From a virus, in the IMG/VR virus record IMGVR_UViG_3300045988_174992: a DNA stretch of 64,000 bases. One strand, written 5' to 3'. The notes beneath the pieces were generated by a model. The model did no database searches. It was not told the DNA's origin and worked only from the letters and a program-made list of their open reading frames with translations. Numbering within the stretch: position 1 is the first letter of the stretch; every line of letters starts with the position of its first letter. Shown in pieces: positions 1-64,000 of this stretch. The position numbers and the translations under genes were made by a program.

Positions 1-162
1 TTCTGTAATATCAAATGACTTCTGAAAAGCAGAATATGCTGCAAGTTTCTTATTTGCTGTCTTACCATTCAATCGTGGTACAAAGAAATCCTGTCCTGCT
101 GCCTTAAAACTTACTTTAGGTGTCTCACCAAACTCATTCCAAATTCTTAATGTCTTTCCCAT
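1..162 (-). CDS. partial CDS, N-terminal 54 aa only (gene continues left of window); weak dUTPase-like motif
   Basis: ATG at 162-160 on the minus strand, open to the window edge: MGKTLRIWNEFGETPKVSFKAAGQDFFVPRLNGKT... KAAGQDF resembles the dUTPase (S/A)AG.DL motif. Absent from the ORF track because it is truncated. Confidence 0.35.
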   Translation of the reverse strand, partial: MGKTLRIWNEFGETPKVSFKAAGQDFFVPRLNGKTANKKLAAYSAFQKSFDITE

Positions 163-226
163 TTCTTTAATTTACAATTTAAATATGTGTTTTCTTATTA
201 GGATATCCTTTTTCTTTAATTAATTT

Positions 227-259
227 TAATATAGATATATGGTTAACATGGTTTCAAAC
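227..259 (-). promoter_or_regulatory. host-type promoter (-33 TTTG / -7 TAnnTT) upstream of gene 1..162
   Basis: Minus strand reads TTTG-N21-TATATTAA. The same bipartite motif recurs before about 20 genes in this window. Confidence 0.45.
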
Positions 260-264
260 ATATT

Positions 265-1131
265 TTAATATTTCTTATTGAATATGTGTTCTGCTAAATT
301 CTTAATATCTTCATCTGTCTTCTTATCAGTATTGTTCTTTACCCATTCAATAATTGCAGGCATTTTTTCTTTTTTGAGAGCTTCTCTGGCAATTGCATTT
401 TCAAGTTCTCTTTTTTCAATGTTTGCATTTATAGAAAGTTTCACAATTTCAGGAATATTTATATATTTTGCACCTGTGTTTCCGAGAGATTTTACTTTAC
501 TATTATAGTTTATTGTATCACAATGTGAATAACTCATTTTATAAGCCCAAAGATGTGCAAGAGAATATACTGTTGCTTCATTCATCTTTAATCCTTTAAC
601 AACAAGATTTTTGAATTTATTACGAAATTCATTATCATATTCAATATATTCAAATGAATTTATGATATGAATGATTCCTGTTGTTGGATCAAGAATTGCC
701 GGTTTTGTAAAAGTTTTTGTAAATGTTCCAAAACCAAAACTTAAACTTGTGGATATCGAATAAATAAGATATCCGGCACCTTTGAACTTTCTACCTCTTA
801 CGACATTTACAGGAATAGCTGTTGGATTATCTTCAGAAGAACATCTTGCAATATTCTCTAAAACTGAATCTGATGCAACTGGGGTTTCATCTATCATTAA
901 AGAAATCATTTCTTCAATTAGACTCTGCTTAATATCTAAAGAAACATTACATAGTTCAATTGAATTTCTTCTTTCTTTCATATCAGTACCATGCCCATAA
1001 GTTGTAGTACATATTTTCTTTTCAACAGTATCATATAATACTGCTCCCCATACTCCATAGTCATCATTATCATAATTGATATTATCTTCAAGAATAATAT
1101 AACGTAAAGAATTATTTACCATATTAGTCAT
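265..1131 (-). CDS. hypothetical protein (288 aa)
   Basis: Long uninterrupted ORF in a co-directional array, with its own upstream promoter motif. No family motif recognised. Confidence 0.7.
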   Translation of the reverse strand: MTNMVNNSLRYIILEDNINYDNDDYGVWGAVLYDTVEKKICTTTYGHGTDMKERRNSIELCNVSLDIKQSLIEEMISLMIDETPVASDSVLENIARCSSEDNPTAIPVNVVRGRKFKGAGYLIYSISTSLSFGFGTFTKTFTKPAILDPTTGIIHIINSFEYIEYDNEFRNKFKNLVVKGLKMNEATVYSLAHLWAYKMSYSHCDTINYNSKVKSLGNTGAKYINIPEIVKLSINANIEKRELENAIAREALKKEKMPAIIEWVKNNTDKKTDEDIKNLAEHIFNKKY

Positions 1132-1154
1132 AATTATTGATTTTAAATTCAGAC

Positions 1155-1186
1155 AGAATATAGTTTATCCTGTCTGAATTTCAAAA
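1155..1186 (-). promoter_or_regulatory. host-type promoter overlapping a terminator-like hairpin
   Basis: Minus strand reads TTTTGAAAT then TCAGACAGGATAA then ACTATATTCT (TTTG-N19-TATATT). The 9-bp inverted repeat TTCAGACAG / CTGTCTGAA (1148-1156 / 1170-1178) spans the spacer. Confidence 0.5.
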
Positions 1187-1202
1187 TATTTAAAATTTTA
1201 TA

Positions 1203-4200
1203 TTAAAATGGACAATCCTCAAACAAATTTTTCTCTTCTACCTTCTTCATGTAAGAAGTATCTTCAGATTTGCTTAAATTCTGTCCAAAGATAGTACCTC
1301 TTAACGAATTAGTATTCTCCATCTTCTCAACAAATCTCTTATTTGTTCCATCCTTTGAAGCATAATCACTATAATCATAACCATCATGAATAACATTCTT
1401 CAATTGACTTTCAATTTGCTCTAATTTGTATTTTGAAGTGTGTGGAAGATTTTCTGGTAACTTGGATTCATATTCCTCTAATGTTTCTTCTTTCTTGTTT
1501 CCATCTTCTATCTTAATGTTTTCTATAAGTTCTTGTAAGAAGAACTGCTTAGTAATGTTGTTCTGATAAATCTCATTTATTTCTTGCTTAGTATTCCAAA
1601 GCATTTCAAATGGTCTTATTGTTATAATTCCATTCTTCAGTTTGGATTGGTCAATTATGATCTTCCATAAGTTGCATATCAAATCATAAATCTTCTCAAG
1701 ATATGCTTTATCTTCAACTACAACATCCTTTACAGAATTTGCATATTTACATGCATAGCTCTTCAACCATTCATCTATTTCTTCTCTTGTACATTTCATT
1801 GTATCATCTGCCCATTTCTGAGCATCTTTTACAAATCTCAATATAGGAAAATCAAGTCTTCGTTTTCTTCTGCTTTGTTCTATTGAAACAAACTTTCTTA
1901 TTCTGTTTAGCTTACTGAAATTTATTCTGTTCTGCTTCTTGTCAATACAATACTTATATATATCTTTGATAGTATCTATATTGTAGTTCTTGTACAATGA
2001 CAATACTATTGGAACATTTCTTTCCATTATCTCTATATCCTTAACATACAAATTATTGTCTTCTCTCATTTCTCTATATTCATCATCTTTGAATATGTTG
2101 TAGTTTCCAGAAATGAGTTCTCGATACAAATCAATATTTCCATCATTTACATGATCCAAGAAATCCAAAGTTTCAACAGTAACTTGATTGAATCTCATGT
2201 GTCTGCATGACTTAAGATAATCTTCAATGAATTCCAATCTGTCTTCTGATATCTCTTTTTCATGGTCAATCACATTTGTAACATATCCATAATACTGAAG
2301 ACCTTCAATCATCATTGGAAGCTGCTTCATATAAGTGGCGTATCTGTCTTCAAACACACTCAACTTATATGTTGTTTCATCAATAAAATACTTGCATTGA
2401 TTTTCATCATACTTTAGATATTTGTTAGTAGAAAGCAATGATTGAATTAATGGGTTGTATTTTGATTCTTCATTGTTTCTCTCTATCATATCATTACATG
2501 TCTTAATCAAATCTCTTGCCAAAAGCAAATCAGCCTGATTCAAACTCAAATCCAATGGTTGAGTATAGTAATAGTTGATAGGCATTCCAACAGAATCTTT
2601 CTTTGGAAGAAACATTTTAAGATACAGATTGTTGTTTCTAAGTCTATTTGCAAACTGTTCAATATCTTGTGGAATCCATTGTTCATTGAAATAAACAGAG
2701 AAACTGAACTTATCACAAATATCCACACCTACTGACAAATAAGTTGTACAGAATACAATATCATTATTTCCAATAGACTTATCAAAATTGATGAGATCCA
2801 TAGATTCTTCACCATAATTTGATTTCTTATAATAGAAACAGTTTATCTGTCTTCCAAACTTCATATCATCAAGATATTGCTGTACTAATCCAGTAAGCTG
2901 ATCATACCAAAGATTTCCTTTATTTGTTGGATAGAGAATCTTCTTACCATCTTTGATATCTTTTGCCATTGAATGAGCCATTTCAATCATCTGTTCTACT
3001 TTTGTTGGACACATGTTCAATTCAAAAGATTTCTCCCTGTAGTCATCCTTTTCAACTTTGATATGTTTGATACCAGGAAAGAATAGCATTTCTCCAGTAG
3101 GAGTACCAGTCATCATGATTATTTTTGCTTTACAATTAGCAAGTCTCTGAATTGTTGGGGCCATCACATCACGATAAGAAGAAGTGAATATCAGATGCGA
3201 CTCATCAAGTACTATATATTCAAATCCTGCGGTATCAAGCTCCATGACATTCAATCTTGAAAACTTATCTATTGTCATTGACATAGATTTGTTTGAAAGC
3301 AAATCTTCAAGTTGTGGTTTCTTATTTCCGTAGTAATAAAGCCAATCTGATGTTACAGATGATGTTTCTACTTTTGCTTTTATTGTTGAAGTAAATGGAA
3401 GTATCAGAAGTGTCTTAGCTTTGAATGCTTTAATCATTTCAGTCTTTCCATAACCAGCACCAGCTTCCAACAATGTGATATGATTCAAATTCTTAAGAAT
3501 ATCATCCTTCAAATCAGAAAGATACTGATCTTTATTCAAATGCAACTTTACTAAGTTGTCATCTTTATCATTAAGAACATCTGTTGGCGACTTGAATATT
3601 TTTTCATCTTCTCTATTTGTAGTTAATGACTTCTGCTCTTCTTTATAGATATTGTCATCTTCTATCTTAATGTTGAATCCATGATATTTGTTCAACTGTT
3701 TGATAGCCCAAACGGAAACTGGCTTATCATGTATGCTTGCAGTCTTAACATCACCTTTAAGCTCTTTATAATCTGTACCATCACAAATGGCAACCATATA
3801 TTGCAATGCCTTATCATATCCATATATAGAAGTAAGAGTGTTTGCAAGTTGCCAACGTTGTGCATGCTTATAATGTCGACGAATGCATTTGCTTGGATCA
3901 ACATCATTTATATCAGAAACTGCAGTTATATCTACACTTTTCTTCTGATTGTTTTCTGTATTGAACCATTCCAACTTAGCAAATATGTTCTTCAAGTCAG
4001 GATGTGATATCCAATCTATTGATTCAAGCCCTGTATCAAATGCCGTTTCAAAGTTAGCATCAAGTCGTAAGTCTATGAAATTAGTGGACAATAATGCTTT
4101 ACTATCTGATGTAATGAATATACCTTGCTGTGGTTTTGCCATCGCCATATCAAGCCAATCAAATATATCATCCTTTGTATATCCAATTTCCTTCATATAC

Positions 4201-4856
4201 TTAGTAAGAACAATATACAAGTAACTGTACTTATGCCTGAAATTACACAGATATTCAATCTTCTTGTTTTCGTCTGTATAAGATATTGGTGTTATCTTTG
4301 TCCAAACATGAAGTGATTTTCCAGATGCTGACTTAGCAACTCCTAAAAACCAATGATATTTGTTGAGGTCTTCAAAAATCTTTAGTTTAAGTTCATTTGC
4401 AATCTTCTTATTCTTAATATCAATATCTATGATCTGAATTCCATTCCACATAGAAAATGACTTTTCACCAATAGGTCGATTGTTAGATGAAACTGAAAAC
4501 ACTACTTTTCTGCTTGCTTTCTCAACATTCTTATATATAGGATCCTGAACAAGCATCCAAACATCTTTCCATGACTGTACAATACCTACTTTATCATAAA
4601 TGGAATTAGTAATCAAACACGATACCATGCCAAGTACAGAATCGAGATATCTGTCTTGCTCTTCTTTAGAACATTCTTTAAAATTAACAGAAGAATATAT
4701 TTCTTGATCTGTATCTTCTTCATTTAATGCTTCATATTCTTTAGACATACAACGAAACTGTTCATAAATATCAGTCATTGCAGTCTTCCCAGAATAGCTT
4801 TCAGCAACCTTCTTGAGGTATTGTGCTATATTTAATGGATTTGAATTGTTACTCAT
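1203..4856 (-). CDS. putative primase-helicase fusion (primase-like N-terminal domain plus SF2 helicase)
   Basis: 1217-aa ORF. Walker A is LLEAGAGYGKTEMI, Walker B/DExH is YIVLDESHLI, motif III is MMTGTPTGE, and a motif VI-like QFANRLRNN is present. The N-terminal segment ...GVAKSASGKSLHVWTKI... resembles VirE/BT4734-type primase-like domains. Confidence 0.6.
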   Translation of the reverse strand: MSNNSNPLNIAQYLKKVAESYSGKTAMTDIYEQFRCMSKEYEALNEEDTDQEIYSSVNFKECSKEEQDRYLDSVLGMVSCLITNSIYDKVGIVQSWKDVWMLVQDPIYKNVEKASRKVVFSVSSNNRPIGEKSFSMWNGIQIIDIDIKNKKIANELKLKIFEDLNKYHWFLGVAKSASGKSLHVWTKITPISYTDENKKIEYLCNFRHKYSYLYIVLTKYMKEIGYTKDDIFDWLDMAMAKPQQGIFITSDSKALLSTNFIDLRLDANFETAFDTGLESIDWISHPDLKNIFAKLEWFNTENNQKKSVDITAVSDINDVDPSKCIRRHYKHAQRWQLANTLTSIYGYDKALQYMVAICDGTDYKELKGDVKTASIHDKPVSVWAIKQLNKYHGFNIKIEDDNIYKEEQKSLTTNREDEKIFKSPTDVLNDKDDNLVKLHLNKDQYLSDLKDDILKNLNHITLLEAGAGYGKTEMIKAFKAKTLLILPFTSTIKAKVETSSVTSDWLYYYGNKKPQLEDLLSNKSMSMTIDKFSRLNVMELDTAGFEYIVLDESHLIFTSSYRDVMAPTIQRLANCKAKIIMMTGTPTGEMLFFPGIKHIKVEKDDYREKSFELNMCPTKVEQMIEMAHSMAKDIKDGKKILYPTNKGNLWYDQLTGLVQQYLDDMKFGRQINCFYYKKSNYGEESMDLINFDKSIGNNDIVFCTTYLSVGVDICDKFSFSVYFNEQWIPQDIEQFANRLRNNNLYLKMFLPKKDSVGMPINYYYTQPLDLSLNQADLLLARDLIKTCNDMIERNNEESKYNPLIQSLLSTNKYLKYDENQCKYFIDETTYKLSVFEDRYATYMKQLPMMIEGLQYYGYVTNVIDHEKEISEDRLEFIEDYLKSCRHMRFNQVTVETLDFLDHVNDGNIDLYRELISGNYNIFKDDEYREMREDNNLYVKDIEIMERNVPIVLSLYKNYNIDTIKDIYKYCIDKKQNRINFSKLNRIRKFVSIEQSRRKRRLDFPILRFVKDAQKWADDTMKCTREEIDEWLKSYACKYANSVKDVVVEDKAYLEKIYDLICNLWKIIIDQSKLKNGIITIRPFEMLWNTKQEINEIYQNNITKQFFLQELIENIKIEDGNKKEETLEEYESKLPENLPHTSKYKLEQIESQLKNVIHDGYDYSDYASKDGTNKRFVEKMENTNSLRGTIFGQNLSKSEDTSYMKKVEEKNLFEDCPF

Positions 4857-5015
4857 CTAAAATTCTATCAATTGTTCTAAAACTTAAAAATCATTATATT
4901 ATGTTATGTTACTTACTTATCTTGTATCAAAATAGTAAATTGAATAAAGCTATTTCAAAATGATTTTAATATAGAATATATTTGTTAAAACAATCAGAAT
5001 ATATAAATAAACATA

Positions 5016-5113
5016 GGATTCTCCAGGATAGCGCCTGGGTCACGAGATTGGCGGAAGATTGGATGTAAGTATAATTTATCAGCTTAAACATTTTTAACGT
5101 CCCTGAAGTGAAA
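5016..5113 (+). repeat. GC-rich conserved intergenic element, copy A (possible structured RNA)
   Basis: GGATTCTCCAGGATAGCGCCTGGGTCACGAGATTGGCGGAAG ... AACGTCCCTGAAGTGAAATTT. Both the 5-prime and 3-prime blocks align with copy C (42142-42235, opposite strand), and the 5-prime block aligns with copy B (31498-31565). Hairpin is CCAGG-N6-CCTGG. Confidence 0.55.
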
Positions 5114-5191
5114 TTTAACATTAATCTTATTTAACAGACAATAAAAATTAATGAAATGACAATTTTTAAATAAGTTAAATGATTGAATTCA

Positions 5192-6049
5192 ATGAGTTGT
5201 GTACAAAATACAAATAATAGTTCTCCAGCACAAAAAGAAATCTCCATGGAGGAATACAATAAGAGAAAGCATAAAATAGAAGATCAAGTAGATTACCAGT
5301 TTATTCAAAGAATCATACAAGAACTGACACAAACTTGTGCTATAAATTTACCAATGCAACCATCAGCTATTCCACCATTGATTCTTCAAGCTGCTCAATA
5401 TTTCTGGGAAAATTGTGACCAGGCGATAGAAGAACGTTGGTATTGTCTCCCATTCAGAGAGTTTACAAAATGTGGTGCTAACATGATTGCTAAGTTGCCA
5501 CCGCAAATTCTTTCAGTAAACGGATTGTACAAAGCAACAGATAGTTGGTCTTATGGTGTCATGGGCGACTTTTCTTTAGAAAGAATGATACTGAACAATT
5601 CAGCTATAGCATCTGGTGTTGGTGGAAGCTTATCTGATGTGTATGGATCAGGTGGAGGATATACATTGACTGATGTTACAGCAGCATTGTATGAACTTGA
5701 TACTTTTGACTATATTTTTAATACTCCTATAACATATAATTACAATACTTACAGTAATGATCTTGTTGTGTTAGGAGCTATCGGTCATTCTGATTTGATG
5801 CTCAATGTATATAAGAGACTTAAGATACAAGATCTGTACAAGAATTACTATTTCTTCAGATATTGTGTTTGCCTTGGCTTACGTTCTATGGCTACTATCC
5901 TTGGTACATTTGAATTTAAGTTGCCTGGTGGAGTTACTTTAAATTACAGTATATGGAGAGACATGGCCAATGAAGAAATGCAGAAGATAGATGAATGGAT
6001 TCAGAAGAATCATTCTGCTGACTACTTCATAAATACTAATACTATTTAA
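5192..6049 (+). CDS. hypothetical protein, probable virion/baseplate module member
   Basis: The ORF track starts at a TTG (5183); the first ATG is at 5192. It is followed at 1-3 nt spacing by a 78-aa ORF and a 1172-aa ORF. No motif recognised. Confidence 0.65.
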   Translation: MSCVQNTNNSSPAQKEISMEEYNKRKHKIEDQVDYQFIQRIIQELTQTCAINLPMQPSAIPPLILQAAQYFWENCDQAIEERWYCLPFREFTKCGANMIAKLPPQILSVNGLYKATDSWSYGVMGDFSLERMILNNSAIASGVGGSLSDVYGSGGGYTLTDVTAALYELDTFDYIFNTPITYNYNTYSNDLVVLGAIGHSDLMLNVYKRLKIQDLYKNYYFFRYCVCLGLRSMATILGTFEFKLPGGVTLNYSIWRDMANEEMQKIDEWIQKNHSADYFINTNTI

Positions 6050-6050
6050 A

Positions 6051-6287
6051 ATGGACATAAAGCAAAGTTTAGATTACAAGTTTCTAGGATATCAAAAGTC
6101 AACAAATCTTGGAAGGAAAAAATATGACTATGCTAGGGATGGAATTCTCATAAGAGTTCTTCCACCTATTCTGTTCAGGGGAAACCCAACATTAGTAGCT
6201 TTCTTACAACTTATAGATATTCAACTCATCACCATGTTCAAGCATGTTGAAGCAATCAGAAAATTCAAGCACATATCATCTTATTAG
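6051..6287 (+). CDS. hypothetical small protein (78 aa)
   Basis: ORF packed 1 nt after the previous stop and 3 nt before the next start. Confidence 0.55.
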   Translation: MDIKQSLDYKFLGYQKSTNLGRKKYDYARDGILIRVLPPILFRGNPTLVAFLQLIDIQLITMFKHVEAIRKFKHISSY

Positions 6288-6290
6288 ACA

Positions 6291-9200
6291 ATGGAATTCA
6301 TCGATCATACAGGACATATATACTCATTGAAGGATTGGCAAAATGAACCAATAGGATATGAATATGAAATAGGAAATTATGTAGACTGGTTCACTTCAGA
6401 TACAACTTCTCACAAGCTTAGTACAGACAGATACTATATTAAGCCTGTAAGAATCATAGTGAATTCTAATGACTTTATATCTGTAAAGATTAATAATGGT
6501 GGTAAATATGAATATGATATGAATGTTCCACATTTCTGGTTGCTAAGCTCTGCATACATACAGGATTGTATAGAGAACAACAGTAACATATTTGATCCTC
6601 TCAATATAGAAGAAAGTGAATTTCGTGATGAACTTTATACATACGATTTAACAGTAATAGATAATGTAGAAGTAGAAGGAAGAGAATCAACTGTATCAGT
6701 AGCTACATTTTATGTTGTCACACTAAGTCAAGAAGAAACTACTTGGCTAACTAATATCCTCATTCATATAACTACAGGAGAAGATTACAATGACAATATC
6801 TGGTGTCCTTATACTGTAGGTGCTGAATTCCACATGGAAGATAGTGAGCTTATCATAAATGGTAAGAATATGGGAATAAACATTCCTAAGGATCTAATGA
6901 AGTCAATATATTTTACTGATGTAAAATCTGACAGAATAGATGAAGAAGAATATTCTTATAAGTTAAAAGAACTTCTTCTAAACTATATGCATATTAGAGG
7001 AGAATGTGGAAACTATGAATCAGCTAAAGATTCTCTTGATTGGTTTGGCTATGGAAATCATATTACCATAAGAGGACTCAACCAAACTGACAACCAATTC
7101 TTAGAGCAATATATACAAGACAATTTTGATACTTTGTCTGACAATCTTTGGTCTTGGCAACATTTCAGAAAAGCTTCTGCTTATTCTATATGGATGGATA
7201 TAGACAGATATACAGAAGTTCTAGACAAGCAGTACTGGACAGAAGAGCTTATAGGAGAAGGTAAGCCTATTTCAGAAAACTTGTTTGATAAGATGGTTTA
7301 TGATAAGTTTGATGAACAAGACATAAAATTCTGGCGACCTTACTACAATTGGAGACTAGAAGATATGTACATAAAGATGTCGATGGTAGAGTATTACTGG
7401 AAGAAGTACTTCTTACCTATAATGACGACTATATCATCTAGTATGAAGCAACATTGCTGGATGAATGACATCAAATATATAGTAAGTCCTAGCATTCATG
7501 TTACAGAAACTCCTACTTGGATTGGAAGCACCAATACTTCCGTAAGATTTCAAGGATCTGATATAGTTTACATATACAACCAAGAATCTTACTTTGATGA
7601 ATGCTATAATGAGTTTTCAAATTCTGAAACATTAGGAAAGACAACAGAAAATCCAACAATATATATCAATGATATTTGTGCTAAGGTGCCAATTTGTTTC
7701 TTATCAAATGAAGATGAAGATTTCTTTGATGTAACTTTGGTACTTACAAAAGAGGGTAAGAAAATATATAGCTCATCATTCAGTTTCTTCCAACGAAAAG
7801 ATGATGTTGCTTATAAGAACTTCGTAATGATACCAAAGTCATTAGTAAAGTCATTCAATATGACTTATTGGATAGATAAGAAATACAGATTGTCAGTAAA
7901 CTGTAATGGAAACTGGTATTACTATGACTTCATGTTGAAAGCACCAGAATTCCAGTTGAAAGTAGGTACTTTAGAATACAAATATTTCAATTATACAGAA
8001 GTAAAAGAACTTAAACCTGGAGAAGAAGGATATCGAGATCCTAATGATCCAGAATTCGACAGTATGACAGAATCAGAGAAAGCAAACATAAATCTGTATA
8101 CAACAGAAAAATCATTGTTTTCACAGATAAAGTCTATAGAAGATGACTCAGTAAACTTCAATTCTTATATGTACCTTCCTGGATTAGCAGAAGTGAATGA
8201 CATAAGATTCTTTGACAAGTTGAAGTATATGATAGACAATGCTTCTTCTAATACTTCAAATAGTAATTCTAATAATGCTTCTACTAATACAATGAACAAT
8301 TTCTGCAACTATATTGCTTCTAAATGCTACATATATAATTTAGGAGTAAAGAACAGTAAAGTTGTATATAAGAAAGGAAATTCTGTCATCCCAATATTCA
8401 TGTTCAATAATGGTCTTGATATACCTGATAACCAAGGATATTCTTTAAGCAAATTCTATGTAGATGTATTGTTTGATGTGGACTCTAATAATGAATATTA
8501 TGCTAAGATAAGATTAGATTTGAATGATCTGAGTACTACAAAACCTAATGAATGTGTCAATCTTCATGAATATACTATATCAAACAATGATTTGATAATG
8601 ATGAAGAAAGATATTGGTTTAGGTGACCCAGCTTACAACAAGCAAGGAAATATTGATTGGGATGCAACTTCTGACAAATGGAAGCTTTTCTATATAGATG
8701 AACATCTTAGACACAAGTCAACAGTAACTATACGATTAGCTACTACAGGTGAAATAAAGCTACCAAATGGAAAAACTTATGAATTTGGTGGATATACTTT
8801 GTCAGGTGTTCCTAGAATATATCAAGATATTGCTATTCCTATCTGGAATACTAGTTCAGATTCAGTATGCAATATGGAATGCAACTGTCCTTGGAAATCT
8901 GAATGTAAGTTTAGAGGAGATTATGTAAAGACAGATTATGATTCTACTCCTAAATTAGATGAAGTAGACATGAACATGAGGCAAGAAATCACATCAGAAA
9001 ATGTAAAGAAGTCTATAGATTCACTTATCAATAGCATGAGGCAAACCGTGTCTACATCTAACAACAAAAAATATCTGAACAGAATGCATATCTATGATTT
9101 GTATTTGTATAAGATGAATGATGTAGAAAAAAGAAAGAGACTTGGTTTGAATATAAGTAAGATATCAAAACTTAAGTACAATAGTAAGATATATGATACC

Positions 9201-9809
9201 AAGTGGTATTCTCCAAACCACTGGGAACAACCTTCTGAACTGGTAGAACTCTATAGAATGTTCTTTAATGATGATGGTACAGAAAAGTTCAGTATAGGAG
9301 ATGACAATGCATTCAATTATGATTTCTATCTTATGCATGATGACACTAATTGGTTTGCTGTTCTCATATCGCAAGATACAGAAGACAAACTTATTGGTGA
9401 CATGGATTTAGATCCTCATGACAAGATAGAATATTGTCCGGATGATGAAACAAAGATTGTAATGAAAAAATACAGATCATCTGATACTTTCTTAATAAAC
9501 AGAATGGTATTGGAAGAAAAATATCCAGTAAATCATTTTAAAGAAGATGACTTGATATTCGCTAGTATTGACAATGTGAAATTCCCATTCATATTGGATA
9601 AGACGACTAAATGGTCAGTAAAGAATTTGTCATTGTTGAATAAGAACAAGCCATCTATAACTTCTAATTCTAATGCTATGATACTTAGCTTATATGATGA
9701 AGCTTCTAAGAATGTTTCAGGTTATTATAATATAGATGTAAGATACAGCATAGAAGGAAATGTTGACCACCAACAGAAAAAACATACAAGAATACTTATA
9801 GAAAAATGA
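6291..9809 (+). CDS. large putative virion structural protein (1172 aa)
   Basis: Very long uninterrupted ORF with an Asn/Ser-rich low-complexity patch (ASSNTSNSNSNNASTNT). It sits in the plus-strand structural-looking block. No enzymatic motif recognised. Confidence 0.7.
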   Translation: MEFIDHTGHIYSLKDWQNEPIGYEYEIGNYVDWFTSDTTSHKLSTDRYYIKPVRIIVNSNDFISVKINNGGKYEYDMNVPHFWLLSSAYIQDCIENNSNIFDPLNIEESEFRDELYTYDLTVIDNVEVEGRESTVSVATFYVVTLSQEETTWLTNILIHITTGEDYNDNIWCPYTVGAEFHMEDSELIINGKNMGINIPKDLMKSIYFTDVKSDRIDEEEYSYKLKELLLNYMHIRGECGNYESAKDSLDWFGYGNHITIRGLNQTDNQFLEQYIQDNFDTLSDNLWSWQHFRKASAYSIWMDIDRYTEVLDKQYWTEELIGEGKPISENLFDKMVYDKFDEQDIKFWRPYYNWRLEDMYIKMSMVEYYWKKYFLPIMTTISSSMKQHCWMNDIKYIVSPSIHVTETPTWIGSTNTSVRFQGSDIVYIYNQESYFDECYNEFSNSETLGKTTENPTIYINDICAKVPICFLSNEDEDFFDVTLVLTKEGKKIYSSSFSFFQRKDDVAYKNFVMIPKSLVKSFNMTYWIDKKYRLSVNCNGNWYYYDFMLKAPEFQLKVGTLEYKYFNYTEVKELKPGEEGYRDPNDPEFDSMTESEKANINLYTTEKSLFSQIKSIEDDSVNFNSYMYLPGLAEVNDIRFFDKLKYMIDNASSNTSNSNSNNASTNTMNNFCNYIASKCYIYNLGVKNSKVVYKKGNSVIPIFMFNNGLDIPDNQGYSLSKFYVDVLFDVDSNNEYYAKIRLDLNDLSTTKPNECVNLHEYTISNNDLIMMKKDIGLGDPAYNKQGNIDWDATSDKWKLFYIDEHLRHKSTVTIRLATTGEIKLPNGKTYEFGGYTLSGVPRIYQDIAIPIWNTSSDSVCNMECNCPWKSECKFRGDYVKTDYDSTPKLDEVDMNMRQEITSENVKKSIDSLINSMRQTVSTSNNKKYLNRMHIYDLYLYKMNDVEKRKRLGLNISKISKLKYNSKIYDTKWYSPNHWEQPSELVELYRMFFNDDGTEKFSIGDDNAFNYDFYLMHDDTNWFAVLISQDTEDKLIGDMDLDPHDKIEYCPDDETKIVMKKYRSSDTFLINRMVLEEKYPVNHFKEDDLIFASIDNVKFPFILDKTTKWSVKNLSLLNKNKPSITSNSNAMILSLYDEASKNVSGYYNIDVRYSIEGNVDHQQKKHTRILIEK

Positions 9810-10321
9810 AAAGTTTAACTAATTACATTTATGAAAGCATAAATAATGTATCAGAACAGTTCCAAAGCAATAGTTCTAATAAAAATGGAATGTTCTTACA
9901 TAAAGATGGATTACGCCAATCAGAAGACTTTAATTTCAACCCAGGTGAAAAGGCATTATGCATTGCTTATGATACTGATGGATATCGTATTCAAATCCGT
10001 GGCATATTAGAAATTGCTAAAGTCCTTAAGAGTAGTATTAAAGTTAAGGCTACTACAGATGATGGAACTGAATTTTATAATAAAATGAAATTTGATAATA
10101 CAGGTATTGCCATTGTGAAGACAAACAGCAAGTATCGCGGTAAATCTGTAAAATATTATGTTCTCTACAATAAAGATCTTATTGACAGTGAAAAGGATGG
10201 TAAAGATATTAAAGAAATATTAGATAAAGGTACATGTTCTTGGGGATTTGATCTTCCAGAAAATAAAGAATTAAGAAAGGATTATATCAAAAACCTCAAA
10301 AAGTATCTTAAAGAAATCTAA
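9806..10321 (+). CDS. putative capsid internal protein with CTS-like N-terminus MKSLTNYIYE
   Basis: ATGA start/stop overlap with the upstream gene. The N-terminal decapeptide is almost identical to that of the next gene and resembles the T4 internal-protein capsid targeting sequence MKTYQEFIAE, which ends in the I-x-E prohead-protease motif. Confidence 0.6.
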   Translation: MKSLTNYIYESINNVSEQFQSNSSNKNGMFLHKDGLRQSEDFNFNPGEKALCIAYDTDGYRIQIRGILEIAKVLKSSIKVKATTDDGTEFYNKMKFDNTGIAIVKTNSKYRGKSVKYYVLYNKDLIDSEKDGKDIKEILDKGTCSWGFDLPENKELRKDYIKNLKKYLKEI

Positions 10322-10325
10322 GTAA

Positions 10326-10766
10326 ATGAAAAGTTTAACTAACTATATTTGCGAAGCTATGAAGAAGAAATTCAATGGCTTCGCAATTCTCAAACCAGAA
10401 TTCTTGGATATCAAAGATGATTTTGAAGATATGTTAGAAGATGCTGGTTGGGATATAACTAACTATAAGACTATAAAGATGAACTTGGATGAAGCAAGAG
10501 AGCTTTATAAAGTACATGAAAAGGAAGATTTCTATGATGATCTTTGTCATTACATGAGTTCAGGTAACTGTATAGCTTACAAACTTTATAAAGATTGTAA
10601 AGACCCTATAAAAGACTTGAAGAAAGTAAAAGATGAAGTAAGAGACAAATATGGTAAAGATGATATGAAGAACTGCATGCATAGTTCTGATTCTAAAGAA
10701 AATGTGGAAAGAGAAGCAGATATCTGTTTCAAAATAAATAATGAACTAGACAAAGATGAAGATTAA
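10326..10766 (+). CDS. ndk: nucleoside diphosphate kinase-like protein with CTS-like N-terminus MKSLTNYICE
   Basis: FNGFAILKPEFL parallels NDK ERTFsIIKPnav. DEARELYKVHEKEDFYDDLCHYMSSGNCIAYKL parallels eqArgFYaeH.gkpFFdgLvefMtSGPivv. NCMHSSDSKENVEREADICF matches the active-site N..HgSDS...A.rEi..fF. Confidence 0.8.
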   Translation: MKSLTNYICEAMKKKFNGFAILKPEFLDIKDDFEDMLEDAGWDITNYKTIKMNLDEARELYKVHEKEDFYDDLCHYMSSGNCIAYKLYKDCKDPIKDLKKVKDEVRDKYGKDDMKNCMHSSDSKENVEREADICFKINNELDKDED

Positions 10767-10899
10767 ATGCAACAATTGTGGTAATGAAATAGATTTGACA
10801 GATTATTTCATCAACGAAAGAGCTCATGTTCCTTATATTGTAAAATGTAATGAATGTGATTCATCTGTTTCATACATACCAAATAAGGATGGCTATTAA
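10756..10899 (+). CDS. small zinc-ribbon protein (47 aa), not in ORF track
   Basis: Hand translation gives MKIKCNNCGNEIDLTDYFINERAHVPYIVKCNECDSSVSYIPNKDGY, with two CxxC pairs. It overlaps the ndk-like stop by 11 nt and is followed directly by a terminator hairpin. Confidence 0.5.
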   Translation: MKIKCNNCGNEIDLTDYFINERAHVPYIVKCNECDSSVSYIPNKDGY

Positions 10900-10916
10900 G
10901 CCATCCTTTTATTTTA
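10885..10916. terminator. bidirectional intrinsic terminator between convergent genes
   Basis: AAGGATGGCT-ATTA-AGCCATCCTT (10-bp stem) followed by a T-run and preceded by an A-run. Confidence 0.7.
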
Positions 10917-11270
10917 TTCTTCTGGATCAAGTTTCTGGTTTGCATCTGAAGCATACCAAATAACCATTCTCATTGTTTTTGCAACAGCATATTCTACTTG
11001 GCATCCTTTAGAATCATTATATCCTTTACATAAATAGATATAGTCACATTCAAGCAAATCTTTGATATCTTCACCTAAATGCCAAGACCAAGGATGCGTA
11101 GGAGCATTAGGGTCTAGGCCATTCTCATCGAAATCATCAATATTGGTAGGACCATAAATCAATGCATCTGGATATTCTTTTCTAATCTCTTCTACAGCTT
11201 TATCATATCTCTTTCTTACTGATTTCTGATGATAAGCCATAGGTAAGCTAACATAAAATTTTAGTGCCAT
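10914..11270 (-). CDS. DUF4406 / nucleoside 2-deoxyribosyltransferase-like protein
   Basis: 118 aa. The pattern ...LLECDYIYLCKGYNDSKGCQVEYAVAKTMRMVIW resembles the family signature cD.i..l.gW..S.G...E...A...g..v. Confidence 0.45.
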   Translation of the reverse strand: MALKFYVSLPMAYHQKSVRKRYDKAVEEIRKEYPDALIYGPTNIDDFDENGLDPNAPTHPWSWHLGEDIKDLLECDYIYLCKGYNDSKGCQVEYAVAKTMRMVIWYASDANQKLDPEE

Positions 11271-11285
11271 TTTAACATTTTTAAA

Positions 11286-12623
11286 TTACATAAAATAATT
11301 TCTATTCTCTTCAATATAATCAGGATAGACACCATCTAATGCATTCTTAAGAAAATCTTCCACTTTGGTTGCAACACCATTAATAAGACCTTCTACTATA
11401 TCATTAGGTACCATTCTGAAGAAATGGATCTCATTAGCAGGCTTGAACTTATCATCCATGAATATAACCATAGTAATACCATTAGCATAACCTGCTGCTT
11501 TTATCTTATTCATATTAATTACATTGAATGGAATAGCAGATGGTCTTGGTATAGAAACCATCGAACCATCTGTATTCATGTAATTCAACTTATTAGGATT
11601 CAACTTAACAATTTTCAACATAGAATTTTCATAATTTGGATTAGGAATTTGTTCGACCTTGTCTAGTGTACCATACTTGTTCAAGTACTTTTCAAAATCA
11701 CCATGCTTAATCTTGAATATGATACGATCACCATTCTTACGAAGCAATCCATCTGGTGTCTTCAATACAAGACCTTCTGCTACATAGCTATCATCTTCTG
11801 CTAATGGATCCTTAAAACCCTTCTTAACATAATCGATAGCTTCATCAATAGTAAACTGCCCAATACTAATTACCTTAGGAATTCCAATCTCATCAAGAAT
11901 TGCATCTCGTTCTGGAGTATTCAAATAAACTGAAGAACCATCTCTGTTAGTTACCTTAACATCAAAAGCTCTGAAACTTACACTATCCTTAAGATATCTG
12001 CATCCGGACTTACCAATCTTCTTTCCATAACCTTCACCATAGATAGTGAACATCTTAGGCAATGTACAATTCTCTTCATCAACCATATAGTCATCAACAA
12101 CGATGGCATCTGGATCATCAAATGGCTTCTGATTAAGAGTATGACAACCAAATTTCTTAATATATCCACGTTCAAGCATCCAATCAACGTTTTCCTGAAT
12201 ATTCAATCCAGTTTCAAAATCTCTTGTACACATGTAAGATTCTGGAAGTCTAAATGCTTTAAAAATCTTACCTACAAGGTCACCATTACCTTCTAGCTTC
12301 TTACCATCAGATGAAACATAAGTATTCCACATGAAGTCATCAAGAATAGGTGGAATATTAGCATTGTCTGTCTTACCCTTAATACCAATTCCACATGACA
12401 ATGATACAGTACCATGACAAAGCTTATCTGTAATCTGTGGATAAACTTCAATACGCATGTTTGTACCATCAATCTTGATAGTGGCATCAAACTTACAATT
12501 TCTCAACCATTCAAACTCTGGAAGAGTAAAATTATCATAAGGCATGATAATGTTGTTGATATCACGCTTGAAGATAGTATTAATCTTCTGATATGTATTT
12601 TCTGATCTCTTTTGCTTTCCCAT
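11286..12623 (-). CDS. RNA ligase, Rnl2-like nucleotidyltransferase with C-terminal extension
   Basis: Motif I is ATIKIDGTNM (compare T4 Rnl2 EKIHGTNF). Motif III/IIIa is TIYGEGYGKKIGK, motif IV is AEGLVLKTP, and motif V is IIFKIKHGDFEK. Confidence 0.7.
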   Translation of the reverse strand: MGKQKRSENTYQKINTIFKRDINNIIMPYDNFTLPEFEWLRNCKFDATIKIDGTNMRIEVYPQITDKLCHGTVSLSCGIGIKGKTDNANIPPILDDFMWNTYVSSDGKKLEGNGDLVGKIFKAFRLPESYMCTRDFETGLNIQENVDWMLERGYIKKFGCHTLNQKPFDDPDAIVVDDYMVDEENCTLPKMFTIYGEGYGKKIGKSGCRYLKDSVSFRAFDVKVTNRDGSSVYLNTPERDAILDEIGIPKVISIGQFTIDEAIDYVKKGFKDPLAEDDSYVAEGLVLKTPDGLLRKNGDRIIFKIKHGDFEKYLNKYGTLDKVEQIPNPNYENSMLKIVKLNPNKLNYMNTDGSMVSIPRPSAIPFNVINMNKIKAAGYANGITMVIFMDDKFKPANEIHFFRMVPNDIVEGLINGVATKVEDFLKNALDGVYPDYIEENRNYFM

Positions 12624-12643
12624 GATTTATTTAATTTAAAATT

Positions 12644-12913
12644 TTAATTTCCTTCTCTGGATACAATCTCAAGATGTGGAATAGTTACCTTGACCAACTG
12701 ATTTGCATATCTAAGGCAAGTACCAGATTCATAAACTTTCACTGGTTCACTATCATTATTAGTTTCTGTTCCAAACTGATGGTATAGACAACGAATCTTT
12801 ACTTTAGTTGGGCAGAACTTCATGATATATCCAAGATGTGTATCTGTTTCCTGGTCACCATAAACTACAATATCACCTACATTCAAATAATTGTTTAAAA
12901 CATCTCTATGCAT
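12644..12913 (-). CDS. hypothetical protein (89 aa)
   Basis: ORF in a co-directional array. No motif recognised. Confidence 0.55.
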   Translation of the reverse strand: MHRDVLNNYLNVGDIVVYGDQETDTHLGYIMKFCPTKVKIRCLYHQFGTETNNDSEPVKVYESGTCLRYANQLVKVTIPHLEIVSREGN

Positions 12914-12925
12914 GATAAATGAATT

Positions 12926-13234
12926 TTAATTGAACATATCATCTGATTCCTGTGTCTCGATAGAAACCAATGATTCCTCCTGAAATGAACGCCAAGCTGA
13001 CTTATCCAAATCAAAGTAAGCAATTACACCAGTCTTTGGAGTACCTTCACCTGATGGAATTGCATTTTCATCAATGGATTTAATCCTATCAATTTTCTTT
13101 GTACCTCTAGCATGTCTAAGTTCACCATTCTTTTTCCTATAAGAAAAATTAACTACATTTTCTGTTTTAAGAATGTGATTTAACTTTTGCAATAAACTTT
13201 CTTTATTCATAATTATTATAATTTTGTTTGACAT
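12926..13234 (-). CDS. hypothetical protein (102 aa), possible small beta-barrel (DUF2693-like) protein
   Basis: FSYRKKNGELRHARGT resembles the F.F.K.dG..R.a.GT signature. The start codon abuts the promoter -7 box. Confidence 0.55.
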   Translation of the reverse strand: MSNKIIIIMNKESLLQKLNHILKTENVVNFSYRKKNGELRHARGTKKIDRIKSIDENAIPSGEGTPKTGVIAYFDLDKSAWRSFQEESLVSIETQESDDMFN

Positions 13235-13268
13235 ATATAATATAGAAACAAATAAAGAAATTTCAAAA
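13235..13268 (-). promoter_or_regulatory. host-type promoter; start codon directly abuts the -7 box (leaderless arrangement)
   Basis: Minus strand reads TTTTGAAATTTCTTTATTTGTTTCTATATTATATATG (TTTG-N19-TATATTAT, then ATG of 12926..13234). Confidence 0.6.
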
Positions 13269-13583
13269 TTATTTGGATAAAGTCTTTATTTCTTCTACAT
13301 TTATCTTAGGAATAATATATAAAGTATCTTTATGGTTTCCAAAAAAGTAAATGTTGTCATTTGTTTGTCCATATATGACAGAGGTGGCATTCACTTTATT
13401 CTTTGTTCCATCTTTATAAGTTACTTCAAATGTGGTCGATGTGTTATGTACTGGAGTTTCTTCAACATAAGAATCATAAGTATGTTGGGTTTGAGTACCA
13501 ATGATACATCTAGTGTACCCTAAATATATGAACAAAGATACAAATAAAATTATTACAAAATTTCGTATTGTCTTATCACTCAT
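13269..13583 (-). CDS. membrane-anchored hypothetical protein (104 aa)
   Basis: N-terminal hydrophobic segment FVIILFVSLFIYLGY. Overlaps the upstream gene by 8 nt. Confidence 0.6.
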   Translation of the reverse strand: MSDKTIRNFVIILFVSLFIYLGYTRCIIGTQTQHTYDSYVEETPVHNTSTTFEVTYKDGTKNKVNATSVIYGQTNDNIYFFGNHKDTLYIIPKINVEEIKTLSK

Positions 13584-14259
13584 ATTTCTTTGTAGTATAG
13601 TTGTACATCAATATTCTGTCACCAAAAGAAAAGTCAAATTTCTCTTTCCAGCCTTTCTTATATTGAATCTTAGAAAAATGACATTTCAATTTAATTAAAT
13701 CATCATAAGTCAATCCATGTTCTGGATCTGTTTGTATAAGCCTTGGAAATTGCTCTATCAACATATCTGTATCATCATCAACAATCATATAGTAGCTTGG
13801 TTTGAACTCATCAACCCATACTTTGATTTCATCACCACGACACCATCGCTTACCATTTGTTCTACCTAAATTCAATCTGCAAGTTTGTCCTATGATATAA
13901 GGAGATATCTTATTCAAATATGGTATGCTATCTAAAGATTTGAATGTTTCATAGATATTACCAGACCTTCTCCAAGATGATGACAATACCAACATGAAAC
14001 CTGTTGATTGCAAAAATTCAATCAACATATCAACTGCTTTGGGATCACAAAAATTATGATAATTAGGATTTGGATTCTTGTACAATTCTTCAGCCCAATC
14101 ACCACTATTCAACACACCATCAATATCAAGAAATATGATAGGAGTACAACATTTTTCTTTCCAATCTGCATCAACAATACCTGCATAATTAGTTAGCCAC
14201 ATTCTCTTCTTTGGATCCTTTGGATACATGAAAACCGGATTATTATTACGATATGCCAT
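13576..14259 (-). CDS. HAD-superfamily phosphatase (RNA-repair-associated HAD type)
   Basis: Motif I is IIFLDIDGVLNSG, followed by LVLSSSWRRSG and MIVDDDTD. This is the pattern of HAD domains found with RNA-repair ligases and kinases. Confidence 0.6.
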   Translation of the reverse strand: MAYRNNNPVFMYPKDPKKRMWLTNYAGIVDADWKEKCCTPIIFLDIDGVLNSGDWAEELYKNPNPNYHNFCDPKAVDMLIEFLQSTGFMLVLSSSWRRSGNIYETFKSLDSIPYLNKISPYIIGQTCRLNLGRTNGKRWCRGDEIKVWVDEFKPSYYMIVDDDTDMLIEQFPRLIQTDPEHGLTYDDLIKLKCHFSKIQYKKGWKEKFDFSFGDRILMYNYTTKKYE

Positions 14260-14264
14260 AGTTT

Positions 14265-14459
14265 TTACTTCTCTACTTCTTTGTATTTTCTCTTCAAAAA
14301 TACTACAAACTTATCATCATACATGTGTTCAACACTAAATGCTTCCCAACCATCAGCACCATCTAGCTTACTATCTACTTGGTCATAGGTAATATCGTGT
14401 ACTGTTACAATTTGCGTACGATATTCCCATTTGTCATCTTCAATCATTTTGTATATCAT
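14265..14459 (-). CDS. hypothetical small protein (64 aa)
   Basis: ORF packed between neighbours with 3-5 nt spacers. Confidence 0.5.
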   Translation of the reverse strand: MIYKMIEDDKWEYRTQIVTVHDITYDQVDSKLDGADGWEAFSVEHMYDDKFVVFLKRKYKEVEK

Positions 14460-14462
14460 ATC

Positions 14463-14939
14463 TTATTTACCGTTAGTGAGTTTCCAAATCTGCTTATCTA
14501 CATCCTTCTTTACAACTTCAAGATAGTTGTTATATGCATCAATTATATGCTGAATATCCTCACCATTCAAAATTGTGAAATTCCAATGTTCATTCAAATC
14601 TTCGATTGTATGGTCATTTCGAAGAATGTAAGGATTCATGAACTTATGGAGAATATCAAATACATCATGACGAGAAGTAACATCTAACTCTGTATCAATA
14701 GTAATTTCTGGGTCATCACTATAAAGATACTTCTTTACAAAGTAATAAGCTGGCATGCTGATAATCCAACAGCCATCTAAAACTTGATAACCACTAGGGT
14801 ATTTCGACATACAAATTCGAATATCATTATCTGAATTCAACAAATTCTTTACTGAATATCTGTCTTTATGAGTAAGCTTTACTGCTTCAATTGTATTTGG
14901 ATTGATAAACATAATAATGTATTTTATTAATATAAACAT
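14463..14939 (-). CDS. hypothetical protein (158 aa; alternative start at 14912)
   Basis: ORF downstream of promoter 14973-15006. No motif recognised. Confidence 0.6.
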   Translation of the reverse strand: MFILIKYIIMFINPNTIEAVKLTHKDRYSVKNLLNSDNDIRICMSKYPSGYQVLDGCWIISMPAYYFVKKYLYSDDPEITIDTELDVTSRHDVFDILHKFMNPYILRNDHTIEDLNEHWNFTILNGEDIQHIIDAYNNYLEVVKKDVDKQIWKLTNGK

Positions 14940-14972
14940 TAAAACCTGTTCTGTATCTTAAATTTTTTACAT

Positions 14973-15006
14973 TTAAAATATAGAACAGGTTTTATAAATT
15001 TCAAAA
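14973..15006 (-). promoter_or_regulatory. host-type promoter inside a long inverted repeat
   Basis: Minus strand reads TTTTGAAATTTATAAAACCTGTTCTATATTTTAAATGTAA. AAAACCTGTTCT (14941-14952) pairs with AGAACAGGTTTT (14982-14993). The motif-terminal ATG is followed immediately by TAA. Confidence 0.55.
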
Positions 15007-15017
15007 TAAATATAAGA

Positions 15018-15671
15018 TTAACTAATTTTTACTACATTTGCCGGAACAATCTCACCATCATCTCTAATATAGTCCCATCTGGGTGTTAAACCACTATCTT
15101 TATATTTTCCATAAGTATATAAATTAAAATTTCTACCGTAAACTGTTGTGGTTTCATTATATCCACTAGTAACCCTAATACTAAAATCTTCTATTTTAGG
15201 TTCACTTGCACTATCCATCATAGAAATTTCTACATATTGTACTTCACCTGATCCATCAGATTTTACATTAAGCAAATGAAATCTGTTTGGGTTATCAGTG
15301 TATGTTGGAGCAAAATCCCTAGTTGTTAAAAAAGCACCACAATCCTCATATAAAAGTGGATCAAACACTATATTTATAGCTAATTGTAAAGAATATTGAT
15401 GCAGTTGTTGAGTTTTCTTAAAATAAAATGTTTTCTTAATACCCCCACCACCATTTCTCCAATCCCCATATATTGTTTCACAATAGCAATCATAATTACT
15501 ACTATCTCCATCATCATATCCATTATAAGTTATACTATAATTTCCATTAGAATCTGGTCCTGTCATATTACTGCTAAAATTATTTGGATAGTGATTAATG
15601 TCACCACTAAAACATTCTGATTCATATTTTTCTACACTACCACTTTTAGTATAACATCTTGCTGAAGCCAT
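15018..15671 (-). CDS. hypothetical protein (217 aa), possibly structural/receptor-related
   Basis: ORF divergent from the fibre-like genes. Gly/Asn/Tyr/Asp-rich N-terminal half. No motif recognised. Confidence 0.6.
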   Translation of the reverse strand: MASARCYTKSGSVEKYESECFSGDINHYPNNFSSNMTGPDSNGNYSITYNGYDDGDSSNYDCYCETIYGDWRNGGGGIKKTFYFKKTQQLHQYSLQLAINIVFDPLLYEDCGAFLTTRDFAPTYTDNPNRFHLLNVKSDGSGEVQYVEISMMDSASEPKIEDFSIRVTSGYNETTTVYGRNFNLYTYGKYKDSGLTPRWDYIRDDGEIVPANVVKIS

Positions 15672-15904
15672 ATTATTTCATAAACAGCGCTTTAGGGAAG
15701 TTCCCTCTATTCTACATAACTCCTCATGTTGCACTTTATGGCATATCATATAAGTGTATTTCATTAATTATTCATAAAATTACAACGAGTCAGTAGCGAT
15801 TCATTGATTTGTAGCTATATAAAAATAAAATGGTATACCTGTTGAACATTAAATTTCTTTCAAGTTCAATTTTTATATAACTAAACATTGAACTTCAAAA
15901 TCAA

Positions 15905-17503
15905 ATGCCAGTAATACTTCAAAGTGGATATGTATTTCAGGGTGATAGCAAAGCCTTACCAAAGATAGTAACAAACAGTAAGCTTGGATCTTTTGTATTC
16001 AGGGGTACTTCTTGGGACTGGTCTAACTTGGTATTCAGCGGCTCTGCTAACACCTTGCAATTTGTTCCTGATCCTAATGATGGAGGATTGCAGGGGGACT
16101 TCAGTATAGGTACAGGTTCTGTTACTTCAGCTTATCCTAACAAACAATCTACTTTTGATTTTGATCCTAATAAGGTCTTTGAACTAGAACCTGCTGGTGG
16201 AACAGGCTATTTTGATTTGAAGGCAAGAGAGCTTACTTATACCTGGAAGTTTGGACCTATCCTTGCTTCTTACCAATACACTAAATCAGATAACTATATG
16301 GAATTTATTGAAGGTAAATTTTTATTTACCGGTATTTCTAATTCTTATAGAGGAGTAAACCATACAACAGTTTATCCTGAAAATAAATTAGAAGGAAATA
16401 CATATATCCAATATCATTATCTTGATGTATTACGTTCTTCTGTTTCTTTAAATTCTAATAATTGGACAAACAAACCTGTTGAAAGTTCTTCTACTGACTA
16501 TACTGTTTCTTTTTCTATAGGTCCTAACAATACACCAGAAGCAGCTTATACTGAAGTGAGATTCATAGGTTTTTCTAATGAAGCTTTGGGATGGGAATAT
16601 TTTGAACCTTCATCATCTTTTGGAACAATTAAACTAAATCATCCAAGAGCAGTTCCATTTACAAATGAAGAAAATCAACGTTCTTTACCTGATGCTAGCC
16701 TACCTAAAGAATTCACTTTGTTGAAAGTTTGGCAAAAACCTAACATTCTCTATTATGCTCACTTGAAGTTTATAAATTTGGATTATACAGATTATGATAA
16801 TCCACCATCTAATGCAAATGTATTGGAACATTGGTATTCAAATTGGGATGTAAAAAGAAGAGAAATATTGCTTTACATAGAATTTGGAGTAAGCCCTAAT
16901 GGTGGTAAGACAATATGGTGGAATGGGCTAGAATCAAACCCAAATATAGGAGGTACAATAGGAGCTAAGCTTGTTGCTAGAGGTATTACTACCATAGTGC
17001 CTAATGACATCAATAAGTACTTGACTGCCACTCTACTCAATTATTCTACTAAACCAGGAAATGTAAATGGTAAACCAGAAGGTGAATCACCTGATAACAG
17101 ATATAACATATCTACATCTTCTGCTACAGTTCATGGTACTAATACATTCAAATATGTAAGAATACCTATATGGACCGATTTACCAAATGATGAATATGCA
17201 AACAACAGTGAAAACACTATCCAGAAATATGAATGTATCAATTTTTCTGATGTACAAACAAATACTACAGCTACACATAATGAAGATATTGGTATAGATG
17301 CAAGCACTAAAAGGAGATCTGATGAATATTGGGCTAAATATCAAGAAAATTCTGAATCATCGGAAAAATTCCAGATAGGAAGAAAAAACAGAACTAACAA
17401 TTGGAGAACTGATATTCATATAGACTTGTTCTACAAGAAATATCCTTTGAAATATAAAGGGTCAACTGATGGTAAGACAGTAACTTCTAAATTAACTTCC
17501 TAA
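15905..17503 (+). CDS. putative tail fibre / structural protein (532 aa)
   Basis: Long ORF immediately upstream of the 1653-aa fibre-like ORF. Ser/Thr/Asn/Gly-rich beta-type composition. Confidence 0.6.
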   Translation: MPVILQSGYVFQGDSKALPKIVTNSKLGSFVFRGTSWDWSNLVFSGSANTLQFVPDPNDGGLQGDFSIGTGSVTSAYPNKQSTFDFDPNKVFELEPAGGTGYFDLKARELTYTWKFGPILASYQYTKSDNYMEFIEGKFLFTGISNSYRGVNHTTVYPENKLEGNTYIQYHYLDVLRSSVSLNSNNWTNKPVESSSTDYTVSFSIGPNNTPEAAYTEVRFIGFSNEALGWEYFEPSSSFGTIKLNHPRAVPFTNEENQRSLPDASLPKEFTLLKVWQKPNILYYAHLKFINLDYTDYDNPPSNANVLEHWYSNWDVKRREILLYIEFGVSPNGGKTIWWNGLESNPNIGGTIGAKLVARGITTIVPNDINKYLTATLLNYSTKPGNVNGKPEGESPDNRYNISTSSATVHGTNTFKYVRIPIWTDLPNDEYANNSENTIQKYECINFSDVQTNTTATHNEDIGIDASTKRRSDEYWAKYQENSESSEKFQIGRKNRTNNWRTDIHIDLFYKKYPLKYKGSTDGKTVTSKLTS

Positions 17504-17539
17504 ATAGAAAGAATTTAAATTACATTATTAAAATACTCT

Positions 17540-20500
17540 ATGGCAGATTACGGAAATTATTTTACTTCAAATAGTGGAAATTACAACTACAATACAAGAG
17601 GGCATTCTTATGATGATTCTGATTGGGTTATTGTTGGATTAGCAAATTCTGGTAATGTATCTCAACCTATTCCACACCCTAATGGCGCTGAATTTACAGG
17701 TAACAATACAACTTGTTATTTCTATATCACTAATCACATGTCTAAGCCTAATAGGGAAGTAAAGACTGGTAACGACTATGTTGCTTATTTCAATTGGGCA
17801 ACGGCTAACAAAAATACTATAGGATCTGTGGATGGAGATTTCAATTTCTACCCATTTGGAAGCAAAACTGATTCTAGATTTATTGAACCAACAGGATTAG
17901 ATGATACTAAACATGGTGTAAGTCCTTATAGCAATTCTAACAACAACGTCATATCTAGAACTAACTTAACTGTAAAAGGTACAACTTTTACAGCTGGTTA
18001 TCGTAGACATAAGATACAATATGAACCAAGCATACGATATGATTTAAATAGCTACAATTATGGTACAAATGACAATTATAAAAGTGATGGTAGTACTAAG
18101 GCAACTGGTGGTCGTGTTGTAACACAAAGATATGATGCTTTTCAAACTTTCTATAATATAGAAGACCCATATAGTGTACTCAATATCTCTATAGCAAACC
18201 ATGATGATGCAAAGTCAAGTTCTCCAACTTTCTGTACATTAACTAACAACAAGTCAGAATACAGAATAAGTCATTCTTATACTTACAACCCATATACTAA
18301 TTCAGCTACTTGGAATAATACTAATTATCTTTCATTTACATACAATACATTGCCTACTTATCCAAAAGAATTAGTTTTTACTTATGGGTCTAATTACAAT
18401 TCTGTTTCTTATGATGGTGATACTATAACAGTTGAAGCTAAAGCCCGTTATAATGGTACTTATGACAGATTTACAACTTCTACTGCAAATGATGATGGGT
18501 TTTCTTCTTATAAGAGATATGTAGATGTAACATATAGCTTATCTACTTTTAACAGTTCTACTATACCTACAGGTTCAAATACATATACATTCAGAATATG
18601 GCAACCTGGTTCTAAGTTAGGAATATCTTATACTTGGTCTATAGATAACAATCCATCTTGGGCACATCTTTCTACAACCTCCGGAAATACAACAAAGGTA
18701 ACATTTGATGACCAAGGAGATGACAAGCCAAGTGTAGGTGGTACTCTTTCATTATCATTGAACAATACTACTATTTCTAATGGAGGATCTACCACTGGTT
18801 CTGTTTCTGGTGTATCTTGGACAGCTCCTACTAATAAAAGCGCTCGTTCTTGTGTACTAAGGCAGAATATGACTGTTACAAATTATTGTGCACAAAACAT
18901 TACACCTAAGACTAGTTCTGGTCAACCATATCAATCTTTGACTTTAACACAGAATGGAATGACTTGGAACAATCCATCATTTGATATGAAATGGAAAGTT
19001 ACCCAAAAAAGTAAGACAACCACAACTTATAATGATATATATGGACATGGTTGGCCTACTATTAACATAGGTGGGATATCAACATCAGATGGAACAGAAA
19101 AGACAACTGGATGGTATTACAACACATCATCAAAATCAGTTTCTGTTTTAATGCCAACAATAAGCAAACCTTGGGTAAATACTTATAGTGGTGGTAAAGT
19201 AACTATAACAAAAGGATCTAATACAGCTATATCTTATAAAGGTGGTAGTATAACTATAAATTTAGATCCTAATATTACATTCAGACAGGGTTTTACATCT
19301 GGTGTTTCTGAACGTACTTGGACAATATCTAATACTGCAAATAATGCAACAAATCAAGAATATTGGGCGTTAAATAAATTTAATGATGTTGTTATCAAAC
19401 TTCCTGCTATAGCTGCTGCAAATCATGCTTTTGGTAATGCAACATTGTCATGGAGAGACACCGGTACCCAAGATTTAACATTTTCTAAATCAAGCAGAAC
19501 ATGGAATAATTCTAATTCTGATGACAGTTTTACAACAACATTAGCTTCTAACTTACCTTATATTGGTAGTTGGACAGCTTCTGCTAGCGGTGGCTCAATT
19601 ACATTTAAATCTACTACTAAAAATTCAAGTTCCACATCTGGTACTATATCATTTTATGGATCTACTTATCAGGATGGTGTACTGACACCAAGTCCATCTA
19701 CTATAACTATATCACAAAACGGTACAAGCATATCTGGTACTATCTATATAAAAGCAGAAGGTACTGGTATAAAAAGTTGTGATGGATCCTCAGTATATCC
19801 TATAGATGGTAATACAAGAACTGCTAGTTATTCTTTAAAACCTAAAGAGTATATACATGTTACTAAAGTAGAAAATTTAGCGGCAACAATAACGTCACCA
19901 ACAAATAGAAATGTAATATGGCAAGGTGAAACTATTTATTTTGGTAAAAAATCAGGAACTGTAACAACAGAAACTACAGCTTCTAAAACATATCCTTATA
20001 AAATAACTGTAAGTAGTAATATAGTTAGTACTTATCCATCTAATGCTACCAATGGAGTTATATTAAGTAATAGTGTTACACCTTATGATGCAAATTATGT
20101 TATTGAATATTCAGTTGATAGTGGTTCTTGGACCACTAGTACTACGGCCACTATAGGACAAAGACCTGCCGTGTGGTCATCAAGTCCATCATTAGTAGTT
20201 AGATCTAGTGGTTGGACAAATGTAAATGAAGGTATTTATAAATACACAAGAGGATGGTATGCTTCACAAGGATCTACAACACATACAGTAGCAATAAGAG
20301 TAATAGATAGAAATAATAGCGATAAAGTATTTAGTGGAACATCAGCATCTATAACTCAAGATGGTCAAGGTGGATATTCAACAGATACAAGATATACATT
20401 TACCACTGGTGGAACAAATTGTACTACAAGCACACCTTCAGCAACTGGTTCTAGTGCAGGAAATTATGGGTCATTTACTGTAAGTCCTTGGTCGCCAATA

Positions 20501-22501
20501 TCAGATCCTAGTGGTAACCAAGGATCAGAAAATGATATATCTAATTATATATACAATTATAGTAATAAATTATCTGAAGGATATTGGGACTCATCTACAG
20601 TAACTGCTGAATTTATAGGTGAAAGTAAAACATTTGGATATGGTGAAAGTATAAGTATGAAGTTTGGCGTCAGATCAAGTTCACCAGATACTAAAGTTTG
20701 GATATATACAGGAAAAAAGACTTGGAATTATAAATATAAATTTTGGATAAAAGCAAGTAATGAAACCAATTATCATTATAATAGCACTTTAACAGGAACA
20801 GGTTCTACTGGACCATGGTCATCCATTACATATTATAGAAAAATAAATTTTGATGGTGGATCATGGTCAAGATTAGATACGAATGGAGAAAAAACAATAA
20901 CATTAACATCAGCTGGTGAACACACAGTGAAAGTAGGATGGTGGTCTGGTAATGATGGTCCTTATCATACACAATCAAAGACAATTACTTTAGGACAAAT
21001 AACCGTAATATATCATAAAATTACATTTTTCCTTTTTTTATTGACTCCAAACACAGTTGGACCTAATATATTTAATAAAATGAAATACACAATAAATGGA
21101 ACGGATAAAACTGTGGATTTAGATACATATTCCAAATTTGAAATACAGGTAAATGATGGTGATGAAATTATATTTCATTCTGATAATTATACATCATGTA
21201 ATAATATTAAAGATATAACTAGATCAGATAATTATTATGTAGATCAGTATGGATTGTCAGGTAACCACCCTGCACAATTGTTATACTATAATGATTCTAA
21301 CGATGTTAAAAACGATATGTTTACATTATATCATAAATTAAATGACGTTATATATGCTGATGTATATGGTCATCATGATATAACAATTAATAATGTAACA
21401 GAAGATAGCATTGCATATATGTATGTTGTACCAAAATATATATATGTGCACCCATGGCATGCAGGATATTCGCAAGAAAATGCATCTGATAGCACAGATA
21501 ATGTATGGGATGATACTGAGTTTTCCGATAATGATAAATATACGCAGTGTAAAATGAGTTGTTCAGGACGTAAATCAAATACAGGAAGTGATTATGATAG
21601 AGGTCCATGGGGTGCTCCTGCAGGTGATGGTGGAAACAGAACAGATTTTTCGGGTATTATTGATCCTTTTGGTGTTGTTAGACATTCAGATAATAAAAAA
21701 TCAAAAGAAAAATGGTATAACTATCATTTAGGTGTAAAGTTAACCACTTCTTTATATGAGTATGAACCAAGTAAAGTATATACCGTTTATAGAAGTACAT
21801 ATACAAATCCAGCTAACTCGATATATTTTTCATATAATAATGTATGTGATAATTTTTTAAGAACATTAAATAATTCACCAAAACCAACAAGTAGTTATTG
21901 GGGTGATGAAAAAATAATCAATAGATATATTGAACCATATAATAGTTATATTCCATATGATAATGCTAGAAGAGGAAATTATGAAACAGTGACTTATGCT
22001 AAACAATTTCCTCAAAATAATACATATATTGCTCTTGATAGAACAGATCCAGATAATTCAGCAAGAGAAGCGGCAACTACGATGCCACCACAATTTTGGG
22101 TGGGCCCTAAAATAAATGCATGGGGTAAATTCGTTAAAGCACCACAAGATAATTTTGGTTTAAATTATTTGTCTCCTCCAATGATATTGCAAGGTTTGAT
22201 TTGTGGAGGATCTGGTGGTGATAAAAATCACCAAGCATTAGGATTATTTTCTGCAATTTCTTTAAAAGGAAAAAATAAAAATAATAATAAATTAATGTTT
22301 TTTGCTGAGGCATATAATACTTATTTTGATCATGATATCCCACAATCAACGATAGGTACAATAAATCAACCTTATAATTCTTATATAATTACTGGTAGAA
22401 TTAAAAATGGCGGCCGTCGTGGTTCTGAATTGCCAATTTGGCAAAAATTTAGATTCAATATATGGGCTAAGGCAAAAGAATGGATAGAAGAATATGGATA
22501 G
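17540..22501 (+). CDS. putative large tail fibre / adhesin (1653 aa)
   Basis: Uninterrupted 4.96-kb ORF, extremely Ser/Thr/Asn/Gly/Tyr-rich with repetitive WT/ST-type segments. Followed by a strong terminator. Confidence 0.7.
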   Translation: MADYGNYFTSNSGNYNYNTRGHSYDDSDWVIVGLANSGNVSQPIPHPNGAEFTGNNTTCYFYITNHMSKPNREVKTGNDYVAYFNWATANKNTIGSVDGDFNFYPFGSKTDSRFIEPTGLDDTKHGVSPYSNSNNNVISRTNLTVKGTTFTAGYRRHKIQYEPSIRYDLNSYNYGTNDNYKSDGSTKATGGRVVTQRYDAFQTFYNIEDPYSVLNISIANHDDAKSSSPTFCTLTNNKSEYRISHSYTYNPYTNSATWNNTNYLSFTYNTLPTYPKELVFTYGSNYNSVSYDGDTITVEAKARYNGTYDRFTTSTANDDGFSSYKRYVDVTYSLSTFNSSTIPTGSNTYTFRIWQPGSKLGISYTWSIDNNPSWAHLSTTSGNTTKVTFDDQGDDKPSVGGTLSLSLNNTTISNGGSTTGSVSGVSWTAPTNKSARSCVLRQNMTVTNYCAQNITPKTSSGQPYQSLTLTQNGMTWNNPSFDMKWKVTQKSKTTTTYNDIYGHGWPTINIGGISTSDGTEKTTGWYYNTSSKSVSVLMPTISKPWVNTYSGGKVTITKGSNTAISYKGGSITINLDPNITFRQGFTSGVSERTWTISNTANNATNQEYWALNKFNDVVIKLPAIAAANHAFGNATLSWRDTGTQDLTFSKSSRTWNNSNSDDSFTTTLASNLPYIGSWTASASGGSITFKSTTKNSSSTSGTISFYGSTYQDGVLTPSPSTITISQNGTSISGTIYIKAEGTGIKSCDGSSVYPIDGNTRTASYSLKPKEYIHVTKVENLAATITSPTNRNVIWQGETIYFGKKSGTVTTETTASKTYPYKITVSSNIVSTYPSNATNGVILSNSVTPYDANYVIEYSVDSGSWTTSTTATIGQRPAVWSSSPSLVVRSSGWTNVNEGIYKYTRGWYASQGSTTHTVAIRVIDRNNSDKVFSGTSASITQDGQGGYSTDTRYTFTTGGTNCTTSTPSATGSSAGNYGSFTVSPWSPISDPSGNQGSENDISNYIYNYSNKLSEGYWDSSTVTAEFIGESKTFGYGESISMKFGVRSSSPDTKVWIYTGKKTWNYKYKFWIKASNETNYHYNSTLTGTGSTGPWSSITYYRKINFDGGSWSRLDTNGEKTITLTSAGEHTVKVGWWSGNDGPYHTQSKTITLGQITVIYHKITFFLFLLTPNTVGPNIFNKMKYTINGTDKTVDLDTYSKFEIQVNDGDEIIFHSDNYTSCNNIKDITRSDNYYVDQYGLSGNHPAQLLYYNDSNDVKNDMFTLYHKLNDVIYADVYGHHDITINNVTEDSIAYMYVVPKYIYVHPWHAGYSQENASDSTDNVWDDTEFSDNDKYTQCKMSCSGRKSNTGSDYDRGPWGAPAGDGGNRTDFSGIIDPFGVVRHSDNKKSKEKWYNYHLGVKLTTSLYEYEPSKVYTVYRSTYTNPANSIYFSYNNVCDNFLRTLNNSPKPTSSYWGDEKIINRYIEPYNSYIPYDNARRGNYETVTYAKQFPQNNTYIALDRTDPDNSAREAATTMPPQFWVGPKINAWGKFVKAPQDNFGLNYLSPPMILQGLICGGSGGDKNHQALGLFSAISLKGKNKNNNKLMFFAEAYNTYFDHDIPQSTIGTINQPYNSYIITGRIKNGGRRGSELPIWQKFRFNIWAKAKEWIEEYG

Positions 22502-22533
22502 TTCAACGATGGTTAATTATTTTATATGCCCGA

Positions 22534-22568
22534 AATGGGAGGATCTTAGATCCTCCCATTTTTATTTT
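22534..22568. terminator. bidirectional intrinsic terminator
   Basis: AATGGGAGGATC-TTA-GATCCTCCCATT (12-bp stem) followed by TTTTATTTT. Lies between convergent genes. Confidence 0.8.
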
Positions 22569-23389
22569 AATTTTTTAACTTCTCGATTTGTAATATAACC
22601 TTCTTCATCTAACCATTCTACAATATAATATCCTTTTTCTAGACAATCAATATCATAGAATTTAGCGGTGAACCAATCTTCTGATGGTTTCCATCTTGAA
22701 CCATCTTCATGAGCAATAATAGGTTTCTTGCATTTGGTATGTCCTACAATCTGAGTCCAAGTACGCATATATTGCGCTTCATGATCGTAATCTTCATACA
22801 TATCAGATAACAATGCTTCAGGTCTTACCCAAAGTGGACCATTCAATGGATCATTTCCATAAGGATCAAAATGTGAACCATAGGTAAACTTAAAGTTGTC
22901 AAAACTATCAACATCAATCATATTGATAGGAATACTTACCTTATGACGTTCATTAATCCATTTGTTTGTTACACCTGCATGAGTATAAATGATTCTATTT
23001 GTCATGTCAACAAAAGAAAATCTAAGCTTTCTAGATTTGACACAATCCTTCAACAACTGTCCTGCAAGCAACTGTGTCATTTGGTTATAACCACTATACT
23101 TGTCATCACCATCAACAAGATAATGAAAGTCATGATTGCCGATAAGCATATAAAACAAACCTTCTTCTTTGTTATGTTTATTCTGTAATGCAAGCAAATT
23201 CTTAAAACCATCCAATTGCTGTTCTGGCGTGATATTTTCATAAGTGTCAAAATAATCACCTAAAGTAATTACTTCATATAATGTAGTATTTGGATCTTTT
23301 GGTTTCTCCAAATTATAGATAGTATTGAACTTATCATAATTACCATGGATATCACCAACAACCAATCGTTTTGTCTTTTGTACTTTCAT
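22562..23389 (-). CDS. calcineurin-like metallophosphoesterase (Ser/Thr phosphatase / ApaH-like)
   Basis: Motifs VVGDIHGNYDKF, LGDYFD, LIGNHDFH, THAGV and IVGHT. Confidence 0.8.
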   Translation of the reverse strand: MKVQKTKRLVVGDIHGNYDKFNTIYNLEKPKDPNTTLYEVITLGDYFDTYENITPEQQLDGFKNLLALQNKHNKEEGLFYMLIGNHDFHYLVDGDDKYSGYNQMTQLLAGQLLKDCVKSRKLRFSFVDMTNRIIYTHAGVTNKWINERHKVSIPINMIDVDSFDNFKFTYGSHFDPYGNDPLNGPLWVRPEALLSDMYEDYDHEAQYMRTWTQIVGHTKCKKPIIAHEDGSRWKPSEDWFTAKFYDIDCLEKGYYIVEWLDEEGYITNREVKKLK

Positions 23390-23390
23390 A

Positions 23391-23705
23391 TTATTTCTTT
23401 TCCATTAATGTTGATAATGTTAGACCTACTGAACCCCATAATGGTTGTAATGAGAAACCAAGCATAGATCTGAAATCAATAAGATGCTTATCATACCAAG
23501 CATTCATATCTTCCAATAACTTATCTGCTGCTTCTTTGGTGTCTTCACATTCTTCTACCATTTTCCACAACTCATCTAATGAATTGGGATCATCAATAGT
23601 ACCAGGATCATTCTTATAAAATTCAGTAGCTCTCTTGACTGATTCTAATTCAGATCCTAAAGTACGTCCAAAATATTTTACACTTACATCTGTCAACTTA
23701 CCCAT
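23391..23705 (-). CDS. hypothetical protein (104 aa)
   Basis: ORF with 1-nt spacers on both sides. Confidence 0.55.
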   Translation of the reverse strand: MGKLTDVSVKYFGRTLGSELESVKRATEFYKNDPGTIDDPNSLDELWKMVEECEDTKEAADKLLEDMNAWYDKHLIDFRSMLGFSLQPLWGSVGLTLSTLMEKK

Positions 23706-23706
23706 T

Positions 23707-23925
23707 TTATTGTGTCGTTAATTTAAATTCTAGATACTGTGGTTCATCATCAAATGAATACTTGCTTCCTTTTAACATTTCTTTAATGTTATCATGAATC
23801 AAGCTATTCAGGAAGAAATCACCAAACCACCCATCACCTATTCTTTTTGGTTCTGATGTAAAAAGAAATAATTTATTTTCTTTATTTACAGCAAACCAAA
23901 TTCCAATATTCTTATTCTCTCCCAT
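23707..23925 (-). CDS. hypothetical protein (72 aa)
   Basis: ORF in a tight co-directional array. Confidence 0.5.
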   Translation of the reverse strand: MGENKNIGIWFAVNKENKLFLFTSEPKRIGDGWFGDFFLNSLIHDNIKEMLKGSKYSFDDEPQYLEFKLTTQ

Positions 23926-23928
23926 GTT

Positions 23929-24630
23929 TTATTTGCCTATTAAACCTATTTGTTTAGCACAAGCAAAATTATATTGTGATTGAGTTATCTTTTTTCCTTT
24001 TACTCGTGAATTGTATTCAGATGGTAATACATTATCAATATTCTTACTCGTATGTATCAATCCTTCAAATGGAATATCATCCAGTTTAGTTGTCAATATT
24101 ACTTCATAAACATCCAACATAAGTGGAAATTTCTTATCAATACCTTGAATCTTGATATATTTTGTCACTGGATAGAAAAAATCTTCTGCTAATTTTTCAT
24201 AATCAGGCTTTTCCTTATTCTTATTATGAAATTTAATATAGTCATATATATCTCCACCATCAGCATAATTTCTCTGTTCAAAATACGAAGTACCTATATG
24301 TGGGTATTCATCAGTAACCGGAAAATCATCAGTCAATGGATAGACTTGATCTACATGAACTACAATATCATTATCAAATATATTATAGCATTTGATATTC
24401 AAAGTCTGCTTATAATCATGAAGAATCTTCCAAGCCTCATCAGAATATGGCATAGTACCAACATACGAATAATTTACTACCTCTTTATCGATTTCATCGG
24501 CATAATAGAATATATTACATACATCAAATGGTTTATTCAATTGATAAAGTTTCATATCAGCTGGCAATATCAATTCATCAACACAACTGGTATATGCAAA
24601 TCTCCAAATCTTATATTTCTTAGTTTTCAT
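23929..24630 (-). CDS. hypothetical protein (233 aa from ATG 24630)
   Basis: The track ORF begins at a TTG (24672) inside the upstream gene. The ATG at 24630 (MKTKKYKIWRF...) lies 1 nt after the upstream stop. Confidence 0.6.
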   Translation of the reverse strand: MKTKKYKIWRFAYTSCVDELILPADMKLYQLNKPFDVCNIFYYADEIDKEVVNYSYVGTMPYSDEAWKILHDYKQTLNIKCYNIFDNDIVVHVDQVYPLTDDFPVTDEYPHIGTSYFEQRNYADGGDIYDYIKFHNKNKEKPDYEKLAEDFFYPVTKYIKIQGIDKKFPLMLDVYEVILTTKLDDIPFEGLIHTSKNIDNVLPSEYNSRVKGKKITQSQYNFACAKQIGLIGK

Positions 24631-24631
24631 C

Positions 24632-24886
24632 TTAATCAATTTTATGAGGTGATGGCATAAAATCATCATCAATACAAATATAATTGCAATAAATATCTTT
24701 TCTTTCTGGTTTATATCTTTTAATATAAGATGCTATATAAGGGCTCTTTCCAGTAAGAATTTCCATCATCTTTTCTGTTGGGTGCGCATCATCATCCATA
24801 ATCTTATGAATATCATCAGCCATTACCACATCCATTACTGGATATAGATTGCAATTAATTATAGTGCTTACTACAAACTTTCTCAT
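24632..24886 (-). CDS. hypothetical protein (84 aa)
   Basis: ORF in a co-directional array. Confidence 0.5.
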   Translation of the reverse strand: MRKFVVSTIINCNLYPVMDVVMADDIHKIMDDDAHPTEKMMEILTGKSPYIASYIKRYKPERKDIYCNYICIDDDFMPSPHKID

Positions 24887-24894
24887 TACCTATC

Positions 24895-25236
24895 TTATTT
24901 ACAATATCTAACATTAGGAATATCTTCCAAATATGTAAATGACACTTCTGACTTGTCATATACTTCTTTATCATATTCTGTTCCAGAAATCTGATTGATA
25001 ACTTCTCTTGTATATTCAGTTGGTGTACCATCTAAATTAACATAATCAGATTTCCAAGAAGCATCATTCTTCAATACAAGTATCTGGAACAAATATGTAC
25101 AAACTTCATTACTAACGTCATAACATGGAACTGATACCTGTACGATGACAATATCTTTTTCTAATGGAATAGGATAATGACCACTCGAACCAAAATCCAT
25201 CACTTCTACTTTATTCTTATCAAAATTCTTAATCAT
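24895..25236 (-). CDS. hypothetical protein (113 aa)
   Basis: ORF in a co-directional array. Confidence 0.55.
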   Translation of the reverse strand: MIKNFDKNKVEVMDFGSSGHYPIPLEKDIVIVQVSVPCYDVSNEVCTYLFQILVLKNDASWKSDYVNLDGTPTEYTREVINQISGTEYDKEVYDKSEVSFTYLEDIPNVRYCK

Positions 25237-25263
25237 ATTGTATTCTATTAAATGTTCTACATT

Positions 25264-25593
25264 TTAAATGTTAATAGCTGGAAGTGAATCAACAAATTCA
25301 AAGTATATTCTAGAATCCTTATCAAGAACATCACTTATCTTGAATTCCGGATGATTCTCAATAATCCAATTAGCAAATCCTAGAGTTGGTATACCATCTT
25401 TATCAATCAATGTAGCATTCAACTTGTCCATAATCTTACTGATTGGATTTAAATTGATGTCACAAGTGTATCGACAAAGTTTTTCTTTAACACCATTTGC
25501 AAATCTGATATTTACAATAACTGTATAAGTATATGCCTTTGAAAAATTTGTCTTAACCATAATCATAAAAATTTTAATGTTCATTATTAACAT
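25264..25593 (-). CDS. hypothetical protein (109 aa; several in-frame Met near the start)
   Basis: The ATG at 25593 sits 4 nt after the promoter -7 box. Confidence 0.55.
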   Translation of the reverse strand: MLIMNIKIFMIMVKTNFSKAYTYTVIVNIRFANGVKEKLCRYTCDINLNPISKIMDKLNATLIDKDGIPTLGFANWIIENHPEFKISDVLDKDSRIYFEFVDSLPAINI

Positions 25594-25628
25594 TTATAAT
25601 ATAGAAAAAGGTTAAGAAATTTCAAAAA
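25594..25628 (-). promoter_or_regulatory. host-type promoter, leaderless arrangement
   Basis: Minus strand reads TTTTGAAATTTCTTAACCTTTTTCTATATTATAAATG. The 14-bp inverted repeat AAAGGTTAAGAAAT / ATTTCTTAACCTTT (about 25607-25620 and 25650-25663) encloses the -33 box. Confidence 0.6.
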
Positions 25629-25942
25629 TATATTTAAATATTTTCTACTATTTCTTAACCTTTCCGTTGACATCAGTTCATGATAATAATATCCAGAACT
25701 ATAACAAGAACGTATCAAGGTGCAAGATCATGAACTAGAACACCAAACAATATAGTGTGTACACTTACACATTGTATGGCTAAAAAATTTACTTAATTCC
25801 TTGATACTCAGTTTCATTATTGGAGCCAAAATAATTGATTTTGACTTTCATCCATGTTACTAAGATATATATTAAGAAGTAATCACATAACTGATGCCAT
25901 TCGATTTGCTTATCTTAAACCGGACTTACAAATCTACTAATT

Positions 25943-26848
25943 TTATTTATTAATTTCATCATAAGTCTGTTTAGGTCCTTCTGGAAGATAAATCTTCAAT
26001 GCACTAATTTCCTTCACAGTCTTAGTTTTCCACATGTCAAACTTATTTCTGATACTTTCCATTGTATCAACATATTTTGCATATTCATCATCAAACTTCT
26101 GGGCCTTAGCAAGCTTATCTTCTGTAATAGCATCAATAATTTCTTGCTTCATCTTATTGAATTCTGCTTCTTTATGTCGAAGTTCAGTAGACAGCCAATC
26201 ATACTCAGTATTAACATCAGATACTAGCATAGATGGTTCATAAGAATAAATGATTGTATCTCGACCAGAACCTTCTACTTTGCTTGGATTCTGTAAAGCA
26301 TTGTTCATCTGTGCTTTAGCTTCATAAAATGCTCCCTTAGGATGAATGAACTTACCAACAAGAGAACAATAAGATTCATAAACATAGTACTTATTTCTCT
26401 TAGCAACATCCCATGTACCAATTACATCAGATTCGCCAATAGGAAATTCCTTACCTGGGGCATTTGGAAGTTCAATATTCTGAGCCTTAGCCCATTCGGT
26501 AATAGGAAGTGACTGAACATAATCAAGAATCTCTGTCTTTGCTTTGATTGCTTCATGAATCCATGCACTCATGGCATTCAAATTTGCAATCTTTGCAATG
26601 GTCTTATGCATTGATTCAAAAGAATCTGCACTCATACCTTTTGTAATTGGCTTAGAATCAGCCACACCATAAGAGTTGAAAAGCAAACATAATGATGTAT
26701 TGACAAAATTGATATTGTCAAGAATTGCCTGTTCTGACTTCAACAATTCTTTACCCTTATTAGAAACATGATTAGCAGAAGTAGATGTAATACCCTTTTC
26801 TGCAAAAAATACCTTATACTTACTGAATTTGTCGTTTAATATATCCAT
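25943..26848 (-). CDS. hypothetical protein (301 aa)
   Basis: The ORF is flanked by two ORF-free, structure-rich regions. Its ATG lies 14 nt downstream of the tRNA-like element. Confidence 0.65.
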   Translation of the reverse strand: MDILNDKFSKYKVFFAEKGITSTSANHVSNKGKELLKSEQAILDNINFVNTSLCLLFNSYGVADSKPITKGMSADSFESMHKTIAKIANLNAMSAWIHEAIKAKTEILDYVQSLPITEWAKAQNIELPNAPGKEFPIGESDVIGTWDVAKRNKYYVYESYCSLVGKFIHPKGAFYEAKAQMNNALQNPSKVEGSGRDTIIYSYEPSMLVSDVNTEYDWLSTELRHKEAEFNKMKQEIIDAITEDKLAKAQKFDDEYAKYVDTMESIRNKFDMWKTKTVKEISALKIYLPEGPKQTYDEINK

Positions 26849-26862
26849 AGTTTTAAAGTTTA

Positions 26863-26927
26863 GTGGACCATGTGAGATTCGAACTCACGTCCAACCGAAG
26901 TTATCGATTGTCAAATCCGTAATGGCC
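26863..26927 (-). ncRNA. 65-nt tRNA-like element (canonical acceptor and T arms, truncated D region)
   Basis: Minus strand reads GGGCCAT-TACGGATTTGAC-AATCG-ATAACTT-CGGTT-GGAC-GTGAG-TTCGAAT-CTCAC-ATGGTCC-A. It has a 7-bp acceptor stem (one G.U), a perfect GTTCGAATC T-loop, and a 5-bp stem with a 7-nt loop (U33 present, anticodon position AAC). Only 12 nt stand where the D arm should be. Confidence 0.45.
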
Positions 26928-27006
26928 CAAGTTATGTTTATTAATTTTAGTTCTTGAACAGAACTGAAAGTGATGTTCATTATTTATATTTTCGATATAG
27001 AAAAGT

Positions 27007-27966
27007 TTAAATCAAAAATTCATCATTTGTTATGATAATATTTAGTTTATTTTCTTCATTTTTCTCTTCTATTTTTTCTTGTTTATCGAAGAATTCATCC
27101 ACTTCTTCAAATTTCTTACCTTGACAATCAATAGTATATCCTTTATTGAAATTAGGATCATTCTCACTTATTGTAATAGCGGCTTTCTCTATTTCCTCAG
27201 CTGATAATGTTGTCTTATCATAAAATACCAATGAAAGAGAATTGCATACGCATTTCATTATAATATTCTCATATCCAATTCCAGATCTTCCATTAGAATA
27301 TCCTTCATTGAGAGTCAATTTAGAAATAAATGTTCCAAGACTTACATCATTGATAGTAAAATACTGTTTAGATAATTTCGTTATACTTTCAAAACTTCTA
27401 TCTTCAGTGATATCCATCAATTCAGTATTCCATGTATTTGGATCTGATGTATATGCAAACATACTGAATGAATATGGATAAAAAGCTAGATTGCATTTTC
27501 TTGGATACAACTTCATAGCAGCTACAGACATATTTGTATCAAATGAATAACTTTGTCTCATTTTCAGTTCTCCATTTTCATAATGCACCGCCTTTATGAA
27601 GTTGTTCTCTCCAAGTATTTTGAAATACTTTTCATTCAATACAATCTCTAAGTCTTCTATATATGATTCATTCAATGTATATTGATTAGATGTACCATAG
27701 TAAATATCATTCACTCTTTTATTGAATATATGTTCTGGTACTTTACGAAGAATACAAGGAATGTAGAATGACTTACTTGTATCTATTGCTTTTACTTCCA
27801 TAATTACTGTTACCCAGCGTTGGAACAATCTGTAATCATTATTAGTAAAAGCATAAGCAGATAAAAATTTGTCATTATCTATAATAGATTCTGGTGGAAA
27901 TCTAGAATTCTCTTGTAATCTTTCTATACCCTTATCTATGTAATATAAAACCTTACTATCTTCCAT
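27007..27966 (-). CDS. hypothetical protein (319 aa) translationally adjacent to dnaJ
   Basis: ORF starts 4 nt after the dnaJ stop. Acidic C-terminal tail. No motif recognised. Confidence 0.65.
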   Translation of the reverse strand: MEDSKVLYYIDKGIERLQENSRFPPESIIDNDKFLSAYAFTNNDYRLFQRWVTVIMEVKAIDTSKSFYIPCILRKVPEHIFNKRVNDIYYGTSNQYTLNESYIEDLEIVLNEKYFKILGENNFIKAVHYENGELKMRQSYSFDTNMSVAAMKLYPRKCNLAFYPYSFSMFAYTSDPNTWNTELMDITEDRSFESITKLSKQYFTINDVSLGTFISKLTLNEGYSNGRSGIGYENIIMKCVCNSLSLVFYDKTTLSAEEIEKAAITISENDPNFNKGYTIDCQGKKFEEVDEFFDKQEKIEEKNEENKLNIIITNDEFLI

Positions 27967-27970
27967 TATT

Positions 27971-29002
27971 CTATCCTTTATCTTTTAAACGTTCAATTGC
28001 TTTCTTTGTTTCTTTATCAAGTGTTTTAGGAAATACCGGATTGACAACCATTGTATAATCATGTCCATCAATACCCTTTCCTTTTATTCTAAGTTTCTTA
28101 CCAACTTCAGAACATTCCGGAAGATTTATTCTCATCTTCTGATTACCAGGTAAATTGATTTCAATCTTACCTCCGAGCATTACATCCTTCCAATCAATAT
28201 CTTCTTTACCTTCTACATTACCATAATCATCAATATGATATTTATTATGGTCATAAGTATGTTGTACAGTAATGTAAAGTTCACCATTTGTTCCATTTAC
28301 AGATTTAGATTCAGAACCAAGTGGACCAACATCAATTCTGATACCATCTTTCAAAAGATATTCCAACGGAATTCTTGACAAGTCAATTTCTTCACTTACT
28401 AACTTGCCAATGAAACCAGTACCAGAACAAGCTGCACACTTATGTTCTACTGTCTTACCTTTACCATTACAATAAGGACATGGATGGCTAGATTGGAAGA
28501 ACATGTTTCCTTGTCGTCTAGATTCAGTCACCATACCACTACCGTTGCAATGTGAACAAACTTTAACACCAGTACCACCTACACCATCGCAAACATTACA
28601 TCTGAAGTCTTTCAAATATGCTACTGACTTAATACCTCTAAAATAGAAATCAGAAATATCAACATTCAATTTTCCTTCGCAATTCTTACCTCTCAAATCT
28701 CTATAATCTTCAGTATGCCAAGATGGTCCACTTGACCTATCATGTCCGAAGAAATCAGCAAATGGATTGAATCCACTACCGAAACCAGGATTGTCATATT
28801 CTTGCTTCTTTTGTGGATCTGACAAAGTTTCATAAGCTTCATTAGCAGATTTTACAATCTCTTCAGCTTCTTTCTTCTCCTTATCAGATTTGTTACCCAT
28901 TCTATCTGGATGATATTTGAGCATTATTTTCTTATATGCTCTTTTGATATCATCTTCTGATGCATCTCTAGATACACCTAAAATATCATAGTAATCTTTC
29001 AT
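27971..29002 (-). CDS. dnaJ: DnaJ (Hsp40) co-chaperone, type I
   Basis: J domain DYYDILGVSRDASEDDIKRAYKKIMLKYHPDR. Four CxxCxGxG zinc-finger repeats (CNVCDGVG, CSHCNGSG, CPYCNGKG, CAACSGTG). C-terminal substrate-binding region present. Confidence 0.9.
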   Translation of the reverse strand: MKDYYDILGVSRDASEDDIKRAYKKIMLKYHPDRMGNKSDKEKKEAEEIVKSANEAYETLSDPQKKQEYDNPGFGSGFNPFADFFGHDRSSGPSWHTEDYRDLRGKNCEGKLNVDISDFYFRGIKSVAYLKDFRCNVCDGVGGTGVKVCSHCNGSGMVTESRRQGNMFFQSSHPCPYCNGKGKTVEHKCAACSGTGFIGKLVSEEIDLSRIPLEYLLKDGIRIDVGPLGSESKSVNGTNGELYITVQHTYDHNKYHIDDYGNVEGKEDIDWKDVMLGGKIEINLPGNQKMRINLPECSEVGKKLRIKGKGIDGHDYTMVVNPVFPKTLDKETKKAIERLKDKG

Positions 29003-29025
29003 GTTATTTATTATCTATTCTTTGA

Positions 29026-29062
29026 CATGTTAAATATAGAAAATGGTCGATCAAATTTCATT
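29026..29062 (-). promoter_or_regulatory. promoter variant upstream of dnaJ (-33 box ATGAAAT instead of TTTGAAAT)
   Basis: Minus strand reads TTAATGAAATTTGATCGACCATTTTCTATATTTAACATG, 26 nt before the dnaJ ATG. The spacer arm CGACCATT pairs with AATGGTCG. Confidence 0.45.
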
Positions 29063-29102
29063 AATTCAACCGACCATTCAAATTGTTATTGATATAAATT
29101 AT

Positions 29103-31058
29103 TTATGCATCTTCAACTACAGCATCTTCTACTTTTACATCATCTGATTTTTCTTCTTTCTTATCATTGTCATGATTTGACGCATTCTCTTCCTTTGCAT
29201 TTCCTTCCTGTGTCTCTGTCTTATCAGTACCATCTTGGCTCTTTTGCTTATCGGCATAGAATTTCTCAACTATTGGGTTCCAAACTTCTTCCAACTCTTT
29301 CTTAGCTTCCATGATCTTATCATGGTCTTTGTCCTTCAATACAACAACTGATTCCAATGCATCAAGTTTTTCTTGTGCTTTAGCTCTATCCTCATCTGAT
29401 GTAGCTTTGACAAAATCTTCATTGACAATCATCTCTTTTGTATTGAACATGTAACGTTCTGCATCATTGATGTCATTAGTTTCTTTTGTCTTCTTTTCAT
29501 CAGCTTCCTTGAACTTCTCAGCATCTTCCTTGATTGCTTTGATTTCCTCATCAGTAAGTGTATTGTTACTGATTGTAATGTGCTGTTCTTTATTAGTACC
29601 AAGATCCTTAGCAGTAACAGTAACGATACCATTTGCATCAATATCAAAGCAAACTTCAATCTGTGGTACCCCAGCTTTTGCCATAGGAATTCCATCCAAT
29701 CTGAATCTACCAATAGACTTATTACCAGAAGCAATCTTACGTTCACCTTGCAATACATTTACCTCAACCATAGGTTGGTTATCAATAGATGTGGTGAATA
29801 CTTGCTTCTTCTGACATGGAATTGTTGTATTTGCTTCAACAATAGGTGCCATCATATCTCCCTTAGTTTCAATACCTAATGACAATGGAGTAACATCAAG
29901 AAGCAACAAATCACCAGTAGAATTACCAGCAAGAATATCAGCTTGCTTAGCAGCACCTAATGCAACTGCTTCATCTGGATTTACAGATTGATTCAATGGC
30001 TTATTGAATTCCTTCTTCAATGCCTCTTGCAATGATGGAATACGAGTTGTACCACCTACAAGTAAGATACAATCAATATCATCATACTTCTTACCAGCTT
30101 TCTCAACAGCAACCTTTGCTTTTTCAACTGTGCGATCATTCAAATTCTTTACAAGAGATTCAAACTTAGCACGAGAAAGTGTCATAGCAAGATTCAATGG
30201 TGCACCATCTTTCATAGAAATATATGGAAGATTAATCTCTGTCTGTGTTGAACTTGACAATTCAATCTTTGCTTTTTCTGCAGATTCTACTACACGAGCA
30301 TAAGCCATATTATCCTTTGTCAAATCAACATCATCTGACTTCTTAAATTCATCAACTACCCACTTTACAATAGCATCATCATAGTCTTTACCTCCAAGAT
30401 ATACATCACCATTTGATGCAAGTACTTCAGCCATACCATCTGACAACTCAAGGACAGAAACATCAACAGTACCAGTACCTGAATCCACTACTACAACAGT
30501 CTTGTCTTTCTTGTCTTCCATCAAGTTAGCTGCCAATGCTGCTGATGTTGGTTCATTAATCACACGAAGTACATTCAATCCAGCAAGCTCACCAGCTGTC
30601 TTAGTTGCTGTACGAGCAGCATCACCAAACCAAGCTGGTACTGTAATTACTGCATCTTTGATTTCCTCACCAACAAAATCTTCAGCAATTTTTTTCATCT
30701 TACCAACAATCATAGATGAAATCTGTTCTGGAGAATATTCCTTATCATCAATCTTAACATAAGGCTTACCAGACTTATTTACAATATCATAAGTTGCAAG
30801 CTTTTGCATCTTCTTTACATTTTCATCATTGAAATCAGCACCCATCAAACGCTTTACAAAACTGATAGTGTTCTTTGGATTTGTTACCATTGCACGCTTT
30901 GCGGCATTACCAATCTTCACTTCATCCTTTGTAATCTGTACTACAGATGGTGTTGTTCTTGTTCCTTCTTCATTTACTACTACAACTGGTTTACCTGCCT
31001 CAATTACTGCTACACACGACATACCCGTGCCTAGATCTAGGCCTAAAACTTTACTCAT
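29103..31058 (-). CDS. dnaK: DnaK (Hsp70) chaperone
   Basis: 651 aa. GLDLGTGMSCVAV, DAVITVPAWF, VIDSGTGTVDVS-type and LVGGTTRIPS motifs. A substrate-binding domain and acidic C-terminus are present. Confidence 0.95.
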   Translation of the reverse strand: MSKVLGLDLGTGMSCVAVIEAGKPVVVVNEEGTRTTPSVVQITKDEVKIGNAAKRAMVTNPKNTISFVKRLMGADFNDENVKKMQKLATYDIVNKSGKPYVKIDDKEYSPEQISSMIVGKMKKIAEDFVGEEIKDAVITVPAWFGDAARTATKTAGELAGLNVLRVINEPTSAALAANLMEDKKDKTVVVVDSGTGTVDVSVLELSDGMAEVLASNGDVYLGGKDYDDAIVKWVVDEFKKSDDVDLTKDNMAYARVVESAEKAKIELSSSTQTEINLPYISMKDGAPLNLAMTLSRAKFESLVKNLNDRTVEKAKVAVEKAGKKYDDIDCILLVGGTTRIPSLQEALKKEFNKPLNQSVNPDEAVALGAAKQADILAGNSTGDLLLLDVTPLSLGIETKGDMMAPIVEANTTIPCQKKQVFTTSIDNQPMVEVNVLQGERKIASGNKSIGRFRLDGIPMAKAGVPQIEVCFDIDANGIVTVTAKDLGTNKEQHITISNNTLTDEEIKAIKEDAEKFKEADEKKTKETNDINDAERYMFNTKEMIVNEDFVKATSDEDRAKAQEKLDALESVVVLKDKDHDKIMEAKKELEEVWNPIVEKFYADKQKSQDGTDKTETQEGNAKEENASNHDNDKKEEKSDDVKVEDAVVEDA

Positions 31059-31095
31059 TTTAAATTTAATCTTATATATGTTTTTGTTTATCTAA

Positions 31096-31130
31096 TTAAT
31101 ATATAGAAAAAAGTGTGCCAGAATTTCATG
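31096..31130 (-). promoter_or_regulatory. promoter variant upstream of dnaK (-33 box ATGAAAT)
   Basis: Minus strand reads ATCATGAAATTCTGGCACACTTTTTTCTATATATTAA, about 40 nt before the dnaK ATG. It shares ATGAAATT...TTTTCTATAT with the dnaJ promoter. Confidence 0.45.
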
Positions 31131-31173
31131 ATTACAAAATTCTGACACATTGTCATATATTCCTGCCAAAATG

Positions 31174-31455
31174 TCACTCTGACACTTCAATCTTATTGAC
31201 AAAATAATTTGCCGTCAACGTAAACTTAACAATCACTTTAGTATCACCAATATCTAATGAAATCATCCACGGTGCAAATTCAACATCTAATTTATCAGGT
31301 CCATCAACCTTCTTTACATCAAACTTACCACCAGTAACATCGGTTACTTTCTCAATAAGAGATTTGACACTACCAATCTTACAATTCAACAATGCTTGTC
31401 CTAAAAGAACTTCAACAATACGCGAAGCTCCACTCTGTTTCTTTAATTGTTTCAT
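31174..31455 (-). CDS. hypothetical protein (93 aa)
   Basis: ORF downstream of element copy B. Confidence 0.55.
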   Translation of the reverse strand: MKQLKKQSGASRIVEVLLGQALLNCKIGSVKSLIEKVTDVTGGKFDVKKVDGPDKLDVEFAPWMISLDIGDTKVIVKFTLTANYFVNKIEVSE

Positions 31456-31497
31456 AAAAATTCATATTTTAAAGTTTTACTGATATATGATATAATA

Positions 31498-31565
31498 TTC
31501 ACCAGGATGGCGGCTGGGATTGACAGGGAGCGGAAAAATATACTTCAGTATATTCTATCAGCCTA
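31498..31565 (+). repeat. GC-rich conserved intergenic element, copy B
   Basis: TTCACCAGGATGGCGGCTGGGATTGACAGGGAGCGGAAAAATATACTTCAGTATATT aligns with copies A and C. It contains the AT hairpin AATATAC-TTCA-GTATATT. Confidence 0.5.
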
Positions 31566-31856
31566 AGACTTTTTAGTTGTTCCTGGTGACTTTTTTGTAT
31601 TCTTATTTTTTCTTCTTGTATACATCTTCTGAAATGCATGAACTTCTTCTGGTTCTACATAATCAACTATACGATATTCATTCTTCAACTTTGCTTTTAT
31701 TCTCTTATCATTGTCTTTATAGTCTGAAATTTTCTGCTCAAGAAAAGCTTTATCTTCATTAGGACCTTCTGACAACATGCAAAACCATTTTGTCCATTCA
31801 ACACCAGTTCTTGTATGATACTGATATCTTGATTCAATGTTATATAACTTACTCAT
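31563..31856 (-). CDS. hypothetical basic protein (97 aa)
   Basis: ORF with a Lys-rich C-terminus. Confidence 0.55.
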   Translation of the reverse strand: MSKLYNIESRYQYHTRTGVEWTKWFCMLSEGPNEDKAFLEQKISDYKDNDKRIKAKLKNEYRIVDYVEPEEVHAFQKMYTRRKNKNTKKSPGTTKKS

Positions 31857-32082
31857 TTGTACAATCTAAGAATTTGTTACCTTTAAAACCAAACTTCTCT
31901 GAAATTTCTTCTGAAGTCATATCTTTTACTCTATTATAGAAAGTAAACCATATAGGAAGAACAAATGCAACCAAACATATTGTTGCTAAATACATATTGT
32001 CAACTATCAATATGACAATGAATGCTGATAATATAGCAAAGAAAAAATGAATTGTCAATGGATTGATATACTTATGCATCAT
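31849..32082 (-). CDS. small membrane protein (77 aa)
   Basis: Two hydrophobic segments (FFFAILSAFIVILIV, ATICLVAFVLPIWF). Confidence 0.55.
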   Translation of the reverse strand: MMHKYINPLTIHFFFAILSAFIVILIVDNMYLATICLVAFVLPIWFTFYNRVKDMTSEEISEKFGFKGNKFLDCTNE

Positions 32083-32431
32083 ATTTAGAAATTTTCTTGT
32101 TAGTATAATAAATAAGAATACACATGTTGTGAATAGCTGCTCTTAAATCAAAGCTATGCAATGAATCCGATGATGAACTGTCATCATACAAATCTAATAC
32201 ACATGATTCAACAATACAATTTGATGACTCAGCTTCATCAAAAATATTCAGCTTCTTTGATATTCTCCAGATTTTCCATTTGATATCAGATTCTGATAAT
32301 CTTGATACTGCATTCAAACAATCATTGATGTTAGGATATAAATAAAGCATCTGTCTTGCTATCCCACCAATAATCTTTTCAATATTATCATTAATCTTAG
32401 TATATATAACTTGAGGATTTGTATTTATCAT
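32072..32431 (-). CDS. hypothetical protein (119 aa)
   Basis: ORF in a co-directional array. Confidence 0.55.
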   Translation of the reverse strand: MINTNPQVIYTKINDNIEKIIGGIARQMLYLYPNINDCLNAVSRLSESDIKWKIWRISKKLNIFDEAESSNCIVESCVLDLYDDSSSSDSLHSFDLRAAIHNMCILIYYTNKKISKYDA

Positions 32432-32448
32432 GATTTTATATTGTTTAA

Positions 32449-32748
32449 TTAGTAACGAATGATTCCGCCAGCTCTTTCAATATCAAAGTTATGTAAAGCC
32501 ATCATACCTTTTATTACATTCACAATACCATCTAAAGTCTTCTTATCAAGAAGCATAGTATAGATGACATCTTTTACAGATGGCCATGCATCTCTAGTAA
32601 AATATCCATTAAGACCGTTAAAAATATCTTCTACCAACTGATCAAAATTAATAGTAACTACTTCATTGAGGTATTCCTCATTACCATAGTTATTAGCAAC
32701 TTCACTGAGAGCTTCTGCAATATGTAACTTAACGAAATCAATAATCAT
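32449..32748 (-). CDS. hypothetical protein (99 aa)
   Basis: ORF downstream of a promoter motif at 32777-32812. Confidence 0.55.
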   Translation of the reverse strand: MIIDFVKLHIAEALSEVANNYGNEEYLNEVVTINFDQLVEDIFNGLNGYFTRDAWPSVKDVIYTMLLDKKTLDGIVNVIKGMMALHNFDIERAGGIIRY

Positions 32749-32812
32749 AATTTTAATATTTAAATGTTTAACTTACGATAATAAGATAGAATAACTTTCA
32801 GAAATTTCAAAA

Positions 32813-33088
32813 TTAGCAATGTAAAACTTCTGAATATTTTACAAGAGCTTCACGATATGCAATCATCTTAGCATCAGAAAAATCTAATACAAAACCAATA
32901 AGTGTATCAATATCTTTCTGTTCCATCTTAACAATATTGTTGAGCTTAATTCGATTGCAAATAGAAATACGAAGATATTCAAGAGTGAATTCGTAAATTG
33001 CACTAGGAGAATAAGTTGAGCAGAAATTAGCATTAATCATTGCAAGTTCTGTAGCGTAATCATTCAAAGTCTTTGTCATCATAATCAT
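32813..33088 (-). CDS. hypothetical protein (91 aa)
   Basis: ORF downstream of promoter 33125-33157. Confidence 0.55.
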   Translation of the reverse strand: MIMMTKTLNDYATELAMINANFCSTYSPSAIYEFTLEYLRISICNRIKLNNIVKMEQKDIDTLIGFVLDFSDAKMIAYREALVKYSEVLHC

Positions 33089-33124
33089 AAAATTTTAAAA
33101 ATTAAACTTCTTGTTTTGAACAGA

Positions 33125-33157
33125 TTTAATATAGAACAAACCCAGGAAATTTCAAAA
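33125..33157 (-). promoter_or_regulatory. host-type promoter
   Basis: Minus strand reads TTTTGAAATTTCCTGGGTTTGTTCTATATTAAATCTG. Confidence 0.55.
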
Positions 33158-33184
33158 CAAATGCAAAAAAAGTGAATGACTTTG

Positions 33185-33397
33185 TCATTCACTTGGTATC
33201 AATCCTAATACTTCAAATGTAGGTTTTACACCAGTACCAAGATATTTGTCATATATGTATTTTTCACAATCTTCAAGCTTATCTGTCCATTTTACCCATC
33301 CATATTCATTTCTATCACAGAAATCCCACCAATGAAAAAACAAGAACTTTTTTTCTTTTCTGTACTGCATATTCTTTAATAAGATATGTAGTATCAT
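33185..33397 (-). CDS. hypothetical protein (70 aa; may be the 3-prime part of a frameshifted gene)
   Basis: Overlaps the preceding ORF (33315..33527) in another frame across an A7 run (33348-33354). Confidence 0.4.
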   Translation of the reverse strand: MILHILLKNMQYRKEKKFLFFHWWDFCDRNEYGWVKWTDKLEDCEKYIYDKYLGTGVKPTFEVLGLIPSE

Positions 33398-33527
33398 TGT
33401 AAGTATAATGCTTGAATATTTTTCTTACTACTATACGATATTTTTGTTTCAGTATAGCATCATTTACTGCAGATATGAATTCTCTCTTTTCTGCTTGATC
33501 TAACTTACTTAAATCACCAATCGTCAT
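33315..33527 (-). CDS. hypothetical protein (70 aa from ATG 33527)
   Basis: ATG at 33527 (MTIGDLSKLDQ...) overlaps the upstream stop by 14 nt. The longer track ORF runs inside the upstream gene. Confidence 0.45.
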   Translation of the reverse strand: MTIGDLSKLDQAEKREFISAVNDAILKQKYRIVVRKIFKHYTYNDTTYLIKEYAVQKRKKVLVFSLVGFL

Positions 33528-33804
33528 CACTATCATACAATGGGTTATCATAAAAACCAGAATCAGAATAGCTATCAGCATCACTGTCTTCATCATACTC
33601 TGTACAATCAAACCATCCATCTTCTGGCAAATCATTTTCATCAATTACTTCTTCACCATTAGCATAATTCAAATAGCCATTTCGATCTGTTGTCACATAA
33701 TCTCCATTTTCTTGCCATTCTTCAGTTGTATATCTGTTGCCTTTGTTGATGTAAGACTCTTGCAACATTTCTTCTTTAGTCATCAAATCAATTTTCACTT
33801 CCAT
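33514..33804 (-). CDS. highly acidic hypothetical protein (96 aa)
   Basis: Asp/Glu/Tyr-rich ORF (…DEDSDADSYSDSGFYDNPLYDSDDDW). Confidence 0.55.
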   Translation of the reverse strand: MEVKIDLMTKEEMLQESYINKGNRYTTEEWQENGDYVTTDRNGYLNYANGEEVIDENDLPEDGWFDCTEYDEDSDADSYSDSGFYDNPLYDSDDDW

Positions 33805-33883
33805 TAAAATTATATACTTAGATTAAAAATAAGGTTAAATAGTTTCATGAACAATAAAGCAATAATGATTCCAATTGTAAATT

Positions 33884-34057
33884 CTAGTAATATATAATAC
33901 TCCATATATCAAACAAATTATATCTTAATATTACATAAATCATTACATAGATAAAAGAGAATCCTAAGATAAATTTTTCTTGGTACTTTTCTGGTACTGC
34001 AAAGCTTGCAAATACAGCTATTACAGTACCAATCATCATACATAGAATTTCTTTCAT
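33884..34057 (-). CDS. small membrane protein (57 aa), not in ORF track
   Basis: Hand translation gives MKEILCMMIGTVIAVFASFAVPEKYQEKFILGFSFIYVMIYVILRYNLFDIWSIIYY. It starts 7 nt after the upstream stop. Confidence 0.4.
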   Translation of the reverse strand: MKEILCMMIGTVIAVFASFAVPEKYQEKFILGFSFIYVMIYVILRYNLFDIWSIIYY

Positions 34058-34064
34058 ACAACAT

Positions 34065-34745
34065 TTACTTTTCTACAAGATTGTCAACCATCATTGCTTT
34101 ACCTAGCATAGTATCACCACCAGAAAGTACAGCAGCATCATTATTGATGTTATGCTCAATATTCTGTAGTGCACTAACTGCATCCTTATGTGAATAATAG
34201 ATATTGTTTGTATTGTTTCTGTACAAGTCAGCAACAGGATTCATCCAATAATATGTGCAAGATACCTGACCTTTTGAATTCAAAAACCAATACTTTCTTG
34301 TATTGCAAACAATATCATCTGTATTGACAATCTCCATCTTTCCAGTATTCACATCTCTCACTCCCATTTCTTGGATGAACCTCAAAGGAGCTTTTCCATA
34401 TCCTTTTCGTGGAATAACCACAGTTGGTTCTTTGATAATTTCAACAACACGATTCTTTGTTGGATTGCTGGCTGATACTTCCTTTGCCTTATCTTTATTA
34501 TTTGACAATACAACTAAATCACCTTTAGAATAATTAGACATGTTGAAATTAGTAATTGTCTTCTCAAATAGGCCAATCTTAGCAAGGTCCTCAAAATTAA
34601 TATCCTTAAGACAATCCTTTCTGGTAACACCATATTGATTTGACAAAAATACAATACCATTCACCACATAAACTCTATCATTAACATTAAGCTTAATCAA
34701 TGGATTTGCCTTAACATACTTGTATACATAAACTTGATTCATCAT
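34065..34745 (-). CDS. hypothetical protein (226 aa)
   Basis: ORF in a co-directional array. Confidence 0.65.
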   Translation of the reverse strand: MMNQVYVYKYVKANPLIKLNVNDRVYVVNGIVFLSNQYGVTRKDCLKDINFEDLAKIGLFEKTITNFNMSNYSKGDLVVLSNNKDKAKEVSASNPTKNRVVEIIKEPTVVIPRKGYGKAPLRFIQEMGVRDVNTGKMEIVNTDDIVCNTRKYWFLNSKGQVSCTYYWMNPVADLYRNNTNNIYYSHKDAVSALQNIEHNINNDAAVLSGGDTMLGKAMMVDNLVEK

Positions 34746-34761
34746 AATTTTATAATCTTAT

Positions 34762-34995
34762 TTAATTCATGAAATAATAATTCAATACAACATCTCTTGA
34801 GTCCTTCAAGATTTCACTATTTCTGTCACCATGGACAACATAAATTCTCTTATTAGTAAAACCAACAACAGTACCATGTTCAAGGCATTTTCTAGATTCA
34901 CCTGGATCACAAAATACAACTTTATCACCATATTTCAAAGTTGTTCCAAGAAAATCTGTCAAGTTGGTTAAATTCTCTTTATTGTGCTCTTTCAT
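34762..34995 (-). CDS. hypothetical protein (77 aa from ATG 34995)
   Basis: MKEHNKENL... start chosen for minimal (17-nt) overlap with the upstream gene. An alternative ATG lies at 35040. Confidence 0.5.
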
Positions 34996-35224
34996 AAGTC
35001 TTATCAAAAATATCAGGTTTGCATGGATAAAACTCACCATTTACACCCTTGATAATATAATCATTGATAGATGCTTCCATATCACCTTCTAATGTGTGAA
35101 TTACAAGAGTAGTTCCTTTGTTTTCAACAAGTCTACCCATAAAATTGTCAATCTCAGACAAATTCTTACCATTCCATTGAATTGCCTCAATAATAACTGG
35201 CTTCTTTCTATATTTCATAATCAT
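34979..35224 (-). CDS. hypothetical protein (81 aa)
   Basis: ORF. The N-terminus [15 protein letters not shown] is typical of small conserved phage proteins of unknown function. Confidence 0.55.
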
Positions 35225-35243
35225 TTGCTTTTATTTATATATT

Positions 35244-35663
35244 TTAGAAATCTAACATTGGGTATGCATCATCTTCAATAATGAAGACTCCAGCACCATT
35301 TTCTCCATAGCTAAGATATGTTTTTGGTATACCGAACTTATCTTTGAGATAATTGATAAATTCATTCTTAAGTTTAAGACCAGAAATAAAATTTCTTTCA
35401 TTAGCTGGAGTATGTAATGGACTTCCACCAATCAAATTTAGTGTTGTCCAATTAGAAATTTGCATTGAATAACCAGTTGGATTAACCAAATACTTATTCT
35501 GTACAACTTTATTGATGAACTCTTCTCTAGTTCCATTGAACTTGAAGATACCTCCACCTTTATGAGATGTTACAGAAACTGGTGCTTCATGCAAATCACC
35601 TCTCTTCATATATCTTGTTGTTGAATTGTAAGTCTTTGCTGTATAAATGTAAACTGTAATCAT
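35244..35663 (-). CDS. hypothetical protein (139 aa from ATG 35663)
   Basis: The track ORF begins at a TTG inside the promoter motif. The first ATG after the -7 box is 35663 (MITVYIYTAK...). Confidence 0.6.
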   Translation of the reverse strand: MITVYIYTAKTYNSTTRYMKRGDLHEAPVSVTSHKGGGIFKFNGTREEFINKVVQNKYLVNPTGYSMQISNWTTLNLIGGSPLHTPANERNFISGLKLKNEFINYLKDKFGIPKTYLSYGENGAGVFIIEDDAYPMLDF

Positions 35664-35682
35664 AATTTTTATATTTATTTGA

Positions 35683-35719
35683 CATGAATAATATAGAAAA
35701 AGTGCATAAAATTTCAAAA
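35683..35719 (-). promoter_or_regulatory. host-type promoter
   Basis: Minus strand reads TTTTGAAATTTTATGCACTTTTTCTATATTATTCATG, 19 nt before the ATG at 35663. Confidence 0.6.
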
Positions 35720-35749
35720 CAAGTTCAAAATTTCATGCACTTTTTAAAA

Positions 35750-35953
35750 TTATCCGTTAAGTTTAATTGTTGTCAAATCATCCCATTCTATAATACCAGC
35801 ATTTACTAAGTCATCTATCAATAGCTTGTTGATTTTCCATCCAGTTCGCATTCCAATTTCAGAAACATCTAAACTATCAGGATATCTCTCTTTACAAAGC
35901 TCTACTATCAATTGCTTTTGTGCTTCTACAGCTTCTTTTCCTCTATTATTCAT
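35750..35953 (-). CDS. small hypothetical protein (67 aa), possible winged-helix DNA binder
   Basis: Composition and length are compatible with a wHTH fold. No strict motif recognised. Confidence 0.45.
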   Translation of the reverse strand: MNNRGKEAVEAQKQLIVELCKERYPDSLDVSEIGMRTGWKINKLLIDDLVNAGIIEWDDLTTIKLNG

Positions 35954-35957
35954 GATT

Positions 35958-36563
35958 TTACTTTATAAATTCTGAATCATCTATAGTACATATCTTATTC
36001 TCTTTAAATGATTTCTGTACATCTATGATTCTCTGATTAGTACTTCCTCTAAATGGTATTGTTATGTTTCTTTTTTCCTTTACATAAGGTCCATCAATTA
36101 TAACATCACAATTCTTAATTACTTCTTTATGAGGATAATTATTCAAATCTTCAATGAAATATCCCGTATAAAGCCAAATACTCTTTTCTGGATATCTCTT
36201 CTTTATATTAGAAAGAAACTTAGCAAGTTCTTCTAATGCTTGTACAGACTGATCTAATGGGTCACCGCCAGAAATTGTTACACCATCAATATGTTCATCA
36301 CCTATCAAATTCAATATCTTGTCTTTATAAGTGATGTTTGTATATGGTACCATATCATCTAACTTATGACCTTGAGCATATTTCCAAGTATGCTTATTCT
36401 GACAACCAGGACATGCATGTGTACATCCAGATACCCATATAGTTACTCTAAAACCAGGACCATTATTGATATCTGGACCAGTAACTGCTATGATATGTAA
36501 GCCGTTAGACTTGTCTATGTGCAAGTTGTTAGACTTGTCTATATGTAAATCTTTTGTTTCCAT
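35958..36563 (-). CDS. nrdG: anaerobic ribonucleotide reductase activating protein (radical SAM)
   Basis: GPGFRVTIWVSGCTHACPGCQNKHTW (NrdG-type C.x3.C.x2.C cluster). SGGDPL motif. Sits immediately downstream of nrdD. Confidence 0.85.
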   Translation of the reverse strand: METKDLHIDKSNNLHIDKSNGLHIIAVTGPDINNGPGFRVTIWVSGCTHACPGCQNKHTWKYAQGHKLDDMVPYTNITYKDKILNLIGDEHIDGVTISGGDPLDQSVQALEELAKFLSNIKKRYPEKSIWLYTGYFIEDLNNYPHKEVIKNCDVIIDGPYVKEKRNITIPFRGSTNQRIIDVQKSFKENKICTIDDSEFIK

Positions 36564-36612
36564 ATTTATAATATAGAATCAGGATGAACTTAAGTTCACC
36601 CTGATTTGATTT

Positions 36613-37656
36613 TTAAATTAGATTTTGTTCTACATGCTTTAATCGTTTAGAAACTTCATCTTGTTTACCTTCATTCATATTGGAAACATCAGTACTAAGG
36701 TAACCAGTGACCATTCTTAGTTCCTCTATGTTATGGCTTCCACAATGTGGGCATGTTCCATTGAAATCACCTTTGCTATGACAATCTCGGCAGTAATCCA
36801 GTGGAAAATGCAAAGAGAAATATGGAAGATCCTTATCCATTGCATAAACCACTAATTCTTCACAAGCATCTATATTGTTAGTTGCTGAACTTGGCATTTC
36901 AACATAAGTGATGCATCCAGCATTACTGAACTTATCTAATTCACTTTCAATATCAATTTTCTTGAAGCAATCAATATCTTTATATACAGGTACATGAGTT
37001 GAATTTGTAAAGAATTTGTTATCATTATCAGTAACACCTTTAACATCATTACCATATTGTGCTCTGAATTTTGTCATTGCTGTCTTACAAAGTGATTCTC
37101 CTGGAGTCAAATATACTCCAAAATTCAACTTATCATTTTTCTTGAATTCTGCACATCTGTCATTGAATAGCTTTTCAATTCTCTTTCCAAGTTCAAGTCC
37201 TTGAGCTTCTGTCTGGTCACACCCAATCAATATTTGCAATGTTTCTGCTAATCCAATTTGTCCGATAGCTAATGTACCATGTTTCATAGCAGATACAGGA
37301 CCTTCTTCATGGATATATCCTACCATTGTATTGTTTGTCCACATGAATGGAGCAGACTTAGAATTCTGGCTGCAAATCAAAGTAAATCTTTCAAGAAGCA
37401 TTTCTCTTGCTTCATGGATCTTCTTATCAAGCAACTTCATGAATGTTTCTACTACATCTTTGCTACCAGATTCTTTTGCCATCATAGCTAAAGTAGGCAT
37501 AATGATAGTAACAGGGCAAATGTTTCCACGACCATCTTTTTGGTTTGCAGATAACATCCAATTGTCTTGTACTTTACCAGTTTCTGCTATCTTTTTAAAT
37601 ATTTCAAAGAAATAATTTGAATCACAATTGATATCATAACCATTATAAGTTCTACA
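36613..37656 (-). CDS. nrdD: anaerobic ribonucleoside-triphosphate reductase, exon 2
   Basis: Begins CRTYNGYD... after the intron. C-terminal Zn site CRDCHSKGDFNGTCPHCGS and glycyl-radical motif RMVTGYLS. Confidence 0.85.
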   Translation of the reverse strand, partial: CRTYNGYDINCDSNYFFEIFKKIAETGKVQDNWMLSANQKDGRGNICPVTIIMPTLAMMAKESGSKDVVETFMKLLDKKIHEAREMLLERFTLICSQNSKSAPFMWTNNTMVGYIHEEGPVSAMKHGTLAIGQIGLAETLQILIGCDQTEAQGLELGKRIEKLFNDRCAEFKKNDKLNFGVYLTPGESLCKTAMTKFRAQYGNDVKGVTDNDNKFFTNSTHVPVYKDIDCFKKIDIESELDKFSNAGCITYVEMPSSATNNIDACEELVVYAMDKDLPYFSLHFPLDYCRDCHSKGDFNGTCPHCGSHNIEELRMVTGYLSTDVSNMNEGKQDEVSKRLKHVEQNLI

Positions 37657-37953
37657 CATCTTATCTGTTATTACTAACAGGACTGACTATATGTTCCTTA
37701 TTATATAAATTGTATTTTCTATATATTAAGGCCTCACGCTCCGAATTGGTGCTTATCTCCAATTCTACTCCCTTACACTCATCAGGGATAGTCGATACAC
37801 CTTTATGACAATTAAAATTGTCAATTTAGCACGGATCTCATCCATCTATTATAAATGGACCTAACCGTTAGCAGCAGCTTATTTATTTTCTTATGCTGCC
37901 ACACCCATTAAGCATGGTTCGAGAGGTTTTAGATGGGCTGTAGTATTGCACTT
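37657..37953 (-). ncRNA. group I self-splicing intron (297 nt, no ORF) in nrdD
   Basis: Exon 1 ends ATGGGT (U at the splice site). The internal guide GCCCAT (37933-37938) pairs with exon AUGGGU, giving the U.G pair. The intron ends ...GATAAGATG with a terminal G. Joining gives VMSTMG-CRTYNGYD, matching the conserved NrdD ..PMGCR.. motif. Many hairpins are present, including the GNRA-capped CUGUUA-GUAA-UAACAG (37665-37680). Confidence 0.8.
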
Positions 37954-39408
37954 ACCCATCGTGCTCATCACTTCATATCTAGTGAATTTCTCTGCTGGTT
38001 TTACTTTAATTTCCCAACTATCTTCAATAGAGTCATAATGACCTTCTAATGACAAATAATCTTCATAATCTGGATGTTCTGACAACCATTTAGCAAATGC
38101 ACAGTATGTTGATTTGGAGAAATTGAGCAAATTCTTCAATGCACGATTCTTTTGCTCTCTATCAAATATATTACCTTTCCAGTTAGTACTCCAATCAACA
38201 TTACAATAATTAGGATAATCACGTTGTGTTGTAGATTTCAATGCTAATCTGAACAAATCATAGTTAGGACCAGGATTATTTTTAGAGCCATGAATTTCTT
38301 TACTGTATTGGAATATGCAACATGGGAATATAGCAGTACGATGATACTTACCAGTACCTTCCAATGTCATATTGATTAATGCTCTAATTATTTCACGACC
38401 TTCCTTTAAAGTACATGTACCATAATTGATGCTAGAAAATGGCAGCTGGGCACCACTACGAGATTGCAAACTATTTAGATTATGACTCATTGCTTCAGTA
38501 GCTTGACTTAATTCCTTCAATGTAGAATTCCAAGCCTTCTTCCATATCATTTTCTTCAATGGTTTCAACAATCCAACACCGGTATAAATTCTATCATCAA
38601 CACTTATATGTTTGATTGATTTAGGATCAATGTTAGGTTTAGCCCACTTCATCAATGGAATTCCATCACACCAGTTTTTGTAATGCTTAAAGAAACTCTT
38701 ACGGAAATATGGTATCATTGACCAATCAAGATGTGATGCAGAAATACCACCAAACTGTTCAAGTGATTGTACTTGGAAATTTACAGCTATCAATTGGAAT
38801 GCCGTACTTAATGAATTAGCAGGACGAATATCACACTGTTTCAATGTAATACCATGTTCAAGAAGAATATCAATCGGATCAGTTAAACAATTATGCTGTC
38901 CAACTGCAAAATTTGATAAATCATGCTGATAAACCATATTTCCTTCATGATTCTTTCTTGCCATCTTCGACATGTTGTTTTTCAAAGCATAATCTTTACA
39001 AACAACTGCTCCAGCTTCACCAATACGGCCACTAAAGCTGTTTTCATCAAGATTGGCATTCTGGTTTACTACATTCTTGGCATAAAGTTTTGTAGCAATA
39101 TTCTTAGCAAGCTTTGTATTTGATTCTCGATACCTAGATCTCTCTTCTCGGTAAATGATGAATTGTTCTGCTGCTTCATTCTCTCCTACCGACATGAGGA
39201 AATCTCTCAAGAAATCTTGTACAGTCTCAATATCAACTACATCTTCTTTCATAGTTTCTAACCAAGCTCTTATTGATTCTGTAAACTTACTAATTAGTCC
39301 ATCAGGAACTTCTTTCTTCACTCCATTCTTATATACTTTTTCAAGTGCATGAATTGGTTTGTTAAGATCAAAGCCTTGGACTTTACCATCTCTTTTCTTT
39401 ACTTTCAT
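37954..39408 (-). CDS. nrdD: anaerobic ribonucleoside-triphosphate reductase, exon 1 (ATP-cone plus core)
   Basis: N-terminal ATP-cone-like MKVKKRDGKVQGFDLNKP. The track ORF reads 20 codons into the intron before a stop. Confidence 0.85.
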
Positions 39409-39483
39409 AGTTAATTTATTTCAAAGATCTATTTGTAAAAGTGGAGAGTTAGATCTCCACTGTATATTAAAATAACTTCCATA

Positions 39484-39630
39484 TCAAATCACTTGTGGCA
39501 GCTTGTTTGCTACCAATATTCTGTTTGCTTCATCTAATTTCTGTCTTGTCTTTATATATAATCCAAATCCAAGACCAGTAATACTAGAAAGCAATACTAA
39601 TGTCCAAATACTTATTGTAATGTAAAACAT
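39484..39630 (-). CDS. small membrane protein (48 aa from ATG 39630)
   Basis: MFYITISIWTLVLLSSITGLGFGLYIKTRQ... The ATG is a few nt after the upstream stop. The longer track ORF overlaps the DHH gene. Confidence 0.45.
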   Translation of the reverse strand: MFYITISIWTLVLLSSITGLGFGLYIKTRQKLDEANRILVANKLPQVI

Positions 39631-39634
39631 AAAT

Positions 39635-40717
39635 TTATCCTCCGACTGTTTTATTTTTATTCCACTTATTGAACTTAGAATTACTGATAGTAAATCCAGC
39701 AGCACCTGGATGTCCACCTGCTGTCTTTACCAAACTCTTGATCCATCTTCCAAGATTGTATTCTCTATCATCATCTTGTCTTACATTATATACAGAACCA
39801 GACCATTTTCCATTAGGCAAATGTTTGAATACAATAGCATGATCTACTTTATCTGCTACTGATTCGAACATTCTGCTTGATGATGGACCTTGACAGAACA
39901 ATGCAACTGCCTTACGTTCCTTTCCATTGATAATGAACTTCCAATCAAAATCACCGTAGTTGTTTACTAACTGCTTATTCTTATAGTTTTCATAATCAAC
40001 AATACTTTCTGCTTCAAGTACGGTTTCACTAATGAAGTTTCTTCCATAATCAGATTCAGAACCATCATCATACATGATATGCTTTACACAATCATATACT
40101 TTATCAAAATCTAGCTCAAAGTCTCTATTGATTACAAGATTGACACCATAACAATCATCTAATTCAAGACAATACTGATTTGGATGGAAGCTGTCCCAAC
40201 CGGCAAGATATTGGAGCAACTGTGGCATATTACCCTTATTCTGGTTGATTCTAAGTACATCAAACAAATGTTCATAAACCAATCCAATTGTTGAAGTAGT
40301 TGTTGCTCTATATCCAGGTGTATCATCATACCCATGTTGCTTTGCTAATGCTAATGCTGGGCCATGATGGTCAAACCAACTAAAGCCTAAATGGCAATTA
40401 TATGCATCACGCAAGAACTTCATTACTTTCCAATTGTTGAATGAAATATCAAGCATATATACATGTCCAAATTTGGTTACCCAATTATAAGGGCACATAT
40501 CATTATTTCGGTCTTTAGATAAAGTATCTAGCATATTGTAATCTGCACCAAGCAAAGTAACATTTTCCTTCTTAGTCTGTAAATTTTTAGATATGCAATC
40601 AACAATCCAATGATACATCAATGCGGCAGAAAATACACCATCATTATCTTCTTTATGATATACAATCAATACTTTATTTTCATTCTCTTTTGTCAGTTTC
40701 AAAACATTCTTCATCAT
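39635..40717 (-). CDS. DHH/DHHA1-family phosphoesterase (NrnA/RecJ-like)
   Basis: Motif I is VYHKEDNDGVFSA, motif III is WFDHHGP, and the DHHA1 signature is TAGGHPGAAGFT. Confidence 0.8.
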   Translation of the reverse strand: MMKNVLKLTKENENKVLIVYHKEDNDGVFSAALMYHWIVDCISKNLQTKKENVTLLGADYNMLDTLSKDRNNDMCPYNWVTKFGHVYMLDISFNNWKVMKFLRDAYNCHLGFSWFDHHGPALALAKQHGYDDTPGYRATTTSTIGLVYEHLFDVLRINQNKGNMPQLLQYLAGWDSFHPNQYCLELDDCYGVNLVINRDFELDFDKVYDCVKHIMYDDGSESDYGRNFISETVLEAESIVDYENYKNKQLVNNYGDFDWKFIINGKERKAVALFCQGPSSSRMFESVADKVDHAIVFKHLPNGKWSGSVYNVRQDDDREYNLGRWIKSLVKTAGGHPGAAGFTISNSKFNKWNKNKTVGG

Positions 40718-40959
40718 TAATCTTTATTTAAATTTTTAAACTCTTCTTGAATTACTATTACAACTACATAGGCAAATGCTGTAAACACCATTGATATTAT
40801 CACATAAAATGATGTTGCAAATATGCACATACCCATTTTTTCTTCAACTAAGTTTGTTGCAAAAAAATTCCAAGAAATATAGCATATAACAGCATATACA
40901 ATGCATGGAAGTATTATTGTTCCAATATTACAATCTTGTATTAATTTCATAATTTTCAA
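40717..40959 (-). CDS. small membrane protein (80 aa)
   Basis: Two or three hydrophobic segments. Start/stop overlaps with neighbours. Confidence 0.55.
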   Translation of the reverse strand: MKIMKLIQDCNIGTIILPCIVYAVICYISWNFFATNLVEEKMGMCIFATSFYVIISMVFTAFAYVVVIVIQEEFKNLNKD

Positions 40960-41177
40960 ATATCTAATTCTGTAAACATGAATGTCAATATTACAATTAT
41001 GATTATAGTAAATAAAGTCATGAGTACCAAATGGTGAATCATAATTTCTTTACCTGTATATTCAACACCATATTTCAATATAAGCCAAACTATCCCAAAG
41101 AAAATAGAATATAAGATACAAAAAGCTTTATGGGTGAATTTCTTACTCTGAATGAGTTCTCTCATATTCATCATCAC
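40956..41177 (-). CDS. small membrane protein (73 aa)
   Basis: Two hydrophobic segments. Confidence 0.55.
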   Translation of the reverse strand: MMMNMRELIQSKKFTHKAFCILYSIFFGIVWLILKYGVEYTGKEIMIHHLVLMTLFTIIIIVILTFMFTELDI

Positions 41178-41338
41178 TGCTAATCATTAAACAAACTATA
41201 CTAACAAACACAAAAAACAGATATACTAAGATGAATCCTGGAATAGTATTTTCTCCAACATTATTCAATCACATCAATGCTACAATCATCAATGTTGCAA
41301 TGGTATAAGTTTTGAATCCATCTTTCTGTATCTTATCT

Positions 41339-41635
41339 CTAAAAAATGTATTTATCGAAATTGTTACCTTCATTTCTTTCTTTTTCATCTAACCATTCTG
41401 TTAATGGAATTCCACCACATATAATGAATCCTACAAATACTAAACTAGCAGAAATCGTTGTCATAAAGATTGACAAACAAAAATCTATAGTTCTGCTAGT
41501 ATTACCCATAAAATAATTGGTCAATGGATAAGACAATATGGCAGAAATCAATGAAATAACACCATAATATCCATATAAACCTAATTCATATATAGTTGGA
41601 ATTTTTCTATTCTTTACTATTGTTGTCTTCATCAT
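41339..41635 (-). CDS. small membrane protein (98 aa)
   Basis: Three hydrophobic segments. Confidence 0.55.
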   Translation of the reverse strand: MMKTTIVKNRKIPTIYELGLYGYYGVISLISAILSYPLTNYFMGNTSRTIDFCLSIFMTTISASLVFVGFIICGGIPLTEWLDEKERNEGNNFDKYIF

Positions 41636-41855
41636 GAATATGCTTAGTAAAATCTACTTCTTCTTTAACATTAGTAATATTCACATCAGTAATCTTAACA
41701 TGCCTAGCAATATTTTTAGCCTCTTGTTCATTAGTGGCAATAATGCTTATAGACAATGGAATTACTCTACTAGTAAACTGACCATATACTGTAATATCAG
41801 CATGTACTTTAAATAGTTTCTTATCTCTTAAGTTTTCTACATTAACATCCACCAT
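41607..41855 (-). CDS. hypothetical protein (82 aa)
   Basis: ORF that overlaps the next gene by 29 nt. Confidence 0.5.
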   Translation of the reverse strand: MVDVNVENLRDKKLFKVHADITVYGQFTSRVIPLSISIIATNEQEAKNIARHVKITDVNITNVKEEVDFTKHIHDEDNNSKE

Positions 41856-41871
41856 AATCTATATATCAAAT

Positions 41872-42069
41872 TTAAAAAATCAAACATAATATGACAAAGA
41901 TAGCTATACACCAGAAAATGAAGCTACCTATTGCCTTCAAAACAAATCCTCCCATGAAAGCAATACTTCCAACAAACAGTTTTATTAATCCTACCACTAT
42001 AAACAGGACAAGTACTGTAATGAAAAGACCTGCTAATAAAGTAATTATTCCAAAAATCAATTCTATCAT
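41872..42069 (-). CDS. small membrane protein (65 aa)
   Basis: Almost entirely hydrophobic (two TM segments). Lies downstream of promoter 42088-42124. Confidence 0.55.
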   Translation of the reverse strand: MIELIFGIITLLAGLFITVLVLFIVVGLIKLFVGSIAFMGGFVLKAIGSFIFWCIAIFVILCLIF

Positions 42070-42087
42070 AATTCTATCATTTTTGTT

Positions 42088-42124
42088 CAGATATAAGATA
42101 GAAAAATCTTGACTGATTTCAAAA
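42088..42124 (-). promoter_or_regulatory. host-type promoter
   Basis: Minus strand reads TTTTGAAATCAGTCAAGATTTTTCTATCTTATATCTG. Confidence 0.55.
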
Positions 42125-42141
42125 TTTTATTTAAATAAAAA

Positions 42142-42235
42142 GTCACACAGGGATGTTAAATCTATTTCAGGTATATAAATATACTCCTAAACAATTTTCC
42201 GCTCCCTGTGTGACCTAGGCGCTTTCCTAGAGAAC
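42142..42235 (-). repeat. GC-rich conserved intergenic element, copy C (possible structured RNA)
   Basis: Minus strand reads GTTCTCTAGGAAAGCGCCTAGGTCACACAGGGAGCGGAAAA...AACATCCCTGTGTGACTTTTT. The 12-bp stem GTCACACAGGGA/TCCCTGTGTGAC (42203-42214 with 42142-42153) closes a roughly 50-nt loop. The small hairpin is CTAGG-N6-CCTAG. Confidence 0.55.
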
Positions 42236-42236
42236 A

Positions 42237-42740
42237 TCATTTTCTCTTCTTTGGTTGTAATTTTCTATTAACAGGTTTATAAGTACAATTTGTCTTCATC
42301 TTCTTAAGCATTGCAACTTCAACACGTAAGGTCTTTACTTCTTTCATTAATGCAACATTGTCATTATGCAATGAATTGAGTTTAGAAAGTACAACTCTGA
42401 AATTAGCTTTTACAATAGAATCAGAACTCATGCTATTGTGATTGTCATTATTAGTAATGACTGTGGTAATGTTGTTCAGTTTCTTTACACTACATCTACA
42501 GTTAGGATCATGAACAACAAAACTTTCAGTATTGTCATTCTCATCAGATTTTACAATATTGATGAACTTATGGTTTTGATAGTCAAATTCCATCACTTTA
42601 CCTTCTGATGTCAAGGTATCACCTACTATGGCAATATCATTTGATTTACCAGTACATTTGTTGACAACAAGCATGCTTCCTGTAAGAAACAATACAAATG
42701 TTATAGCTGCTATAATAATACTTTTAATATTCACTTTCAT
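42237..42740 (-). CDS. membrane-anchored or lipoprotein-like coiled-coil protein (spanin candidate)
   Basis: N-terminal signal/TM IIIAAITFVLFLTGSMLVVNKC. C-terminal heptad-like LMKEVKTLRVEVAMLKKMK. Sits directly downstream of the endolysin. Confidence 0.35.
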   Translation of the reverse strand: MKVNIKSIIIAAITFVLFLTGSMLVVNKCTGKSNDIAIVGDTLTSEGKVMEFDYQNHKFINIVKSDENDNTESFVVHDPNCRCSVKKLNNITTVITNNDNHNSMSSDSIVKANFRVVLSKLNSLHNDNVALMKEVKTLRVEVAMLKKMKTNCTYKPVNRKLQPKKRK

Positions 42741-42761
42741 AAATTCAATAATTATAATATT

Positions 42762-43538
42762 CTATACTTCTTCTGTCATTTTATTGTGTTCTGCTTTTCT
42801 TCTGTTCTTATGTCCTGCATAATATATTCTAGAAATGTTAGCAGTTTTAACTGCCTCTATAGCATAAATCAAGTCTTTCTTGTTGATAGCTTTTGTCTTC
42901 TTATCATATCGACATGCCTTCATTCGTTTCCAGAACCTTGTCTTTCTTACACCATCTGGTCCACAATTGTATGTCAATGATGTCAACCCATCAACAAATG
43001 ATTGGGTATAGATAAATCTATGGTCAAGTTCAGAAAGCAATTCTCTTACATGAACATTGAACTTATCCATATCTTTATCAAATAGCTTATCAGCATATTC
43101 TTGACTTATCTTATGTGGAATATTATCTTCATAGATTACATGGCCATAACCTATAGTATATCTCTTTTCACCTTTAAGCTTGTAAGCGGTAAGGACACAA
43201 GATTCATATTTCTTGATGAACTCTTTTCCTTTCTTACTTATACTGGCATTCTTATATGTATAAGTATTAGTATGATGTTCGTGTACATCAGAAGATTTTG
43301 CCATTGTATTGATATCGATAGTCATCATTTCCTCAATACGTTGTACTCTTTCTTCTATAGTAAACGTATCTCTTACTACACTATATAGCTTAATATTCTT
43401 CCAAAGATGGGCACTGTCTTCCTTTTCTTTTATTAATGAATTGATATTAGGACTAGCATTAATGAACATAGGTGGTAATGTTCCAGACAATCCACCTAGA
43501 AATGCAGAACCTACTATCAAATATTTTATCTTCTTCAT
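42762..43538 (-). CDS. endolysin, GH24 (T4/lambda-type) lysozyme with N-terminal signal/SAR segment
   Basis: KGKEFIKKYESCVLTAYKLKGEKRYTIGYGHV matches the E...Y.D..G..TIGYGH lysozyme core. N-terminus is MKKIKYLIVGSAFLGGLSG. Confidence 0.75.
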   Translation of the reverse strand: MKKIKYLIVGSAFLGGLSGTLPPMFINASPNINSLIKEKEDSAHLWKNIKLYSVVRDTFTIEERVQRIEEMMTIDINTMAKSSDVHEHHTNTYTYKNASISKKGKEFIKKYESCVLTAYKLKGEKRYTIGYGHVIYEDNIPHKISQEYADKLFDKDMDKFNVHVRELLSELDHRFIYTQSFVDGLTSLTYNCGPDGVRKTRFWKRMKACRYDKKTKAINKKDLIYAIEAVKTANISRIYYAGHKNRRKAEHNKMTEEV

Positions 43539-43581
43539 TCTTATCTTACTTTAAAGTTAAATATTATACATATTGTTTTAA

Positions 43582-43618
43582 CATCTTAAATATAGAACAA
43601 ACATAAAAAAATTCAAAA
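43582..43618 (-). promoter_or_regulatory. host-type promoter of the endolysin
   Basis: Minus strand reads CTTTTGAATTTTTTTATGTTTGTTCTATATTTAAGATG. A 24-nt block (43578-43601) is identical to 44549-44572. Confidence 0.55.
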
Positions 43619-43684
43619 GAGGAAACCTTTCGATTTCCTCTTATATATTGATTATTCTAAATATTATACTATACTTTTTATTAT

Positions 43685-44167
43685 CTATTGCTTTAAAAAT
43701 CCAAGTTCGTAAATCATAGGTCGCATCTTATTAGCAAGTGTACTATAAAGCTCTTTAAACTTGTCCAAATCTTCTTTAGCATATTCCTTAGCAAGAGCTT
43801 TTATCTGGTACCATCCACAATCCCAATTATTTATCTGATATTCAGGATGTTCTGAATTGAACAACTCTCTATATTTGAAAGTCTTTCTGACAATTTCTGA
43901 GGCTTTATCCAAAACTACTTGTGCTTCTGAAGTAAGCGTTATTTCTTGAAGTTTCTTATATACAAATCTATCTGAATCAGTATGAACATCTAAATAACAA
44001 TCGTCATTATTAAATTGATTTGCTAAGTCTTCAATTTCTGACTTTGACATCCAGAAGAATTCGTTTTTGATATCCCAAAGTTTATCGTGATATTTTATAT
44101 TTTTTAATGAAACATCATATCCTCCAAATATTGTTAAAATTAGTGATCTTAATTTACATTGTACCAT
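43685..44167 (-). CDS. hypothetical protein (160 aa)
   Basis: ORF in a co-directional array. Confidence 0.6.
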   Translation of the reverse strand: MVQCKLRSLILTIFGGYDVSLKNIKYHDKLWDIKNEFFWMSKSEIEDLANQFNNDDCYLDVHTDSDRFVYKKLQEITLTSEAQVVLDKASEIVRKTFKYRELFNSEHPEYQINNWDCGWYQIKALAKEYAKEDLDKFKELYSTLANKMRPMIYELGFLKQ

Positions 44168-44315
44168 CCATTGTCATTCCAATCATGAGTGCACCAGTTA
44201 TCAGCAATAGACAACCAATCATGCAAAGCCAATCATTAGATACACGTCTTTCATTGTTTATCATATAAACACCAATACCTAAGAAAATCAATATAATTCC
44301 AATAAAAATCATCAT
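44154..44315 (-). CDS. small membrane protein (53 aa), not in ORF track
   Basis: Hand translation gives MMIFIGIILIFLGIGVYMINNERRVSNDWLCMIGCLLLITGALMIGMTMDGTM. Its stop overlaps the next start (ATGGTACAATGTAA). Confidence 0.45.
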   Translation of the reverse strand: MMIFIGIILIFLGIGVYMINNERRVSNDWLCMIGCLLLITGALMIGMTMDGTM

Positions 44316-44346
44316 AATCGTAAATTTTAAAAATTAAACATCTTAT

Positions 44347-44532
44347 TTATAAAGCATGAAAGATAATTACATAAACTATTATCATGAAATTAGGAAATAT
44401 CATTACCAAAAGTTTCAATATATTATATGTTAAATCATCTTCATATTTTGGCTTGTGAGTAAAATTCAATGTAAGAAGAATAATTTCAATAACAAAGAAA
44501 ATTACTAAAAATATAATTGAATTTTTATCCAT
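44347..44532 (-). CDS. small two-TM protein (61 aa), holin candidate
   Basis: Two hydrophobic segments. Its promoter shares a 24-nt identical block with the endolysin promoter. Confidence 0.4.
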   Translation of the reverse strand: MDKNSIIFLVIFFVIEIILLTLNFTHKPKYEDDLTYNILKLLVMIFPNFMIIVYVIIFHAL

Positions 44533-44552
44533 AATCTATATTTATTATTTAA

Positions 44553-44589
44553 CATCTTAAATATAGAACAAATGTAAAAAATTTCAAAT
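44553..44589 (-). promoter_or_regulatory. host-type promoter
   Basis: Minus strand reads ATTTGAAATTTTTTACATTTGTTCTATATTTAAGATG. Confidence 0.55.
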
Positions 44590-44619
44590 TATTTTTATTA
44601 TATAAAAGCAAACAAAAAA

Positions 44620-45035
44620 ATGATAAGTTTAACAGAATCATTAAATGTATCTTTGAATGAATCAAAGAATTATTCAGTAAAAAGCGTTAAAGCAGAAGAT
44701 GTTGTTACATTCTTAAGATAAAATCCAGAATATTATTTCTATACTAGAGGATTTGGTTCAAACGCGGCACATTATGGTGCAAAAGTAAATTGTTAGATTG
44801 TGAAATCCAATACCAACCTAAAACAAAGAATTGGTATGTATATTCATATTCAAATCAATATACTGGAGGATTTGAAATGGATGATGATAAATCAATTGAC
44901 TCAATTGATAGTTTAGTTTCAGCAATAGATTCTGCAGATAATACGGATATTAAAATAGGTGGAGGTAAATTTGGTATATATGGTGTTAATGGAAATACAC
45001 CTAATGCAAAAATACAATTAAGAAAGAAAAAATAA
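44620..45035 (+). pseudogene. disrupted gene (in-frame TAA, then TAG/-1 frame change); CTS-like N-terminus MISLTESLN
   Basis: Piece 1 is MISLTESLNVSLNESKNYSVKSVKAEDVVTFLR, then TAA (44719-44721). The same frame continues NPEYYFYTRGFGSNAAHYGAKVNC, then TAG. The -1 frame continues KLLDCEIQYQPKTKNWYVYSY... to 45035 with no ATG near its start. Confidence 0.35.
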
Positions 45036-45057
45036 AATTAATTTATTATAAATAAAA

Positions 45058-45094
45058 AGAGCGAAATTCCACAGAATTTCGCTCTTTTGTTTTA
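45058..45094. terminator. bidirectional intrinsic terminator
   Basis: AGAGCGAAATTC-CACA-GAATTTCGCTCT (12-bp stem) flanked by an A-run and a T-run. Lies between convergent genes. Confidence 0.8.
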
Positions 45095-45101
45095 TTCCAA
45101 G

Positions 45102-46202
45102 TTAGAATGGAAGATCATCAGAACCAGCCGTTGGTGTTGATTCTGTTGTATCTGAAGGAGCAGTGGCAGTAGTTGTTGATGCTGTTGTTGTAGTTGATGG
45201 CAATGGATTTGTTGGGTCATTACCAGCAAGAACTACACTAATCCATGCATTGACACGGGCTGTTACTTCAGGTGACCACTCATGGTAACCAAGCTCTTCA
45301 ATTAGATTAGGACAGAAGCTCTTAATCTTCTCGATTACACCATGATACAACTCACGAAGTTTCTTTGTGTTTTCTTCTGCATTGATTTCTGCAAGAGCTG
45401 TAGCACGAAGATCTGGATCCTTCTGCTTCCAAACTTTCTTTGTCATTTCCTCAACATACTGATCAAGAATAGCTTGCTGATCATCATCAAGTAATGGACT
45501 TCCATCAGGATTAGTACAACTAACTACATCATCAGTAAGTTCAGAAGTATTGTAACTAATCTCGCGAGTCTTACGTTCAGGTGCTTTAGGATCATCTGGA
45601 CCTGGTGTTACCTCAAGGTCAATAGCACGACCAAACAAGAAATCCATTACAGGAATACTTGCTTTCTTAGACTCAGGACTTGGAGCCATCTTAGCATTGA
45701 TTGTCTCCCAAATAGCCTTAGGAAGCTTCCAGAACATGTACTTTCCTACAAGATCTGGCTGATTGTTGTCTTCAATAACCTGAATGAGAGCATAACGAGC
45801 ATAACGCTTGTCGAACAAACCACGACCACCTTTATCCTTAGTCAAAGCCTGCTTCTGCATATTCTCATCCTTTGAGAAATGACACTGTTTCCATGCCTTA
45901 AATACTGGGCAATTCTTGTCATTATTTGTCAATGAACTTACGACAGAGAAGAAGCCATTACTATCTTGCAAAGCATAAGACTGCTGTTCAAGAATACTGT
46001 TTCGAAGATCCCATGGATTATAGATAACCTTGATCTGAGAACGATAAACTCCATCTTCTGCCTTAGAAAGAGCTGGCTTTGGGTGATAAATGTTAGGATT
46101 TCCACCTGAAGTCTGCTGTGGTTGCTCTTGATAAACTGTGAGTTGACTTGGATCGAAACCAAGAATGTCATTTTCAATTGAGTTCAAATTTTCGTTTGTC
46201 AT
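45102..46202 (-). CDS. gp32-like single-stranded DNA-binding protein
   Basis: GKYMFWKLPKAIWETINAKMA parallels T4 gp32 [21 protein letters not shown]. A Cys/His cluster NCPVFKAWKQCH is present. The Ser/Thr-rich acidic C-terminal tail ends DDLPF. Confidence 0.7.
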   Translation of the reverse strand: MTNENLNSIENDILGFDPSQLTVYQEQPQQTSGGNPNIYHPKPALSKAEDGVYRSQIKVIYNPWDLRNSILEQQSYALQDSNGFFSVVSSLTNNDKNCPVFKAWKQCHFSKDENMQKQALTKDKGGRGLFDKRYARYALIQVIEDNNQPDLVGKYMFWKLPKAIWETINAKMAPSPESKKASIPVMDFLFGRAIDLEVTPGPDDPKAPERKTREISYNTSELTDDVVSCTNPDGSPLLDDDQQAILDQYVEEMTKKVWKQKDPDLRATALAEINAEENTKKLRELYHGVIEKIKSFCPNLIEELGYHEWSPEVTARVNAWISVVLAGNDPTNPLPSTTTTASTTTATAPSDTTESTPTAGSDDLPF

Positions 46203-46281
46203 AATTTTACTTTTAAATATTTTGATTAAATTTACTTGTTAAAATGTGTGTTGCAACACATTTGTTTTATTTTATATCTTA

Positions 46282-46320
46282 CATTTATAATATAGTCAAC
46301 CAATATTATGATTTTCAAAA
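46282..46320 (-). promoter_or_regulatory. host-type promoter of the gp32-like gene (-33 box lies inside the upstream ORF end)
   Basis: Minus strand reads TTTTGAAAATCATAATATTGGTTGACTATATTATAAATG (TTTG-N21-TATATTAT). It leaves a leader of about 80 nt. Confidence 0.5.
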
Positions 46321-47384
46321 TAATCAATAAAAAATTCTTTTAATTCTTTTAGAGACCAAAATTCTTTATAATTTAGATTTTCTTCTTTTGCTTTATTTCT
46401 TTTTTCAACATCCCTTTTAGTCCAAGTTTTTATTGCATTATCATAGTACTTTGTTCTTTTTGTTTTCCATTGTTCTAACTTAACTTGATCTTTTATTGAG
46501 CTTGGGTCAAATGGGTGTTTTCCATGGGTCCAGTGGAAGTTGCATTCTATAAACATATCTAAGTCTTCAATATAAAAATCACAATTAAATGGATATCTTG
46601 AACCTCCATTAAATTGTCTAGTTACATCTATATATTGACTTAAAAATTCATATACTTTATCTTCTTCTTTTGATGTATTGAAAGTGTTGTTTTTCCTTTT
46701 TGTATTAATGATTTTATTTTTAATCTCTCCAATATTATTTAGGAAAGATTTCCTAAATTTTGATGTTTTTGAATAATTATCTATTCCATATTTTTTCAAA
46801 CAAGACTCTTTAGATTTTTCTCTAAATTCTTTTGTTTTCATGTATTCATCAACACCATATTTTTTCAAACAAGACTCTTTAGATTTTTCTCTAAATTCTT
46901 TTGTTTTCATGTATTCATCAACACCATATTTTTTCAAACAAGTTTGTTTATATTTTTCTCTATTATTAAAAAATTTTACTCCATATTTTTCTAAACATGT
47001 TTCTTTAATTCTTTTTTGTGATTCTGGATTCTTAGAATTATGGGTATATCCGGTTTTATTGAAATATGTATTTTGTTTCTTTTTTATTATATCTTTATCA
47101 TGTTGAACACATTCTTTACTACAATAGTCATTATAAAACTTATATTTTCTAAACTTTACTGCAACGGGTTTACCACATACTTTACATTTTGGATGTACAC
47201 TAATATTCCAACAAATTCTTAATATAGACTCTTCAAATGATAAAGAATCATCATATCTATCTACAATATATTTATATATTTCTGATTCTTTATCATTTGA
47301 GTATTTTCTTTTCATCTTAGAAGAAACAAATCCATTTTTTGTAAGAAAAATTTTCTTTATCTTTTCATCATTGATTTCTTCCAT
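46296..47384 (-). CDS. free-standing homing-endonuclease-like protein (Zn finger, KYG repeats, PD-(D/E)xK-like C-terminus)
   Basis: CKVCGKPV...CSKEC finger. Repeated ..CLKKYGV(D/K).. modules. C-terminal NCDFYIEDLDMFIECNFHWTHG resembles the cDFy....IE.dG..H nuclease core. Inserted next to the gp32-like gene, as seg/mob genes are in T4. Confidence 0.4.
   Translation of the reverse strand: MEEINDEKIKKIFLTKNGFVSSKMKRKYSNDKESEIYKYIVDRYDDSLSFEESILRICWNISVHPKCKVCGKPVAVKFRKYKFYNDYCSKECVQHDKDIIKKKQNTYFNKTGYTHNSKNPESQKRIKETCLEKYGVKFFNNREKYKQTCLKKYGVDEYMKTKEFREKSKESCLKKYGVDEYMKTKEFREKSKESCLKKYGIDNYSKTSKFRKSFLNNIGEIKNKIINTKRKNNTFNTSKEEDKVYEFLSQYIDVTRQFNGGSRYPFNCDFYIEDLDMFIECNFHWTHGKHPFDPSSIKDQVKLEQWKTKRTKYYDNAIKTWTKRDVEKRNKAKEENLNYKEFWSLKELKEFFIDYFENHNIG
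46786..46942. repeat. perfect 69-bp tandem duplication (2 copies plus a 19-nt partial third) inside the endonuclease-like gene
   Basis: 46786-46854 is identical to 46855-46923, and the first 19 nt repeat again at 46924. The unit encodes the duplicated peptide KTKEFREKSKESCLKKYGVDEYM. Confidence 0.9.
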
Positions 47385-47398
47385 TATTTATCTTTTAC

Positions 47399-47728
47399 TT
47401 ATTTAATTCCTAAAGTATTTGGTACTTTACCATTCGTCAATGGACTAGGACTTTCAATTTTAGCAGTTTGTGTTGTAGGAGAACCAACCGTTATGATTTG
47501 CCCATAAACATCTGCATTTTTGATATAATAATCTATTGCATTTGCCATTCTAACACCAAGAGGTTCTGCAATCATTTTAGTAATAGATTCGCCAAATTCT
47601 TTAGCAGCTTTATTTCCTGATTTAGAAGTACATGGCAATACATGTTTAAAACCTTCTTCTAATGCAGATGGCAAGACCTCTTCAAGAGATCTTGTCAACG
47701 CCTTTTCTAATTCAGATACTACTAACAT
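47399..47728 (-). CDS. hypothetical protein (109 aa)
   Basis: ORF in a co-directional array. Confidence 0.55.
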   Translation of the reverse strand: MLVVSELEKALTRSLEEVLPSALEEGFKHVLPCTSKSGNKAAKEFGESITKMIAEPLGVRMANAIDYYIKNADVYGQIITVGSPTTQTAKIESPSPLTNGKVPNTLGIK

Positions 47729-47731
47729 AAA

Positions 47732-48148
47732 TTACTTATGATTGTAAATGAATTCCGCAAACTTCTTGTATGATACCTTTGCCATAGGTACCAGCCTTTT
47801 CATGAATGAATTATCTGGAATATTGAGTGATTCCATATACTCATCAACCAACTTATCAATCTGTGAATCTACAGTATTACCAGTAGGTACATTCTTAGGT
47901 TCTGGTTCTGGTGCTGGTGCTTCATGGGTCATATCCCACTTAGCTTGAAGTTCTGCCTTGAAGTTGTCAATGTATTCATCACCAATCAGCAATGTTACAA
48001 AGTCATTATCCTTCAATCTATCAAGAAAATCCATTGTCTCATCAAGCTCTTCCTTTGTAACTTCACTAATATCAACATCATTCAACTTAGCAACATTATC
48101 AGACTCAGTCAACTTTACAACGTCTTCAAAAATATCAAAAATTCCCAT
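47732..48148 (-). CDS. acidic hypothetical protein (138 aa)
   Basis: ORF in a co-directional array. Confidence 0.55.
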   Translation of the reverse strand: MGIFDIFEDVVKLTESDNVAKLNDVDISEVTKEELDETMDFLDRLKDNDFVTLLIGDEYIDNFKAELQAKWDMTHEAPAPEPEPKNVPTGNTVDSQIDKLVDEYMESLNIPDNSFMKRLVPMAKVSYKKFAEFIYNHK

Positions 48149-48190
48149 GATTATTTATATTTTATTTATTTATTAATTTTATTTTATCTA

Positions 48191-48562
48191 TTAAAAATCA
48201 GGATCAAGATGTGGATTAGCATGACCAAATGTCACTATACAACATGATTCTCTAGTTGGTATGCCAACCTCTCTCCAAGTACCATTCTTCCTTAATGAAT
48301 ATAATTCTCCATCACGCATGAATTTATTGAATGCTTCATCTGTCAAGTATTCTACTCCATCCTTTTCATATATATACTGATCTTTATTATCTTCAGTAAT
48401 GTCATAAATATTCACAAGACGTACCTTCTTATTACTTATGACAGCTTTGCAACATACAACATATCGATCAGATCCTACATGTAAAGTACCTACCATTCCA
48501 CGTACAGGCAATATTACAGCCTTTTCAGATCCATCCGCTTGCTTAATCTTTATTGTTTCCAT
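48191..48562 (-). CDS. hypothetical protein (123 aa)
   Basis: ORF downstream of promoter 48583-48620. Confidence 0.55.
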   Translation of the reverse strand: METIKIKQADGSEKAVILPVRGMVGTLHVGSDRYVVCCKAVISNKKVRLVNIYDITEDNKDQYIYEKDGVEYLTDEAFNKFMRDGELYSLRKNGTWREVGIPTRESCCIVTFGHANPHLDPDF

Positions 48563-48582
48563 TATTTATATTTTAATCATTA

Positions 48583-48620
48583 CAATTATAATATAGAACA
48601 ATCTTTAAATATTTCAAAAA
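48583..48620 (-). promoter_or_regulatory. host-type promoter; upstream stop codon embedded in the -33 box
   Basis: Minus strand reads TTTTTGAAATATTTAAAGATTGTTCTATATTATAATTG. The TGA of gene 48614..49042 is the TGA inside TTTTGAAAT. Confidence 0.55.
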
Positions 48621-49042
48621 ATTGAACCTAATAAATTACTAGCCTTCTTTAAATTATATTCATGCACCCAATATTCATTTCTCATATCCATATATACATA
48701 ATATTCTGGATATCCACACTTGTTGAATATTGTAAAAATAATCTTATCTTTACTAAAATCTGGATTCAATTCTGTACTATATCCTTTACCTGGAATTGGG
48801 CATTTCTGTACTCTTACAGTTATATTGATAGGATTATATTGCTTATAAGGCTCTTCCTTGACAATTGCATGAAGTTTGTCATTGTCATCAACATACATTG
48901 ATATGATCTGTGCACCCTTTAATGGTGTTATGACTAAAGTATTTCTACCAGATACAGGATACCATTCAAATTCATAATCGTCAAGATAGAAACCTTCATT
49001 ATGATTCTTTACTGCTTCTTTAATATCATCTATAGTAGCCAT
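48614..49042 (-). CDS. hypothetical protein (142 aa)
   Basis: ORF that abuts the next gene with no spacer. Confidence 0.6.
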   Translation of the reverse strand: MATIDDIKEAVKNHNEGFYLDDYEFEWYPVSGRNTLVITPLKGAQIISMYVDDNDKLHAIVKEEPYKQYNPINITVRVQKCPIPGKGYSTELNPDFSKDKIIFTIFNKCGYPEYYVYMDMRNEYWVHEYNLKKASNLLGSIF

Positions 49043-49411
49043 TTACTTATAAGAAATATAGTTTGTTGGTTTTGGTTGATTCTTACTATCTCCTGTAATC
49101 ATACCAGACATTGTATGCTTGTTCAATAAGTCAAGTGTTGCATCTGCTATAGCACCTGCATTGTCACCTTTCAATCTTGAAACAGTAATAGTAAAGCACT
49201 TCTTACCCATATTCCATGGGATCATATATGAAATATCAAATCCTCCATCTGCATTCTCCAAACAGATATAATGATGTCCATTTGATAAGATATCCAAATT
49301 CTTCACTGATGTATGGAAACAAGAATCTGTCAATACAAGATTATTGTCAGCTTTAATGATGTAATATGCAAGACAAATTTTTGTCCAAAAATTCTTTAGC
49401 TTATTTAACAT
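49043..49411 (-). CDS. hypothetical protein (122 aa)
   Basis: ORF in a co-directional array. Confidence 0.6.
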   Translation of the reverse strand: MLNKLKNFWTKICLAYYIIKADNNLVLTDSCFHTSVKNLDILSNGHHYICLENADGGFDISYMIPWNMGKKCFTITVSRLKGDNAGAIADATLDLLNKHTMSGMITGDSKNQPKPTNYISYK

Positions 49412-49422
49412 ATTTTAATATT

Positions 49423-50184
49423 TTAACTGTATTTCAAACTTGGCATTTCTACAATGTTGCCTTTCTTCTCCAACTCCTTCTGTTTTCCATAAATCTGTTC
49501 CTTAGTGAGATCTGCCTCAATAATAGTATTTGGATCAATAATAGTAAGTACATAAGGATTCTTAGAGTACTCTGCAACTGGTACCTTAACTTTCTTGAAT
49601 GACAAAGACTTATATGATTCTCTTACATAGGTTTCAAAGTATTCAACAATGTTGAATTCCATTTTACCTTCCTGTAATACAATACAAAACTTATGGTTCT
49701 TAACATCAAGAAGATCTGACAAATTCTCCCATTCAAGCATATCTAAGAAATCAGAAGTTTCATAATGCTTAGGTCCATCAATCTGAGTAGCTTCATATAC
49801 TGAATTACCAGAAAAATCTTTTCCTTTATATCTGATTTCATCCCAAATAGTAAGGTCTTCTGGTGTTTCAATATTGTTATCCATCATCCATTCAATCAAT
49901 CGTGACAATGGTCGATAATCATCAGAATTTGTTGGGATATCATAATTCATTACAAAGTTGAATGGATAGCATCCTAATTTCATTGCGATCTCTCTTCGAA
50001 TATCAGAAGATAAGAATTCACAATCTCTTTGTGACAATCTTCCATAAACATTCTTTCCCATATCACAACAAATAGAATGTGCAGCAATTGTATGCCTTCC
50101 GATAGCATATCTCATTGCCATCCATGTCAAATCATGTTCATATTCAGACATATATTTTGGTGACTTGTTACATCTTCGTACCAT
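49423..50184 (-). CDS. hypothetical protein (253 aa)
   Basis: ORF in a co-directional array. Confidence 0.65.
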   Translation of the reverse strand: MVRRCNKSPKYMSEYEHDLTWMAMRYAIGRHTIAAHSICCDMGKNVYGRLSQRDCEFLSSDIRREIAMKLGCYPFNFVMNYDIPTNSDDYRPLSRLIEWMMDNNIETPEDLTIWDEIRYKGKDFSGNSVYEATQIDGPKHYETSDFLDMLEWENLSDLLDVKNHKFCIVLQEGKMEFNIVEYFETYVRESYKSLSFKKVKVPVAEYSKNPYVLTIIDPNTIIEADLTKEQIYGKQKELEKKGNIVEMPSLKYS

Positions 50185-50186
50185 AA

Positions 50187-50510
50187 TTACTTTCTTTTTA
50201 GACGATTAACCATATTCTTTACTTGATTTAACTGTTCCTTCTGTGCAGCTCTATTAAGAGAATCAGACTTAGTTTGCTGACGGTTGAATTCTGACAACAT
50301 ACCATTCTTATCTGCTAAATTTGCAATAGTAACATTCAATGACTTGATAGAATCTGTCATTACTTTGTTCAAACTATCTTTATATACAATTTCTTGATTA
50401 GCTTTGTTTAATTTTGATCCTCTATTGCAACTTACCGTACATTTGTTCATTCCAAACAATATCAATAGTACAATCAAAATTTCTTTCCAATTTTTCTTTA
50501 ACTTGTTCAT
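50187..50510 (-). CDS. signal-anchored or lipoprotein-like coiled-coil protein (107 aa)
   Basis: N-terminus ILIVLLILFGMNKCTVSC shares the NKCT motif with 42237..42740. The C-terminal half is coiled-coil-like. Confidence 0.5.
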   Translation of the reverse strand: MNKLKKNWKEILIVLLILFGMNKCTVSCNRGSKLNKANQEIVYKDSLNKVMTDSIKSLNVTIANLADKNGMLSEFNRQQTKSDSLNRAAQKEQLNQVKNMVNRLKRK

Positions 50511-50776
50511 TTTAATATATTGACTTCATTTAAATTTACTGTAAGATCAGCATCAGGCAAACGTTCTTCATTGATGAATCCACATCTTGTATAGACTTTG
50601 TCATAGATATCATCATCTTCACAATCAGTAGAAATATCAATCACATATTGTTTATTCAAATCATCTAATTGAACTTCTTTTGATGTTACATCAAGTACAT
50701 TCAATTGATATTTGGAACATATACCTAATACTTCTTCCTTACACTTTTCTATATCTCTTATCTTTGCTGATGCCAT
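50507..50776 (-). CDS. hypothetical protein (89 aa)
   Basis: ORF with an ATGA-type 4-nt overlap with the next gene. Confidence 0.55.
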   Translation of the reverse strand: MASAKIRDIEKCKEEVLGICSKYQLNVLDVTSKEVQLDDLNKQYVIDISTDCEDDDIYDKVYTRCGFINEERLPDADLTVNLNEVNILK

Positions 50777-50803
50777 TTCTATTTTCTATTTAAGAATAAA
50801 ACA

Positions 50804-51124
50804 TTAGTCTTTTACATCATAGTTGTCAAAGTAGATAAATACTACTTCATGGTTTCTTCTGCACTTTTTATTTGCATAGAACATTCCTTCCAACTGAGCA
50901 ATAAACTTCTTTGCTTTCTTATTTGAAAGTGTCTGAGGATTTGTAACAGTTACCAAAACTGAATAAGTGTTGTCAGTTTCATCTGTTGCATTATCACAAA
51001 CTTCATATTCATAAGAAGGTACAAATCCAACTTCTACTTCTGTCAACTTGATACCCATCTTATTAGCGAAGTGACGTACTGTATTCTCGATTTTATTTGC
51101 TGAAGTGTTCATGTTTCTTTCCAT
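50804..51124 (-). CDS. hypothetical protein (106 aa)
   Basis: ORF downstream of promoter 51151-51186. Confidence 0.55.
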   Translation of the reverse strand: MERNMNTSANKIENTVRHFANKMGIKLTEVEVGFVPSYEYEVCDNATDETDNTYSVLVTVTNPQTLSNKKAKKFIAQLEGMFYANKKCRRNHEVVFIYFDNYDVKD

Positions 51125-51150
51125 TTTGATTATTATAATTATTATTTTTA

Positions 51151-51186
51151 CATAATAAATATAGAATTTCTTTCTTAAATTTCAAT
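51151..51186 (-). promoter_or_regulatory. host-type promoter in a divergent intergenic region
   Basis: Minus strand reads ATTGAAATTTAAGAAAGAAATTCTATATTTATTATG. Confidence 0.5.
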
Positions 51187-51191
51187 AAAAT

Positions 51192-51662
51192 ATGATAATT
51201 TTTTCACAATATATATCAGAATCTTTGGAAATTGACTTGGGTTTCATCTTTGAAGCTAACAAGAAAATTTGGCCATTAAGGGATAAGAAGACAGGTACAT
51301 TCAAATATTCCCCAATAAGCATAATGACTGGAGATCATGTTGAAGATAGAAAATCAGAAAGAAAAGTTGATGATTCTGAAATCATAGATGCTATAATGGG
51401 TGCCAAATCAGATATATTAGGTATGTTGAAAGATGGTAAATTGAAAGTATCCCATTATGGTGAAAAGAAACCTATGACTTTTGTAATAATGGATGCAAGA
51501 AAAAACAAAAACTTGCCATTGACTGTTGTAGGGTTTGTTTCTTGGGCTGATCCTAAATTCAAGAAATGTAATGTAATAATCAAGACTGTAGGTAAGTATT
51601 CTAATTTTTCAAGTATCATGAGAAAAGATTCTGATAAAGAAAAACATATTCAATTGTATTAA
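51192..51662 (+). CDS. hypothetical protein (156 aa) with CTS-like N-terminus MIIFSQYISE
   Basis: Isolated plus-strand ORF. The N-terminal ..QYISE-S fits the I-x-E motif seen in 9806 and 10326. Followed by a terminator. Confidence 0.6.
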   Translation: MIIFSQYISESLEIDLGFIFEANKKIWPLRDKKTGTFKYSPISIMTGDHVEDRKSERKVDDSEIIDAIMGAKSDILGMLKDGKLKVSHYGEKKPMTFVIMDARKNKNLPLTVVGFVSWADPKFKKCNVIIKTVGKYSNFSSIMRKDSDKEKHIQLY

Positions 51663-51685
51663 TTTATTTAATCTTATATACGAAC

Positions 51686-51716
51686 AAAGCCAGGTCTATA
51701 GACCTGGCTTTTTGTT
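51686..51716. terminator. bidirectional intrinsic terminator
   Basis: AAAGCCAGGTC-TATA-GACCTGGCTTT (11-bp stem) followed by TTTGTTT. Confidence 0.8.
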
Positions 51717-51744
51717 TAGCAATCATCAGAGGATTTATTTAATG

Positions 51745-52875
51745 TTACTTCTCTGTTGTAACAATTCGATTCAAATCAAGGTTATCAGGAGAGAACTTAT
51801 TTACAGGACCAGCACCAATAGTCTTAATTTTTGATGCATCAACACCTGCCTTGATAAGTGCATTCTTAACTGCTACTGCTCGCTTAAGTGAAAGCTCTTT
51901 ATTATATCTAGTAGAACCTTCAGTAGAAGCATATCCAGTTACCTTAATAGTACCATCAACATCTTTCAATGCATCAGCGATATCATAGATATTTGCCATA
52001 GATGTTGATTCAATCTTAGCAGTACCCTTCTTAAACTGAACCTTTGGATAAACCATCTTAGTAACTTCATTAGTCTCAATCAAAGTATTTGTCTTTGTAA
52101 GAGAATCATGCATTACCTCAATAGTTGCATTAGCATCATTAAGACTCTTCTGAAGTGTATTGATCTTTCCATTCAACATATCAACCTCTGCCTGATCATA
52201 AAGCTTAGCCTTGTTGAAAAATCGAGTGCCGTTACTTGTCTTGAAGTGATATACAATACCAGCAGTAACTTGTCCAATAGCACGTTCTGTATTGAATGAA
52301 CCTGTACCACTCAAATCATATACAACTGCTGGTCGCAAAGCAATAGTCCATGCATCTGTTACATTATAATTCAGATTAAGACCAGCCTTAACAAGCAAAG
52401 CATTGTACTCATTATGTAAAAGGAAACCGTAACCAGGACCTGCATTAGCTTCTACTTCAAACTTACGTGGCTTACCATTATACTTCCAAATAGCATTAGT
52501 AAGATTTACACGACCTGTCAAATAAGTTGAAATTCCATCAAATGTATTTGCACAATGAAAATGCGTTACCGGTTTTGACCAATTACTAAGTCCATTGATA
52601 TTTGTATTACCCTCAAGTGTTACACCAAATACTGGAGTAATCTCCTTATTGATAACAATACCGGCTACAGCACCCTGTGGCCAATTCCACTGATTGAGAT
52701 TAGTCTCAACACCACCAACTACACCAGCAGAAACATTGTCTGTGAACTTAGAACTACCGGAATAGTTAGACTGTGTCTGAGCATTAACACTAAATACTGC
52801 TGTCAAAGCCAGCAACATTGTCAAAATAAACTTCTTCATTTTTCTTTTAATTTTACTTTTTAAATTATTAAACAT
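51745..52875 (-). CDS. OmpA-family outer-membrane protein (beta-barrel plus OmpA C-terminal domain); likely true start at 52839
   Basis: Signal peptide MKKFILTMLLALTAVFSVNAQ. Gly/aromatic-rich beta-strand region. The C-terminal FKKGTAKIES...VTGYASTEGSTRYNKELSLKRAVAVKNALIKAGV matches the OmpA-like peptidoglycan-binding domain. Confidence 0.85.
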   Translation of the reverse strand: MFNNLKSKIKRKMKKFILTMLLALTAVFSVNAQTQSNYSGSSKFTDNVSAGVVGGVETNLNQWNWPQGAVAGIVINKEITPVFGVTLEGNTNINGLSNWSKPVTHFHCANTFDGISTYLTGRVNLTNAIWKYNGKPRKFEVEANAGPGYGFLLHNEYNALLVKAGLNLNYNVTDAWTIALRPAVVYDLSGTGSFNTERAIGQVTAGIVYHFKTSNGTRFFNKAKLYDQAEVDMLNGKINTLQKSLNDANATIEVMHDSLTKTNTLIETNEVTKMVYPKVQFKKGTAKIESTSMANIYDIADALKDVDGTIKVTGYASTEGSTRYNKELSLKRAVAVKNALIKAGVDASKIKTIGAGPVNKFSPDNLDLNRIVTTEK

Positions 52876-52903
52876 TTATACTTAAATAAAATGGATATGA
52901 GAA

Positions 52904-53242
52904 TCAATTGATTCTCATCCATTCTAAGAGCTTCTCTCTAAAATCCTTGCTTAGATACGGTACATGAAACTTCTGTGATGGGTATTTCCACCAAAGCATG
53001 ATTCCATCTTCATAATTCTCTGAAGGTGCAATAATAAGATTGGACTTATTGATAGACATCACAGAATCTATGAAATCAATATACTTCTGTTCATTATCAT
53101 AGAAGTACCAATACTTTTCATCGTTATCCATTGATGTCCACCAATCATGAGCGACATCTTTTGGATTTGGATTTCCTTCCATATTGTTTGAATAGAAAGA
53201 AAGAAATTTACCAAAGTTGAAAGTTTTTGCACCTAAAGCCAT
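52904..53242 (-). CDS. hypothetical protein (112 aa from ATG 53242)
   Basis: The track start is a TTG (53266). The first ATG after the promoter -7 box is at 53242 (MALGAKTF...). Confidence 0.55.
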   Translation of the reverse strand: MALGAKTFNFGKFLSFYSNNMEGNPNPKDVAHDWWTSMDNDEKYWYFYDNEQKYIDFIDSVMSINKSNLIIAPSENYEDGIMLWWKYPSQKFHVPYLSKDFREKLLEWMRIN

Positions 53243-53276
53243 AATCAAAATAATTAAATTAAACAATTAAAATTAA

Positions 53277-53313
53277 CATTTATAATATAGAACTAATCAA
53301 GAATATTTCAAAT
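53277..53313 (-). promoter_or_regulatory. host-type promoter
   Basis: Minus strand reads ATTTGAAATATTCTTGATTAGTTCTATATTATAAATG. Confidence 0.55.
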
Positions 53314-53395
53314 ATTTTTTCACTTATTTTTGAAAATTAATTTCTTCACATCTTATTTGACTATATGTACTAACAATTTGGCAAATACAAATTGA

Positions 53396-53995
53396 CTAAA
53401 TGGCATTATCATGCTCTAATTTCCATTTAGGTGTTTCTTCAATAAATGTTGACACAAAATCATCTAATATATCTTCTGGTGTATCTGTATTGTCAATCAA
53501 CTTTACAATATCATCAGATTTCTTATATTCATTGAATAAACTTAAAATATTATCAATTTCCTTTTCTGTAAAATCTTGATTTTCTTTCAACAAATTTACT
53601 CGATCTTTATACTCTTCTGGATTTCTCCAAAGCATAATGTAATTAGTCAATTTGAAGTTTGCTTCAATTTCTCTACCAAAATACTTTTCTACCACATGTT
53701 CACGATCAAATAAATCTGCAAATACATTATCAGTAAGCAAAAGACGATCCATTACAATTGGTCTATCAGTACCATTCAACTTTGCCATTGTATATAAGTC
53801 ATCAAGTACTTTACGAATTGTTTTTCTAATCCACTCTTCAAATTTTTGTGGATTTTTATAATCTACTCTTTCTTTTTCTGCTGATACTGGATTATATACT
53901 AAAAAATCATCAAATCTATTCTTCAAATTTTCTAATAATGTTCCTTTGCCAGTCCTATCACAACCCTCAAGAACTATAATGCGAATTTTTTCCAT
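53396..53995 (-). CDS. thymidylate-kinase-fold (d)NMP kinase
   Basis: P-loop IIVLEGCDRTGKGTLLENL parallels TMK IViEGleGaGKtT. IVMDRLLLTDNVF parallels TMK vigDRh.lStqAY. Confidence 0.6.
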   Translation of the reverse strand: MEKIRIIVLEGCDRTGKGTLLENLKNRFDDFLVYNPVSAEKERVDYKNPQKFEEWIRKTIRKVLDDLYTMAKLNGTDRPIVMDRLLLTDNVFADLFDREHVVEKYFGREIEANFKLTNYIMLWRNPEEYKDRVNLLKENQDFTEKEIDNILSLFNEYKKSDDIVKLIDNTDTPEDILDDFVSTFIEETPKWKLEHDNAI

Positions 53996-54120
53996 TTTTA
54001 TTTACAAACATAAATGTATTTATTACCATCAGTAGATGATTGATATTTATATTCAGGAATATGTGTTTTATTTTCTATCCACTTCATGTTTAATCAGTTT
54101 AAATATATTTTATATATAAA

Positions 54121-55350
54121 TTAGAATTTTGGCATATATTTTTCATACTTTTCAAATACAAATCTACGTTGTCTTTGAACAATCTCTCTATATAATGGTT
54201 CATTATTTTCTACTTTCTTAAGCTTATCAGCATAATCTTGTCCATTCTTACAATATGTATGTTCATATAACCAATCATCACACAATTCATGATTTGGATC
54301 AAAAGCTTCATCTACAAAACATACAATATCCATAAGCATCAAATCAAACCACCTTGGAGATATCTGATTACCTAATATACATTTGTTATGTGTTATCAAC
54401 GAAGACTTAGCATTTGATGGAACAAATTCCAACAAATCACGATAAGGCATATTTTTTACAAGCTCAATATCATGGTCAAAATCTATATGTTTAAAGAAAT
54501 TCTTATTACCTCCTTTAATTACTAAAAATGGTTTGTCAACTTTACTGTAAAATTCTTCTGTTCTAGCTATTCTATCTGAATCTTTAATATATCCATAATA
54601 GCAAGCAGAATACTTCTTATCATCAAAATCATAATTTCTCATTCTCAAATCCAAATCATCATTTAATGTGATGTAATAGTAAACATTAAAATTGAACCAA
54701 GACTTTGGCAATATCTTTATTCTATTCTCTTTAACATATTTATCATAATCTAATCCACAAAATGCTAAATCAAAATCATTTTCTATATTGCATATATCAT
54801 CATATCTAGATTCTAATAAAGATATTTCGTTTGCATAATTGTTTTCATTTATTCCATGGTTCCATGATGTTTTTAAATCTTTCTTTATAGCATGGCGATA
54901 AGTATGATGTCTAAAAAACCAAAGATTATATACTTCTGGATCATCATTAATGAATATAATTTTGTCATTTTGACCTTTTGATTTCCACCATTCATATATT
55001 CTATTCATACAAAATGGAAATGTCATAATAGCCATACCACCAAAATTATTTGTTTGAGCAGGAACAACCCACATATCATTTATATGATAATCTAGTAGCA
55101 AGTCTTTCTTTTCAATTCCATATATCAATGGACAATCTTTCAGTATGTTATTATATTTTTCACCGGAATTAGACAATGATGTTGCTAAAACATATACTTT
55201 ATCATATTTCAAAAACTCCGTCAAATATTTCCAATAATGATATACATTATACATTGTAATGTTATCTCTATTCACAAGTATATGTCTTACTGGTAATGTT
55301 ATACATGCTATTCTGCCCTTTCCATTAGGTTCTTCTATATGTTTAATCAT
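54121..55350 (-). CDS. T4 beta-glucosyltransferase-like (BGT-like) DNA glycosyltransferase candidate
   Basis: Three collinear blocks resemble T4 BGT as I recall it. DMWVVPAQTNNFGGM parallels DRLIVVNSSINFFGGK. SACYYGYIKDSDRIARTEEF parallels DVIYGGSFRSGQRESKMVEF. ISPRWFDLMLMDIVCFVDEAFDPNHEL parallels ITLRVWETMASDAVMLIDEEFDTKHRI. Confidence 0.55.
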   Translation of the reverse strand: MIKHIEEPNGKGRIACITLPVRHILVNRDNITMYNVYHYWKYLTEFLKYDKVYVLATSLSNSGEKYNNILKDCPLIYGIEKKDLLLDYHINDMWVVPAQTNNFGGMAIMTFPFCMNRIYEWWKSKGQNDKIIFINDDPEVYNLWFFRHHTYRHAIKKDLKTSWNHGINENNYANEISLLESRYDDICNIENDFDLAFCGLDYDKYVKENRIKILPKSWFNFNVYYYITLNDDLDLRMRNYDFDDKKYSACYYGYIKDSDRIARTEEFYSKVDKPFLVIKGGNKNFFKHIDFDHDIELVKNMPYRDLLEFVPSNAKSSLITHNKCILGNQISPRWFDLMLMDIVCFVDEAFDPNHELCDDWLYEHTYCKNGQDYADKLKKVENNEPLYREIVQRQRRFVFEKYEKYMPKF

Positions 55351-55406
55351 AAAATACTGTATCTCAACTTATTTCTAAGTTAAAAATACAGTATTAATTT
55401 TATGAT

Positions 55407-56000
55407 TTACTTATAGATTTCAAGTTCATCTTTATCCATCAGCATTAGTTGATATAATATATCTGCAAATCCTCCATGTCCACCTTGATATTTAGAAACA
55501 TAGTGAAAAAATTGCTTTATATATTCAAAGCAATTATCTGTAGTAGCACATATATTTGCTTTTGATGCGGCATTCAAATCACTTGGACTATCACCAATAA
55601 AAGCAACAATGTATCCAGCATCTCTGCATTTCCTAACCATTTCTTCTCTTTCTTTTGAATTTGCATTTGTAGCATGTAACATGAAAGAATTACTTATTCT
55701 TCTATCTGTAATATTACCTCCAGTCTTATCATCTGTTACGAATAAGAATTCCCATCCAAGATCCTTAGCAATATTAAATAATTCCTTATCATGGCAACCA
55801 TAAGTCTTGAATCGTTTTCTGTTTTCATCATAAGTCATATTTCCATCTGTCAATATGCCATCACAATCAGAAATTATGATTTTCTTCATATTGATATATT
55901 CTAAGGTATGCTTGGACTTAAAATAATCAGCCCAAGTCAAACCTTCTTTCAATATTATTCTTGATGTTTTGAATTTACTTTTTTCCATTAGTACATTCAT
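55407..56000 (-). CDS. KdsC-like HAD-IIIA sugar-phosphate phosphatase
   Basis: IIISDCDGILTDG parallels KdsC DvDGvlTDG. FIGDSPSDLNAA parallels yiGDD..Dl. C-terminal GGHGGFADIL parallels GG.GavRE. The start is uncertain (56000, 55988 or 55889). Confidence 0.65.
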   Translation of the reverse strand: MNVLMEKSKFKTSRIILKEGLTWADYFKSKHTLEYINMKKIIISDCDGILTDGNMTYDENRKRFKTYGCHDKELFNIAKDLGWEFLFVTDDKTGGNITDRRISNSFMLHATNANSKEREEMVRKCRDAGYIVAFIGDSPSDLNAASKANICATTDNCFEYIKQFFHYVSKYQGGHGGFADILYQLMLMDKDELEIYK

Positions 56001-57447
56001 TAATTATATTAGACAATCCAGAAATAGCATACTCAAATACAATATTCAATTTCATAATATCTTTTGCAAAGATTGGAAGCATACTAAGCAAATGAAGATA
56101 AATAGCTGTTTCAATAAACACATCACAATCTTCTATTTTTGGAAGTTCATCTACTTTATATGTCATTTCCTTTCTCAAAGCATCATCCAATCCAATCTCT
56201 ACCATATAAGCTTCTGATTGGTCAACAATTGGATGACAGAAAAATGATCCATTTCTTCTTGATATTGGATTATACAGTTTAATATCTCCAGTCATATTTA
56301 CAAGAACATTATGCGAATTGATGTTTCCATGAGTCAGTACCCATTCATCATTCGCTAAACCATCTATGAGAATATCACATGCATTATCTATAAGTGTTTG
56401 AATTTCTGCAAATGTTATGTTATTTTCAAAAAGCCTACGTGTATCACAAATTCCCTTCAATGGTTTACCATTATATTCTTCTAACAGAAATTTTACTGAA
56501 TATGACAATGGCACATCTACTTTATATCTTACAAAATCATTTAAAAGATTGGTAAGATTTATCTTTGATGCATGTGTATATCCTTCAAGATTATGCATAT
56601 CACAAGCATATCCATCTTCTGTCTTACTTACTGGCATATCTACAACATAATCACTAATTCCAGGATTATAAGATAAGAAAGAAGTCCAATCATACTGATA
56701 GTTCAAATGCTCATTTGTTTTTGATACGTATTGCATAGATTCTTTATCAGTATATGAAACCTCCATATCAGTAGGTAAAACCAAATCTTTCTGATAAGAA
56801 GTTGACATGATCTTCTTATATTCTGATAATGACTTATATTCAGTTATTTTTGTATTGATATTTGATTCAACAAAAGTAATCATACCATCATTTACTTTTT
56901 CTTGAATAATATCAATCAAATCTTTATTTTCATCACATGGCTTAGTTGGAATAACCTCTGAAATATCTTTGATCCAAAAAATACCTGGAACATTTCCATC
57001 ATAAGCAAATGATCTGTTTACAATCTTACCATCTTCTATATTATATCGATATTTTGCATCATTTACAGTAAAAATCACACAATTGTCTTTATCTTCAATT
57101 TTTCTATCCAATTTGAATTCATCATTATCAAACAAAATATCTGACCAGAAAAACAAAACATTCTTCTTTGGAAGCCAATCATATACAGAAGCTAAAGTAT
57201 TGCCTGAACCATTAGTATTGTTTGATACAATCACATCAACATTAAGATGATTGATTTCAATATAAGCTTTCATGATATTTGCAAACTTTTTATTTACAAC
57301 AATACTTATTGTATTTGCTTCATCAAAATAATCTAATTGCTTAATCAAAATTGGTGTTCCATCTTTTGATGGTAACAATATTTTAGGAAAACAAGAAAGT
57401 TCATTAAATCTGGTCTGTAATCCACCAGCTACTATTACAACATTCAT
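55975..57447 (-). CDS. bifunctional sugar-phosphate nucleotidyltransferase / kinase (LicC/LicA-like architecture)
   Basis: N-terminal VVIVAGGLQTRF parallels the NTP-transferase AGG.GTRl motif. C-terminal LTHGNINSHNVLV...DIKLYNP parallels the APH/choline-kinase H.D....N catalytic loop. Confidence 0.6.
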   Translation of the reverse strand: MNVVIVAGGLQTRFNELSCFPKILLPSKDGTPILIKQLDYFDEANTISIVVNKKFANIMKAYIEINHLNVDVIVSNNTNGSGNTLASVYDWLPKKNVLFFWSDILFDNDEFKLDRKIEDKDNCVIFTVNDAKYRYNIEDGKIVNRSFAYDGNVPGIFWIKDISEVIPTKPCDENKDLIDIIQEKVNDGMITFVESNINTKITEYKSLSEYKKIMSTSYQKDLVLPTDMEVSYTDKESMQYVSKTNEHLNYQYDWTSFLSYNPGISDYVVDMPVSKTEDGYACDMHNLEGYTHASKINLTNLLNDFVRYKVDVPLSYSVKFLLEEYNGKPLKGICDTRRLFENNITFAEIQTLIDNACDILIDGLANDEWVLTHGNINSHNVLVNMTGDIKLYNPISRRNGSFFCHPIVDQSEAYMVEIGLDDALRKEMTYKVDELPKIEDCDVFIETAIYLHLLSMLPIFAKDIMKLNIVFEYAISGLSNIINECTNGKK

Positions 57448-57459
57448 ATTTTATCTTTT

Positions 57460-58572
57460 TTATAAATTATTAATATTAATATAGAAACATCTATCACATG
57501 ATTTCATATTATATGAATTCATATCATATTGTTCCTTTGTTATGGCAAATTGACATCTTGCTTTTGGTGACATCATTTCCCATAAAGTTGCATGATTTAT
57601 GAAGTCTAAATCTTCAAAATAAGGAACAACCACATATTCTGATGACAACATAGTGAAATGTGTATTTCTATCAGTTGGTAATTTGATGAAAACAACATTT
57701 GAATTGAATTTCTTTTTCAAATCTTCCATAGCACCACTGTTGTTTGGATCTGTATAATACACAATAACTACATCGGCATAGTCATAATTGATATATGAAA
57801 TGACATCATCCACTTTATACCCTTCATCAGTCAATCTATAAGGAATATAATAAATAGAATAAGTACCTGTATCAAGACTATTAACTGTTTTAATAGTATC
57901 TTTCAATCCAAAATCTGTCATATAATCAAAATATTTCAGATTACGGTCAACCATCATATAATAAGGGTATATTGAACAATTTGGTAATGAAAATTTCTTT
58001 AATTGTGTTGGACTTTCTACAATTGACCAATCAGAAAGTTGAAACAATTTAGTATTCAAAATGTCATATCCCTCTAAGAAATTTCTTGTATGTTCATTAT
58101 CAATCTTACAAACTGGGCACCAGAAAACCTTTTCAAGTCTTCTAAACCAATATTGATCGCACAATAGATTTCCTAAGAATTGACTTTCAAATATTACAAT
58201 ATTAAAATCATTACCATTATCTGGATTGTTTATAAGTTCAAACAATTCCATTTCCATCTTACCCACAACATCATAATCACTTCTTTGTTCACCTGCATGC
58301 TTACCAAAATTATCTGACCAAATGATTTTAATGTTATCATTGTCTTTTATCCAACTATCAACAATATCATGTGATTCATTATTTTTTGGAAGCAATATTG
58401 TTAAACTTTTGAAATTCTTATGATGTTCAAAAAATGTAATGAAACGTACTACATTTCCATCACTATCTAAATTATACTTATTAGTCTCTCTATTAATAGA
58501 AGATATAATAGGTATGTACAAGATATTCTTATCTTGCATGTGATCGTCTACAAATTTCTTATCTATTGTCAT
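57460..58572 (-). CDS. putative second glycosyltransferase (weak BGT-like C-terminal motif)
   Basis: The ATG at 58572 (MTIDKKF...) overlaps the upstream stop by 14 nt; the track start is a GTG. DFINHATLWEMMSPKA weakly parallels BGT NFITLRVWETMASDA. Confidence 0.35.
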   Translation of the reverse strand: MTIDKKFVDDHMQDKNILYIPIISSINRETNKYNLDSDGNVVRFITFFEHHKNFKSLTILLPKNNESHDIVDSWIKDNDNIKIIWSDNFGKHAGEQRSDYDVVGKMEMELFELINNPDNGNDFNIVIFESQFLGNLLCDQYWFRRLEKVFWCPVCKIDNEHTRNFLEGYDILNTKLFQLSDWSIVESPTQLKKFSLPNCSIYPYYMMVDRNLKYFDYMTDFGLKDTIKTVNSLDTGTYSIYYIPYRLTDEGYKVDDVISYINYDYADVVIVYYTDPNNSGAMEDLKKKFNSNVVFIKLPTDRNTHFTMLSSEYVVVPYFEDLDFINHATLWEMMSPKARCQFAITKEQYDMNSYNMKSCDRCFYININNL

Positions 58573-58882
58573 GATCCTTTTCTTGCAATTTACATGATAC
58601 TTCATGAATAATATTGAATATGCTATCAATAAGATAGTCAAATTCTTCTTTATATTCACTACAAAGCCTTGAACCTTCTAATTGCTTATGTACATTTTTC
58701 ATTACATGATTCCATCTGTCTGGTTGTACAATAGGTTCACATGCTTTCTTCTTAACTCTTCCTATCAATATAGCATTATTCATTCTAGAAATCAAGAGGT
58801 TAACCAATGATCGGTCACCTCTTGTAATTTCTGCTCTACATGATTTGAGAAGTTTCAAATCCGAGTTAGTTATGTTAGTCAT
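58559..58882 (-). CDS. hypothetical protein (107 aa from ATG 58882)
   Basis: MTNITNSDLK... starts 8 nt inside the end of the U32-like gene. The longer track ORF (to 59014) lies within that gene. Confidence 0.5.
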   Translation of the reverse strand: MTNITNSDLKLLKSCRAEITRGDRSLVNLLISRMNNAILIGRVKKKACEPIVQPDRWNHVMKNVHKQLEGSRLCSEYKEEFDYLIDSIFNIIHEVSCKLQEKDHDNR

Positions 58883-60020
58883 ACAAATTATGTTCTTTAG
58901 CAAATTGTTCACAATAACGACAAGAATAACCACATTCATGGTTTTCACATTCCCATCCATTTCCATCCATCCACTTATTGATGAATCCATCAAGTTTCTT
59001 ATTTGGAATATCAATATCTGTTTTAGACTTCAATTCTGTCTTACCATCATAAATCGAGGAAAGAGGTTTCCATAATCCGAGAAGATTTCCATCATAAGTT
59101 TCTGACATATAAGCATTCATTATATATTCAAGATACTCAGTTGTTCCTGTTCTTCCTGATAACTTAAAATAATTTACTCCTGTTTTTTCTCGATAAATTT
59201 TCTGATCCTCTGGTCTAATCCATCGCATTCTTAGCCAAGCTTCTGGAGTAGATGAACGTGCAGACATACAATAACCCATTGGATAATTATTGTAAGACAT
59301 ACTATCCTCTTTTGTTTTGTTACATGCATGACAAAGATAACAAGAATCTCTGAATACACAATGAGTAGCATAATGATTTCCATTTGCATCTACTCCGGCA
59401 ACACCACAAAATTCATTTGCCATACATTCTAATATGCAACCATTTCTATCACAATAATCTTGTGCTTTAATCAAAAATTCCTTATTACGATTCTTAAGAA
59501 TTGAATTACAGAACTTATTTACTCCAAATGTTTCATGATAATACTTCAACTGGGTTACAGTATCAATATGAGAAATACATGACATCTCAATTTCAATATC
59601 CGATACTTCTCTAATAAAAAGCAACATCATTGGATTTGCCACAGTAATACGTACTACACCAATATTTTCAAGCCATTTTACAAGATCCTGAATATCCTTC
59701 TTATGATTCAACATCTCTATCTTTGAACCATAAGGTTGAATTGAATTCATTGTATAGTTGAATGCAATATTGTTATTCTTCAACTTCTTTACATAATTTG
59801 CAAAGAATTCTTTATCAATATCTGGCAATCTCCAACCTGGTCTTGCAGTTACTGCTTCATTACTTGCATCAGATCCAAAAAATTCTACAATCTGTGACTT
59901 ACCCTTATATTTCTTATTCAACTCTACAGCAACATCAATCAATTTAGGATCGAAATTACAACCTACTTTATAAAAGTTCATGTTCTTGTTACTGTAATCA
60001 AAATTAGGTTTCCAACTCAT
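58875..60020 (-). CDS. peptidase-U32-family (PrtC/RlhA/TrhP/UbiU-like) Cys-rich protein
   Basis: TIM-barrel-like N-terminal layout typical of U32 proteins (..VEFFGS..ARPGWR.., IAFNYTMN, IGVVRITVANP). Cys cluster CDRNGCILECMANEFCGV...HCVFRDSCYLCHAC sits at the position of the U32 Fe-S/signature region. Confidence 0.5.
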   Translation of the reverse strand: MSWKPNFDYSNKNMNFYKVGCNFDPKLIDVAVELNKKYKGKSQIVEFFGSDASNEAVTARPGWRLPDIDKEFFANYVKKLKNNNIAFNYTMNSIQPYGSKIEMLNHKKDIQDLVKWLENIGVVRITVANPMMLLFIREVSDIEIEMSCISHIDTVTQLKYYHETFGVNKFCNSILKNRNKEFLIKAQDYCDRNGCILECMANEFCGVAGVDANGNHYATHCVFRDSCYLCHACNKTKEDSMSYNNYPMGYCMSARSSTPEAWLRMRWIRPEDQKIYREKTGVNYFKLSGRTGTTEYLEYIMNAYMSETYDGNLLGLWKPLSSIYDGKTELKSKTDIDIPNKKLDGFINKWMDGNGWECENHECGYSCRYCEQFAKEHNLYD

Positions 60021-60050
60021 ATTTACTTCTTTCTTTTTAATTAAACTTAT

Positions 60051-60089
60051 TAATGATAATATAGTAATTAGACTAAAACAGGTTCAAAC
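60051..60089 (-). promoter_or_regulatory. host-type promoter of the U32-to-kinase operon, overlapping a terminator hairpin
   Basis: Minus strand reads GTTTGAACCTGTTTTAGTCTAATTACTATATTATCATTA. The 10-bp inverted repeat AACAGGTTCA / TGAACCTGTT is at 60077-60086 / 60097-60106. Confidence 0.5.
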
Positions 60090-60337
60090 TATTGTCTGAA
60101 CCTGTTATTAAAATCTTGCATATTCATTGCTAATACTTCTGCTGTCTTAGTAGATTGCATTATGTAAACTGCTTTACCAGAAAATGCATCTGCTGCTACT
60201 GTTTTCAGGTGCCAAATTACCCCAGTTTCTATTTCAGTATAATTTGGACATGTCTGATGATATATCCATAATGAAATTAAACTAATAAAACACGCACCTA
60301 ACAGTATTCCTAATAAGATTAATCCAACTTCTGCCAT
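60089..60337 (-). CDS. small membrane protein (82 aa)
   Basis: N-terminal TM segment GLILLGILLGACFISLISLWIY. Confidence 0.55.
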   Translation of the reverse strand: MAEVGLILLGILLGACFISLISLWIYHQTCPNYTEIETGVIWHLKTVAADAFSGKAVYIMQSTKTAEVLAMNMQDFNNRFRQ

Positions 60338-60342
60338 ATATA

Positions 60343-60852
60343 TTAATTAAATGTAAATTCCATTTCATAATAAGGATAGAATTTTTCTGACAATGACATT
60401 CCATTTCCTTCTTTAATAGACATTCTCTTACCACTAAGTCTCTTATAAAGTACTCTACCATCATTAAGGTGAACAGTAACATCAGTATAGTGATTCCATA
60501 TCTTACCATTAAGTATTGAATGGAATTTTACCTCTTTTACAGTTCCATAAGTAGTCTTTGACAACTTAACATCAGTATTGATTGTAGAATCACCTGTAAG
60601 TGAATATTCAACTACTGTCATTGTACCATTCTTATGTACATACTCATTTCTAATGAATGAAGTAGGTGTTATACAGCAGAAGTAAATTCCTACTAAACAT
60701 ACAATGATAATAGCTAAACTTCCAAAGAAACCTTTCTTATCATATCTGATATCATTCACAATATCAAAATTGCTTTCACTAAATGTTGAGTAAATGCAAT
60801 ATCCAAAGAACAAGCAAACTGATAACAATATTAAAATAATATCAATAACCAT
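60343..60852 (-). CDS. membrane protein (169 aa from ATG 60852)
   Basis: The track start is a TTG (60861). Two N-terminal TM segments. Confidence 0.6.
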   Translation of the reverse strand: MVIDIILILLSVCLFFGYCIYSTFSESNFDIVNDIRYDKKGFFGSLAIIIVCLVGIYFCCITPTSFIRNEYVHKNGTMTVVEYSLTGDSTINTDVKLSKTTYGTVKEVKFHSILNGKIWNHYTDVTVHLNDGRVLYKRLSGKRMSIKEGNGMSLSEKFYPYYEMEFTFN

Positions 60853-60874
60853 AATAATCAAATTTTTAAATTAA

Positions 60875-60909
60875 CATTATTAATATAGAATCTTTATAGA
60901 AAATTTCAA
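60875..60909 (-). promoter_or_regulatory. host-type promoter
   Basis: Minus strand reads ATTGAAATTTTCTATAAAGATTCTATATTAATAATG. Confidence 0.5.
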
Positions 60910-61199
60910 TTTAATTGCATCTTTTTACTTAAAATTCTCTGATAGATACTATACCTTACTTCTATACTAGCTAAGTTTAATTTTATATTTGATTCACGTT
61001 CTGATGCAGACAATGGCCTTTCTGATATGTATGGCACAGTCAAGTCATAATCAAATGTATACCAAGTCTTCCAAAGAAACTTGTGCTTCTTCTTATATAT
61101 AGCCCATTTGATATATACAGTAGTTTCTTCTGTTGGAGGAAACCCTACTTTTATATTTACTGGTCTACTATCTCTTTCTATTTCTACTATTCTACTCAT
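60906..61199 (-). CDS. hypothetical protein (97 aa from ATG 61199)
   Basis: The track start is a TTG inside the promoter motif. The ATG at 61199 (MSRIVEIERD...) abuts the -7 box. Confidence 0.55.
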   Translation of the reverse strand: MSRIVEIERDSRPVNIKVGFPPTEETTVYIKWAIYKKKHKFLWKTWYTFDYDLTVPYISERPLSASERESNIKLNLASIEVRYSIYQRILSKKMQLN

Positions 61200-61238
61200 A
61201 TTTATAATATAGTAAAGTATGTATAAACTTTTCAAAAG
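61200..61238 (-). promoter_or_regulatory. host-type promoter, leaderless arrangement
   Basis: Minus strand reads CTTTTGAAAAGTTTATACATACTTTACTATATTATAAATATG. Confidence 0.55.
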
Positions 61239-61273
61239 TATTTTTACATATATAAGATTTATTCAATTTGAAA

Positions 61274-62341
61274 ATGAAGTACAATGGAACAAACTACATT
61301 ACTGAACTGAAATCTATAGAATATATAGTAGAGAAGAACAGTAACAGTAAAGTAGAAAATCATACACAATTTACTAAGCTTAAGAAAGTAGAAAGAATAA
61401 TATTGATAGGTGAACTTTACTTGAATTCAGTAAAGATGCTTAAGAGAGATAAGATAAAAGTAGAATATGCAGATCCAACTAAGCTCAATTTTTCTTTCAA
61501 AGATGATAAGGTACATATATACAGTGGAGAGAAAGATTTACCTGATATAGTACTTACTAAAGCAGATTCTAAGAATACCATAGTATTGATGCGTAGTGGA
61601 TATACTAAGGAAGTGATAGCAGCTTTACTTGATGCCATCCAAGAATTAGATATACTGATATTGAACAACCAAGAAGCAGTAGCTATGTCATCTGACAAAT
61701 ATGCAACTGCATGTTTCTTGACAAAATCAGAACTTCCACAGCCAAAGTATGTACTTGCAACTTCTAGTGATATAGATAAAGAAGATCATAAGAAGCTAGA
61801 TGAAAAGCTAAAGCAACTCTATGGTAAGCTGGATGACGAATTAAAGTATGTTTGCAAGATATTGAATGGTCATGGTGGTAAAGGTGTATTTTGCTGTCGC
61901 GGAAAAAACATTGTATCTATATTGCAATGTTTGTTCAAACTGAAAGAAAACTGCCCTATACTCATACAAGACTTTCAAGAAATAAAAGATGGTGATATCA
62001 GAGCTCATGTACTTACATTGAATGGAAAGCAAAAGATATTGTCTTCTATCATGAGAAAGAAGGGAAAGGATTTCCGAACTAATCTCAGTCTTGGGTGTGA
62101 TATGGAAGATAATTACAAGATGACTCCAGAACAAGAAAAACTAGCTTTAGATGCTGCTAAAGCATCTGGATTGGAATGGTGTGGTGTAGATATGCTGCCA
62201 TTACAGAATGGAAATACTATAATAGTAGAATTGAATGGTGCACCAGGACCAAGTTCACCTATCAATGATCCTAACATAGAAGAAAATAATTTTAAGTTCT
62301 TCGAAAAGCTAGTAGAAGCTATAAATGAACTTTGTAAATAA
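61274..62341 (+). CDS. RimK-like ATP-grasp ligase 1
   Basis: The first ATG is 61274 (the track starts at a TTG). VCKILNGHGGKGVFCC, IQDFQE..DGDIRAHVL, RKKGKDFRTNLSLGC and WCGVDMLP...IIVELNGAPG match the RimK/ATP-grasp signature. Confidence 0.75.
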   Translation: MKYNGTNYITELKSIEYIVEKNSNSKVENHTQFTKLKKVERIILIGELYLNSVKMLKRDKIKVEYADPTKLNFSFKDDKVHIYSGEKDLPDIVLTKADSKNTIVLMRSGYTKEVIAALLDAIQELDILILNNQEAVAMSSDKYATACFLTKSELPQPKYVLATSSDIDKEDHKKLDEKLKQLYGKLDDELKYVCKILNGHGGKGVFCCRGKNIVSILQCLFKLKENCPILIQDFQEIKDGDIRAHVLTLNGKQKILSSIMRKKGKDFRTNLSLGCDMEDNYKMTPEQEKLALDAAKASGLEWCGVDMLPLQNGNTIIVELNGAPGPSSPINDPNIEENNFKFFEKLVEAINELCK

Positions 62342-62342
62342 A

Positions 62343-64000
62343 ATGGAAAAGGAATATAAGAATATAGAAAATGCAAACATAAATGAAGCAATGGCGCTTC
62401 TGAAAAATGATACCAAGTTAGAGATAAAGAATGTAATATGCTTCTATGTTGGAGAAAATAAAGTAAAGAGCTATGATGAGGCAGTAAAAGAAAAAGAAGA
62501 AGATTGGTCTTATCAAGACTATTTGACTATTTGCTGTCATAAGAGAAAGCTGAATCTTGTATGGTTGAATAAAGCTACGGTACGATTTACCTATTCTAAT
62601 CATATCATATCTATAGATGATGATATAACAGATATGCATTTCTCATTGAAGCATTCTAATATTCATGATACTATCATATTTCAAGGTCAGGCCAATGATG
62701 ACAATAAGAAAAACTATATTGGATTGATGAGAGCATTTGAATATGAAGGTTTCTTCATGCTGAATACTATAGATGAAATCATCATAGCATCTGACAAGTA
62801 TCTTGCATCTAACTTGCTAGCCAAAGAGAATATTCCACAACCTGGATATGTATTGATAACAAAAGAATTGATGGAAGACTTGAATACTGAATGCCATGAT
62901 ACTAGAGAAAGTTTCTGGAAGATGCTTGATTCTATTTATAAAGATAATGAGAACATAAATGAACTGAAAGAAAACAGGCAATATGTAGTAAAGATATTGA
63001 ATGGCAGTCTTGGTATTGGTGTATTCATTTGTAATCATGATGAAATAGAAGGAATACTGCAAGCAATGTTTACTGTTGACAAAGAAGCAGAATTCATCAT
63101 ACAAGAATATAAAGAGAATACTGGAGACATTCGTGTACATGCATTTTCTGTTGATGGTGCCAATTATGAGATACTTGCTTGCATGAAACGTGATAAGATA
63201 AGTGGTGACTTCAGAAGCAATGTTTCATTAGGAGCTAAGACTGAAGAATATCAGATGACAGACAAACAAAAAGAAATTGCATTGAAGGTCGCTAAGCTTT
63301 CTGGATGCAGATGGGTTGGTATTGACTTGATGGCTTGTACTGATGGAGACTTTGTTATAGAATACAATTCAAGTCCTGGTGTTCAAGGAATATCCCAACA
63401 AATCAAGCATAACATGTTTGATATTGTGATAGATAAGATAGAAGCATACATGAAGAATAATGCTATATATTATACTGATGACTTTGAATTTGGTCAAGAC
63501 AAAGGCAGATGCTTTACATCATACAATAAAGACACTATTCTTGAACTTTGGGAGCATGATTGGTCATTCATATCTAGCAAGAGACAAGAAGTAATGTACA
63601 ACTGCTTACTTATGCAACCAGGTCTTTTCTATAAGATACATGGTAAAGACAAACCAGAATATGGATTAGATTGCTCTGGATACATCAAATATGTAATGAA
63701 GAAGGCATTGAATGTAAAGACACCTAACATGTGTGTTGACTTCTTCACTATATTTACTGATAATGATTGGGAAAGAATATCTGTTGATGATCTTAAGCCT
63801 GGTGATATAGGTGTAAAGAATGAATCTACTATATTGAATCACTGTGGTATATATGCAGGTGCAGGAAAATGGTTTGATACTTCTTATCTTTATGGAGTAC
63901 AATTATCTGACTATTCACACTTCAAATACTTCTTTAGAATAAAGAATATAGATACTGATGCTTTGGGAGAAAAGACTGATCATTTAGTAAGAAAACTCAT
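62343..64000 (+). CDS. RimK-like ATP-grasp ligase 2 fused to a C-terminal NlpC/P60 cysteine peptidase domain (3-prime partial, runs off window)
   Basis: Not in the ORF track because there is no stop within the window. Hand translation from ATG 62343 is open to 64000. ATP-grasp motifs: VVKILNGSLGIGVFIC, IIQEYKENTGDIRVHAF, KISGDFRSNVSLGA, RWVGIDLM...VIEYNSSPG. NlpC/P60 motifs: YGLDCSGYIKYVMKK, KPGDIGV, LNHCGIYAG. Confidence 0.75.
   Translation, partial: MEKEYKNIENANINEAMALLKNDTKLEIKNVICFYVGENKVKSYDEAVKEKEEDWSYQDYLTICCHKRKLNLVWLNKATVRFTYSNHIISIDDDITDMHFSLKHSNIHDTIIFQGQANDDNKKNYIGLMRAFEYEGFFMLNTIDEIIIASDKYLASNLLAKENIPQPGYVLITKELMEDLNTECHDTRESFWKMLDSIYKDNENINELKENRQYVVKILNGSLGIGVFICNHDEIEGILQAMFTVDKEAEFIIQEYKENTGDIRVHAFSVDGANYEILACMKRDKISGDFRSNVSLGAKTEEYQMTDKQKEIALKVAKLSGCRWVGIDLMACTDGDFVIEYNSSPGVQGISQQIKHNMFDIVIDKIEAYMKNNAIYYTDDFEFGQDKGRCFTSYNKDTILELWEHDWSFISSKRQEVMYNCLLMQPGLFYKIHGKDKPEYGLDCSGYIKYVMKKALNVKTPNMCVDFFTIFTDNDWERISVDDLKPGDIGVKNESTILNHCGIYAGAGKWFDTSYLYGVQLSDYSHFKYFFRIKNIDTDALGEKTDHLVRKL

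Follow-up and report, generated by a model that had tools for sequence, protein, structure and literature searches.

The window, that is, the whole 64,000-nucleotide stretch of phage DNA analysed here, has a G+C content of 28–35% and codes for an HSP70, a split NrdD and a DEAD-box helicase-like protein of 1217 amino acids; a search for close relatives among cultured phages (INPHARED) returned no similar DNA. It contains exactly three copies (A, B and C) of a hairpin element of about 100 nt, here named E1, and these copies are not equivalent: C is the textbook example, B is stand-alone and A is the most degenerate. The focal copy, A, lies in a divergent region, as a previous sequence-only reading had it, between the gene for the 1217-aa helicase-like protein (start at 4856, reverse strand) and a gene for a 288-aa protein, and is located 71 nt upstream of gene 5192. 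It has the following features:

5018–5116, forward strand: full element of copy A (covariance model 75.5 bits, E 1e-15; nhmmer 86.8 bits)
5023–5038, forward strand: small 5' hairpin P1, CCAGG-ATAGCG-CCTGG, read directly and predicted in the MFE fold
5040–5111, forward strand: long-hairpin core with TCAC...GTGA outer pairs, from sequence reading and folding
5051–5056, forward strand: GCGGAA of the core, from sequence reading
5068–5082, forward strand: apical block AGTATAATTTATCAG of the core, from sequence reading
5048–5075, forward strand: sigma-70-like TTGGCG-N16-TATAAT inside the core, a promoter-like site with 10/12 matches

Copy A lacks the stable GC-rich stem of an intrinsic terminator, with a folding z-score of -0.1 for the whole element and also for the core alone. 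Its sigma-70-like site is made up of the diverged middle segment and the apical TATAAT and reads towards gene 5192, so that copy A may, as a conjecture, have been co-opted as promoter DNA or have decayed into it. According to the sequence-only reading, copy A would, if transcribed rightward, open the 5' leader of gene 5192; this putative role would be atypical of the family, most members of which are found at gene 3' ends.

Copy B is antisense to both of its neighbours, 31174–31455 and 31563–31856 (both on the reverse strand), and is preceded by a promoter-like site:

31497–31594, forward strand: copy B (covariance model 73.7–75.9 bits)
31468–31496, forward strand: promoter-like TTTAAA-N17-TATAAT plus upstream TG, extending to the base before copy B (scan, 10/12 matches)
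31580–31596, forward strand: 3' segment TTCCTGGTGAC, which pairs with the 5' TCACCAGGA at 31499–31507 and is followed by a T6 run (MFE -31.4 kcal/mol, z -2.7)

The T6 run of this copy occupies positions 31591–31596 and the closing stem comprises nine pairs (TCACCAGGA/TCCTGGTGA), giving, at this z-score, the stable GC-rich stem of an intrinsic terminator. The 3' block TTCCTGGTGAC is complementary to the 5' end of B and not to its middle segment. The small hairpin of B has four pairs only, and its innermost pair is G/G. Judging from this layout, copy B looks like a stand-alone unit composed of its own promoter-like site, a short structured RNA and a terminator-like U-run.

Copy C begins 2 nt past the TGA stop codon (42239–42237) of a 167-aa gene (42237–42740, reverse strand) and includes or adjoins the following features:

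42138–42235, reverse strand: copy C (covariance model 100.1 bits, E 1e-21)
42215–42230, reverse strand: small hairpin P1, CTAGG-AAAGCG-CCTAG, with a U-A pair, from sequence reading
42137–42214, reverse strand: long hairpin, in which GTCACACAGGGA is paired with TCCCTGTGTGAC (12 perfect pairs), then T5 at 42141–42137, from folding
42095–42122, reverse strand: promoter-like TTGAAA-N16-TATCTT of the next gene, just downstream of copy C, a case of the recurrent phage motif TTTGAAAT...TTCTATMTTAT

The fold of copy C is very stable (MFE -37.6 kcal/mol, z -5.7; core alone, z -7.0), with the GC-rich stem of an intrinsic terminator, and the long hairpin appears to have the form of such a terminator with a large conserved interior.

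The three GC-rich spots picked out by the sequence-only reading proved to be homologous copies of one conserved structured element, on the strands given by that reading, and every string quoted there was verified by reading the sequence. A degenerate pattern built from the reader's three sequences, TTCWCYAGGANNGCGNCTRGG, matches the window only at 5019–5039 (forward), 31498–31518 (forward) and 42214–42234 (reverse), and none of 100 dinucleotide-shuffled windows contained a match. Both nhmmer and a covariance model (the latter also with filters off) returned the same three full-length copies and no other in the 64 kb. All three copies are intergenic, as had been reported, and copy B overlaps the last 11 codons of 31563–31856 (reverse strand). 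The 3' block previously recognised as shared is real, but the similarity extends beyond the quoted blocks: A, B and C can be aligned over about 98 nt with zero gaps and about 76% column identity.

The suggested comparison with Rfam was also performed, and E1 matches no family. Rfam 15 (4227 covariance models, including those for riboswitches, ribozymes, sRNAs, CRISPR repeats and 6S RNA) gave no gathering-level match in the window; around each copy, at E values of up to 10, it gave chance miRNA, snoRNA or sRNA matches only, far below threshold. No description of E1 was found in literature searches, and ARAGORN detected no tRNA in the window or in about 390 kb of related loci. Other putative RNAs were observed elsewhere in the window:

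26861–26928, reverse strand: mini-tmRNA of 68 nt, covering the Rfam tmRNA model end to end (45 bits versus a gathering score of 47, E 1e-16)
37664–37923, reverse strand: probable group I intron interrupting nrdD (E 6e-6, below the gathering score)

The entire 310-nt middle of the model is missing from the mini-tmRNA, the acceptor stem of which has a G3.U70 pair, and this RNA may be a version of tmRNA with the tRNA-like domain only. tmRNAs have been described in huge phages (PMC7162821).

In IMG/VR, a pattern scan located E1 in eight to nine contigs of 167–294 kb, all from one IMG data set; human-gut metagenome contigs and two MAG bins with the label Romboutsia contained further copies. The main clade has 63 distinct E1 copies, at about 10–12 conserved positions per genome, in human-gut phage contigs of about 170–295 kb. 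The window corresponds to roughly 40–105 kb of such a genome, and the remaining types lie outside it. The "Romboutsia" label is probably a binning artefact; a Shine–Dalgarno-like motif is present upstream of 1 of 46 long ORFs and the HSP70 of the window is closest (58%) to the HSP70s of Prevotella Lak megaphages, and the paucity of such motifs, together with this affinity, suggests that the phage host is probably a member of Bacteroidota.

There are about a dozen E1 paralogue types, each with a fixed genomic position. They are about 25–30% divergent, with no indels other than those of a few 5'-end variants. The metagenome matches obtained in a search for divergent copies all belonged to this same clade. 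A distant clade was reached from IMGVR_UViG_3300001525_000092, in which a GC-rich element lies downstream of a homologue of the 167-aa gene (60% identity); that sample yielded eight copies, distributed over three contigs. All 7–8 related genomes examined have E1 at positions A, B and C, and the distant clade has it at B and C too (about 60% protein identity), the C-type position corresponding to loci L098 and L187. The B-type arrangement is kept at L162, where the element is antisense between two small genes and has a T-run, and the promoter-like site abutting the 5' end of B is present in both clades. In relatives at 57–72% identity, located via flanking proteins, copy A is absent, and there is no recognisable empty-site signature. 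Recent local duplication, put forward as a possible explanation for the similarity of the three copies, is excluded by the retention of E1 positions across genomes, two of them across clades. Orthologous copies are nevertheless no more conserved than the flanking genes (83–98% versus 88–100%).

In seven of the eight types that have a neighbouring upstream gene, E1 is co-oriented with that gene and starts 0–14 nt after its stop codon. The types located off gene 3' ends are A (divergent intergenic), H (abutting the start of a divergent gene) and B (antisense); in types B and H, a TATAAT hexamer ends one base before the conserved TTC. Downstream from E1, there is a U-run, a separate canonical terminator (type E) or one to at least six tandem units of a second element, E2. 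The tail is followed by the recurrent promoter-like block TTTGAAAT-N15-TTCTATATTAT and then by the next gene; relatives retain this block downstream of C, F/G, J and M. In B, C, F, M and some G copies, the stem is directly followed, on the same strand, by a U-run, which both clades retain at the B and C positions. No U-run is present in types A, D, E, H, J and K, and termination cannot, therefore, be the common function of E1. Ordinary hairpin-plus-T terminators also exist in this genome. No partner protein gene consistently adjoins E1, and a search around the copies revealed no transposase.

E2 is a 39-nt unit with the hairpin AGTTCT-TGAAC-AGAACT, the loop of which (TGAAC) is complementary to GTTCA in the tail GATGTTCATT, making a pseudoknot possible. 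The stem of E2 covaries in the distant clade, and the unit occurs in tandem one to six or more times, with differences in number and orientation between close relatives. The window has a copy of this unit:

26954–26981: E2 copy, adjoining the tmRNA-like RNA

The core of E1 is a long hairpin of 70–75 nt, and the small 5' hairpin is optional. In the long hairpin, the outer stem is GC-rich and leads to an internal loop or bulge at an invariant GCG(G)AA; next come a short A-U stem, an inner stem that is variable, and an AU-rich apical loop that always contains a -10-like hexamer (TATAAT, TATATT or TATAAA). Nineteen of 21 representative cores, from both clades, fold into one long hairpin each, with z-scores of -2.6 to -12. 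L021 (type F), L111 (type J) and L139 have perfect stems of 18–21 bp; in other copies, including C, the GCG(G)/AAC loop breaks the stem. The 5' and middle segments, TTCACCAGGA and GTCACACAGGGA, form a direct repeat, of which the 3' segment is an inverted copy, and alternative pairings are possible in both clades, the 3' segment pairing with either the 5' or the middle segment.

The comparison of the two clades provides the clearest view of what is maintained in E1. The outer stem is GCCGCTGGCGGCC/GGCCGCCAGCGGC in the distant clade and CACACAGGGA/TCCCTGTGTG in the main clade, and the inner stem of the distant clade is GCTC/GGGC; the order of the helices is the same in both clades, despite entirely different stem sequences. 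By contrast, the unpaired blocks are kept: GCG(G)AAA, GAGATATAAATTAT (AGTATAWTTYTATCAG in the main clade) and TTTT(C/A)AA. A covariance model trained on the main clade only scores the distant-clade copies weakly (16–22 bits, E 0.02–0.5). The replacement of whole stems with persistence of the loops and architecture has the form of a product of selection on a folded single strand, as judged from these alignments. Compensatory changes are also observed within the main clade: G34-C86 to U-A in L021, and A48-U55 to G-C in the B orthologues. A single consensus structure is paired in 73% of cells, and its covariation score is 0.171, versus 0.145 for shuffled alignments and 0.08–0.11 for slid partners; this modest covariation reflects differences in pairing register between paralogue types, and the close relationship of the genomes, in which there have been few independent events. 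An all-against-all comparison of alignment columns gave no usable covariation signal, owing to the small number of independent lineages.

The compensatory evidence cited by the sequence-only reading came from the small hairpin P1. The change that it described, from C-G to T-A on both arms (CCAGG-N6-CCTGG in A and CTAGG-N6-CCTAG in C), is real, but the strong part of the evidence lies in the long downstream hairpin, which that reading knew as the shared 3' block. Far from being the key structure, P1 is the least essential part of E1. Its 5' arm is replaced by TTCYCCTGTTAAGCG, which pairs with the preceding CAGGG instead, in at least eight main-clade copies, and the hairpin is wholly missing in two of the eight distant-clade copies (L124 and L147). 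Among 50 aligned sequences, the P1 pair is U-A in two and U.G in 18. Orthologues of copy C mostly have CTAGG...CCTGG (U.G), making visible a path from C-G through U.G to U-A, of which copy C of the window is the last step; this path is tolerated only in an RNA of the E1 strand.

The nature of the acting molecule had been left open between a conserved RNA helix and a dyad protein site. The helix is favoured, and a double-stranded dyad site is disfavoured by the path just described, by the bias towards G.U pairs and by the location of the U-runs. Proposed pairs include 151 G.U versus 52 A.C combinations, where base composition predicts a ratio of about 1.2:1, and the U-runs lie on E1's own strand. 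A dyad site would be expected to show symmetry equal on both strands and conserved half-sites, and neither was found. An RNA of the annotated strand appears to fit better than such a site, because of the G.U excess, the own-strand U-runs and the conservation between clades of complementarity but not of half-sites.

E1 is, thus, a genuine structured family, absent from Rfam and from the literature found, that most probably acts as RNA at transcript 3' ends. It is proposed, tentatively and with slightly less than even confidence, that this element is transcribed as a 3'-end module, with roles in the termination, stabilisation and possibly processing of transcripts. At most positions, E1 would be transcribed as the tail of the upstream gene's mRNA, and at a few, including that of copy B, from its own promoter. 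Where a U-run follows the outer stem (B and C), the two would constitute a factor-independent terminator. Everywhere, the element would provide a very stable 3' hairpin capping the transcript against 3' exonucleases. Any perfect duplex of 18–21 bp is an expected substrate of RNase III, and in the copies with 18–21 perfect pairs the stem would be cut by this enzyme. The net effect would be transcription units with defined and stabilised 3' ends, and the release of a discrete RNA of about 75–100 nt. The conserved loops would add an extra recognition step, presumably by a protein or an RNase. The family itself, its architecture, positions and orientations, the compensatory replacement of stems between clades and the U-runs are observed, whereas transcription, termination, stabilisation or processing, and any function of the loops, are inferred. 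Weighing against this reading are the missing U-run of several types, the existence of ordinary terminators in the same genome, which makes the need for a special class less obvious, the location of A, B and H away from gene 3' ends, the modest covariation and a conservation of orthologous copies no higher than that of the flanking genes.

The persistence of unpaired blocks where stems have been replaced, and the constant presence of a -10-like hexamer in the apical loop, would also be expected of a family of trans-acting small RNAs, in which the apical and GCGGAA loops would bind a protein or target RNAs and the 3'-UTR location would simply be an economical mode of expression. In variants of this explanation, E1 might sequester, as a decoy or sponge, an RNA-binding protein of the host or phage, an RNase or a defence factor, or might mimic the promoter -10 element. 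Stand-alone antisense or divergent copies with a promoter-like site and a terminator, present in both clades (B and L162; H, L124, L147 and L175), are consistent with such a role, as is the repeated pairing of E1 with tandem E2 pseudoknot units, reminiscent of repeat-RNA decoys. The lack of a partner protein gene consistently next to E1 argues against it, however, as do the number of sequences resembling the apical block in the window (18 versus 25 expected, with a pattern that was one base off) and the presence of ten to twelve diverging paralogues, which would be unusual for a seed-pairing sRNA. Overall, a trans-acting function seems rather doubtful. A more specific version, in which E1 and tandem E2 together form a new class of trans-acting phage RNA expressed from its own promoters and from mRNA 3' ends, is unlikely; such an RNA could, for example, serve as a decoy for a host RNA-binding defence or decay factor, or could engage RNA polymerase or a sigma factor, the latter being considered because the conserved single-stranded loop bears a -10-like hexamer.

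Alternatively, E1 and also E2 could be palindromic repeats, either selfish or neutral, comparable to REP, BOX, ERIC and Correia elements; E1 would then be a MITE-like unit that has spread across intergenic regions, its structure being a by-product of its terminal inverted repeats. E1 does, indeed, occur in multiple copies, all intergenic, as an imperfect palindrome with 12–21 bp of terminal inverted repeat around an AT-rich centre, it evolves no more slowly than its flanks, and its modular arrangement with zero to six or more E2 units resembles the pneumococcal boxA-boxB(n) layout; E2 itself displays insertion, copy-number and orientation polymorphism among close relatives. E1 displays no presence/absence polymorphism with target-site duplication, and the one flanking repeat noted, a possible 7-bp CAAAT(A/T)T around the L124 copy, is doubtful. 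The occupation of A, B and C in every related genome, and of B and C even in the distant clade, gives no sign of recent mobility, and no transposase lies nearby. Orientation is biased relative to the upstream gene, and compensatory stem replacement with persistent loops is unlike the neutral decay of a dead MITE. A selfish origin of the observed pattern is, thus, judged improbable.

It is very unlikely that E1 acts as DNA, as a composite protein site or extruded cruciform (an operator, a promoter, or a site of replication, priming or recombination) built from a TCAC-N-CAGGGA-like word. The direct repetition of TTCACCAGGA and GTCACACAGGGA with an inverted copy in the 3' segment, the ungapped paralogue spacing of about 98 bp, suggestive of fixed phasing, the sigma-70-like TTGGCG-N16-TATAAT of copy A and the stability of the folds of both forward and reverse strands could all be accommodated by such a site. 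However, the word itself is lost in the distant clade, where complementarity alone is kept, pointing to pairing rather than to sequence-specific recognition by a protein. Furthermore, both the tolerance of G.U (151 versus 52, and at P1 column pair 7-20) and the U-runs are restricted to one strand, words of the CCWGG type are nothing unusual in the rest of the window, and some ten origins or operators of the size of E1 per genome would be unprecedented.

Least probable of all, to the point of being close to dismissal, is a cis-regulatory switch (riboswitch, attenuator or antiterminator target) or a self-cleaving ribozyme at the sharp 5' boundary just past stop codons, an idea to which the alternative 3'-segment pairings of both clades and the invariant unpaired nucleotides lend some support, but against which stand the absence of any Rfam riboswitch or ribozyme match at E values of up to 10, the location of E1 mostly downstream of genes rather than upstream, a putative antiterminator helix of 4 bp versus a terminator of 12 bp, a topology that does not fit HDV-like or twister ribozymes by hand mapping and the lack of the tRNA association expected of theta ribozymes.

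Several other identities were considered and rejected. A riboswitch or 5'-leader attenuator would be compatible with the placement of only A and a few others, as most copies follow a gene, face the next gene convergently or are antisense. A translation-coupled attenuator, in which a ribosome at the stop codon masks the 5' arm, would rely on the 4-bp alternative helix in competition with the 12-bp terminator. Theta ribozymes are adjacent to tRNA genes; no tRNA is found near E1, and Rfam gave no match to any self-cleaving ribozyme at E values of up to 10. The order of segments, mapped by hand, does not fit HDV-like, permuted HDV or twister ribozymes, there being no HDV double-pseudoknot order, and a K-turn at GCG-GA lacks the required G.A partners on the non-bulged strand. 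Protein coding, or a recoded C-terminal extension, was considered because every type has a frame that stays open for at least 15 codons from TTC, and indels are absent among the paralogues; yet the stops fall at different places, TAG interrupts the frame in L021, L023 and L093, and the frame relative to the upstream stop varies by type. All three stop codons are in normal use in this phage (46 TAA, 11 TGA and 6 TAG), contrary to recoding. A DGR template or variable repeat is not compatible with differences that are not confined to adenines or with the non-coding nature of the copies. The likeness to a CRISPR repeat or solitary repeat unit is superficial, with no array and no family match, and restriction-related clustering of CCWGG is contradicted by the lack of CCWGG depletion elsewhere in the window.

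To our knowledge, very few huge gut phages have been cultured, and hardly any of their non-coding content has been annotated. As an easily modelled RNA motif outside Rfam, E1 marks about 10–12 intergenic positions per genome and endures across clades by compensatory evolution, and its covariance model can be used now for annotating related metagenomic contigs and for mining metatranscriptomes for strand and ends. If E1 does define transcript 3' ends, it could be used to map the transcription units of such phages; recruitment of a factor by the conserved loops would make it part of a new phage RNA–protein system.

E1 can be compared with several known systems. Like intrinsic terminators and 3'-UTR-derived sRNAs, copy C has a GC-rich stem and a U-run directly after a stop codon, and copy B resembles bacterial sRNA units in combining a promoter-like site, a short structured RNA and a putative terminator. 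Unlike the 3–8-nt loop of an intrinsic terminator, the "loop" of E1 is a conserved structured domain of 45–50 nt, which is why a simple terminator scan misses the element; in addition, the same module recurs at about 10–12 positions, with half the types lacking a U-run.

With BOX (boxA-boxB(n)-boxC), REP/BIME, ERIC and Correia elements, E1 shares the form of a multi-copy intergenic imperfect palindrome associated with a variable number of a short unit. These palindromes are transcribed; RNase III cleaves Correia hairpins, and REP elements have a stabilising effect on the upstream mRNA. E1 differs from BOX, REP and Correia elements in being found in phage genomes at fixed positions with no insertion polymorphism, in having loops kept across clades whilst its stems covary, and in lacking a clear target-site duplication or transposase.

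Phage T7 (R0.3–R1.3 and others) and the Bacillus phage SP82 have RNase III processing hairpins between genes. Sites of this type call for about two turns (at least 20 bp) of double-stranded RNA, interrupted or not by an internal loop, in an intercistronic region that is transcribed. E1 has no sequence similarity to the T7 or SP82 sites; moreover, unlike them, E1 often has a U-run and would terminate transcription rather than being read through, some of its copies are stand-alone or antisense, and it has an extra 5' hairpin and an AU-rich apical loop. As in T7 and SP82, there are several paralogous copies per phage genome, similar to each other in sequence, intergenic and co-oriented with transcription, and each copy is a hairpin of 60–100 nt in which an internal loop separates a lower from an upper stem. 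Cleavage at the T7 and SP82 sites leaves a protective 3' hairpin on the upstream mRNA.

Sequence appears to be exchanged among the copies of E1, the hairpin element of about 100 nt, either by gene conversion or by template switching. This is suggested by an alternative 5' end, TTCYCCTGTTAAGCG, which recurs in several different paralogue types (copies sorted by fixed genomic position) within certain genomes. It was found at the following loci:

Main-clade loci L049, L089, L104, L110, L111, L112 and L130: E1 copies with the 5' end TTCYCCTGTTAAGCG

In copies with this end, a mini-hairpin lying upstream, CAGGG-TTC-CCCTG, has the conserved TTC of E1 as its loop; its arms are TAGGG/CCCTA in L112.

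Upstream of copy A, at about 4962-4976, lies a palindrome, AATATAGAATATATT, containing the promoter-like motif of the helicase gene on the minus strand. Three related genomes (L010, L035 and L037) have a different palindrome, GGTGTGGGATACACC, in its place, and this exchange could be either a compensatory change in a hairpin or the swapping of an operator. In a single relative, L050 (IMGVR_UViG_3300045988_171958), copy A is separated from the 288-aa gene downstream by an insertion of about 1 kb (at about 1960-3000 of that locus) with an ORF, which may be a mobile endonuclease-type gene. The promoter-like motif itself is recurrent, with 32 sites in the window at no more than one mismatch, versus 9.4 expected:

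13237-13247, 25596-25606, 35688-35698, 42093-42103 and 4966-4976, all minus strand: example sites of TTCTATATTAT

These sites lie mainly on the coding strand, 10-30 nt 5' of start codons, often with TTTGAAAT about 15 nt further upstream, and a terminator-like hairpin often immediately adjoins them (e.g. 35744-35698 and 36606-36577).

A Shine-Dalgarno-like motif is missing upstream of 45 of the 46 long ORFs in the window, and the HSP70 gene (29103-31058, minus strand) has its nearest relatives in the HSP70s of Prevotella Lak megaphages (58% amino-acid identity); the host is, thus, probably a member of Bacteroidota. At odds with such a host, near-identical contigs have been placed in the MAGs CALFLM01 and CALESE01, both of which carry the label 'uncultured Romboutsia sp.'

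Two features of the window matched RNA families in Rfam, both with less than the gathering score:

37664-37923, minus strand: probable group I intron (Intron_gpI, 30.2 bits, gathering score 50, E 5.9e-6)
26861-26928, minus strand: tmRNA-like RNA of 68 nt (RF00023, E 1.2e-16, 45.0 bits, gathering score 47)

The intron probably splits nrdD (anaerobic ribonucleotide reductase) into two ORFs, 37891-39408 and 36613-37659, the first of which matches the Pfam NRDD profile only at positions 2-251 of 562. Elsewhere, a 69-nt unit is repeated in tandem (46786-46962; 2.6 copies, 96% identity) within or adjoining ORF 46296-47384 on the minus strand.

The 68-nt RNA looks like a mini-tmRNA consisting of the tRNA-like domain only: it aligns from the first to the last position of the model, the entire 310-nt middle of which (tag ORF and pseudoknots) is absent. 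It has a G3.U70 pair within its acceptor stem (GGGCCAU/AUGGUCC), a T arm reading GUGAG-UUCGAAU-CUCAC and a promoter-like TTTCTATATCG upstream on the same strand. ARAGORN made no call for this RNA.

E1 is often followed by one to six or more tandem copies of a second repeated element, E2, one copy of which is in the window:

26954-26981, plus strand: E2

Its 39-nt unit comprises a hairpin, AGTTCT-TGAAC-AGAACT, and a tail, GAAAGWGATGTTCATT. The tail contains GTTCA, the complement of the loop sequence TGAAC, so that a pseudoknot could form. The stem covaries, with CTCT/AGAG in the distant clade. Tandem arrays occur at L024, L120, L123, L127 and L131, and the distant clade has E2 at L098 and L124. 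Close relatives differ in both copy number and orientation. E2 calls to mind arrays of type III antitoxin or boxB-like repeats.

What the first reader, a model, noticed from the sequence alone, without database searches (positions are those of the whole stretch)
9806..10766. Shared N-terminal decapeptide MKSLTNYI(Y/C)E on adjacent genes resembles the T4 capsid targeting sequence; one carrier is an NDK
Genes 9806..10321 and 10326..10766 have unrelated bodies but begin with nearly identical peptides: MKSLTNYIYE-S and MKSLTNYICE-A. Seventeen of the first 18 nt are identical. T4 internal proteins IPI/II/III carry the 10-residue CTS MKTYQEFIAE. That sequence directs packaging into the prohead and is removed by the prohead protease after the (L/I)-x-E motif. 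The peptides here have the same length, the same M-K start, an aromatic residue at a similar position and the same I-x-E end. If the analogy holds, this phage packages (and probably injects) a nucleoside diphosphate kinase. That would be an unusual ejected enzyme.
Basis: partly seen in the sequence, partly recalled or inferred. Interest (0 to 1): 0.7.

Follow-up and report, generated by a model that had tools for sequence, protein, structure and literature searches.

The report
Capsid-targeting tag on phage NDK
Two adjacent genes of an uncultured human-gut jumbo phage, one of them a nucleoside diphosphate kinase, start with the same ten-residue peptide, which has the hallmarks of the phage T4 label that loads proteins into the capsid, so this phage probably carries the kinase inside its head.

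Summary
ORF171 (9806..10321) and a Pfam-confirmed NDK (10326..10766) start MKSLTNYIYE and MKSLTNYICE. Their bodies are unrelated, and chance predicts no such pair.

- In the ORF171, ORF156 and NDK families the decapeptide keeps M1, K2 (I/L in ORF156), I/L/F4, F/Y7, I8 and E10. Positions 3, 5, 6 and 9 vary freely. In T4 IPIII, residues 4 and 7 direct targeting and 8 and 10 direct cleavage.
- Contigs 90-97% identical to the window encode a gp21-type Peptidase_S77 protease next to a Gp23-type capsid protein. That capsid protein has a conserved hydrophobic-x-E site.
- A 410-kb relative has about 20 consecutive tagged genes, including the ORF171 homologue, just upstream of its protease and capsid genes.
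- Near capsid genes in 93 related loci, the motif is about tenfold enriched at N-termini.
- The closest NDK relatives in metagenomes mostly carry the same kind of tag. A canonical NDK in another huge phage does not.
- The window holds a third tagged gene (51192..51662) and a possible fourth, a RimK-like ligase.
- In one variant genome ORF171 is absent, and the junction lies inside the tag.

Packaging, cleavage and ejection remain untested. This is a new member of a known kind, with a novel cargo.

The parts
9806..9835 (+). Tag 1: MKSLTNYIYE, with predicted prohead-protease cleavage after Glu10 (before Ser11)
   Evidence: In 32 distinct ORF171-family decapeptides that have Glu at position 10, position 4 is I/L in all, position 7 is F/Y in all and position 8 is I in 31 of 32.
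9806..10321 (+). ORF171: tagged cargo protein of unknown function. Residues 11-17 (SINNVSE) are an insert specific to this subgroup and end in a second possible V-S-E site.
   Evidence: No Pfam or PHROG match. There are 63 homologues, all without any name or Pfam annotation; two whose gene neighbourhood was examined lie among phage genes. AF2 model pLDDT is 77, with residues 1-26 below 50. No significant PDB or BFVD fold match. The homologue P0097 lies in a tagged-gene array 5 kb upstream of the protease and MCP genes in L226.
10326..10355 (+). Tag 2: MKSLTNYICE, with predicted cleavage after Glu10 (before Ala11)
   Evidence: Tags of the same kind occur on the nearest NDK homologues.
10326..10766 (+). 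Tagged nucleoside diphosphate kinase (divergent). The NDK domain begins near residue 14-19, and the catalytic His is retained in NCMHSSDS.
   Evidence: Pfam PF00334 E = 4.4e-20. The exact protein is on record in 83 blocks of the assembly collection; the examined contigs reach 277 kb, and one 100%-identical contig is labelled human gut metagenome.
51192..51662 (+). ORF156: third tagged gene. It starts MIIFSQYISE-S, with the tag at 51192..51221. Function unknown.
   Evidence: Family N-termini follow M[IL][NK]F.[QD][YF]I.E-[SNT]L. No Pfam match. No significant fold match; T4 RegB at E = 0.22 is only a hint.
61274..62341 (+). RimK-like ATP-grasp enzyme with a possible 11-residue tag, MKYNGTNYITE-L (61274..61306). 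This is the weaker candidate because position 4 is Asn.
   Evidence: The N-terminus is conserved in relatives 95-99% identical, and a relative 76% identical starts MKYVTNLDDMLTLVE-S. Two other tagged RimK-like proteins occur in related loci.
5183..6049 (+). gp13-like neck protein gene heading the same-strand cluster that ends with ORF171, the NDK and a 47-aa zinc-ribbon ORF (context)
   Evidence: Precomputed Pfam PF26809 Phage_T4_gp13. tblastn hits include genes annotated 'neck protein' in Tenacibaculum phages PTm1/PTm5 and Chryseobacterium phage MA9V-2, and unannotated genes of pT24, MA9V-1 and PAU.
6291..9809 (+). Untagged 1172-aa protein of unknown function. Its stop codon overlaps the ORF171 start (context).
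   Evidence: In variant L018 its stop overlaps the tagged NDK start instead.

Best explanation
The decapeptide is a T4-type capsid targeting sequence, an N-terminal propeptide. During head assembly it binds the tagged protein to the scaffolding core of the prohead, chiefly through the hydrophobic or aromatic residues at positions 4 and 7. The gp21-family prohead serine protease then removes it by cutting after Glu10 of the I-x-E motif. The mature proteins (ORF171 from Ser11, NDK from Ala11, ORF156 from Ser11) are left free inside the DNA-filled head and are probably ejected into the host with the DNA.

Shown here: the tag exists; it is under peptide-level selection at exactly these positions; it marks unrelated proteins; it clusters next to head genes in relatives; and the phage species encodes the matching protease and a capsid protein with a matching site.

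Inferred: binding to the core, cleavage, presence in virions, ejection, and what the NDK does after entry.

The 30-nt tag also acts as a short homology block at which cargo genes are gained or lost.
For: (1) T4 IPII and IPIII start MKTYQEFIAE-A and gp24 starts MAKINELLRE-S. In T4, residues 4 and 7 of the CTS govern targeting and 8 and 10 govern processing (PMC9026906).
(2) The ORF171 family (32 distinct decapeptides with Glu at position 10) has I/L at position 4 in all, F/Y at 7 in all and I at 8 in 31 of 32, while positions 3, 5, 6 and 9 vary freely. ORF156-family tags, the motif-selected NDK-family tags and the L226 array show the same pattern.
(3) The same phage species has the machinery. 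IMG/VR contig 3300045988_170375 carries the tag locus (95.7% identical to the window over the shared region). It also carries a 517-aa Peptidase_S77 protein (E = 7e-11, 42 bits against a cut-off of 27) directly upstream of a Gp23 MCP (E = 4e-30). Four further contigs carry both loci.
(4) MCP N-termini across the clade share ...KY[AC]H.H.[LMI].E-[NSA] at about residue 45. The target has THAMFE-ANLG; T4 gp23 has FLTE-AEIGG.
(5) L226, a 410-kb relative, has about 20 consecutive genes starting MK.[IL]..YI.E. They include the ORF171 homologue and end 1-5 kb upstream of its S77 protease and Gp23 MCP.
(6) In 93 MCP-centred loci, 134 of 1541 genes carry the motif at the N-terminus, against 12.7 expected from the internal-position rate. 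Genes with unrelated bodies share tags within a locus.
(7) In the window, 3 strict tags are seen against 0.14 expected. All are on the + strand (3 of 13 + strand ORFs against 0 of 72 on the - strand, Fisher p = 0.003). The gp13-like, 1172-aa, 532-aa and 1653-aa + strand proteins are untagged, so the tag is not a general late-gene feature. The RimK-like gene and the MCP are co-oriented on 4 of 4 shared contigs.
(8) NDK family: among the 99 short proteins in the best 150 representatives, 32 fit the motif and most of the others start MK.L or MK.F. The canonical NDK of huge phage LR756504.1 has no tag.
(9) The tag and linker of ORF171 are modelled at low confidence, apart from the folded body.
Against: There is no proteomic or biochemical evidence of any kind, and the phage is uncultured. 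The protease and MCP were found on contigs 90-97% identical to the window, not in the window or its 100%-identical contig region. The MCP site has Met, not Ile or Leu, at P3. Ten residues are too few to establish homology with the T4 CTS; only M1, K2, I8 and E10 are identical. In this phage the tagged genes are scattered among metabolic genes rather than next to the head genes. The genomic context of the tagged NDK relatives is unknown, because the two contigs checked were under 2 kb. Promoter scans could not establish late expression. The motif has false positives; two clamp-loader proteins matched it.
Confidence: 0.75

Rival explanations
1. The tag is a recognition peptide for something other than the prohead core. 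Candidates are a degron, a binding site for the phage's own DnaK/DnaJ chaperones, or an address for another intracellular assembly. Its resemblance to the T4 CTS would then be convergent.
For: The phage encodes DnaK and DnaJ. In this genome the tagged genes do not sit next to head genes. Ten residues cannot prove homology with T4.
Against: This does not explain why tagged genes form arrays directly upstream of protease and MCP genes in relatives. It does not explain why the conserved positions coincide with the T4 targeting and cleavage determinants. It does not explain why the capsid protein carries the same hydrophobic-x-E site at its propeptide boundary.
Confidence: 0.1
2. The shared 30 nt is only a DNA-level feature: a recombination scar, a cassette junction or a favourable translation-initiation region copied between neighbouring genes. 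The peptide would have no function.
For: Identity is high at the DNA level (26 of 30 nt). In variant L018 ORF171 is absent and the junction lies exactly in the tag.
Against: Two of the four nt differences between the tags are synonymous. Across families down to about 45-60% body identity, the DNA has diverged but residues 1, 2, 4, 7, 8 and 10 are kept. A translation-initiation effect would not fix an aromatic residue at position 7 and Glu at position 10. Upstream ribosome-binding regions are not shared.
Confidence: 0.05
3. The tag does direct the proteins into the prohead and is cleaved. However, the NDK-like protein acts as an assembly or core component, or works inside the head. It would then be degraded or retained rather than ejected as an active kinase.
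For: In T4, several core proteins (gp22, gp67, gp68) are targeted and then degraded. The NDK is divergent: the residues aligned to the conserved Arg and Thr of the RxxxGxT motif in the best PDB match are Lys and Ile, and the alignment has 8- and 3-residue gaps in that region. Some relatives are fused to ferritin/rubrerythrin domains, which suggests roles beyond nucleotide phosphorylation.
Against: The catalytic His motif N-x-x-H-S-S-D-S and the aligned Lys, Tyr, Arg and Asn are conserved across the family. T4 proteins with this short type of CTS (the IPs and Alt) are retained and injected.
Confidence: 0.1

Closest known systems
Capsid targeting sequence of phage T4 internal proteins IPII/IPIII (MKTYQEFIAE) and IPI
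   Same: An N-terminal decapeptide starting M-K, with a hydrophobic or aromatic residue at positions 4 and 7, I at 8 and E at 10, followed by Ala or Ser. It is shared by adjacent genes with unrelated bodies. The phage has a gp21-family protease and a gp23-family capsid protein. Cargo genes are variable between strains.
   Different: The cargo here includes a metabolic enzyme (NDK) and probably an ATP-grasp ligase, not small basic anti-restriction proteins. The host phage is a roughly 277-kb human-gut jumbo phage only distantly related to T4. In relatives the tag marks about 20 genes in one array. Function here is inferred, whereas in T4 it was shown by fusion and mutagenesis.
T4 gp24 and gp23 propeptides cut by gp21 after (L/I)-x-E
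   Same: gp24 starts MAKINELLRE-S, which has the same register of hydrophobic residues and the same Glu10. The clade's capsid proteins have a conserved [LMI]-x-E-[NSA] site.
   Different: Those are shell proteins. Here the tag sits on non-structural enzymes.
Propeptides of ejection proteins in phiKZ-like giant phages (phiKZ, 201phi2-1, SPN3US)
   Same: A homologous prohead protease cleaves after Glu. [quoted passage not shown]
   Different: Those propeptides are mostly over 100 residues long with A/S-x-E motifs. The tags here are of the short T4 type, 10-13 residues.
Encapsulin cargo-loading peptides
   Same: A short terminal peptide addresses diverse enzymes, ferritin-like proteins among them, to the interior of an HK97-fold shell. 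Some tagged NDK relatives are fused to ferritin/rubrerythrin domains.
   Different: Encapsulin peptides are usually C-terminal, are not cleaved, and bind the shell rather than a scaffolding core. No homology is implied.
Canonical phage and cellular NDKs (for example the untagged NDK of huge phage LR756504.1)
   Same: The same Pfam family and the same catalytic His motif.
   Different: The canonical protein starts directly with the NDK fold (METNRTFSMIKPD). The protein here has an N-terminal extension of about 12-15 residues and substitutions at two nucleotide-binding positions in the alignment.

Membership tests
T4-type capsid targeting sequence (CTS) / gp21-cleaved N-terminal propeptide | Located at the extreme N-terminus and 10-19 residues long | tested here: met
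   The tag occupies residues 1-10 of both ORFs. The NDK fold starts at about residue 14-19. The T4 range of 10-19 residues is from PMC9026906.
T4-type capsid targeting sequence (CTS) / gp21-cleaved N-terminal propeptide | Hydrophobic or aromatic residues at positions 4 and 7, the targeting determinants in T4 IPIII | tested here: met
   L4 and Y7 in both tags. Position 4 is I/L and position 7 is F/Y in all 32 ORF171-family decapeptides that have Glu at position 10. Position 4 is F and position 7 is Y/F in the ORF156 family.
T4-type capsid targeting sequence (CTS) / gp21-cleaved N-terminal propeptide | (L/I)-x-E at positions 8-10 followed by a small residue (the processing site) | tested here: met
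   I-Y-E-S and I-C-E-A here. Position 8 is I in 31 of the 32 family decapeptides. P1' across 134 clade tags is S (39), A (21), R (19).
T4-type capsid targeting sequence (CTS) / gp21-cleaved N-terminal propeptide | Shared by otherwise unrelated proteins of one phage | tested here: met
   BLASTP of the two bodies gives E = 8.2. A third tagged gene lies at 51192. Relatives have arrays of tagged genes.
T4-type capsid targeting sequence (CTS) / gp21-cleaved N-terminal propeptide | The genome encodes a gp21-family prohead protease and a gp23-family capsid protein | tested here: met
   L237 on contig 3300045988_170375, which also carries the tag locus: Peptidase_S77 E = 7e-11 and Gp23 E = 4e-30. These genes are not inside the 64-kb window.
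T4-type capsid targeting sequence (CTS) / gp21-cleaved N-terminal propeptide | The capsid protein carries the same cleavage motif at its propeptide boundary | tested here: inconclusive
   A conserved [LMI]-x-E-[NSA] lies at about residue 45 in 23 aligned clade MCPs. The target has A-M-F-E-A, with Met at P3. That this is the cleavage site is inferred by analogy with T4 FLTE-A.
T4-type capsid targeting sequence (CTS) / gp21-cleaved N-terminal propeptide | The tag is necessary and sufficient for encapsidation, is removed in the head, and the protein is ejected | not testable with these tools
   This needs virion proteomics or reporter fusions. The phage is known only from metagenomes.
T4-type capsid targeting sequence (CTS) / gp21-cleaved N-terminal propeptide | Common descent with the T4 CTS | tested here: inconclusive
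   Four of 10 residues are identical to MKTYQEFIAE (M1, K2, I8, E10), plus an aromatic at position 7. A related contig has MKTFETYINE, which shares 5 of 10 plus aromatic residues at positions 4 and 7. The peptide is too short for a statistical homology test.
Nucleoside diphosphate kinase (Pfam PF00334) | Domain match above the curated threshold | tested here: met
   72.4 bits against a cut-off of 27, E = 4.4e-20, profile positions 4-131 of 135.
Nucleoside diphosphate kinase (Pfam PF00334) | Catalytic histidine in N-x-x-H-[GS]-S-D | tested here: met
   NCMHSSDS aligns with NACHGSDS of a solved NDK. The motif is conserved in all tagged relatives inspected.
Nucleoside diphosphate kinase (Pfam PF00334) | Full set of nucleotide-binding residues (the Lys, Tyr, two Arg, Thr and Asn known from solved NDKs) | tested here: inconclusive
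   The aligned Lys (ILKPE), Tyr (DFYDD), Arg (EVRDKYG) and Asn (KNCMH) are present. In the alignment to 8g2z, the Arg and Thr of WRELLGPTN align to Lys and Ile, and the alignment has 8- and 3-residue gaps in that region. Which positions bind nucleotide is from own knowledge.
T4 internal proteins IPI/IPII/IPIII (homology of the mature proteins) | Sequence or fold similarity of the body to a T4 IP | tested here: not met
   ORF171 has no Pfam or PHROG match and no significant PDB or BFVD fold match. It works like an IP gene but is not a member of those families.

The most novel reading that the evidence does not exclude
A large, mostly uncultured clade of T4-related jumbo phages uses the short CTS as a general address label and has attached it to enzymes. 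These include a whole family of NDKs (some fused to ferritin/rubrerythrin domains), RimK-like ATP-grasp ligases, glycosyltransferases and P-loop kinases. The capsid would then deliver a pre-made enzymatic toolkit with the DNA. On this reading the NDK is a conserved injected enzyme. It would act in the first moments of infection, before any phage gene is expressed, for example by restoring (d)NTP pools against nucleotide-depleting defences or by supplying NTPs for early transcription.
Probability: 0.45. Interest if true: 0.8.

Novelty: new member of a known kind. Interest (0 to 1): 0.62.

Why it matters
If the tag works as in T4, it gives a sequence-only way to read out the capsid-delivered proteins of uncultured jumbo phages. 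A search for genes starting M-K-x-Φ-x-x-[FY]-I-x-E in genomes with an S77 protease would list candidate injected proteins. Such proteins include anti-defence factors in T4 (IPI*).

A packaged NDK would be a new class of ejected phage enzyme. I found no report of one in the searchable literature. It would raise a concrete and testable question: why does a phage need nucleotide phosphotransfer at the instant of entry?

The tag could also be useful as a packaging handle for engineering phages of gut Bacteroidota-type hosts. The host assignment is only suggested by the nearest cultured relatives.

Tried and rejected
- Megablast of the locus against 50,697 phage records gave no match.
- PHROGs and Pfam gave nothing for ORF171, ORF156, the 1172-aa protein and several large + strand proteins.
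- Fold searches of the ORF171 model (PDB and BFVD) and the ORF156 model (PDB) gave nothing significant. The T4 RegB hit at E = 0.22 is only a hint.
- Late-promoter analysis was uninformative. TATAAATA and TATATAA are too frequent on both strands of this 31% GC genome.
- I looked for the protease and MCP in the window and within 10 kb upstream of it and found none. The look-up at the downstream end found no record.
- The search for related loci with the PTm1 protease found only PTm1 itself. With an MCP alignment it returned 80 clade loci but none from the target contigs. The MCP of the closer 410-kb relative finally found them.
- The contigs of two tagged NDK relatives were under 2 kb and gave no context.
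- Rejected as explanations: chance; a signal peptide, because there is no hydrophobic stretch; and a general late-gene N-terminus, because the neck, 1172-aa, 532-aa and 1653-aa + strand proteins are untagged.
- The GC-rich patch at 5016-5075 has no significant fold.
Full report
**Observation**

ORF171 is at 9806..10321 (+, 171 aa) and the second ORF is at 10326..10766 (+, 146 aa). They begin MKSLTNYIYE-S and MKSLTNYICE-A.

The first 30 nt are identical at 26 positions, and 17 of the first 18 match. Two of the four differences are synonymous. The other two change one codon from Tyr to Cys.

A degenerate 30-nt pattern with up to three mismatches hits only these two starts in the window, and none of 100 shuffles gave a hit. 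No other ATG-initiated ORF resembles the peptide closely. The remaining sequences are unrelated, with BLASTP E = 8.2.

The second protein is an NDK by Pfam: PF00334, E = 4.4e-20, with the domain starting at residue 19. Comparison with solved NDKs agrees, with a best E of 5e-16 and the catalytic His motif NCMHSSDS aligned. The tag is therefore an N-terminal add-on to the fold.

ORF171's ATG overlaps the stop of an upstream 1172-aa gene. The whole + strand cluster is headed by a gene with a precomputed Phage_T4_gp13 (neck protein) annotation.

**What the phage is**

The window has 31% GC and no close relative among 50,697 phage records. It is 100% identical to parts of two metagenome contigs. 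One is 277,079 bp, and the other, 276,731 bp, is labelled human gut metagenome.

It encodes DnaK/DnaJ, a split NrdD plus NrdG, a gp32-like protein, RNA ligase, lysozyme and other functions, mostly on the - strand. The gp13-like protein finds, at 24-28% identity, the jumbo myoviruses Chryseobacterium phage MA9V-1/2, Tenacibaculum phages pT24/PTm1/PTm5 and Sphingomonas phage PAU. PTm1 has a Gp23-family capsid protein and a 'prohead core scaffolding protein and protease' with a Peptidase_S77 domain.

**The reference**

Read directly from the T4 record, IPII and IPIII start MKTYQEFIAE-A. IPI starts MKTFKEFTSTTTPVSTITE-A. gp24 starts MAKINELLRE-S. gp23 contains ...GSFLTE-AEIGG.

Reviews state three things.
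- The IPs carry 10-19-residue propeptides named capsid targeting sequences, and the first 10 residues of IPIII suffice for packaging.
- Residues 4 and 7 matter most for targeting, and residues 8 and 10 for processing.
- Asp at position 10 blocks cleavage but not targeting, and related phages have diverse proteins with CTS-like sequences.

**Is the tag under selection as a peptide?**

ORF171 has 63 homologues, all without any name or Pfam annotation; two whose gene neighbourhood was examined lie among phage genes. In an alignment of 28 of them, bodies fall to about 60% identity while the N-terminus keeps the form M-K-x-[IL]-x-x-[FY]-I-x-E. Among 32 distinct decapeptides that have Glu at position 10:
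- position 4 is I/L in all;
- position 7 is F/Y in all;
- position 8 is I in 31;
- positions 3, 5, 6 and 9 vary freely.

These are the positions that carry function in T4, in the same register. The window's subgroup has a 7-residue insert (SINNVSE) after the tag that ends in a second V-S-E.

**More tagged genes in the window**

ORF156 (51192..51662, +) starts MIIFSQYISE-S. Its family keeps M-[IL]-[NK]-F-x-[QD]-[YF]-I-x-E-[SNT]-L.

A RimK-like ATP-grasp gene (61274..62341, +) starts MKYNGTNYITE-L. This one is weaker because position 4 is Asn. However, the N-terminus is conserved in close relatives, and a relative 76% identical starts MKYVTNLDDMLTLVE-S.

With a strict motif, 3 N-termini match against 0.14 expected. 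All three are on the + strand (3 of 13 ORFs against 0 of 72; Fisher p = 0.003). The neck-like, 1172-aa, 532-aa and 1653-aa + strand proteins are untagged, so the tag is not a generic late-gene feature.

**Relatives**

A scan for the tag in IMG/VR found a 17-kb contig with two different genes starting MKTFETYINE-K and MKTLTNYIKE-S.

In 80 IMG/VR loci centred on PTm1-like capsid genes, many neighbouring genes with unrelated bodies share tags. Examples are MKSLSTHITE-S (five genes in L027), MKNIQSFDEFVNE-S, MKHIQNFDNFINE-N/S, MKQRISNLNNFINE-N and MKTLFETLNE-K/S.

Over 93 such loci, 134 of 1541 genes carry the motif at the N-terminus, against 12.7 expected from its internal frequency. Tag lengths peak at 10 and 13 residues, and the residue after Glu is mostly S, A or R. 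Pfam on 94 of the tagged proteins found enzymes: two RimK ATP-grasp proteins, glycosyltransferase 25, a P-loop kinase and a HAD hydrolase. It also found two clamp-loader false positives.

The most telling case is a 410-kb relative, L226. The ORF171 homologue P0097 lies in a run of about 20 consecutive genes that nearly all start MK.[IL]..YI.E. The run ends just upstream of a 565-aa Peptidase_S77 protein (E = 1.6e-11) and a Gp23 capsid protein.

Using the L226 capsid protein as a probe, I recovered capsid loci on the same IMG/VR contigs that carry the ORF171-NDK pair: 3300045988_170375, _167932, _172530, _174340 and _171958. These contigs are 90-97% identical to the window over the shared region.

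On contig _170375, a 517-aa protein with a Peptidase_S77 domain (E = 7e-11, above the curated cut-off) lies directly upstream of a 603-aa Gp23-family capsid protein (E = 4e-30). So the phage species has a T4-type prohead protease.

Across 23 clade capsid proteins the N-terminal region shares ...KY[AC]H.H.[LMI].E-[NSA] near residue 45. The target reads THAMFE-ANLG. This matches the tag's hydrophobic-x-E-small pattern, although P3 is Met. The RimK-like gene and the capsid gene are co-oriented on all four contigs where both were fetched. The + strand of the window is therefore the strand of the head genes.

**The NDK**

An exhaustive search of 1.84 billion representatives found 190 clusters at E < 1e-10. 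Of the 99 short proteins among the best 150, 32 fit the motif and most of the others start MK.L or MK.F. Examples are MKSLTAYIFE-S, MKGLTEYINE-S, MKSLRQYILE-A and MKALITYITE-A. Some end in Asp at position 10, which in T4 would mean targeted but uncleaved.

Several are fused to ferritin/rubrerythrin domains. By contrast, the only NDK hit in the phage database, in huge phage LR756504.1, is a canonical untagged NDK starting METNRTFSMIKPD. The tag-NDK combination is therefore a conserved, widespread arrangement, not an accident of this genome.

There are two caveats.
- In the alignment to the best PDB match, the residues aligned to the Arg and Thr of WRELLGPTN are Lys and Ile, and the alignment has 8- and 3-residue gaps in that region. 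Activity is plausible but unproven.
- The genomic context of the relatives is unknown, because the two contigs checked were under 2 kb.

**The tag as a recombination site**

In contig 3300045988_170924 (L018), ORF171 is missing. The 1172-aa gene's stop overlaps the ATG of the tagged NDK, so the two alignment blocks to the window overlap by exactly the tag. Cargo genes are thus gained or lost at the tag. This also explains the high DNA identity of the two copies.

**Cargo of unknown function**

ORF171 models well (pLDDT 77), with residues 1-26 at low confidence. It has no significant fold match in the PDB or BFVD. ORF156 likewise has none. Like the T4 IPs, they are lineage-specific small proteins.

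**Conclusion**

The decapeptide is best explained as a T4-type capsid targeting sequence cleaved after Glu10 by the S77 prohead protease (confidence about 0.75). It would make ORF171, the NDK, ORF156 and possibly the RimK-like ligase internal head proteins.

Everything up to the presence of the machinery and the selection pattern is shown here. Binding to the core, cleavage, residence in virions and ejection are inferred.

The mechanism is a known kind. The novelty lies in the cargo and in the scale of the phenomenon in an uncultured jumbo-phage clade. I found no report of an encapsidated phage NDK in the searchable literature.

Noticed in passing
window 36613..39408 (-), intron candidate 37664..37923 (-): The anaerobic ribonucleotide reductase gene nrdD is split into two ORFs. 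The gap holds a full-length match to the Rfam group I intron model: RF00028, 30.2 bits (below the gathering score of 50), E = 1.4e-5 in a 1-kb search. From own knowledge, T4 nrdD also has a group I intron.
   Followed up: partly
L018 (IMGVR_UViG_3300045988_170924) 1600..1700, against window 9806..10355: A natural variant lacks ORF171. The deletion or insertion junction lies exactly within the 30-nt tag, so the tag also behaves as a recombination site for cargo cassettes.
   Followed up: yes
L226 (ENA ERZ1063406 scaffold_25, 410,106 bp) 359..14438: A run of about 20 consecutive small genes, nearly all starting MK.[IL]..YI.E, lies immediately upstream of the Peptidase_S77 and Gp23 genes. This is a far larger internal-protein-like array than T4 has.
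   Followed up: partly
P0143, P0146, P0149, P0164, P0166, P0175, P0184 (NDK relatives; L240): Tagged NDKs are fused to a C-terminal ferritin/rubrerythrin-like domain. Pfam PF00210 and PF02915 are on record for P0143; the others were judged by eye. This recalls the ferritin-like cargo of encapsulins.
   Followed up: no
window 61274..62341 and 62325..>64000 (+): Two tandem RimK-like ATP-grasp genes. The second is fused to an NlpC/P60 peptidase domain and runs off the window. Only the first has a tag-like N-terminus.
   Followed up: partly
window 27971..31058 (-): The phage encodes full-length DnaJ and DnaK (Hsp70, E = 3.5e-204) chaperones.
   Followed up: no
window 11286..12623 (-), against L001, L003 and L004: The RNA ligase gene is 445 aa here, but in other variants of the phage it is called as two genes of 331 and 111 aa.
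   Followed up: no
L054, L059, L063, L065, L070, L090, L096: gene just downstream of the MCP: A conserved protein of about 366 aa next to the capsid gene starts MRK.{4}[HD][KNG][QNG]F[LF][ILF]E-RDLS. It is a likely head protein with the same kind of propeptide.
   Followed up: no
P0181, P0194, P0195, P0208, P0232 and similar (NDK relatives): A second subgroup of NDK relatives carries a different conserved N-terminal module, MPSKSESQ.RLF.MA.AVR.G.., instead of the tag.
   Followed up: no
window 5016..5075 (+): A GC-rich patch lies in the AT-rich spacer upstream of the gp13-like gene, 10 nt downstream of a TATAAATA. It has no significant RNA fold (z = 0.58) and no Rfam match. In variant L001 a 338-aa DUF7487 gene lies between the helicase and the gp13-like gene.
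   Followed up: partly

Follow-up and report, generated by a model that had tools for sequence, protein, structure and literature searches.

A gut-phage gene cluster related to ara-5hoC DNA hypermodification loci, with a U32-family protein and a chorismate mutase as candidate oxygen-independent hydroxylase genes

Organization of the gene cluster and its surroundings

The stretch of DNA analyzed here (64 kb; hereafter the window) comes from human gut metagenomes and is carried by a giant phage with a genome of about 277 kb; with about 30 kb of flanking sequence, about 94 kb of this genome was screened. An ORF check revealed seven tightly packed minus-strand open reading frames at positions 53396-60020:

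58875..60020, minus strand: U32-family protein of 381 aa (PF01136, phrog_5757, AF2 fold match)
58559..58882, minus strand: chorismate mutase type II (AroQ) of 107 aa (PF01817, NCBIfam)
57460..58572, minus strand: AraT1-like DNA glycosyltransferase of 370 aa (hhalign against the Straboviridae AraT1 family)
55975..57447, minus strand: AfhE-like sugar-1-phosphate nucleotidyltransferase fused to an APH-like kinase domain (Thanatos AfhE alignment, phrog_4098)
55407..55988, minus strand: KdsC/YrbI-type HAD sugar-phosphate phosphatase of 193 aa (NCBIfam, PDB matches)
54121..55350, minus strand: divergent DNA glycosyltransferase of the T4 beta-glucosyltransferase (BGT) family, 409 aa (phrog_7922, profile against T4 BGT)
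53396..53995, minus strand: TMK-fold nucleotide kinase of 199 aa (phrog_761, hhalign)

Gene calls mapped to the window showed overlaps of 8 bp between the U32 and chorismate mutase genes and of 14 bp both between the chorismate mutase and AraT1-like genes and between the AfhE-like and HAD phosphatase genes, the remaining gaps being 12, 56, and 125 bp, in accordance with the packed minus-strand seven-gene operon of the initial annotation. The promoter that it had placed at 60051-60089 was not supported: a 9/12 sigma-70-like match is found there, but such matches occur at chance level in this AT-rich region (67 found, against 61 ± 8 expected from shuffles). Five of the seven genes (U32, AraT1-like, AfhE-like, TMK-like, and chorismate mutase) have family members in the arabinosyl-5-hydroxycytosine (ara-5hoC) DNA hypermodification clusters of RB69-like Straboviridae.

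Elsewhere in the window, three further functions related to nucleotide supply were assigned:

10326..10766, plus strand: nucleoside diphosphate kinase (PF00334, precomputed match for the identical gene in locus L012)
37891-39408 and 36613-37659, minus strand: anaerobic ribonucleotide reductase NrdD in two ORFs (ATP-cone/NRDD Pfam matches)
35958-36563, minus strand: NrdG activase (Fer4_12/Radical_SAM precomputed Pfam matches)

The presence of NrdD and NrdG is consistent with, although no proof of, replication under anoxia, and the nucleoside diphosphate kinase may provide the last step to a modified dNTP. A T4 gp1-like dNMP kinase gene lies just outside the window, and a dUTPase-like gene outside the cluster.

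The U32-family protein, the chorismate mutase and their distribution

Membership of the first protein in the U32 family, as initially proposed, was borne out by matches to PF01136 (24.2 bits, cut-off 22.4) and phrog_5757 (1.5e-111), and by an AF2 model (pLDDT 88) whose best PDB fold match is the U32 protein 5d88 (E 8.9e-9). Comparison with TrhP, RlhA, UbiU, and UbiV of E. coli gave a moderate hhalign probability of 87.7% (E 3.4e-6). In the hhalign alignment, the invariant residues E198, C221, and C227 of the phage protein correspond to E162, C170, and C177, which are essential in TrhP (PMC6599085). In the phage protein, the classical U32 motif has its first Cys off the canonical spacing, and nine Cys are invariant across gut phages and Straboviridae. 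Homology to the characterized ara-5hoC clusters reaches 7e-106, and RB69 gp50-type proteins, 45-49% identical to that of the window, are present in 222 phage records, with hosts restricted to Enterobacterales and Shewanella. In RNA, RlhA and TrhP are involved in the hydroxylation of C and U at C5, a reaction that depends on prephenate and, in the case of TrhP, was shown to be O2-independent (PMC5727448, PMC6599085).

The 107-aa ORF, which had been recorded without a name, is a chorismate mutase type II (PF01817 at 2.4e-13, 50.6 bits, cut-off 27), with which several NCBIfam models agree, and this identity is the key clue to the role of U32. In phages F48, 92A1, and Thanatos-2, an orthologous chorismate mutase follows downstream of U32, either directly or with one small ORF in between; in gut relatives the enzyme is fused to DAHP synthase (DAHPS::CM). 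The window lineage and loci L006, L013-L015, and L018-L021 have a chorismate mutase no more than 10 kb from U32, usually adjacent to it, and L014 encodes the complete shikimate pathway 3-9 kb from U32. The window-type enzyme is found in 50 phage-database records, all of them from Straboviridae that infect Enterobacterales or Shewanella, and adjoins a thymidylate synthase (TS) homolog or U32 in most of the 30 matches listed. Five related loci (L022-L026) and RB69 have U32 with no chorismate mutase nearby; the two genes are often, but not invariably, paired.

No TS-family gene was found in the window or its flanks, in agreement with the earlier statement that the window has no gp42-like hydroxymethylase; the TS-like 5hodCMP synthase was likewise not found in the corresponding clusters of some 12 related metagenomic gut-phage lineages. 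A pattern scan of IMG/VR for thymidylate synthases was of low sensitivity, and such a gene may lie elsewhere in the genome. The sole TS-family gene in the related gut-phage clusters, in L013, has the canonical ThyA residues L143/D169/N177; the F48 homolog carries E143/N169/D177, the signature of 5hodCMP synthases (PMC13326640). U32 is present in every related gut-phage cluster, including the minimal one of L006, which consists of U32, DAHPS::CM, a glycosyltransferase, TMK, and a HAD-like gene without sugar-activation genes. The gut phages have U32 without the TS-type enzyme; the latter was counted in 376 phage records, among them those of 57 Acinetobacter and 22 Rhizobium phages. The cluster of Acinetobacter phage Lazarus equals that of RB69 over their shared part (API to TMK-like kinase), minus U32 and the next small ORF. 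The phyletic pattern of U32 versus the TS-type synthase follows oxygen. In E. coli, the TS homolog of Straboviridae is sufficient by itself for 5hodC formation (PMC13326640), so that in these phages U32 is dispensable under aerobic conditions.

Glycosyltransferases, sugar activation and nucleotide kinase

The AraT1-like ORF starts with ATG at 58572, the longest possible ORF starting with GTG at 58659. As a single sequence it had no library match; its family profile matched the Straboviridae AraT1 family (RB69 gp46:47 homologs) with an hhalign probability of 98.9% (E 1.4e-17, 282 columns), and tblastn with F48 gp098 as query found the gene at 1.2e-4. All related clusters contain this gene. The AraT1-type transferase of RB69-type clusters is the predicted, experimentally unconfirmed, first DNA arabinosyltransferase (PMC13326640).

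The 409-aa protein matched phrog_7922 (1e-7) and PDB 1bgt (E 0.004) as a single sequence, and a profile of 47 relatives had T4 BGT as its only match (E 1.2e-59, residues 1-335 of 351), which upholds its initial description as a T4 BGT-like enzyme; PF09198 was matched by 27 of these 47. Its conserved D137 and R333 presumably correspond to Asp100 and Arg269 of T4 BGT. Co-occurrence of the BGT-like and U32 genes in related phages, which had been suggested as a check, was found in part: U32 is in every cluster compared, but the BGT-family gene is limited to the window's own lineage.

The presumed nucleotidyltransferase-kinase fusion is indeed an AfhE homolog, aligned with Thanatos AfhE over residues 4-432 (4e-12) and matching phrog_4098 (2e-27), and its N-terminus matches the nucleotidyltransferase in PDB 6jq8. 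The kinase half, in contrast, has lost both catalytic Asp, with HGN...N and YNP in the window lineage where 13 AfhE homologs have HGD...N and (I/V)DP, and judging from these residues it is probably inactive. The KdsC-like assignment of the HAD phosphatase was confirmed (NCBIfam KDN-9-P phosphatase 1.4e-15, KdsC 1e-9; PDB KdsC and YrbI structures, E 3e-8 to 1e-4), and the gene is kept in all related gut-phage clusters except L014, where the locus ends inside the cluster, with a weaker match in L006 and L022. Unlike related clusters, that of the window has no arabinose-5-phosphate isomerase. The private sugar-activation set originally described is thus weaker than claimed, its kinase being probably inactive and the isomerase absent; with a degenerate kinase domain and no isomerase, the sugar of this lineage may no longer be arabinose.

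The last gene agrees with its previous assignment as a TMK-fold kinase: it matched phrog_761 (6.9e-10), the P-loop GCDRTGKGT is intact, and its family profile matched the Straboviridae cluster kinase (RB69 gp45-type; hhalign 96.8%, E 2.6e-10).

Proposed pathway, alternatives and known systems

The explanation that we favor, with somewhat better than even confidence, is that the cluster is an anaerobe-adapted variant of the ara-5hoC type, in which U32 and chorismate mutase constitute an O2-independent, prephenate-dependent 5-hydroxylase replacing the TS-like 5hodCMP synthase. From the established family assignments we infer the following chemistry. The target would be the phage's own DNA, with a hydroxyl placed on a pyrimidine C5, most likely of cytosine, and sugars then added to that oxygen. 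Chorismate mutase would convert host chorismate to prephenate, which U32, as an Fe-S enzyme of the RlhA/TrhP/UbiU-V kind, would use in place of O2 to hydroxylate C5, likely of dCMP to give 5-hydroxy-dCMP and less likely of cytosine already in DNA. The TMK-like kinase and/or the T4 gp1-like dNMP kinase, followed by the phage nucleoside diphosphate kinase, would then yield the triphosphate for incorporation. The AraT1-like transferase would add the first sugar to the 5-hydroxyl in DNA and the BGT-family enzyme a second or alternative one, the nucleotidyltransferase domain and the KdsC-type phosphatase supplying the NDP-sugar. Both the base (C or U) and the identity of the sugar are uncertain. 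The earlier proposal that U32 stands in the place of a gp42-like enzyme remains the best-supported reading, given the lack of a TS-family match in the 94 kb screened, the linkage to chorismate mutase, and the conserved Glu/Cys/Cys. If true, a hydroxylated DNA base would be made without oxygen.

It is possible, but unlikely, that the hydroxyl or hydroxymethyl group to be glycosylated is made, as in RB69 or T4, by a TS-family enzyme encoded elsewhere in the genome, with U32 and chorismate mutase being accessory, a back-up, or for another use, and the cluster of the ordinary ara-5hoC or glucosyl-hmC kind. A TS-type hydroxylase or gp42-like gene could lie beyond the 94 kb screened; Straboviridae carry both enzymes and need only the TS homolog for 5hodC; the pathway genes are dispersed, with the gp1-like kinase and the dUTPase-like gene outside the cluster; and a BGT-family enzyme would suit a 5hmC acceptor. 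However, the TS homolog lies inside the cluster in all Straboviridae examined, the clusters of about 12 gut-phage lineages have either none or just a canonical ThyA, no match was obtained in the 94 kb, and a phage replicating in the anoxic gut would gain little from a flavin/O2-dependent synthase. That U32 acts instead on a sugar or another small molecule is improbable: RB69 gp50 is labeled "sugar or heterocycle reductase" (PMC13326640, Table 1) and U32 is found among sugar-activation genes in many clusters, but L006 retains U32 and DAHPS::CM with neither nucleotidyltransferase-kinase nor isomerase, chorismate mutase and the shikimate pathway have no known role in pentose activation, and the phage protein retains the catalytic Glu/Cys/Cys of the RNA pyrimidine hydroxylases. 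Moreover, Acinetobacter phages of the Lazarus/DLP3 type share the sugar-activation and transferase genes but have no U32, and arabinosylated 5hoC was shown in DLP3 DNA (PMC13326640).

Hydroxylation of host or phage tRNA or rRNA by U32 and chorismate mutase merely co-located with DNA glycosylation genes appears very unlikely, even though all characterized U32 enzymes of nucleic acids act on RNA, since synteny of U32 with DNA glycosyltransferase and nucleotide kinase genes, often in overlapping frames, extends over phages as distant as gut jumbo phages and Straboviridae, no tRNA genes are present in the 64-kb window, and the phage protein does not have the C-terminal regions of RlhA and TrhP. 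Glycosylation of capsule, lipid, or virion protein is scarcely credible. KdsC-type phosphatases, like sugar nucleotidyltransferases, typically belong to LPS and capsule pathways, and an OmpA-like gene lies downstream of the cluster, yet the sole solved relative of the 409-aa family is the T4 DNA beta-glucosyltransferase, the other transferase is homologous to the AraT1 type, and the TMK-like kinase is conserved in the cluster, which sustains the original preference for DNA hypermodification.

Compared with known systems, the favored U32-chorismate mutase hydroxylase shares with RlhA (ho5C2501, 23S rRNA), TrhP (ho5U34, tRNA), and UbiU/UbiV (anaerobic ubiquinone synthesis) the U32 fold, the conserved Glu and two Cys of the U32 motif plus additional conserved Cys, and genetic coupling to prephenate synthesis; the chemistry required of it would be O2-free pyrimidine C5 hydroxylation. 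In contrast, the phage protein is about 16% identical to them and forms a separate phage-specific subfamily (phrog_5757), is shorter (381 aa, against 653 in RlhA and 453 in TrhP), has no DUF3656 or C-terminal domains, and carries a C-terminal CX4CX3CX2C motif of its own. Its proposed substrate, a deoxynucleotide or DNA, is unprecedented for the family, as to our knowledge no U32 enzyme has been demonstrated on either. The CmoX carboxymethylcytosine system of Synechococcus phage S-B43 (PMC12783734) is likewise a phage cytosine C5 DNA modification that draws on prephenate, there via Cx-SAM; it uses CmoA-/CmoB-like enzymes and carboxy-SAM, genes for which are absent from the window cluster, whereas here prephenate would be the co-substrate of U32. 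The T4 glucosyl-hydroxymethylcytosine pathway (gp42, gp1, gp56, alpha- and beta-glucosyltransferases) has the same flow of pre-replicative base modification, dNMP kinase, and post-replicative glycosylation, and shares the BGT family and a gp1-like DNMK encoded nearby, but no gp42 homolog was found here, the group that accepts the sugar is probably -OH and not -CH2OH, and the window cluster carries its own NDP-sugar genes.

The closest likeness is to the ara-5hoC hypermodification systems, on which He et al. (2026, Nat Chem Biol) and Mahler et al. (2025) have reportedly worked. The claim of an undescribed pathway does not wholly stand, as homologous clusters of Straboviridae were characterized in 2025-2026, with a flavin/O2-dependent TS-like 5hodCMP synthase and sugars attached to cytosine via the 5-hydroxyl (PMC13326640 and papers cited there). 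These clusters (RB69, HY126, Serratia 92A1, Acinetobacter DLP3, and other Straboviridae) have in common with the window the AraT1-type transferase, AfhE-type fusion, TMK-like kinase, U32 (RB69 gp50), a HAD phosphatase step and, in Marfavirus, 92A1, and Thanatos, chorismate mutase, and follow the same logic of hydroxylated pyrimidine, kinase, and O-glycosylation on DNA with a phage-made NDP-sugar. Unlike them, the window cluster, carried by a gut phage of about 277 kb and not by a T4-like one (about 170 kb), has no detected 5hodCMP synthase, no isomerase, an AfhE kinase domain devoid of both catalytic Asp, a KdsC-type phosphatase instead of the small 1xpj-like HAD, and an extra T4-BGT-family transferase. 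This comparison suggests that the novelty lies in a cluster of known ara-5hoC relationship in which U32 and chorismate mutase would take the place of the O2-dependent hydroxylase.

Gene organization and genomic context

All seven minus-strand open reading frames proposed for 53396-60020 in the initial annotation were recovered, and they overlap or lie no more than 125 bp apart. They are listed below together with two other loci of the window.

Features of the window (coordinates, strand where assigned, description and basis)
36613-39408: anaerobic ribonucleotide reductase NrdD, in two ORFs of 505 and 348 amino acids with about 230 bp between them; NrdG lies downstream
51745-52875: signal peptide-bearing OmpA-family protein, encoded shortly downstream of the cluster
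53396-53995, minus strand: TMK-fold kinase (hhalign 96.8%, E 2.6e-10, to the kinase of RB69-type clusters)
54121-55350, minus strand: glycosyltransferase of 409 amino acids in the family of BGT, the T4 DNA beta-glucosyltransferase (phrog_7922 at 1e-7; 1bgt at E 0.004 with the single sequence)
55407-55988, minus strand: KdsC/YrbI-type HAD phosphatase (NCBIfam and PDB matches)
55975-57447, minus strand: AfhE-like sugar-1-phosphate nucleotidyltransferase/kinase fusion of 490 amino acids (homology across both domains)
57460-58572, minus strand: AraT1-like transferase (no library match with the single sequence; family profile match)
58559-58882, minus strand: predicted type II chorismate mutase (AroQ) of 107 amino acids (PF01817, 50.6 bits against a cut-off of 27)
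58875-60020, minus strand: U32-family protein (PF01136 above the gathering threshold; phrog_5757 at 1.5e-111)

The genome carrying the window is about 277 kb long, has roughly 30% G+C and was repeatedly recovered from human gut metagenomes, as ENA ERZ919512 contig k127_125124 (276,731 bp), ERZ28595965 scaffold_4 (277,079 bp) and IMG/VR contigs of 194-294 kb. A megablast search with the cluster against 50,697 phage records returned no match, indicating that it has no close sequenced relative among them. The operon had been proposed to start from a promoter at 60051-60089, where a 9/12 sigma-70-like match is indeed present; the region contains 67 such matches against 61 ± 8 in shuffled sequences, and because they are no commoner than in shuffled sequence the promoter could not be confirmed. 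A hairpin terminating the upstream gene sits in the same spacer, and the scan of the region for sigma-70 promoters and terminators was uninformative. Rfam and tRNA scans across the window found nothing, and no Rfam intron model matched at the split NrdD gene.

Further genes were observed in the surroundings. The window encodes an Hsp70/DnaK-like protein (651 amino acids) and a DnaJ-like co-chaperone (343 amino acids) at 27971-31058. Two RimK/glutathione-synthetase-like ATP-grasp genes, one of them fused to an NlpC/P60 domain, are divergent from the cluster, at 61268-62341 and past the window end (5930-8747 of L009, a flanking locus). The stretch of 10 kb added outside the flanks encodes a neck protein, a papain-like protease, a NUDIX hydrolase and a helicase. 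The OmpA-like gene was tried for host assignment and dropped. Genes with 96% identity to it lie on contigs assigned to "uncultured Romboutsia" metagenome-assembled genomes, and these contigs are regarded as mis-binned phage DNA because they also carry the phage BGT-like, TMK-like and HAD-like genes; the remaining matches, weak and distant, are from Bacteroidota.

The U32 protein and its association with prephenate supply

Searches of PDB sequences with the U32 protein, as a single sequence and as a 29-sequence profile, gave only chance-level matches, and a fold search was therefore needed. The AlphaFold model (pLDDT 88) had the U32 protein 5d88 as its best PDB match in Foldseek by a wide margin, and profile-profile alignment (hhalign) of the phage family with TrhP/RlhA/UbiU/UbiV gave a probability of 87.7% and an E value of 3.4e-6. 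Together with the PF01136 score, the fold match and the alignment to E. coli U32 proteins bear out the family assignment. Hydroxylation of E. coli C2501 of 23S rRNA and U34 of tRNA at C5 requires the U32 proteins RlhA and TrhP, respectively; both hydroxylations depend on prephenate, RlhA also needs Fe-S cluster biogenesis, the TrhP route is O2-independent, and the U32 motif contributes one Glu and two Cys that are indispensable (PMC5727448, PMC6599085). In a moderate-confidence alignment with a loop insertion, E198, C221 and C227 of the phage protein align onto E162/C170/C177 of TrhP (E161/C169/C176 of RlhA), and these three residues are invariant in 29 gut-phage and three Straboviridae U32 sequences. 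Gut-phage and Straboviridae proteins share nine invariant cysteines (C171, C205, C221, C227, C251, C358, C363, C367 and C370), among which the four ligands of a putative Fe-S cluster could lie. We know of no U32 enzyme acting on deoxynucleotides or DNA. The window protein shares 45-49% identity with a protein of 222 sequenced Straboviridae, in which the homolog is located within the biosynthesis cluster for arabinosyl-5-hydroxycytosine (ara-5hoC).

U32 loci were gathered from IMG/VR and metagenome assemblies and scanned with custom HMMs. The comparison covered non-Straboviridae loci with a U32 identity of at least 53%, namely L002-L009 of the window lineage and L013-L015 and L018-L026 of other gut phages. 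Wherever the upstream flank was present, U32 occurred with an AraT1-like transferase and a TMK-like kinase, except for L022, which gave no kinase match. An AfhE homolog was found in all of these loci but L006, and the HAD phosphatase in all but L014, a locus that ends inside the cluster. Reduced to U32, a fusion of DAHP synthase and chorismate mutase, the transferase, the kinase and a HAD-like gene, the minimal cluster of L006 is devoid of sugar-activation genes and yet keeps U32, which argues for a role of U32 on the base rather than on the sugar. Directly after the TMK-like kinase, a 200-amino acid HAD-like gene is present in L002-L005 and L008 (about 16606-17229) and in L006 (14095-14709), and is missing in the window, L007 and L009. 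In L004, an ORF of 407 amino acids (12572-13795) with KYGVxN repeats and a Vsr/DUF559-like endonuclease C-terminus, probably a homing endonuclease, lies between the AraT1-like and AfhE-like genes.

The 107-amino acid ORF, which had been left unnamed, belongs to the type II chorismate mutases (PF01817). Such a gene lies within 10 kb of U32, usually adjoining it, in the window lineage, L006, L013-L015 and L018-L021, and in the gut-phage loci it is mostly a fusion with DAHP synthase. In L014 (9068-19311; ENA ERZ920188 scaffold_349) this fusion adjoins U32, and a complete predicted phage-borne route to chorismate is encoded 3-9 kb past them, by genes for DHQ synthase, shikimate kinase, a DHQase::EPSP synthase fusion, chorismate synthase and shikimate dehydrogenase. 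Klebsiella phage F48, Serratia phage 92A1 and Shewanella phage Thanatos-2 likewise encode chorismate mutase after U32 (PF01817 at 7e-10, 5e-10 and 8e-8, respectively). All 50 phage records with such a gene belong to Straboviridae that infect Enterobacterales or Shewanella; among the 30 matches listed, most have it adjoining the homolog of thymidylate synthase (TS) or U32. The proposed dependence of U32 on prephenate and its independence of O2 are backed by genomic association, consisting of the adjoining chorismate mutase, its fusions with DAHP synthase and the shikimate pathway, and by the distribution of the enzymes over hosts that differ in oxygen lifestyle.

No chorismate mutase was found near U32 in L022-L026 or in RB69, whose hosts can presumably supply prephenate. 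A universal pairing of the two genes was abandoned, as the small RB69 ORF049c that follows U32 (7701-7940 of L117) does not encode a chorismate mutase and instead has a 74-amino acid ORF of 92A1 (10167-10391 of L016) as its homolog (31% identity). An ORF of about 75 amino acids with no assigned function is in this way conserved after U32 in both phages.

Glycosyltransferases, sugar activation and nucleotide kinases

The ara-5hoC system was characterised in 2025-2026: a flavin-bearing TS homolog turns dCMP into 5-hydroxy-dCMP using O2, kinases then yield the triphosphate, arabinosyltransferases act post-replication, and the arabinose is supplied by an isomerase, the bifunctional arabinose-5-phosphate kinase/UDP-arabinose pyrophosphorylase AfhE and a phosphatase (PMC13326640, citing He et al. 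2026 Nat Chem Biol and Mahler et al. 2025). The family profile of the AraT1-like transferase matched over its full length that of the Straboviridae RB69 gp46:47 family (hhalign 98.9%, E 1.4e-17), the predicted first DNA arabinosyltransferase (PMC13326640); its specificity for sugar and acceptor is likewise a prediction.

An exhaustive search of 1.84 billion representatives yielded 47 relatives of the BGT-like glycosyltransferase, of which 27 matched PF09198. The profile built from them found T4 BGT alone in the PDB (1bgt, E 1.2e-59, residues 1-335 of 351), which upholds the resemblance first proposed for this ORF. D137 and R333 are near-invariant among the relatives, and we take them to be the equivalents of T4 BGT Asp100 and Arg269. 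The AF2 model, built from a 6-sequence alignment, was unusable (pLDDT 41). Among the gut lineages compared, the BGT-family transferase is confined to that of the window.

Regarding sugar activation, residues of about 373-394 in the kinase domain of the AfhE-like protein read HGN...N and YNP in all six window-lineage sequences, as compared to HGD...N and (I/V)DP in all 13 homologs from other phages. Since the catalytic-loop and the metal-binding Asp are both replaced by Asn, the kinase is without its two catalytic Asp residues. No arabinose-5-phosphate isomerase (SIS domain) was found in the window or in L002-L009; the gene is present in L013-L015, L018, L019 and L021-L026 (the L020 locus being truncated upstream) and in Straboviridae 92A1, RB69 and Lazarus. 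Arabinose-5-phosphate could come from the host. Taken together, the loss of the kinase Asp residues, the absence of the isomerase and a BGT-family transferase restricted to this lineage suggest that the arabinose route may have decayed here in favour of another NDP-sugar. The KdsC/YrbI-type phosphatase showed no detectable similarity to the small HAD protein of Straboviridae. In L015 (Logan SRR30769990_2119), dTDP-rhamnose genes (RmlA/B/C/D-like; 13642-16874) lie on the opposite strand beside the U32 cluster, which hints at a different sugar decoration; the locus also encodes a dUTPase, a dCMP deaminase and a glycosyltransferase::SIS-isomerase fusion.

The TMK-fold kinase was identified as initially proposed, its family profile matching the kinase of RB69-type clusters (hhalign 96.8%). 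Within about 25 kb of the window start (14695-19336 of L012 and 13844-14443 of L118, both flanking loci) are genes for a 243-amino acid protein with a C-terminal dUTPase domain, a T4 gp1-like dNMP kinase (PF21448) and a NUDIX hydrolase, which are candidates for dCTP depletion and phosphorylation of the modified dNMP.

The hydroxylation step and comparison with known systems

Searches by tblastn and custom HMM detected no TS-family gene in the window, in the 10 kb flanking it at each end or in another 10 kb past one of these flanks (L009-L012 and L118; together about 94 kb of the 277 kb), and detected TS in all of the positive controls (F48, 92A1, Thanatos, RB69 and Lazarus). Likewise, no TS-type 5hodCMP synthase was found near U32 among L002-L009, L013-L015 and L018-L026. 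The sole TS of these loci, in L013, has the canonical ThyA residues L143/D169/N177; the signature tested was L143E, D169N and N177D, and the F48 homolog has the published E143/N169/D177. A scan of IMG/VR with two TS patterns gave 80 loci, none on the target contigs, which counts as weak negative evidence at best. Elsewhere in the genome, about one third of which was covered by the TS search, a TS-type or gp42-like enzyme could be encoded. We consider that the module of U32 and chorismate mutase probably replaces the O2-dependent hydroxylase in this phage.

The distribution of the two enzymes bears on this replacement. Among phage records, 376 contain the TS-type synthase, 57 of them from Acinetobacter phages and 22 from Rhizobium phages, both with aerobic hosts; the 222 records with U32 are all from phages of Enterobacterales or Shewanella, which are facultative anaerobes, and Acinetobacter is absent among the genera with at least three U32 records. 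The cluster of Acinetobacter phage Lazarus has the order isomerase-AfhE-HAD-TS-AraT1-kinase-GT-GT (GT, glycosyltransferase), and that of RB69 is the same from isomerase to kinase, plus U32 and one small ORF between HAD and TS. The gut phages have U32, encode NrdD/NrdG, and no TS-type enzyme was found in them.

We judge the cluster to be genuine and to serve DNA hypermodification, as a predicted member of the wider class of glycosyl-5-hydroxypyrimidine systems. In the proposed route, chorismate mutase would make prephenate, with which U32 would hydroxylate C5 of dCMP, cytosine in DNA being a less likely substrate. The triphosphate would be reached via the cluster kinase and/or the T4 gp1-like dNMP kinase (about 13-15 kb before the window start) and then the phage NDK (10326-10766), and the AraT1-like and BGT-like enzymes would glycosylate the hydroxyl in DNA. 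Two points favour cytosine over uracil, namely the homology of the first transferase to the predicted arabinosyltransferase for 5hoC and the canonical ThyA kept by the relative L013, which implies normal thymine. Judged from sequence and gene neighborhood, we give an even chance to the full proposal. In it, the phage U32 would hydroxylate C5 of dCMP or of cytosine in DNA without O2, using prephenate that derives from the phage chorismate mutase (and, in relatives, from DAHP synthase or an entire shikimate pathway), and would be the first U32 in DNA modification. Phages of gut anaerobes would have no other route to 5-hydroxycytosine, and in those of facultative anaerobes U32 (RB69 gp50) would be an anaerobic back-up.

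If true, this would provide a function for RB69 gp50, whose gene is conserved across over 200 sequenced T4-like phages, and a second enzymatic route to 5-hydroxycytosine in DNA, one that needs no oxygen. Prephenate-dependent U32 chemistry would be extended from RNA and quinones to DNA precursors, and the presence in some phages of chorismate mutase, DAHP synthase and even an entire shikimate pathway would be accounted for. Glycosylated hydroxy-pyrimidine DNA is probably widespread among large phages of the anoxic human gut, with relevance to restriction/CRISPR evasion, to biases in sequencing and assembly of the gut virome, and to phage therapy.

The initial annotation regarded the pathway as undescribed. 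The kind of system is known, as ara-5hoC, so that this view is only partly right. Searches of the full-text literature (He et al. 2026 not included) found no paper linking U32, prephenate or chorismate mutase to phage hydroxycytosine. In the description of ara-5hoC, RB69 gp50, the U32 homolog, appears only as a table entry ("sugar or heterocycle reductase") and chorismate mutase is unmentioned; its discussion brings up two RNA pyrimidine hydroxylation pathways without 5hodCMP synthase homologs, and makes no note that a relative of one of these enzymes sits in the cluster (PMC13326640).

Compared to ara-5hoC clusters of the RB69/HY126/DLP3 type, the window cluster has no isomerase, and no TS homolog was found in about 94 kb. 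Its HAD phosphatase, a candidate for the AfhF step, is of the KdsC/YrbI subfamily, and its AfhE homolog keeps both domains with the kinase Asp residues changed to Asn, while the AraT1-type transferase and the TMK-like kinase are common to both. The pattern of TS and U32 mirrors that of TrhO and TrhP, which are, respectively, O2-dependent and O2-independent hydroxylases, and likewise that of the ubiquinone hydroxylases, where UbiH-I-F are O2-dependent and UbiU-V are O2-independent.
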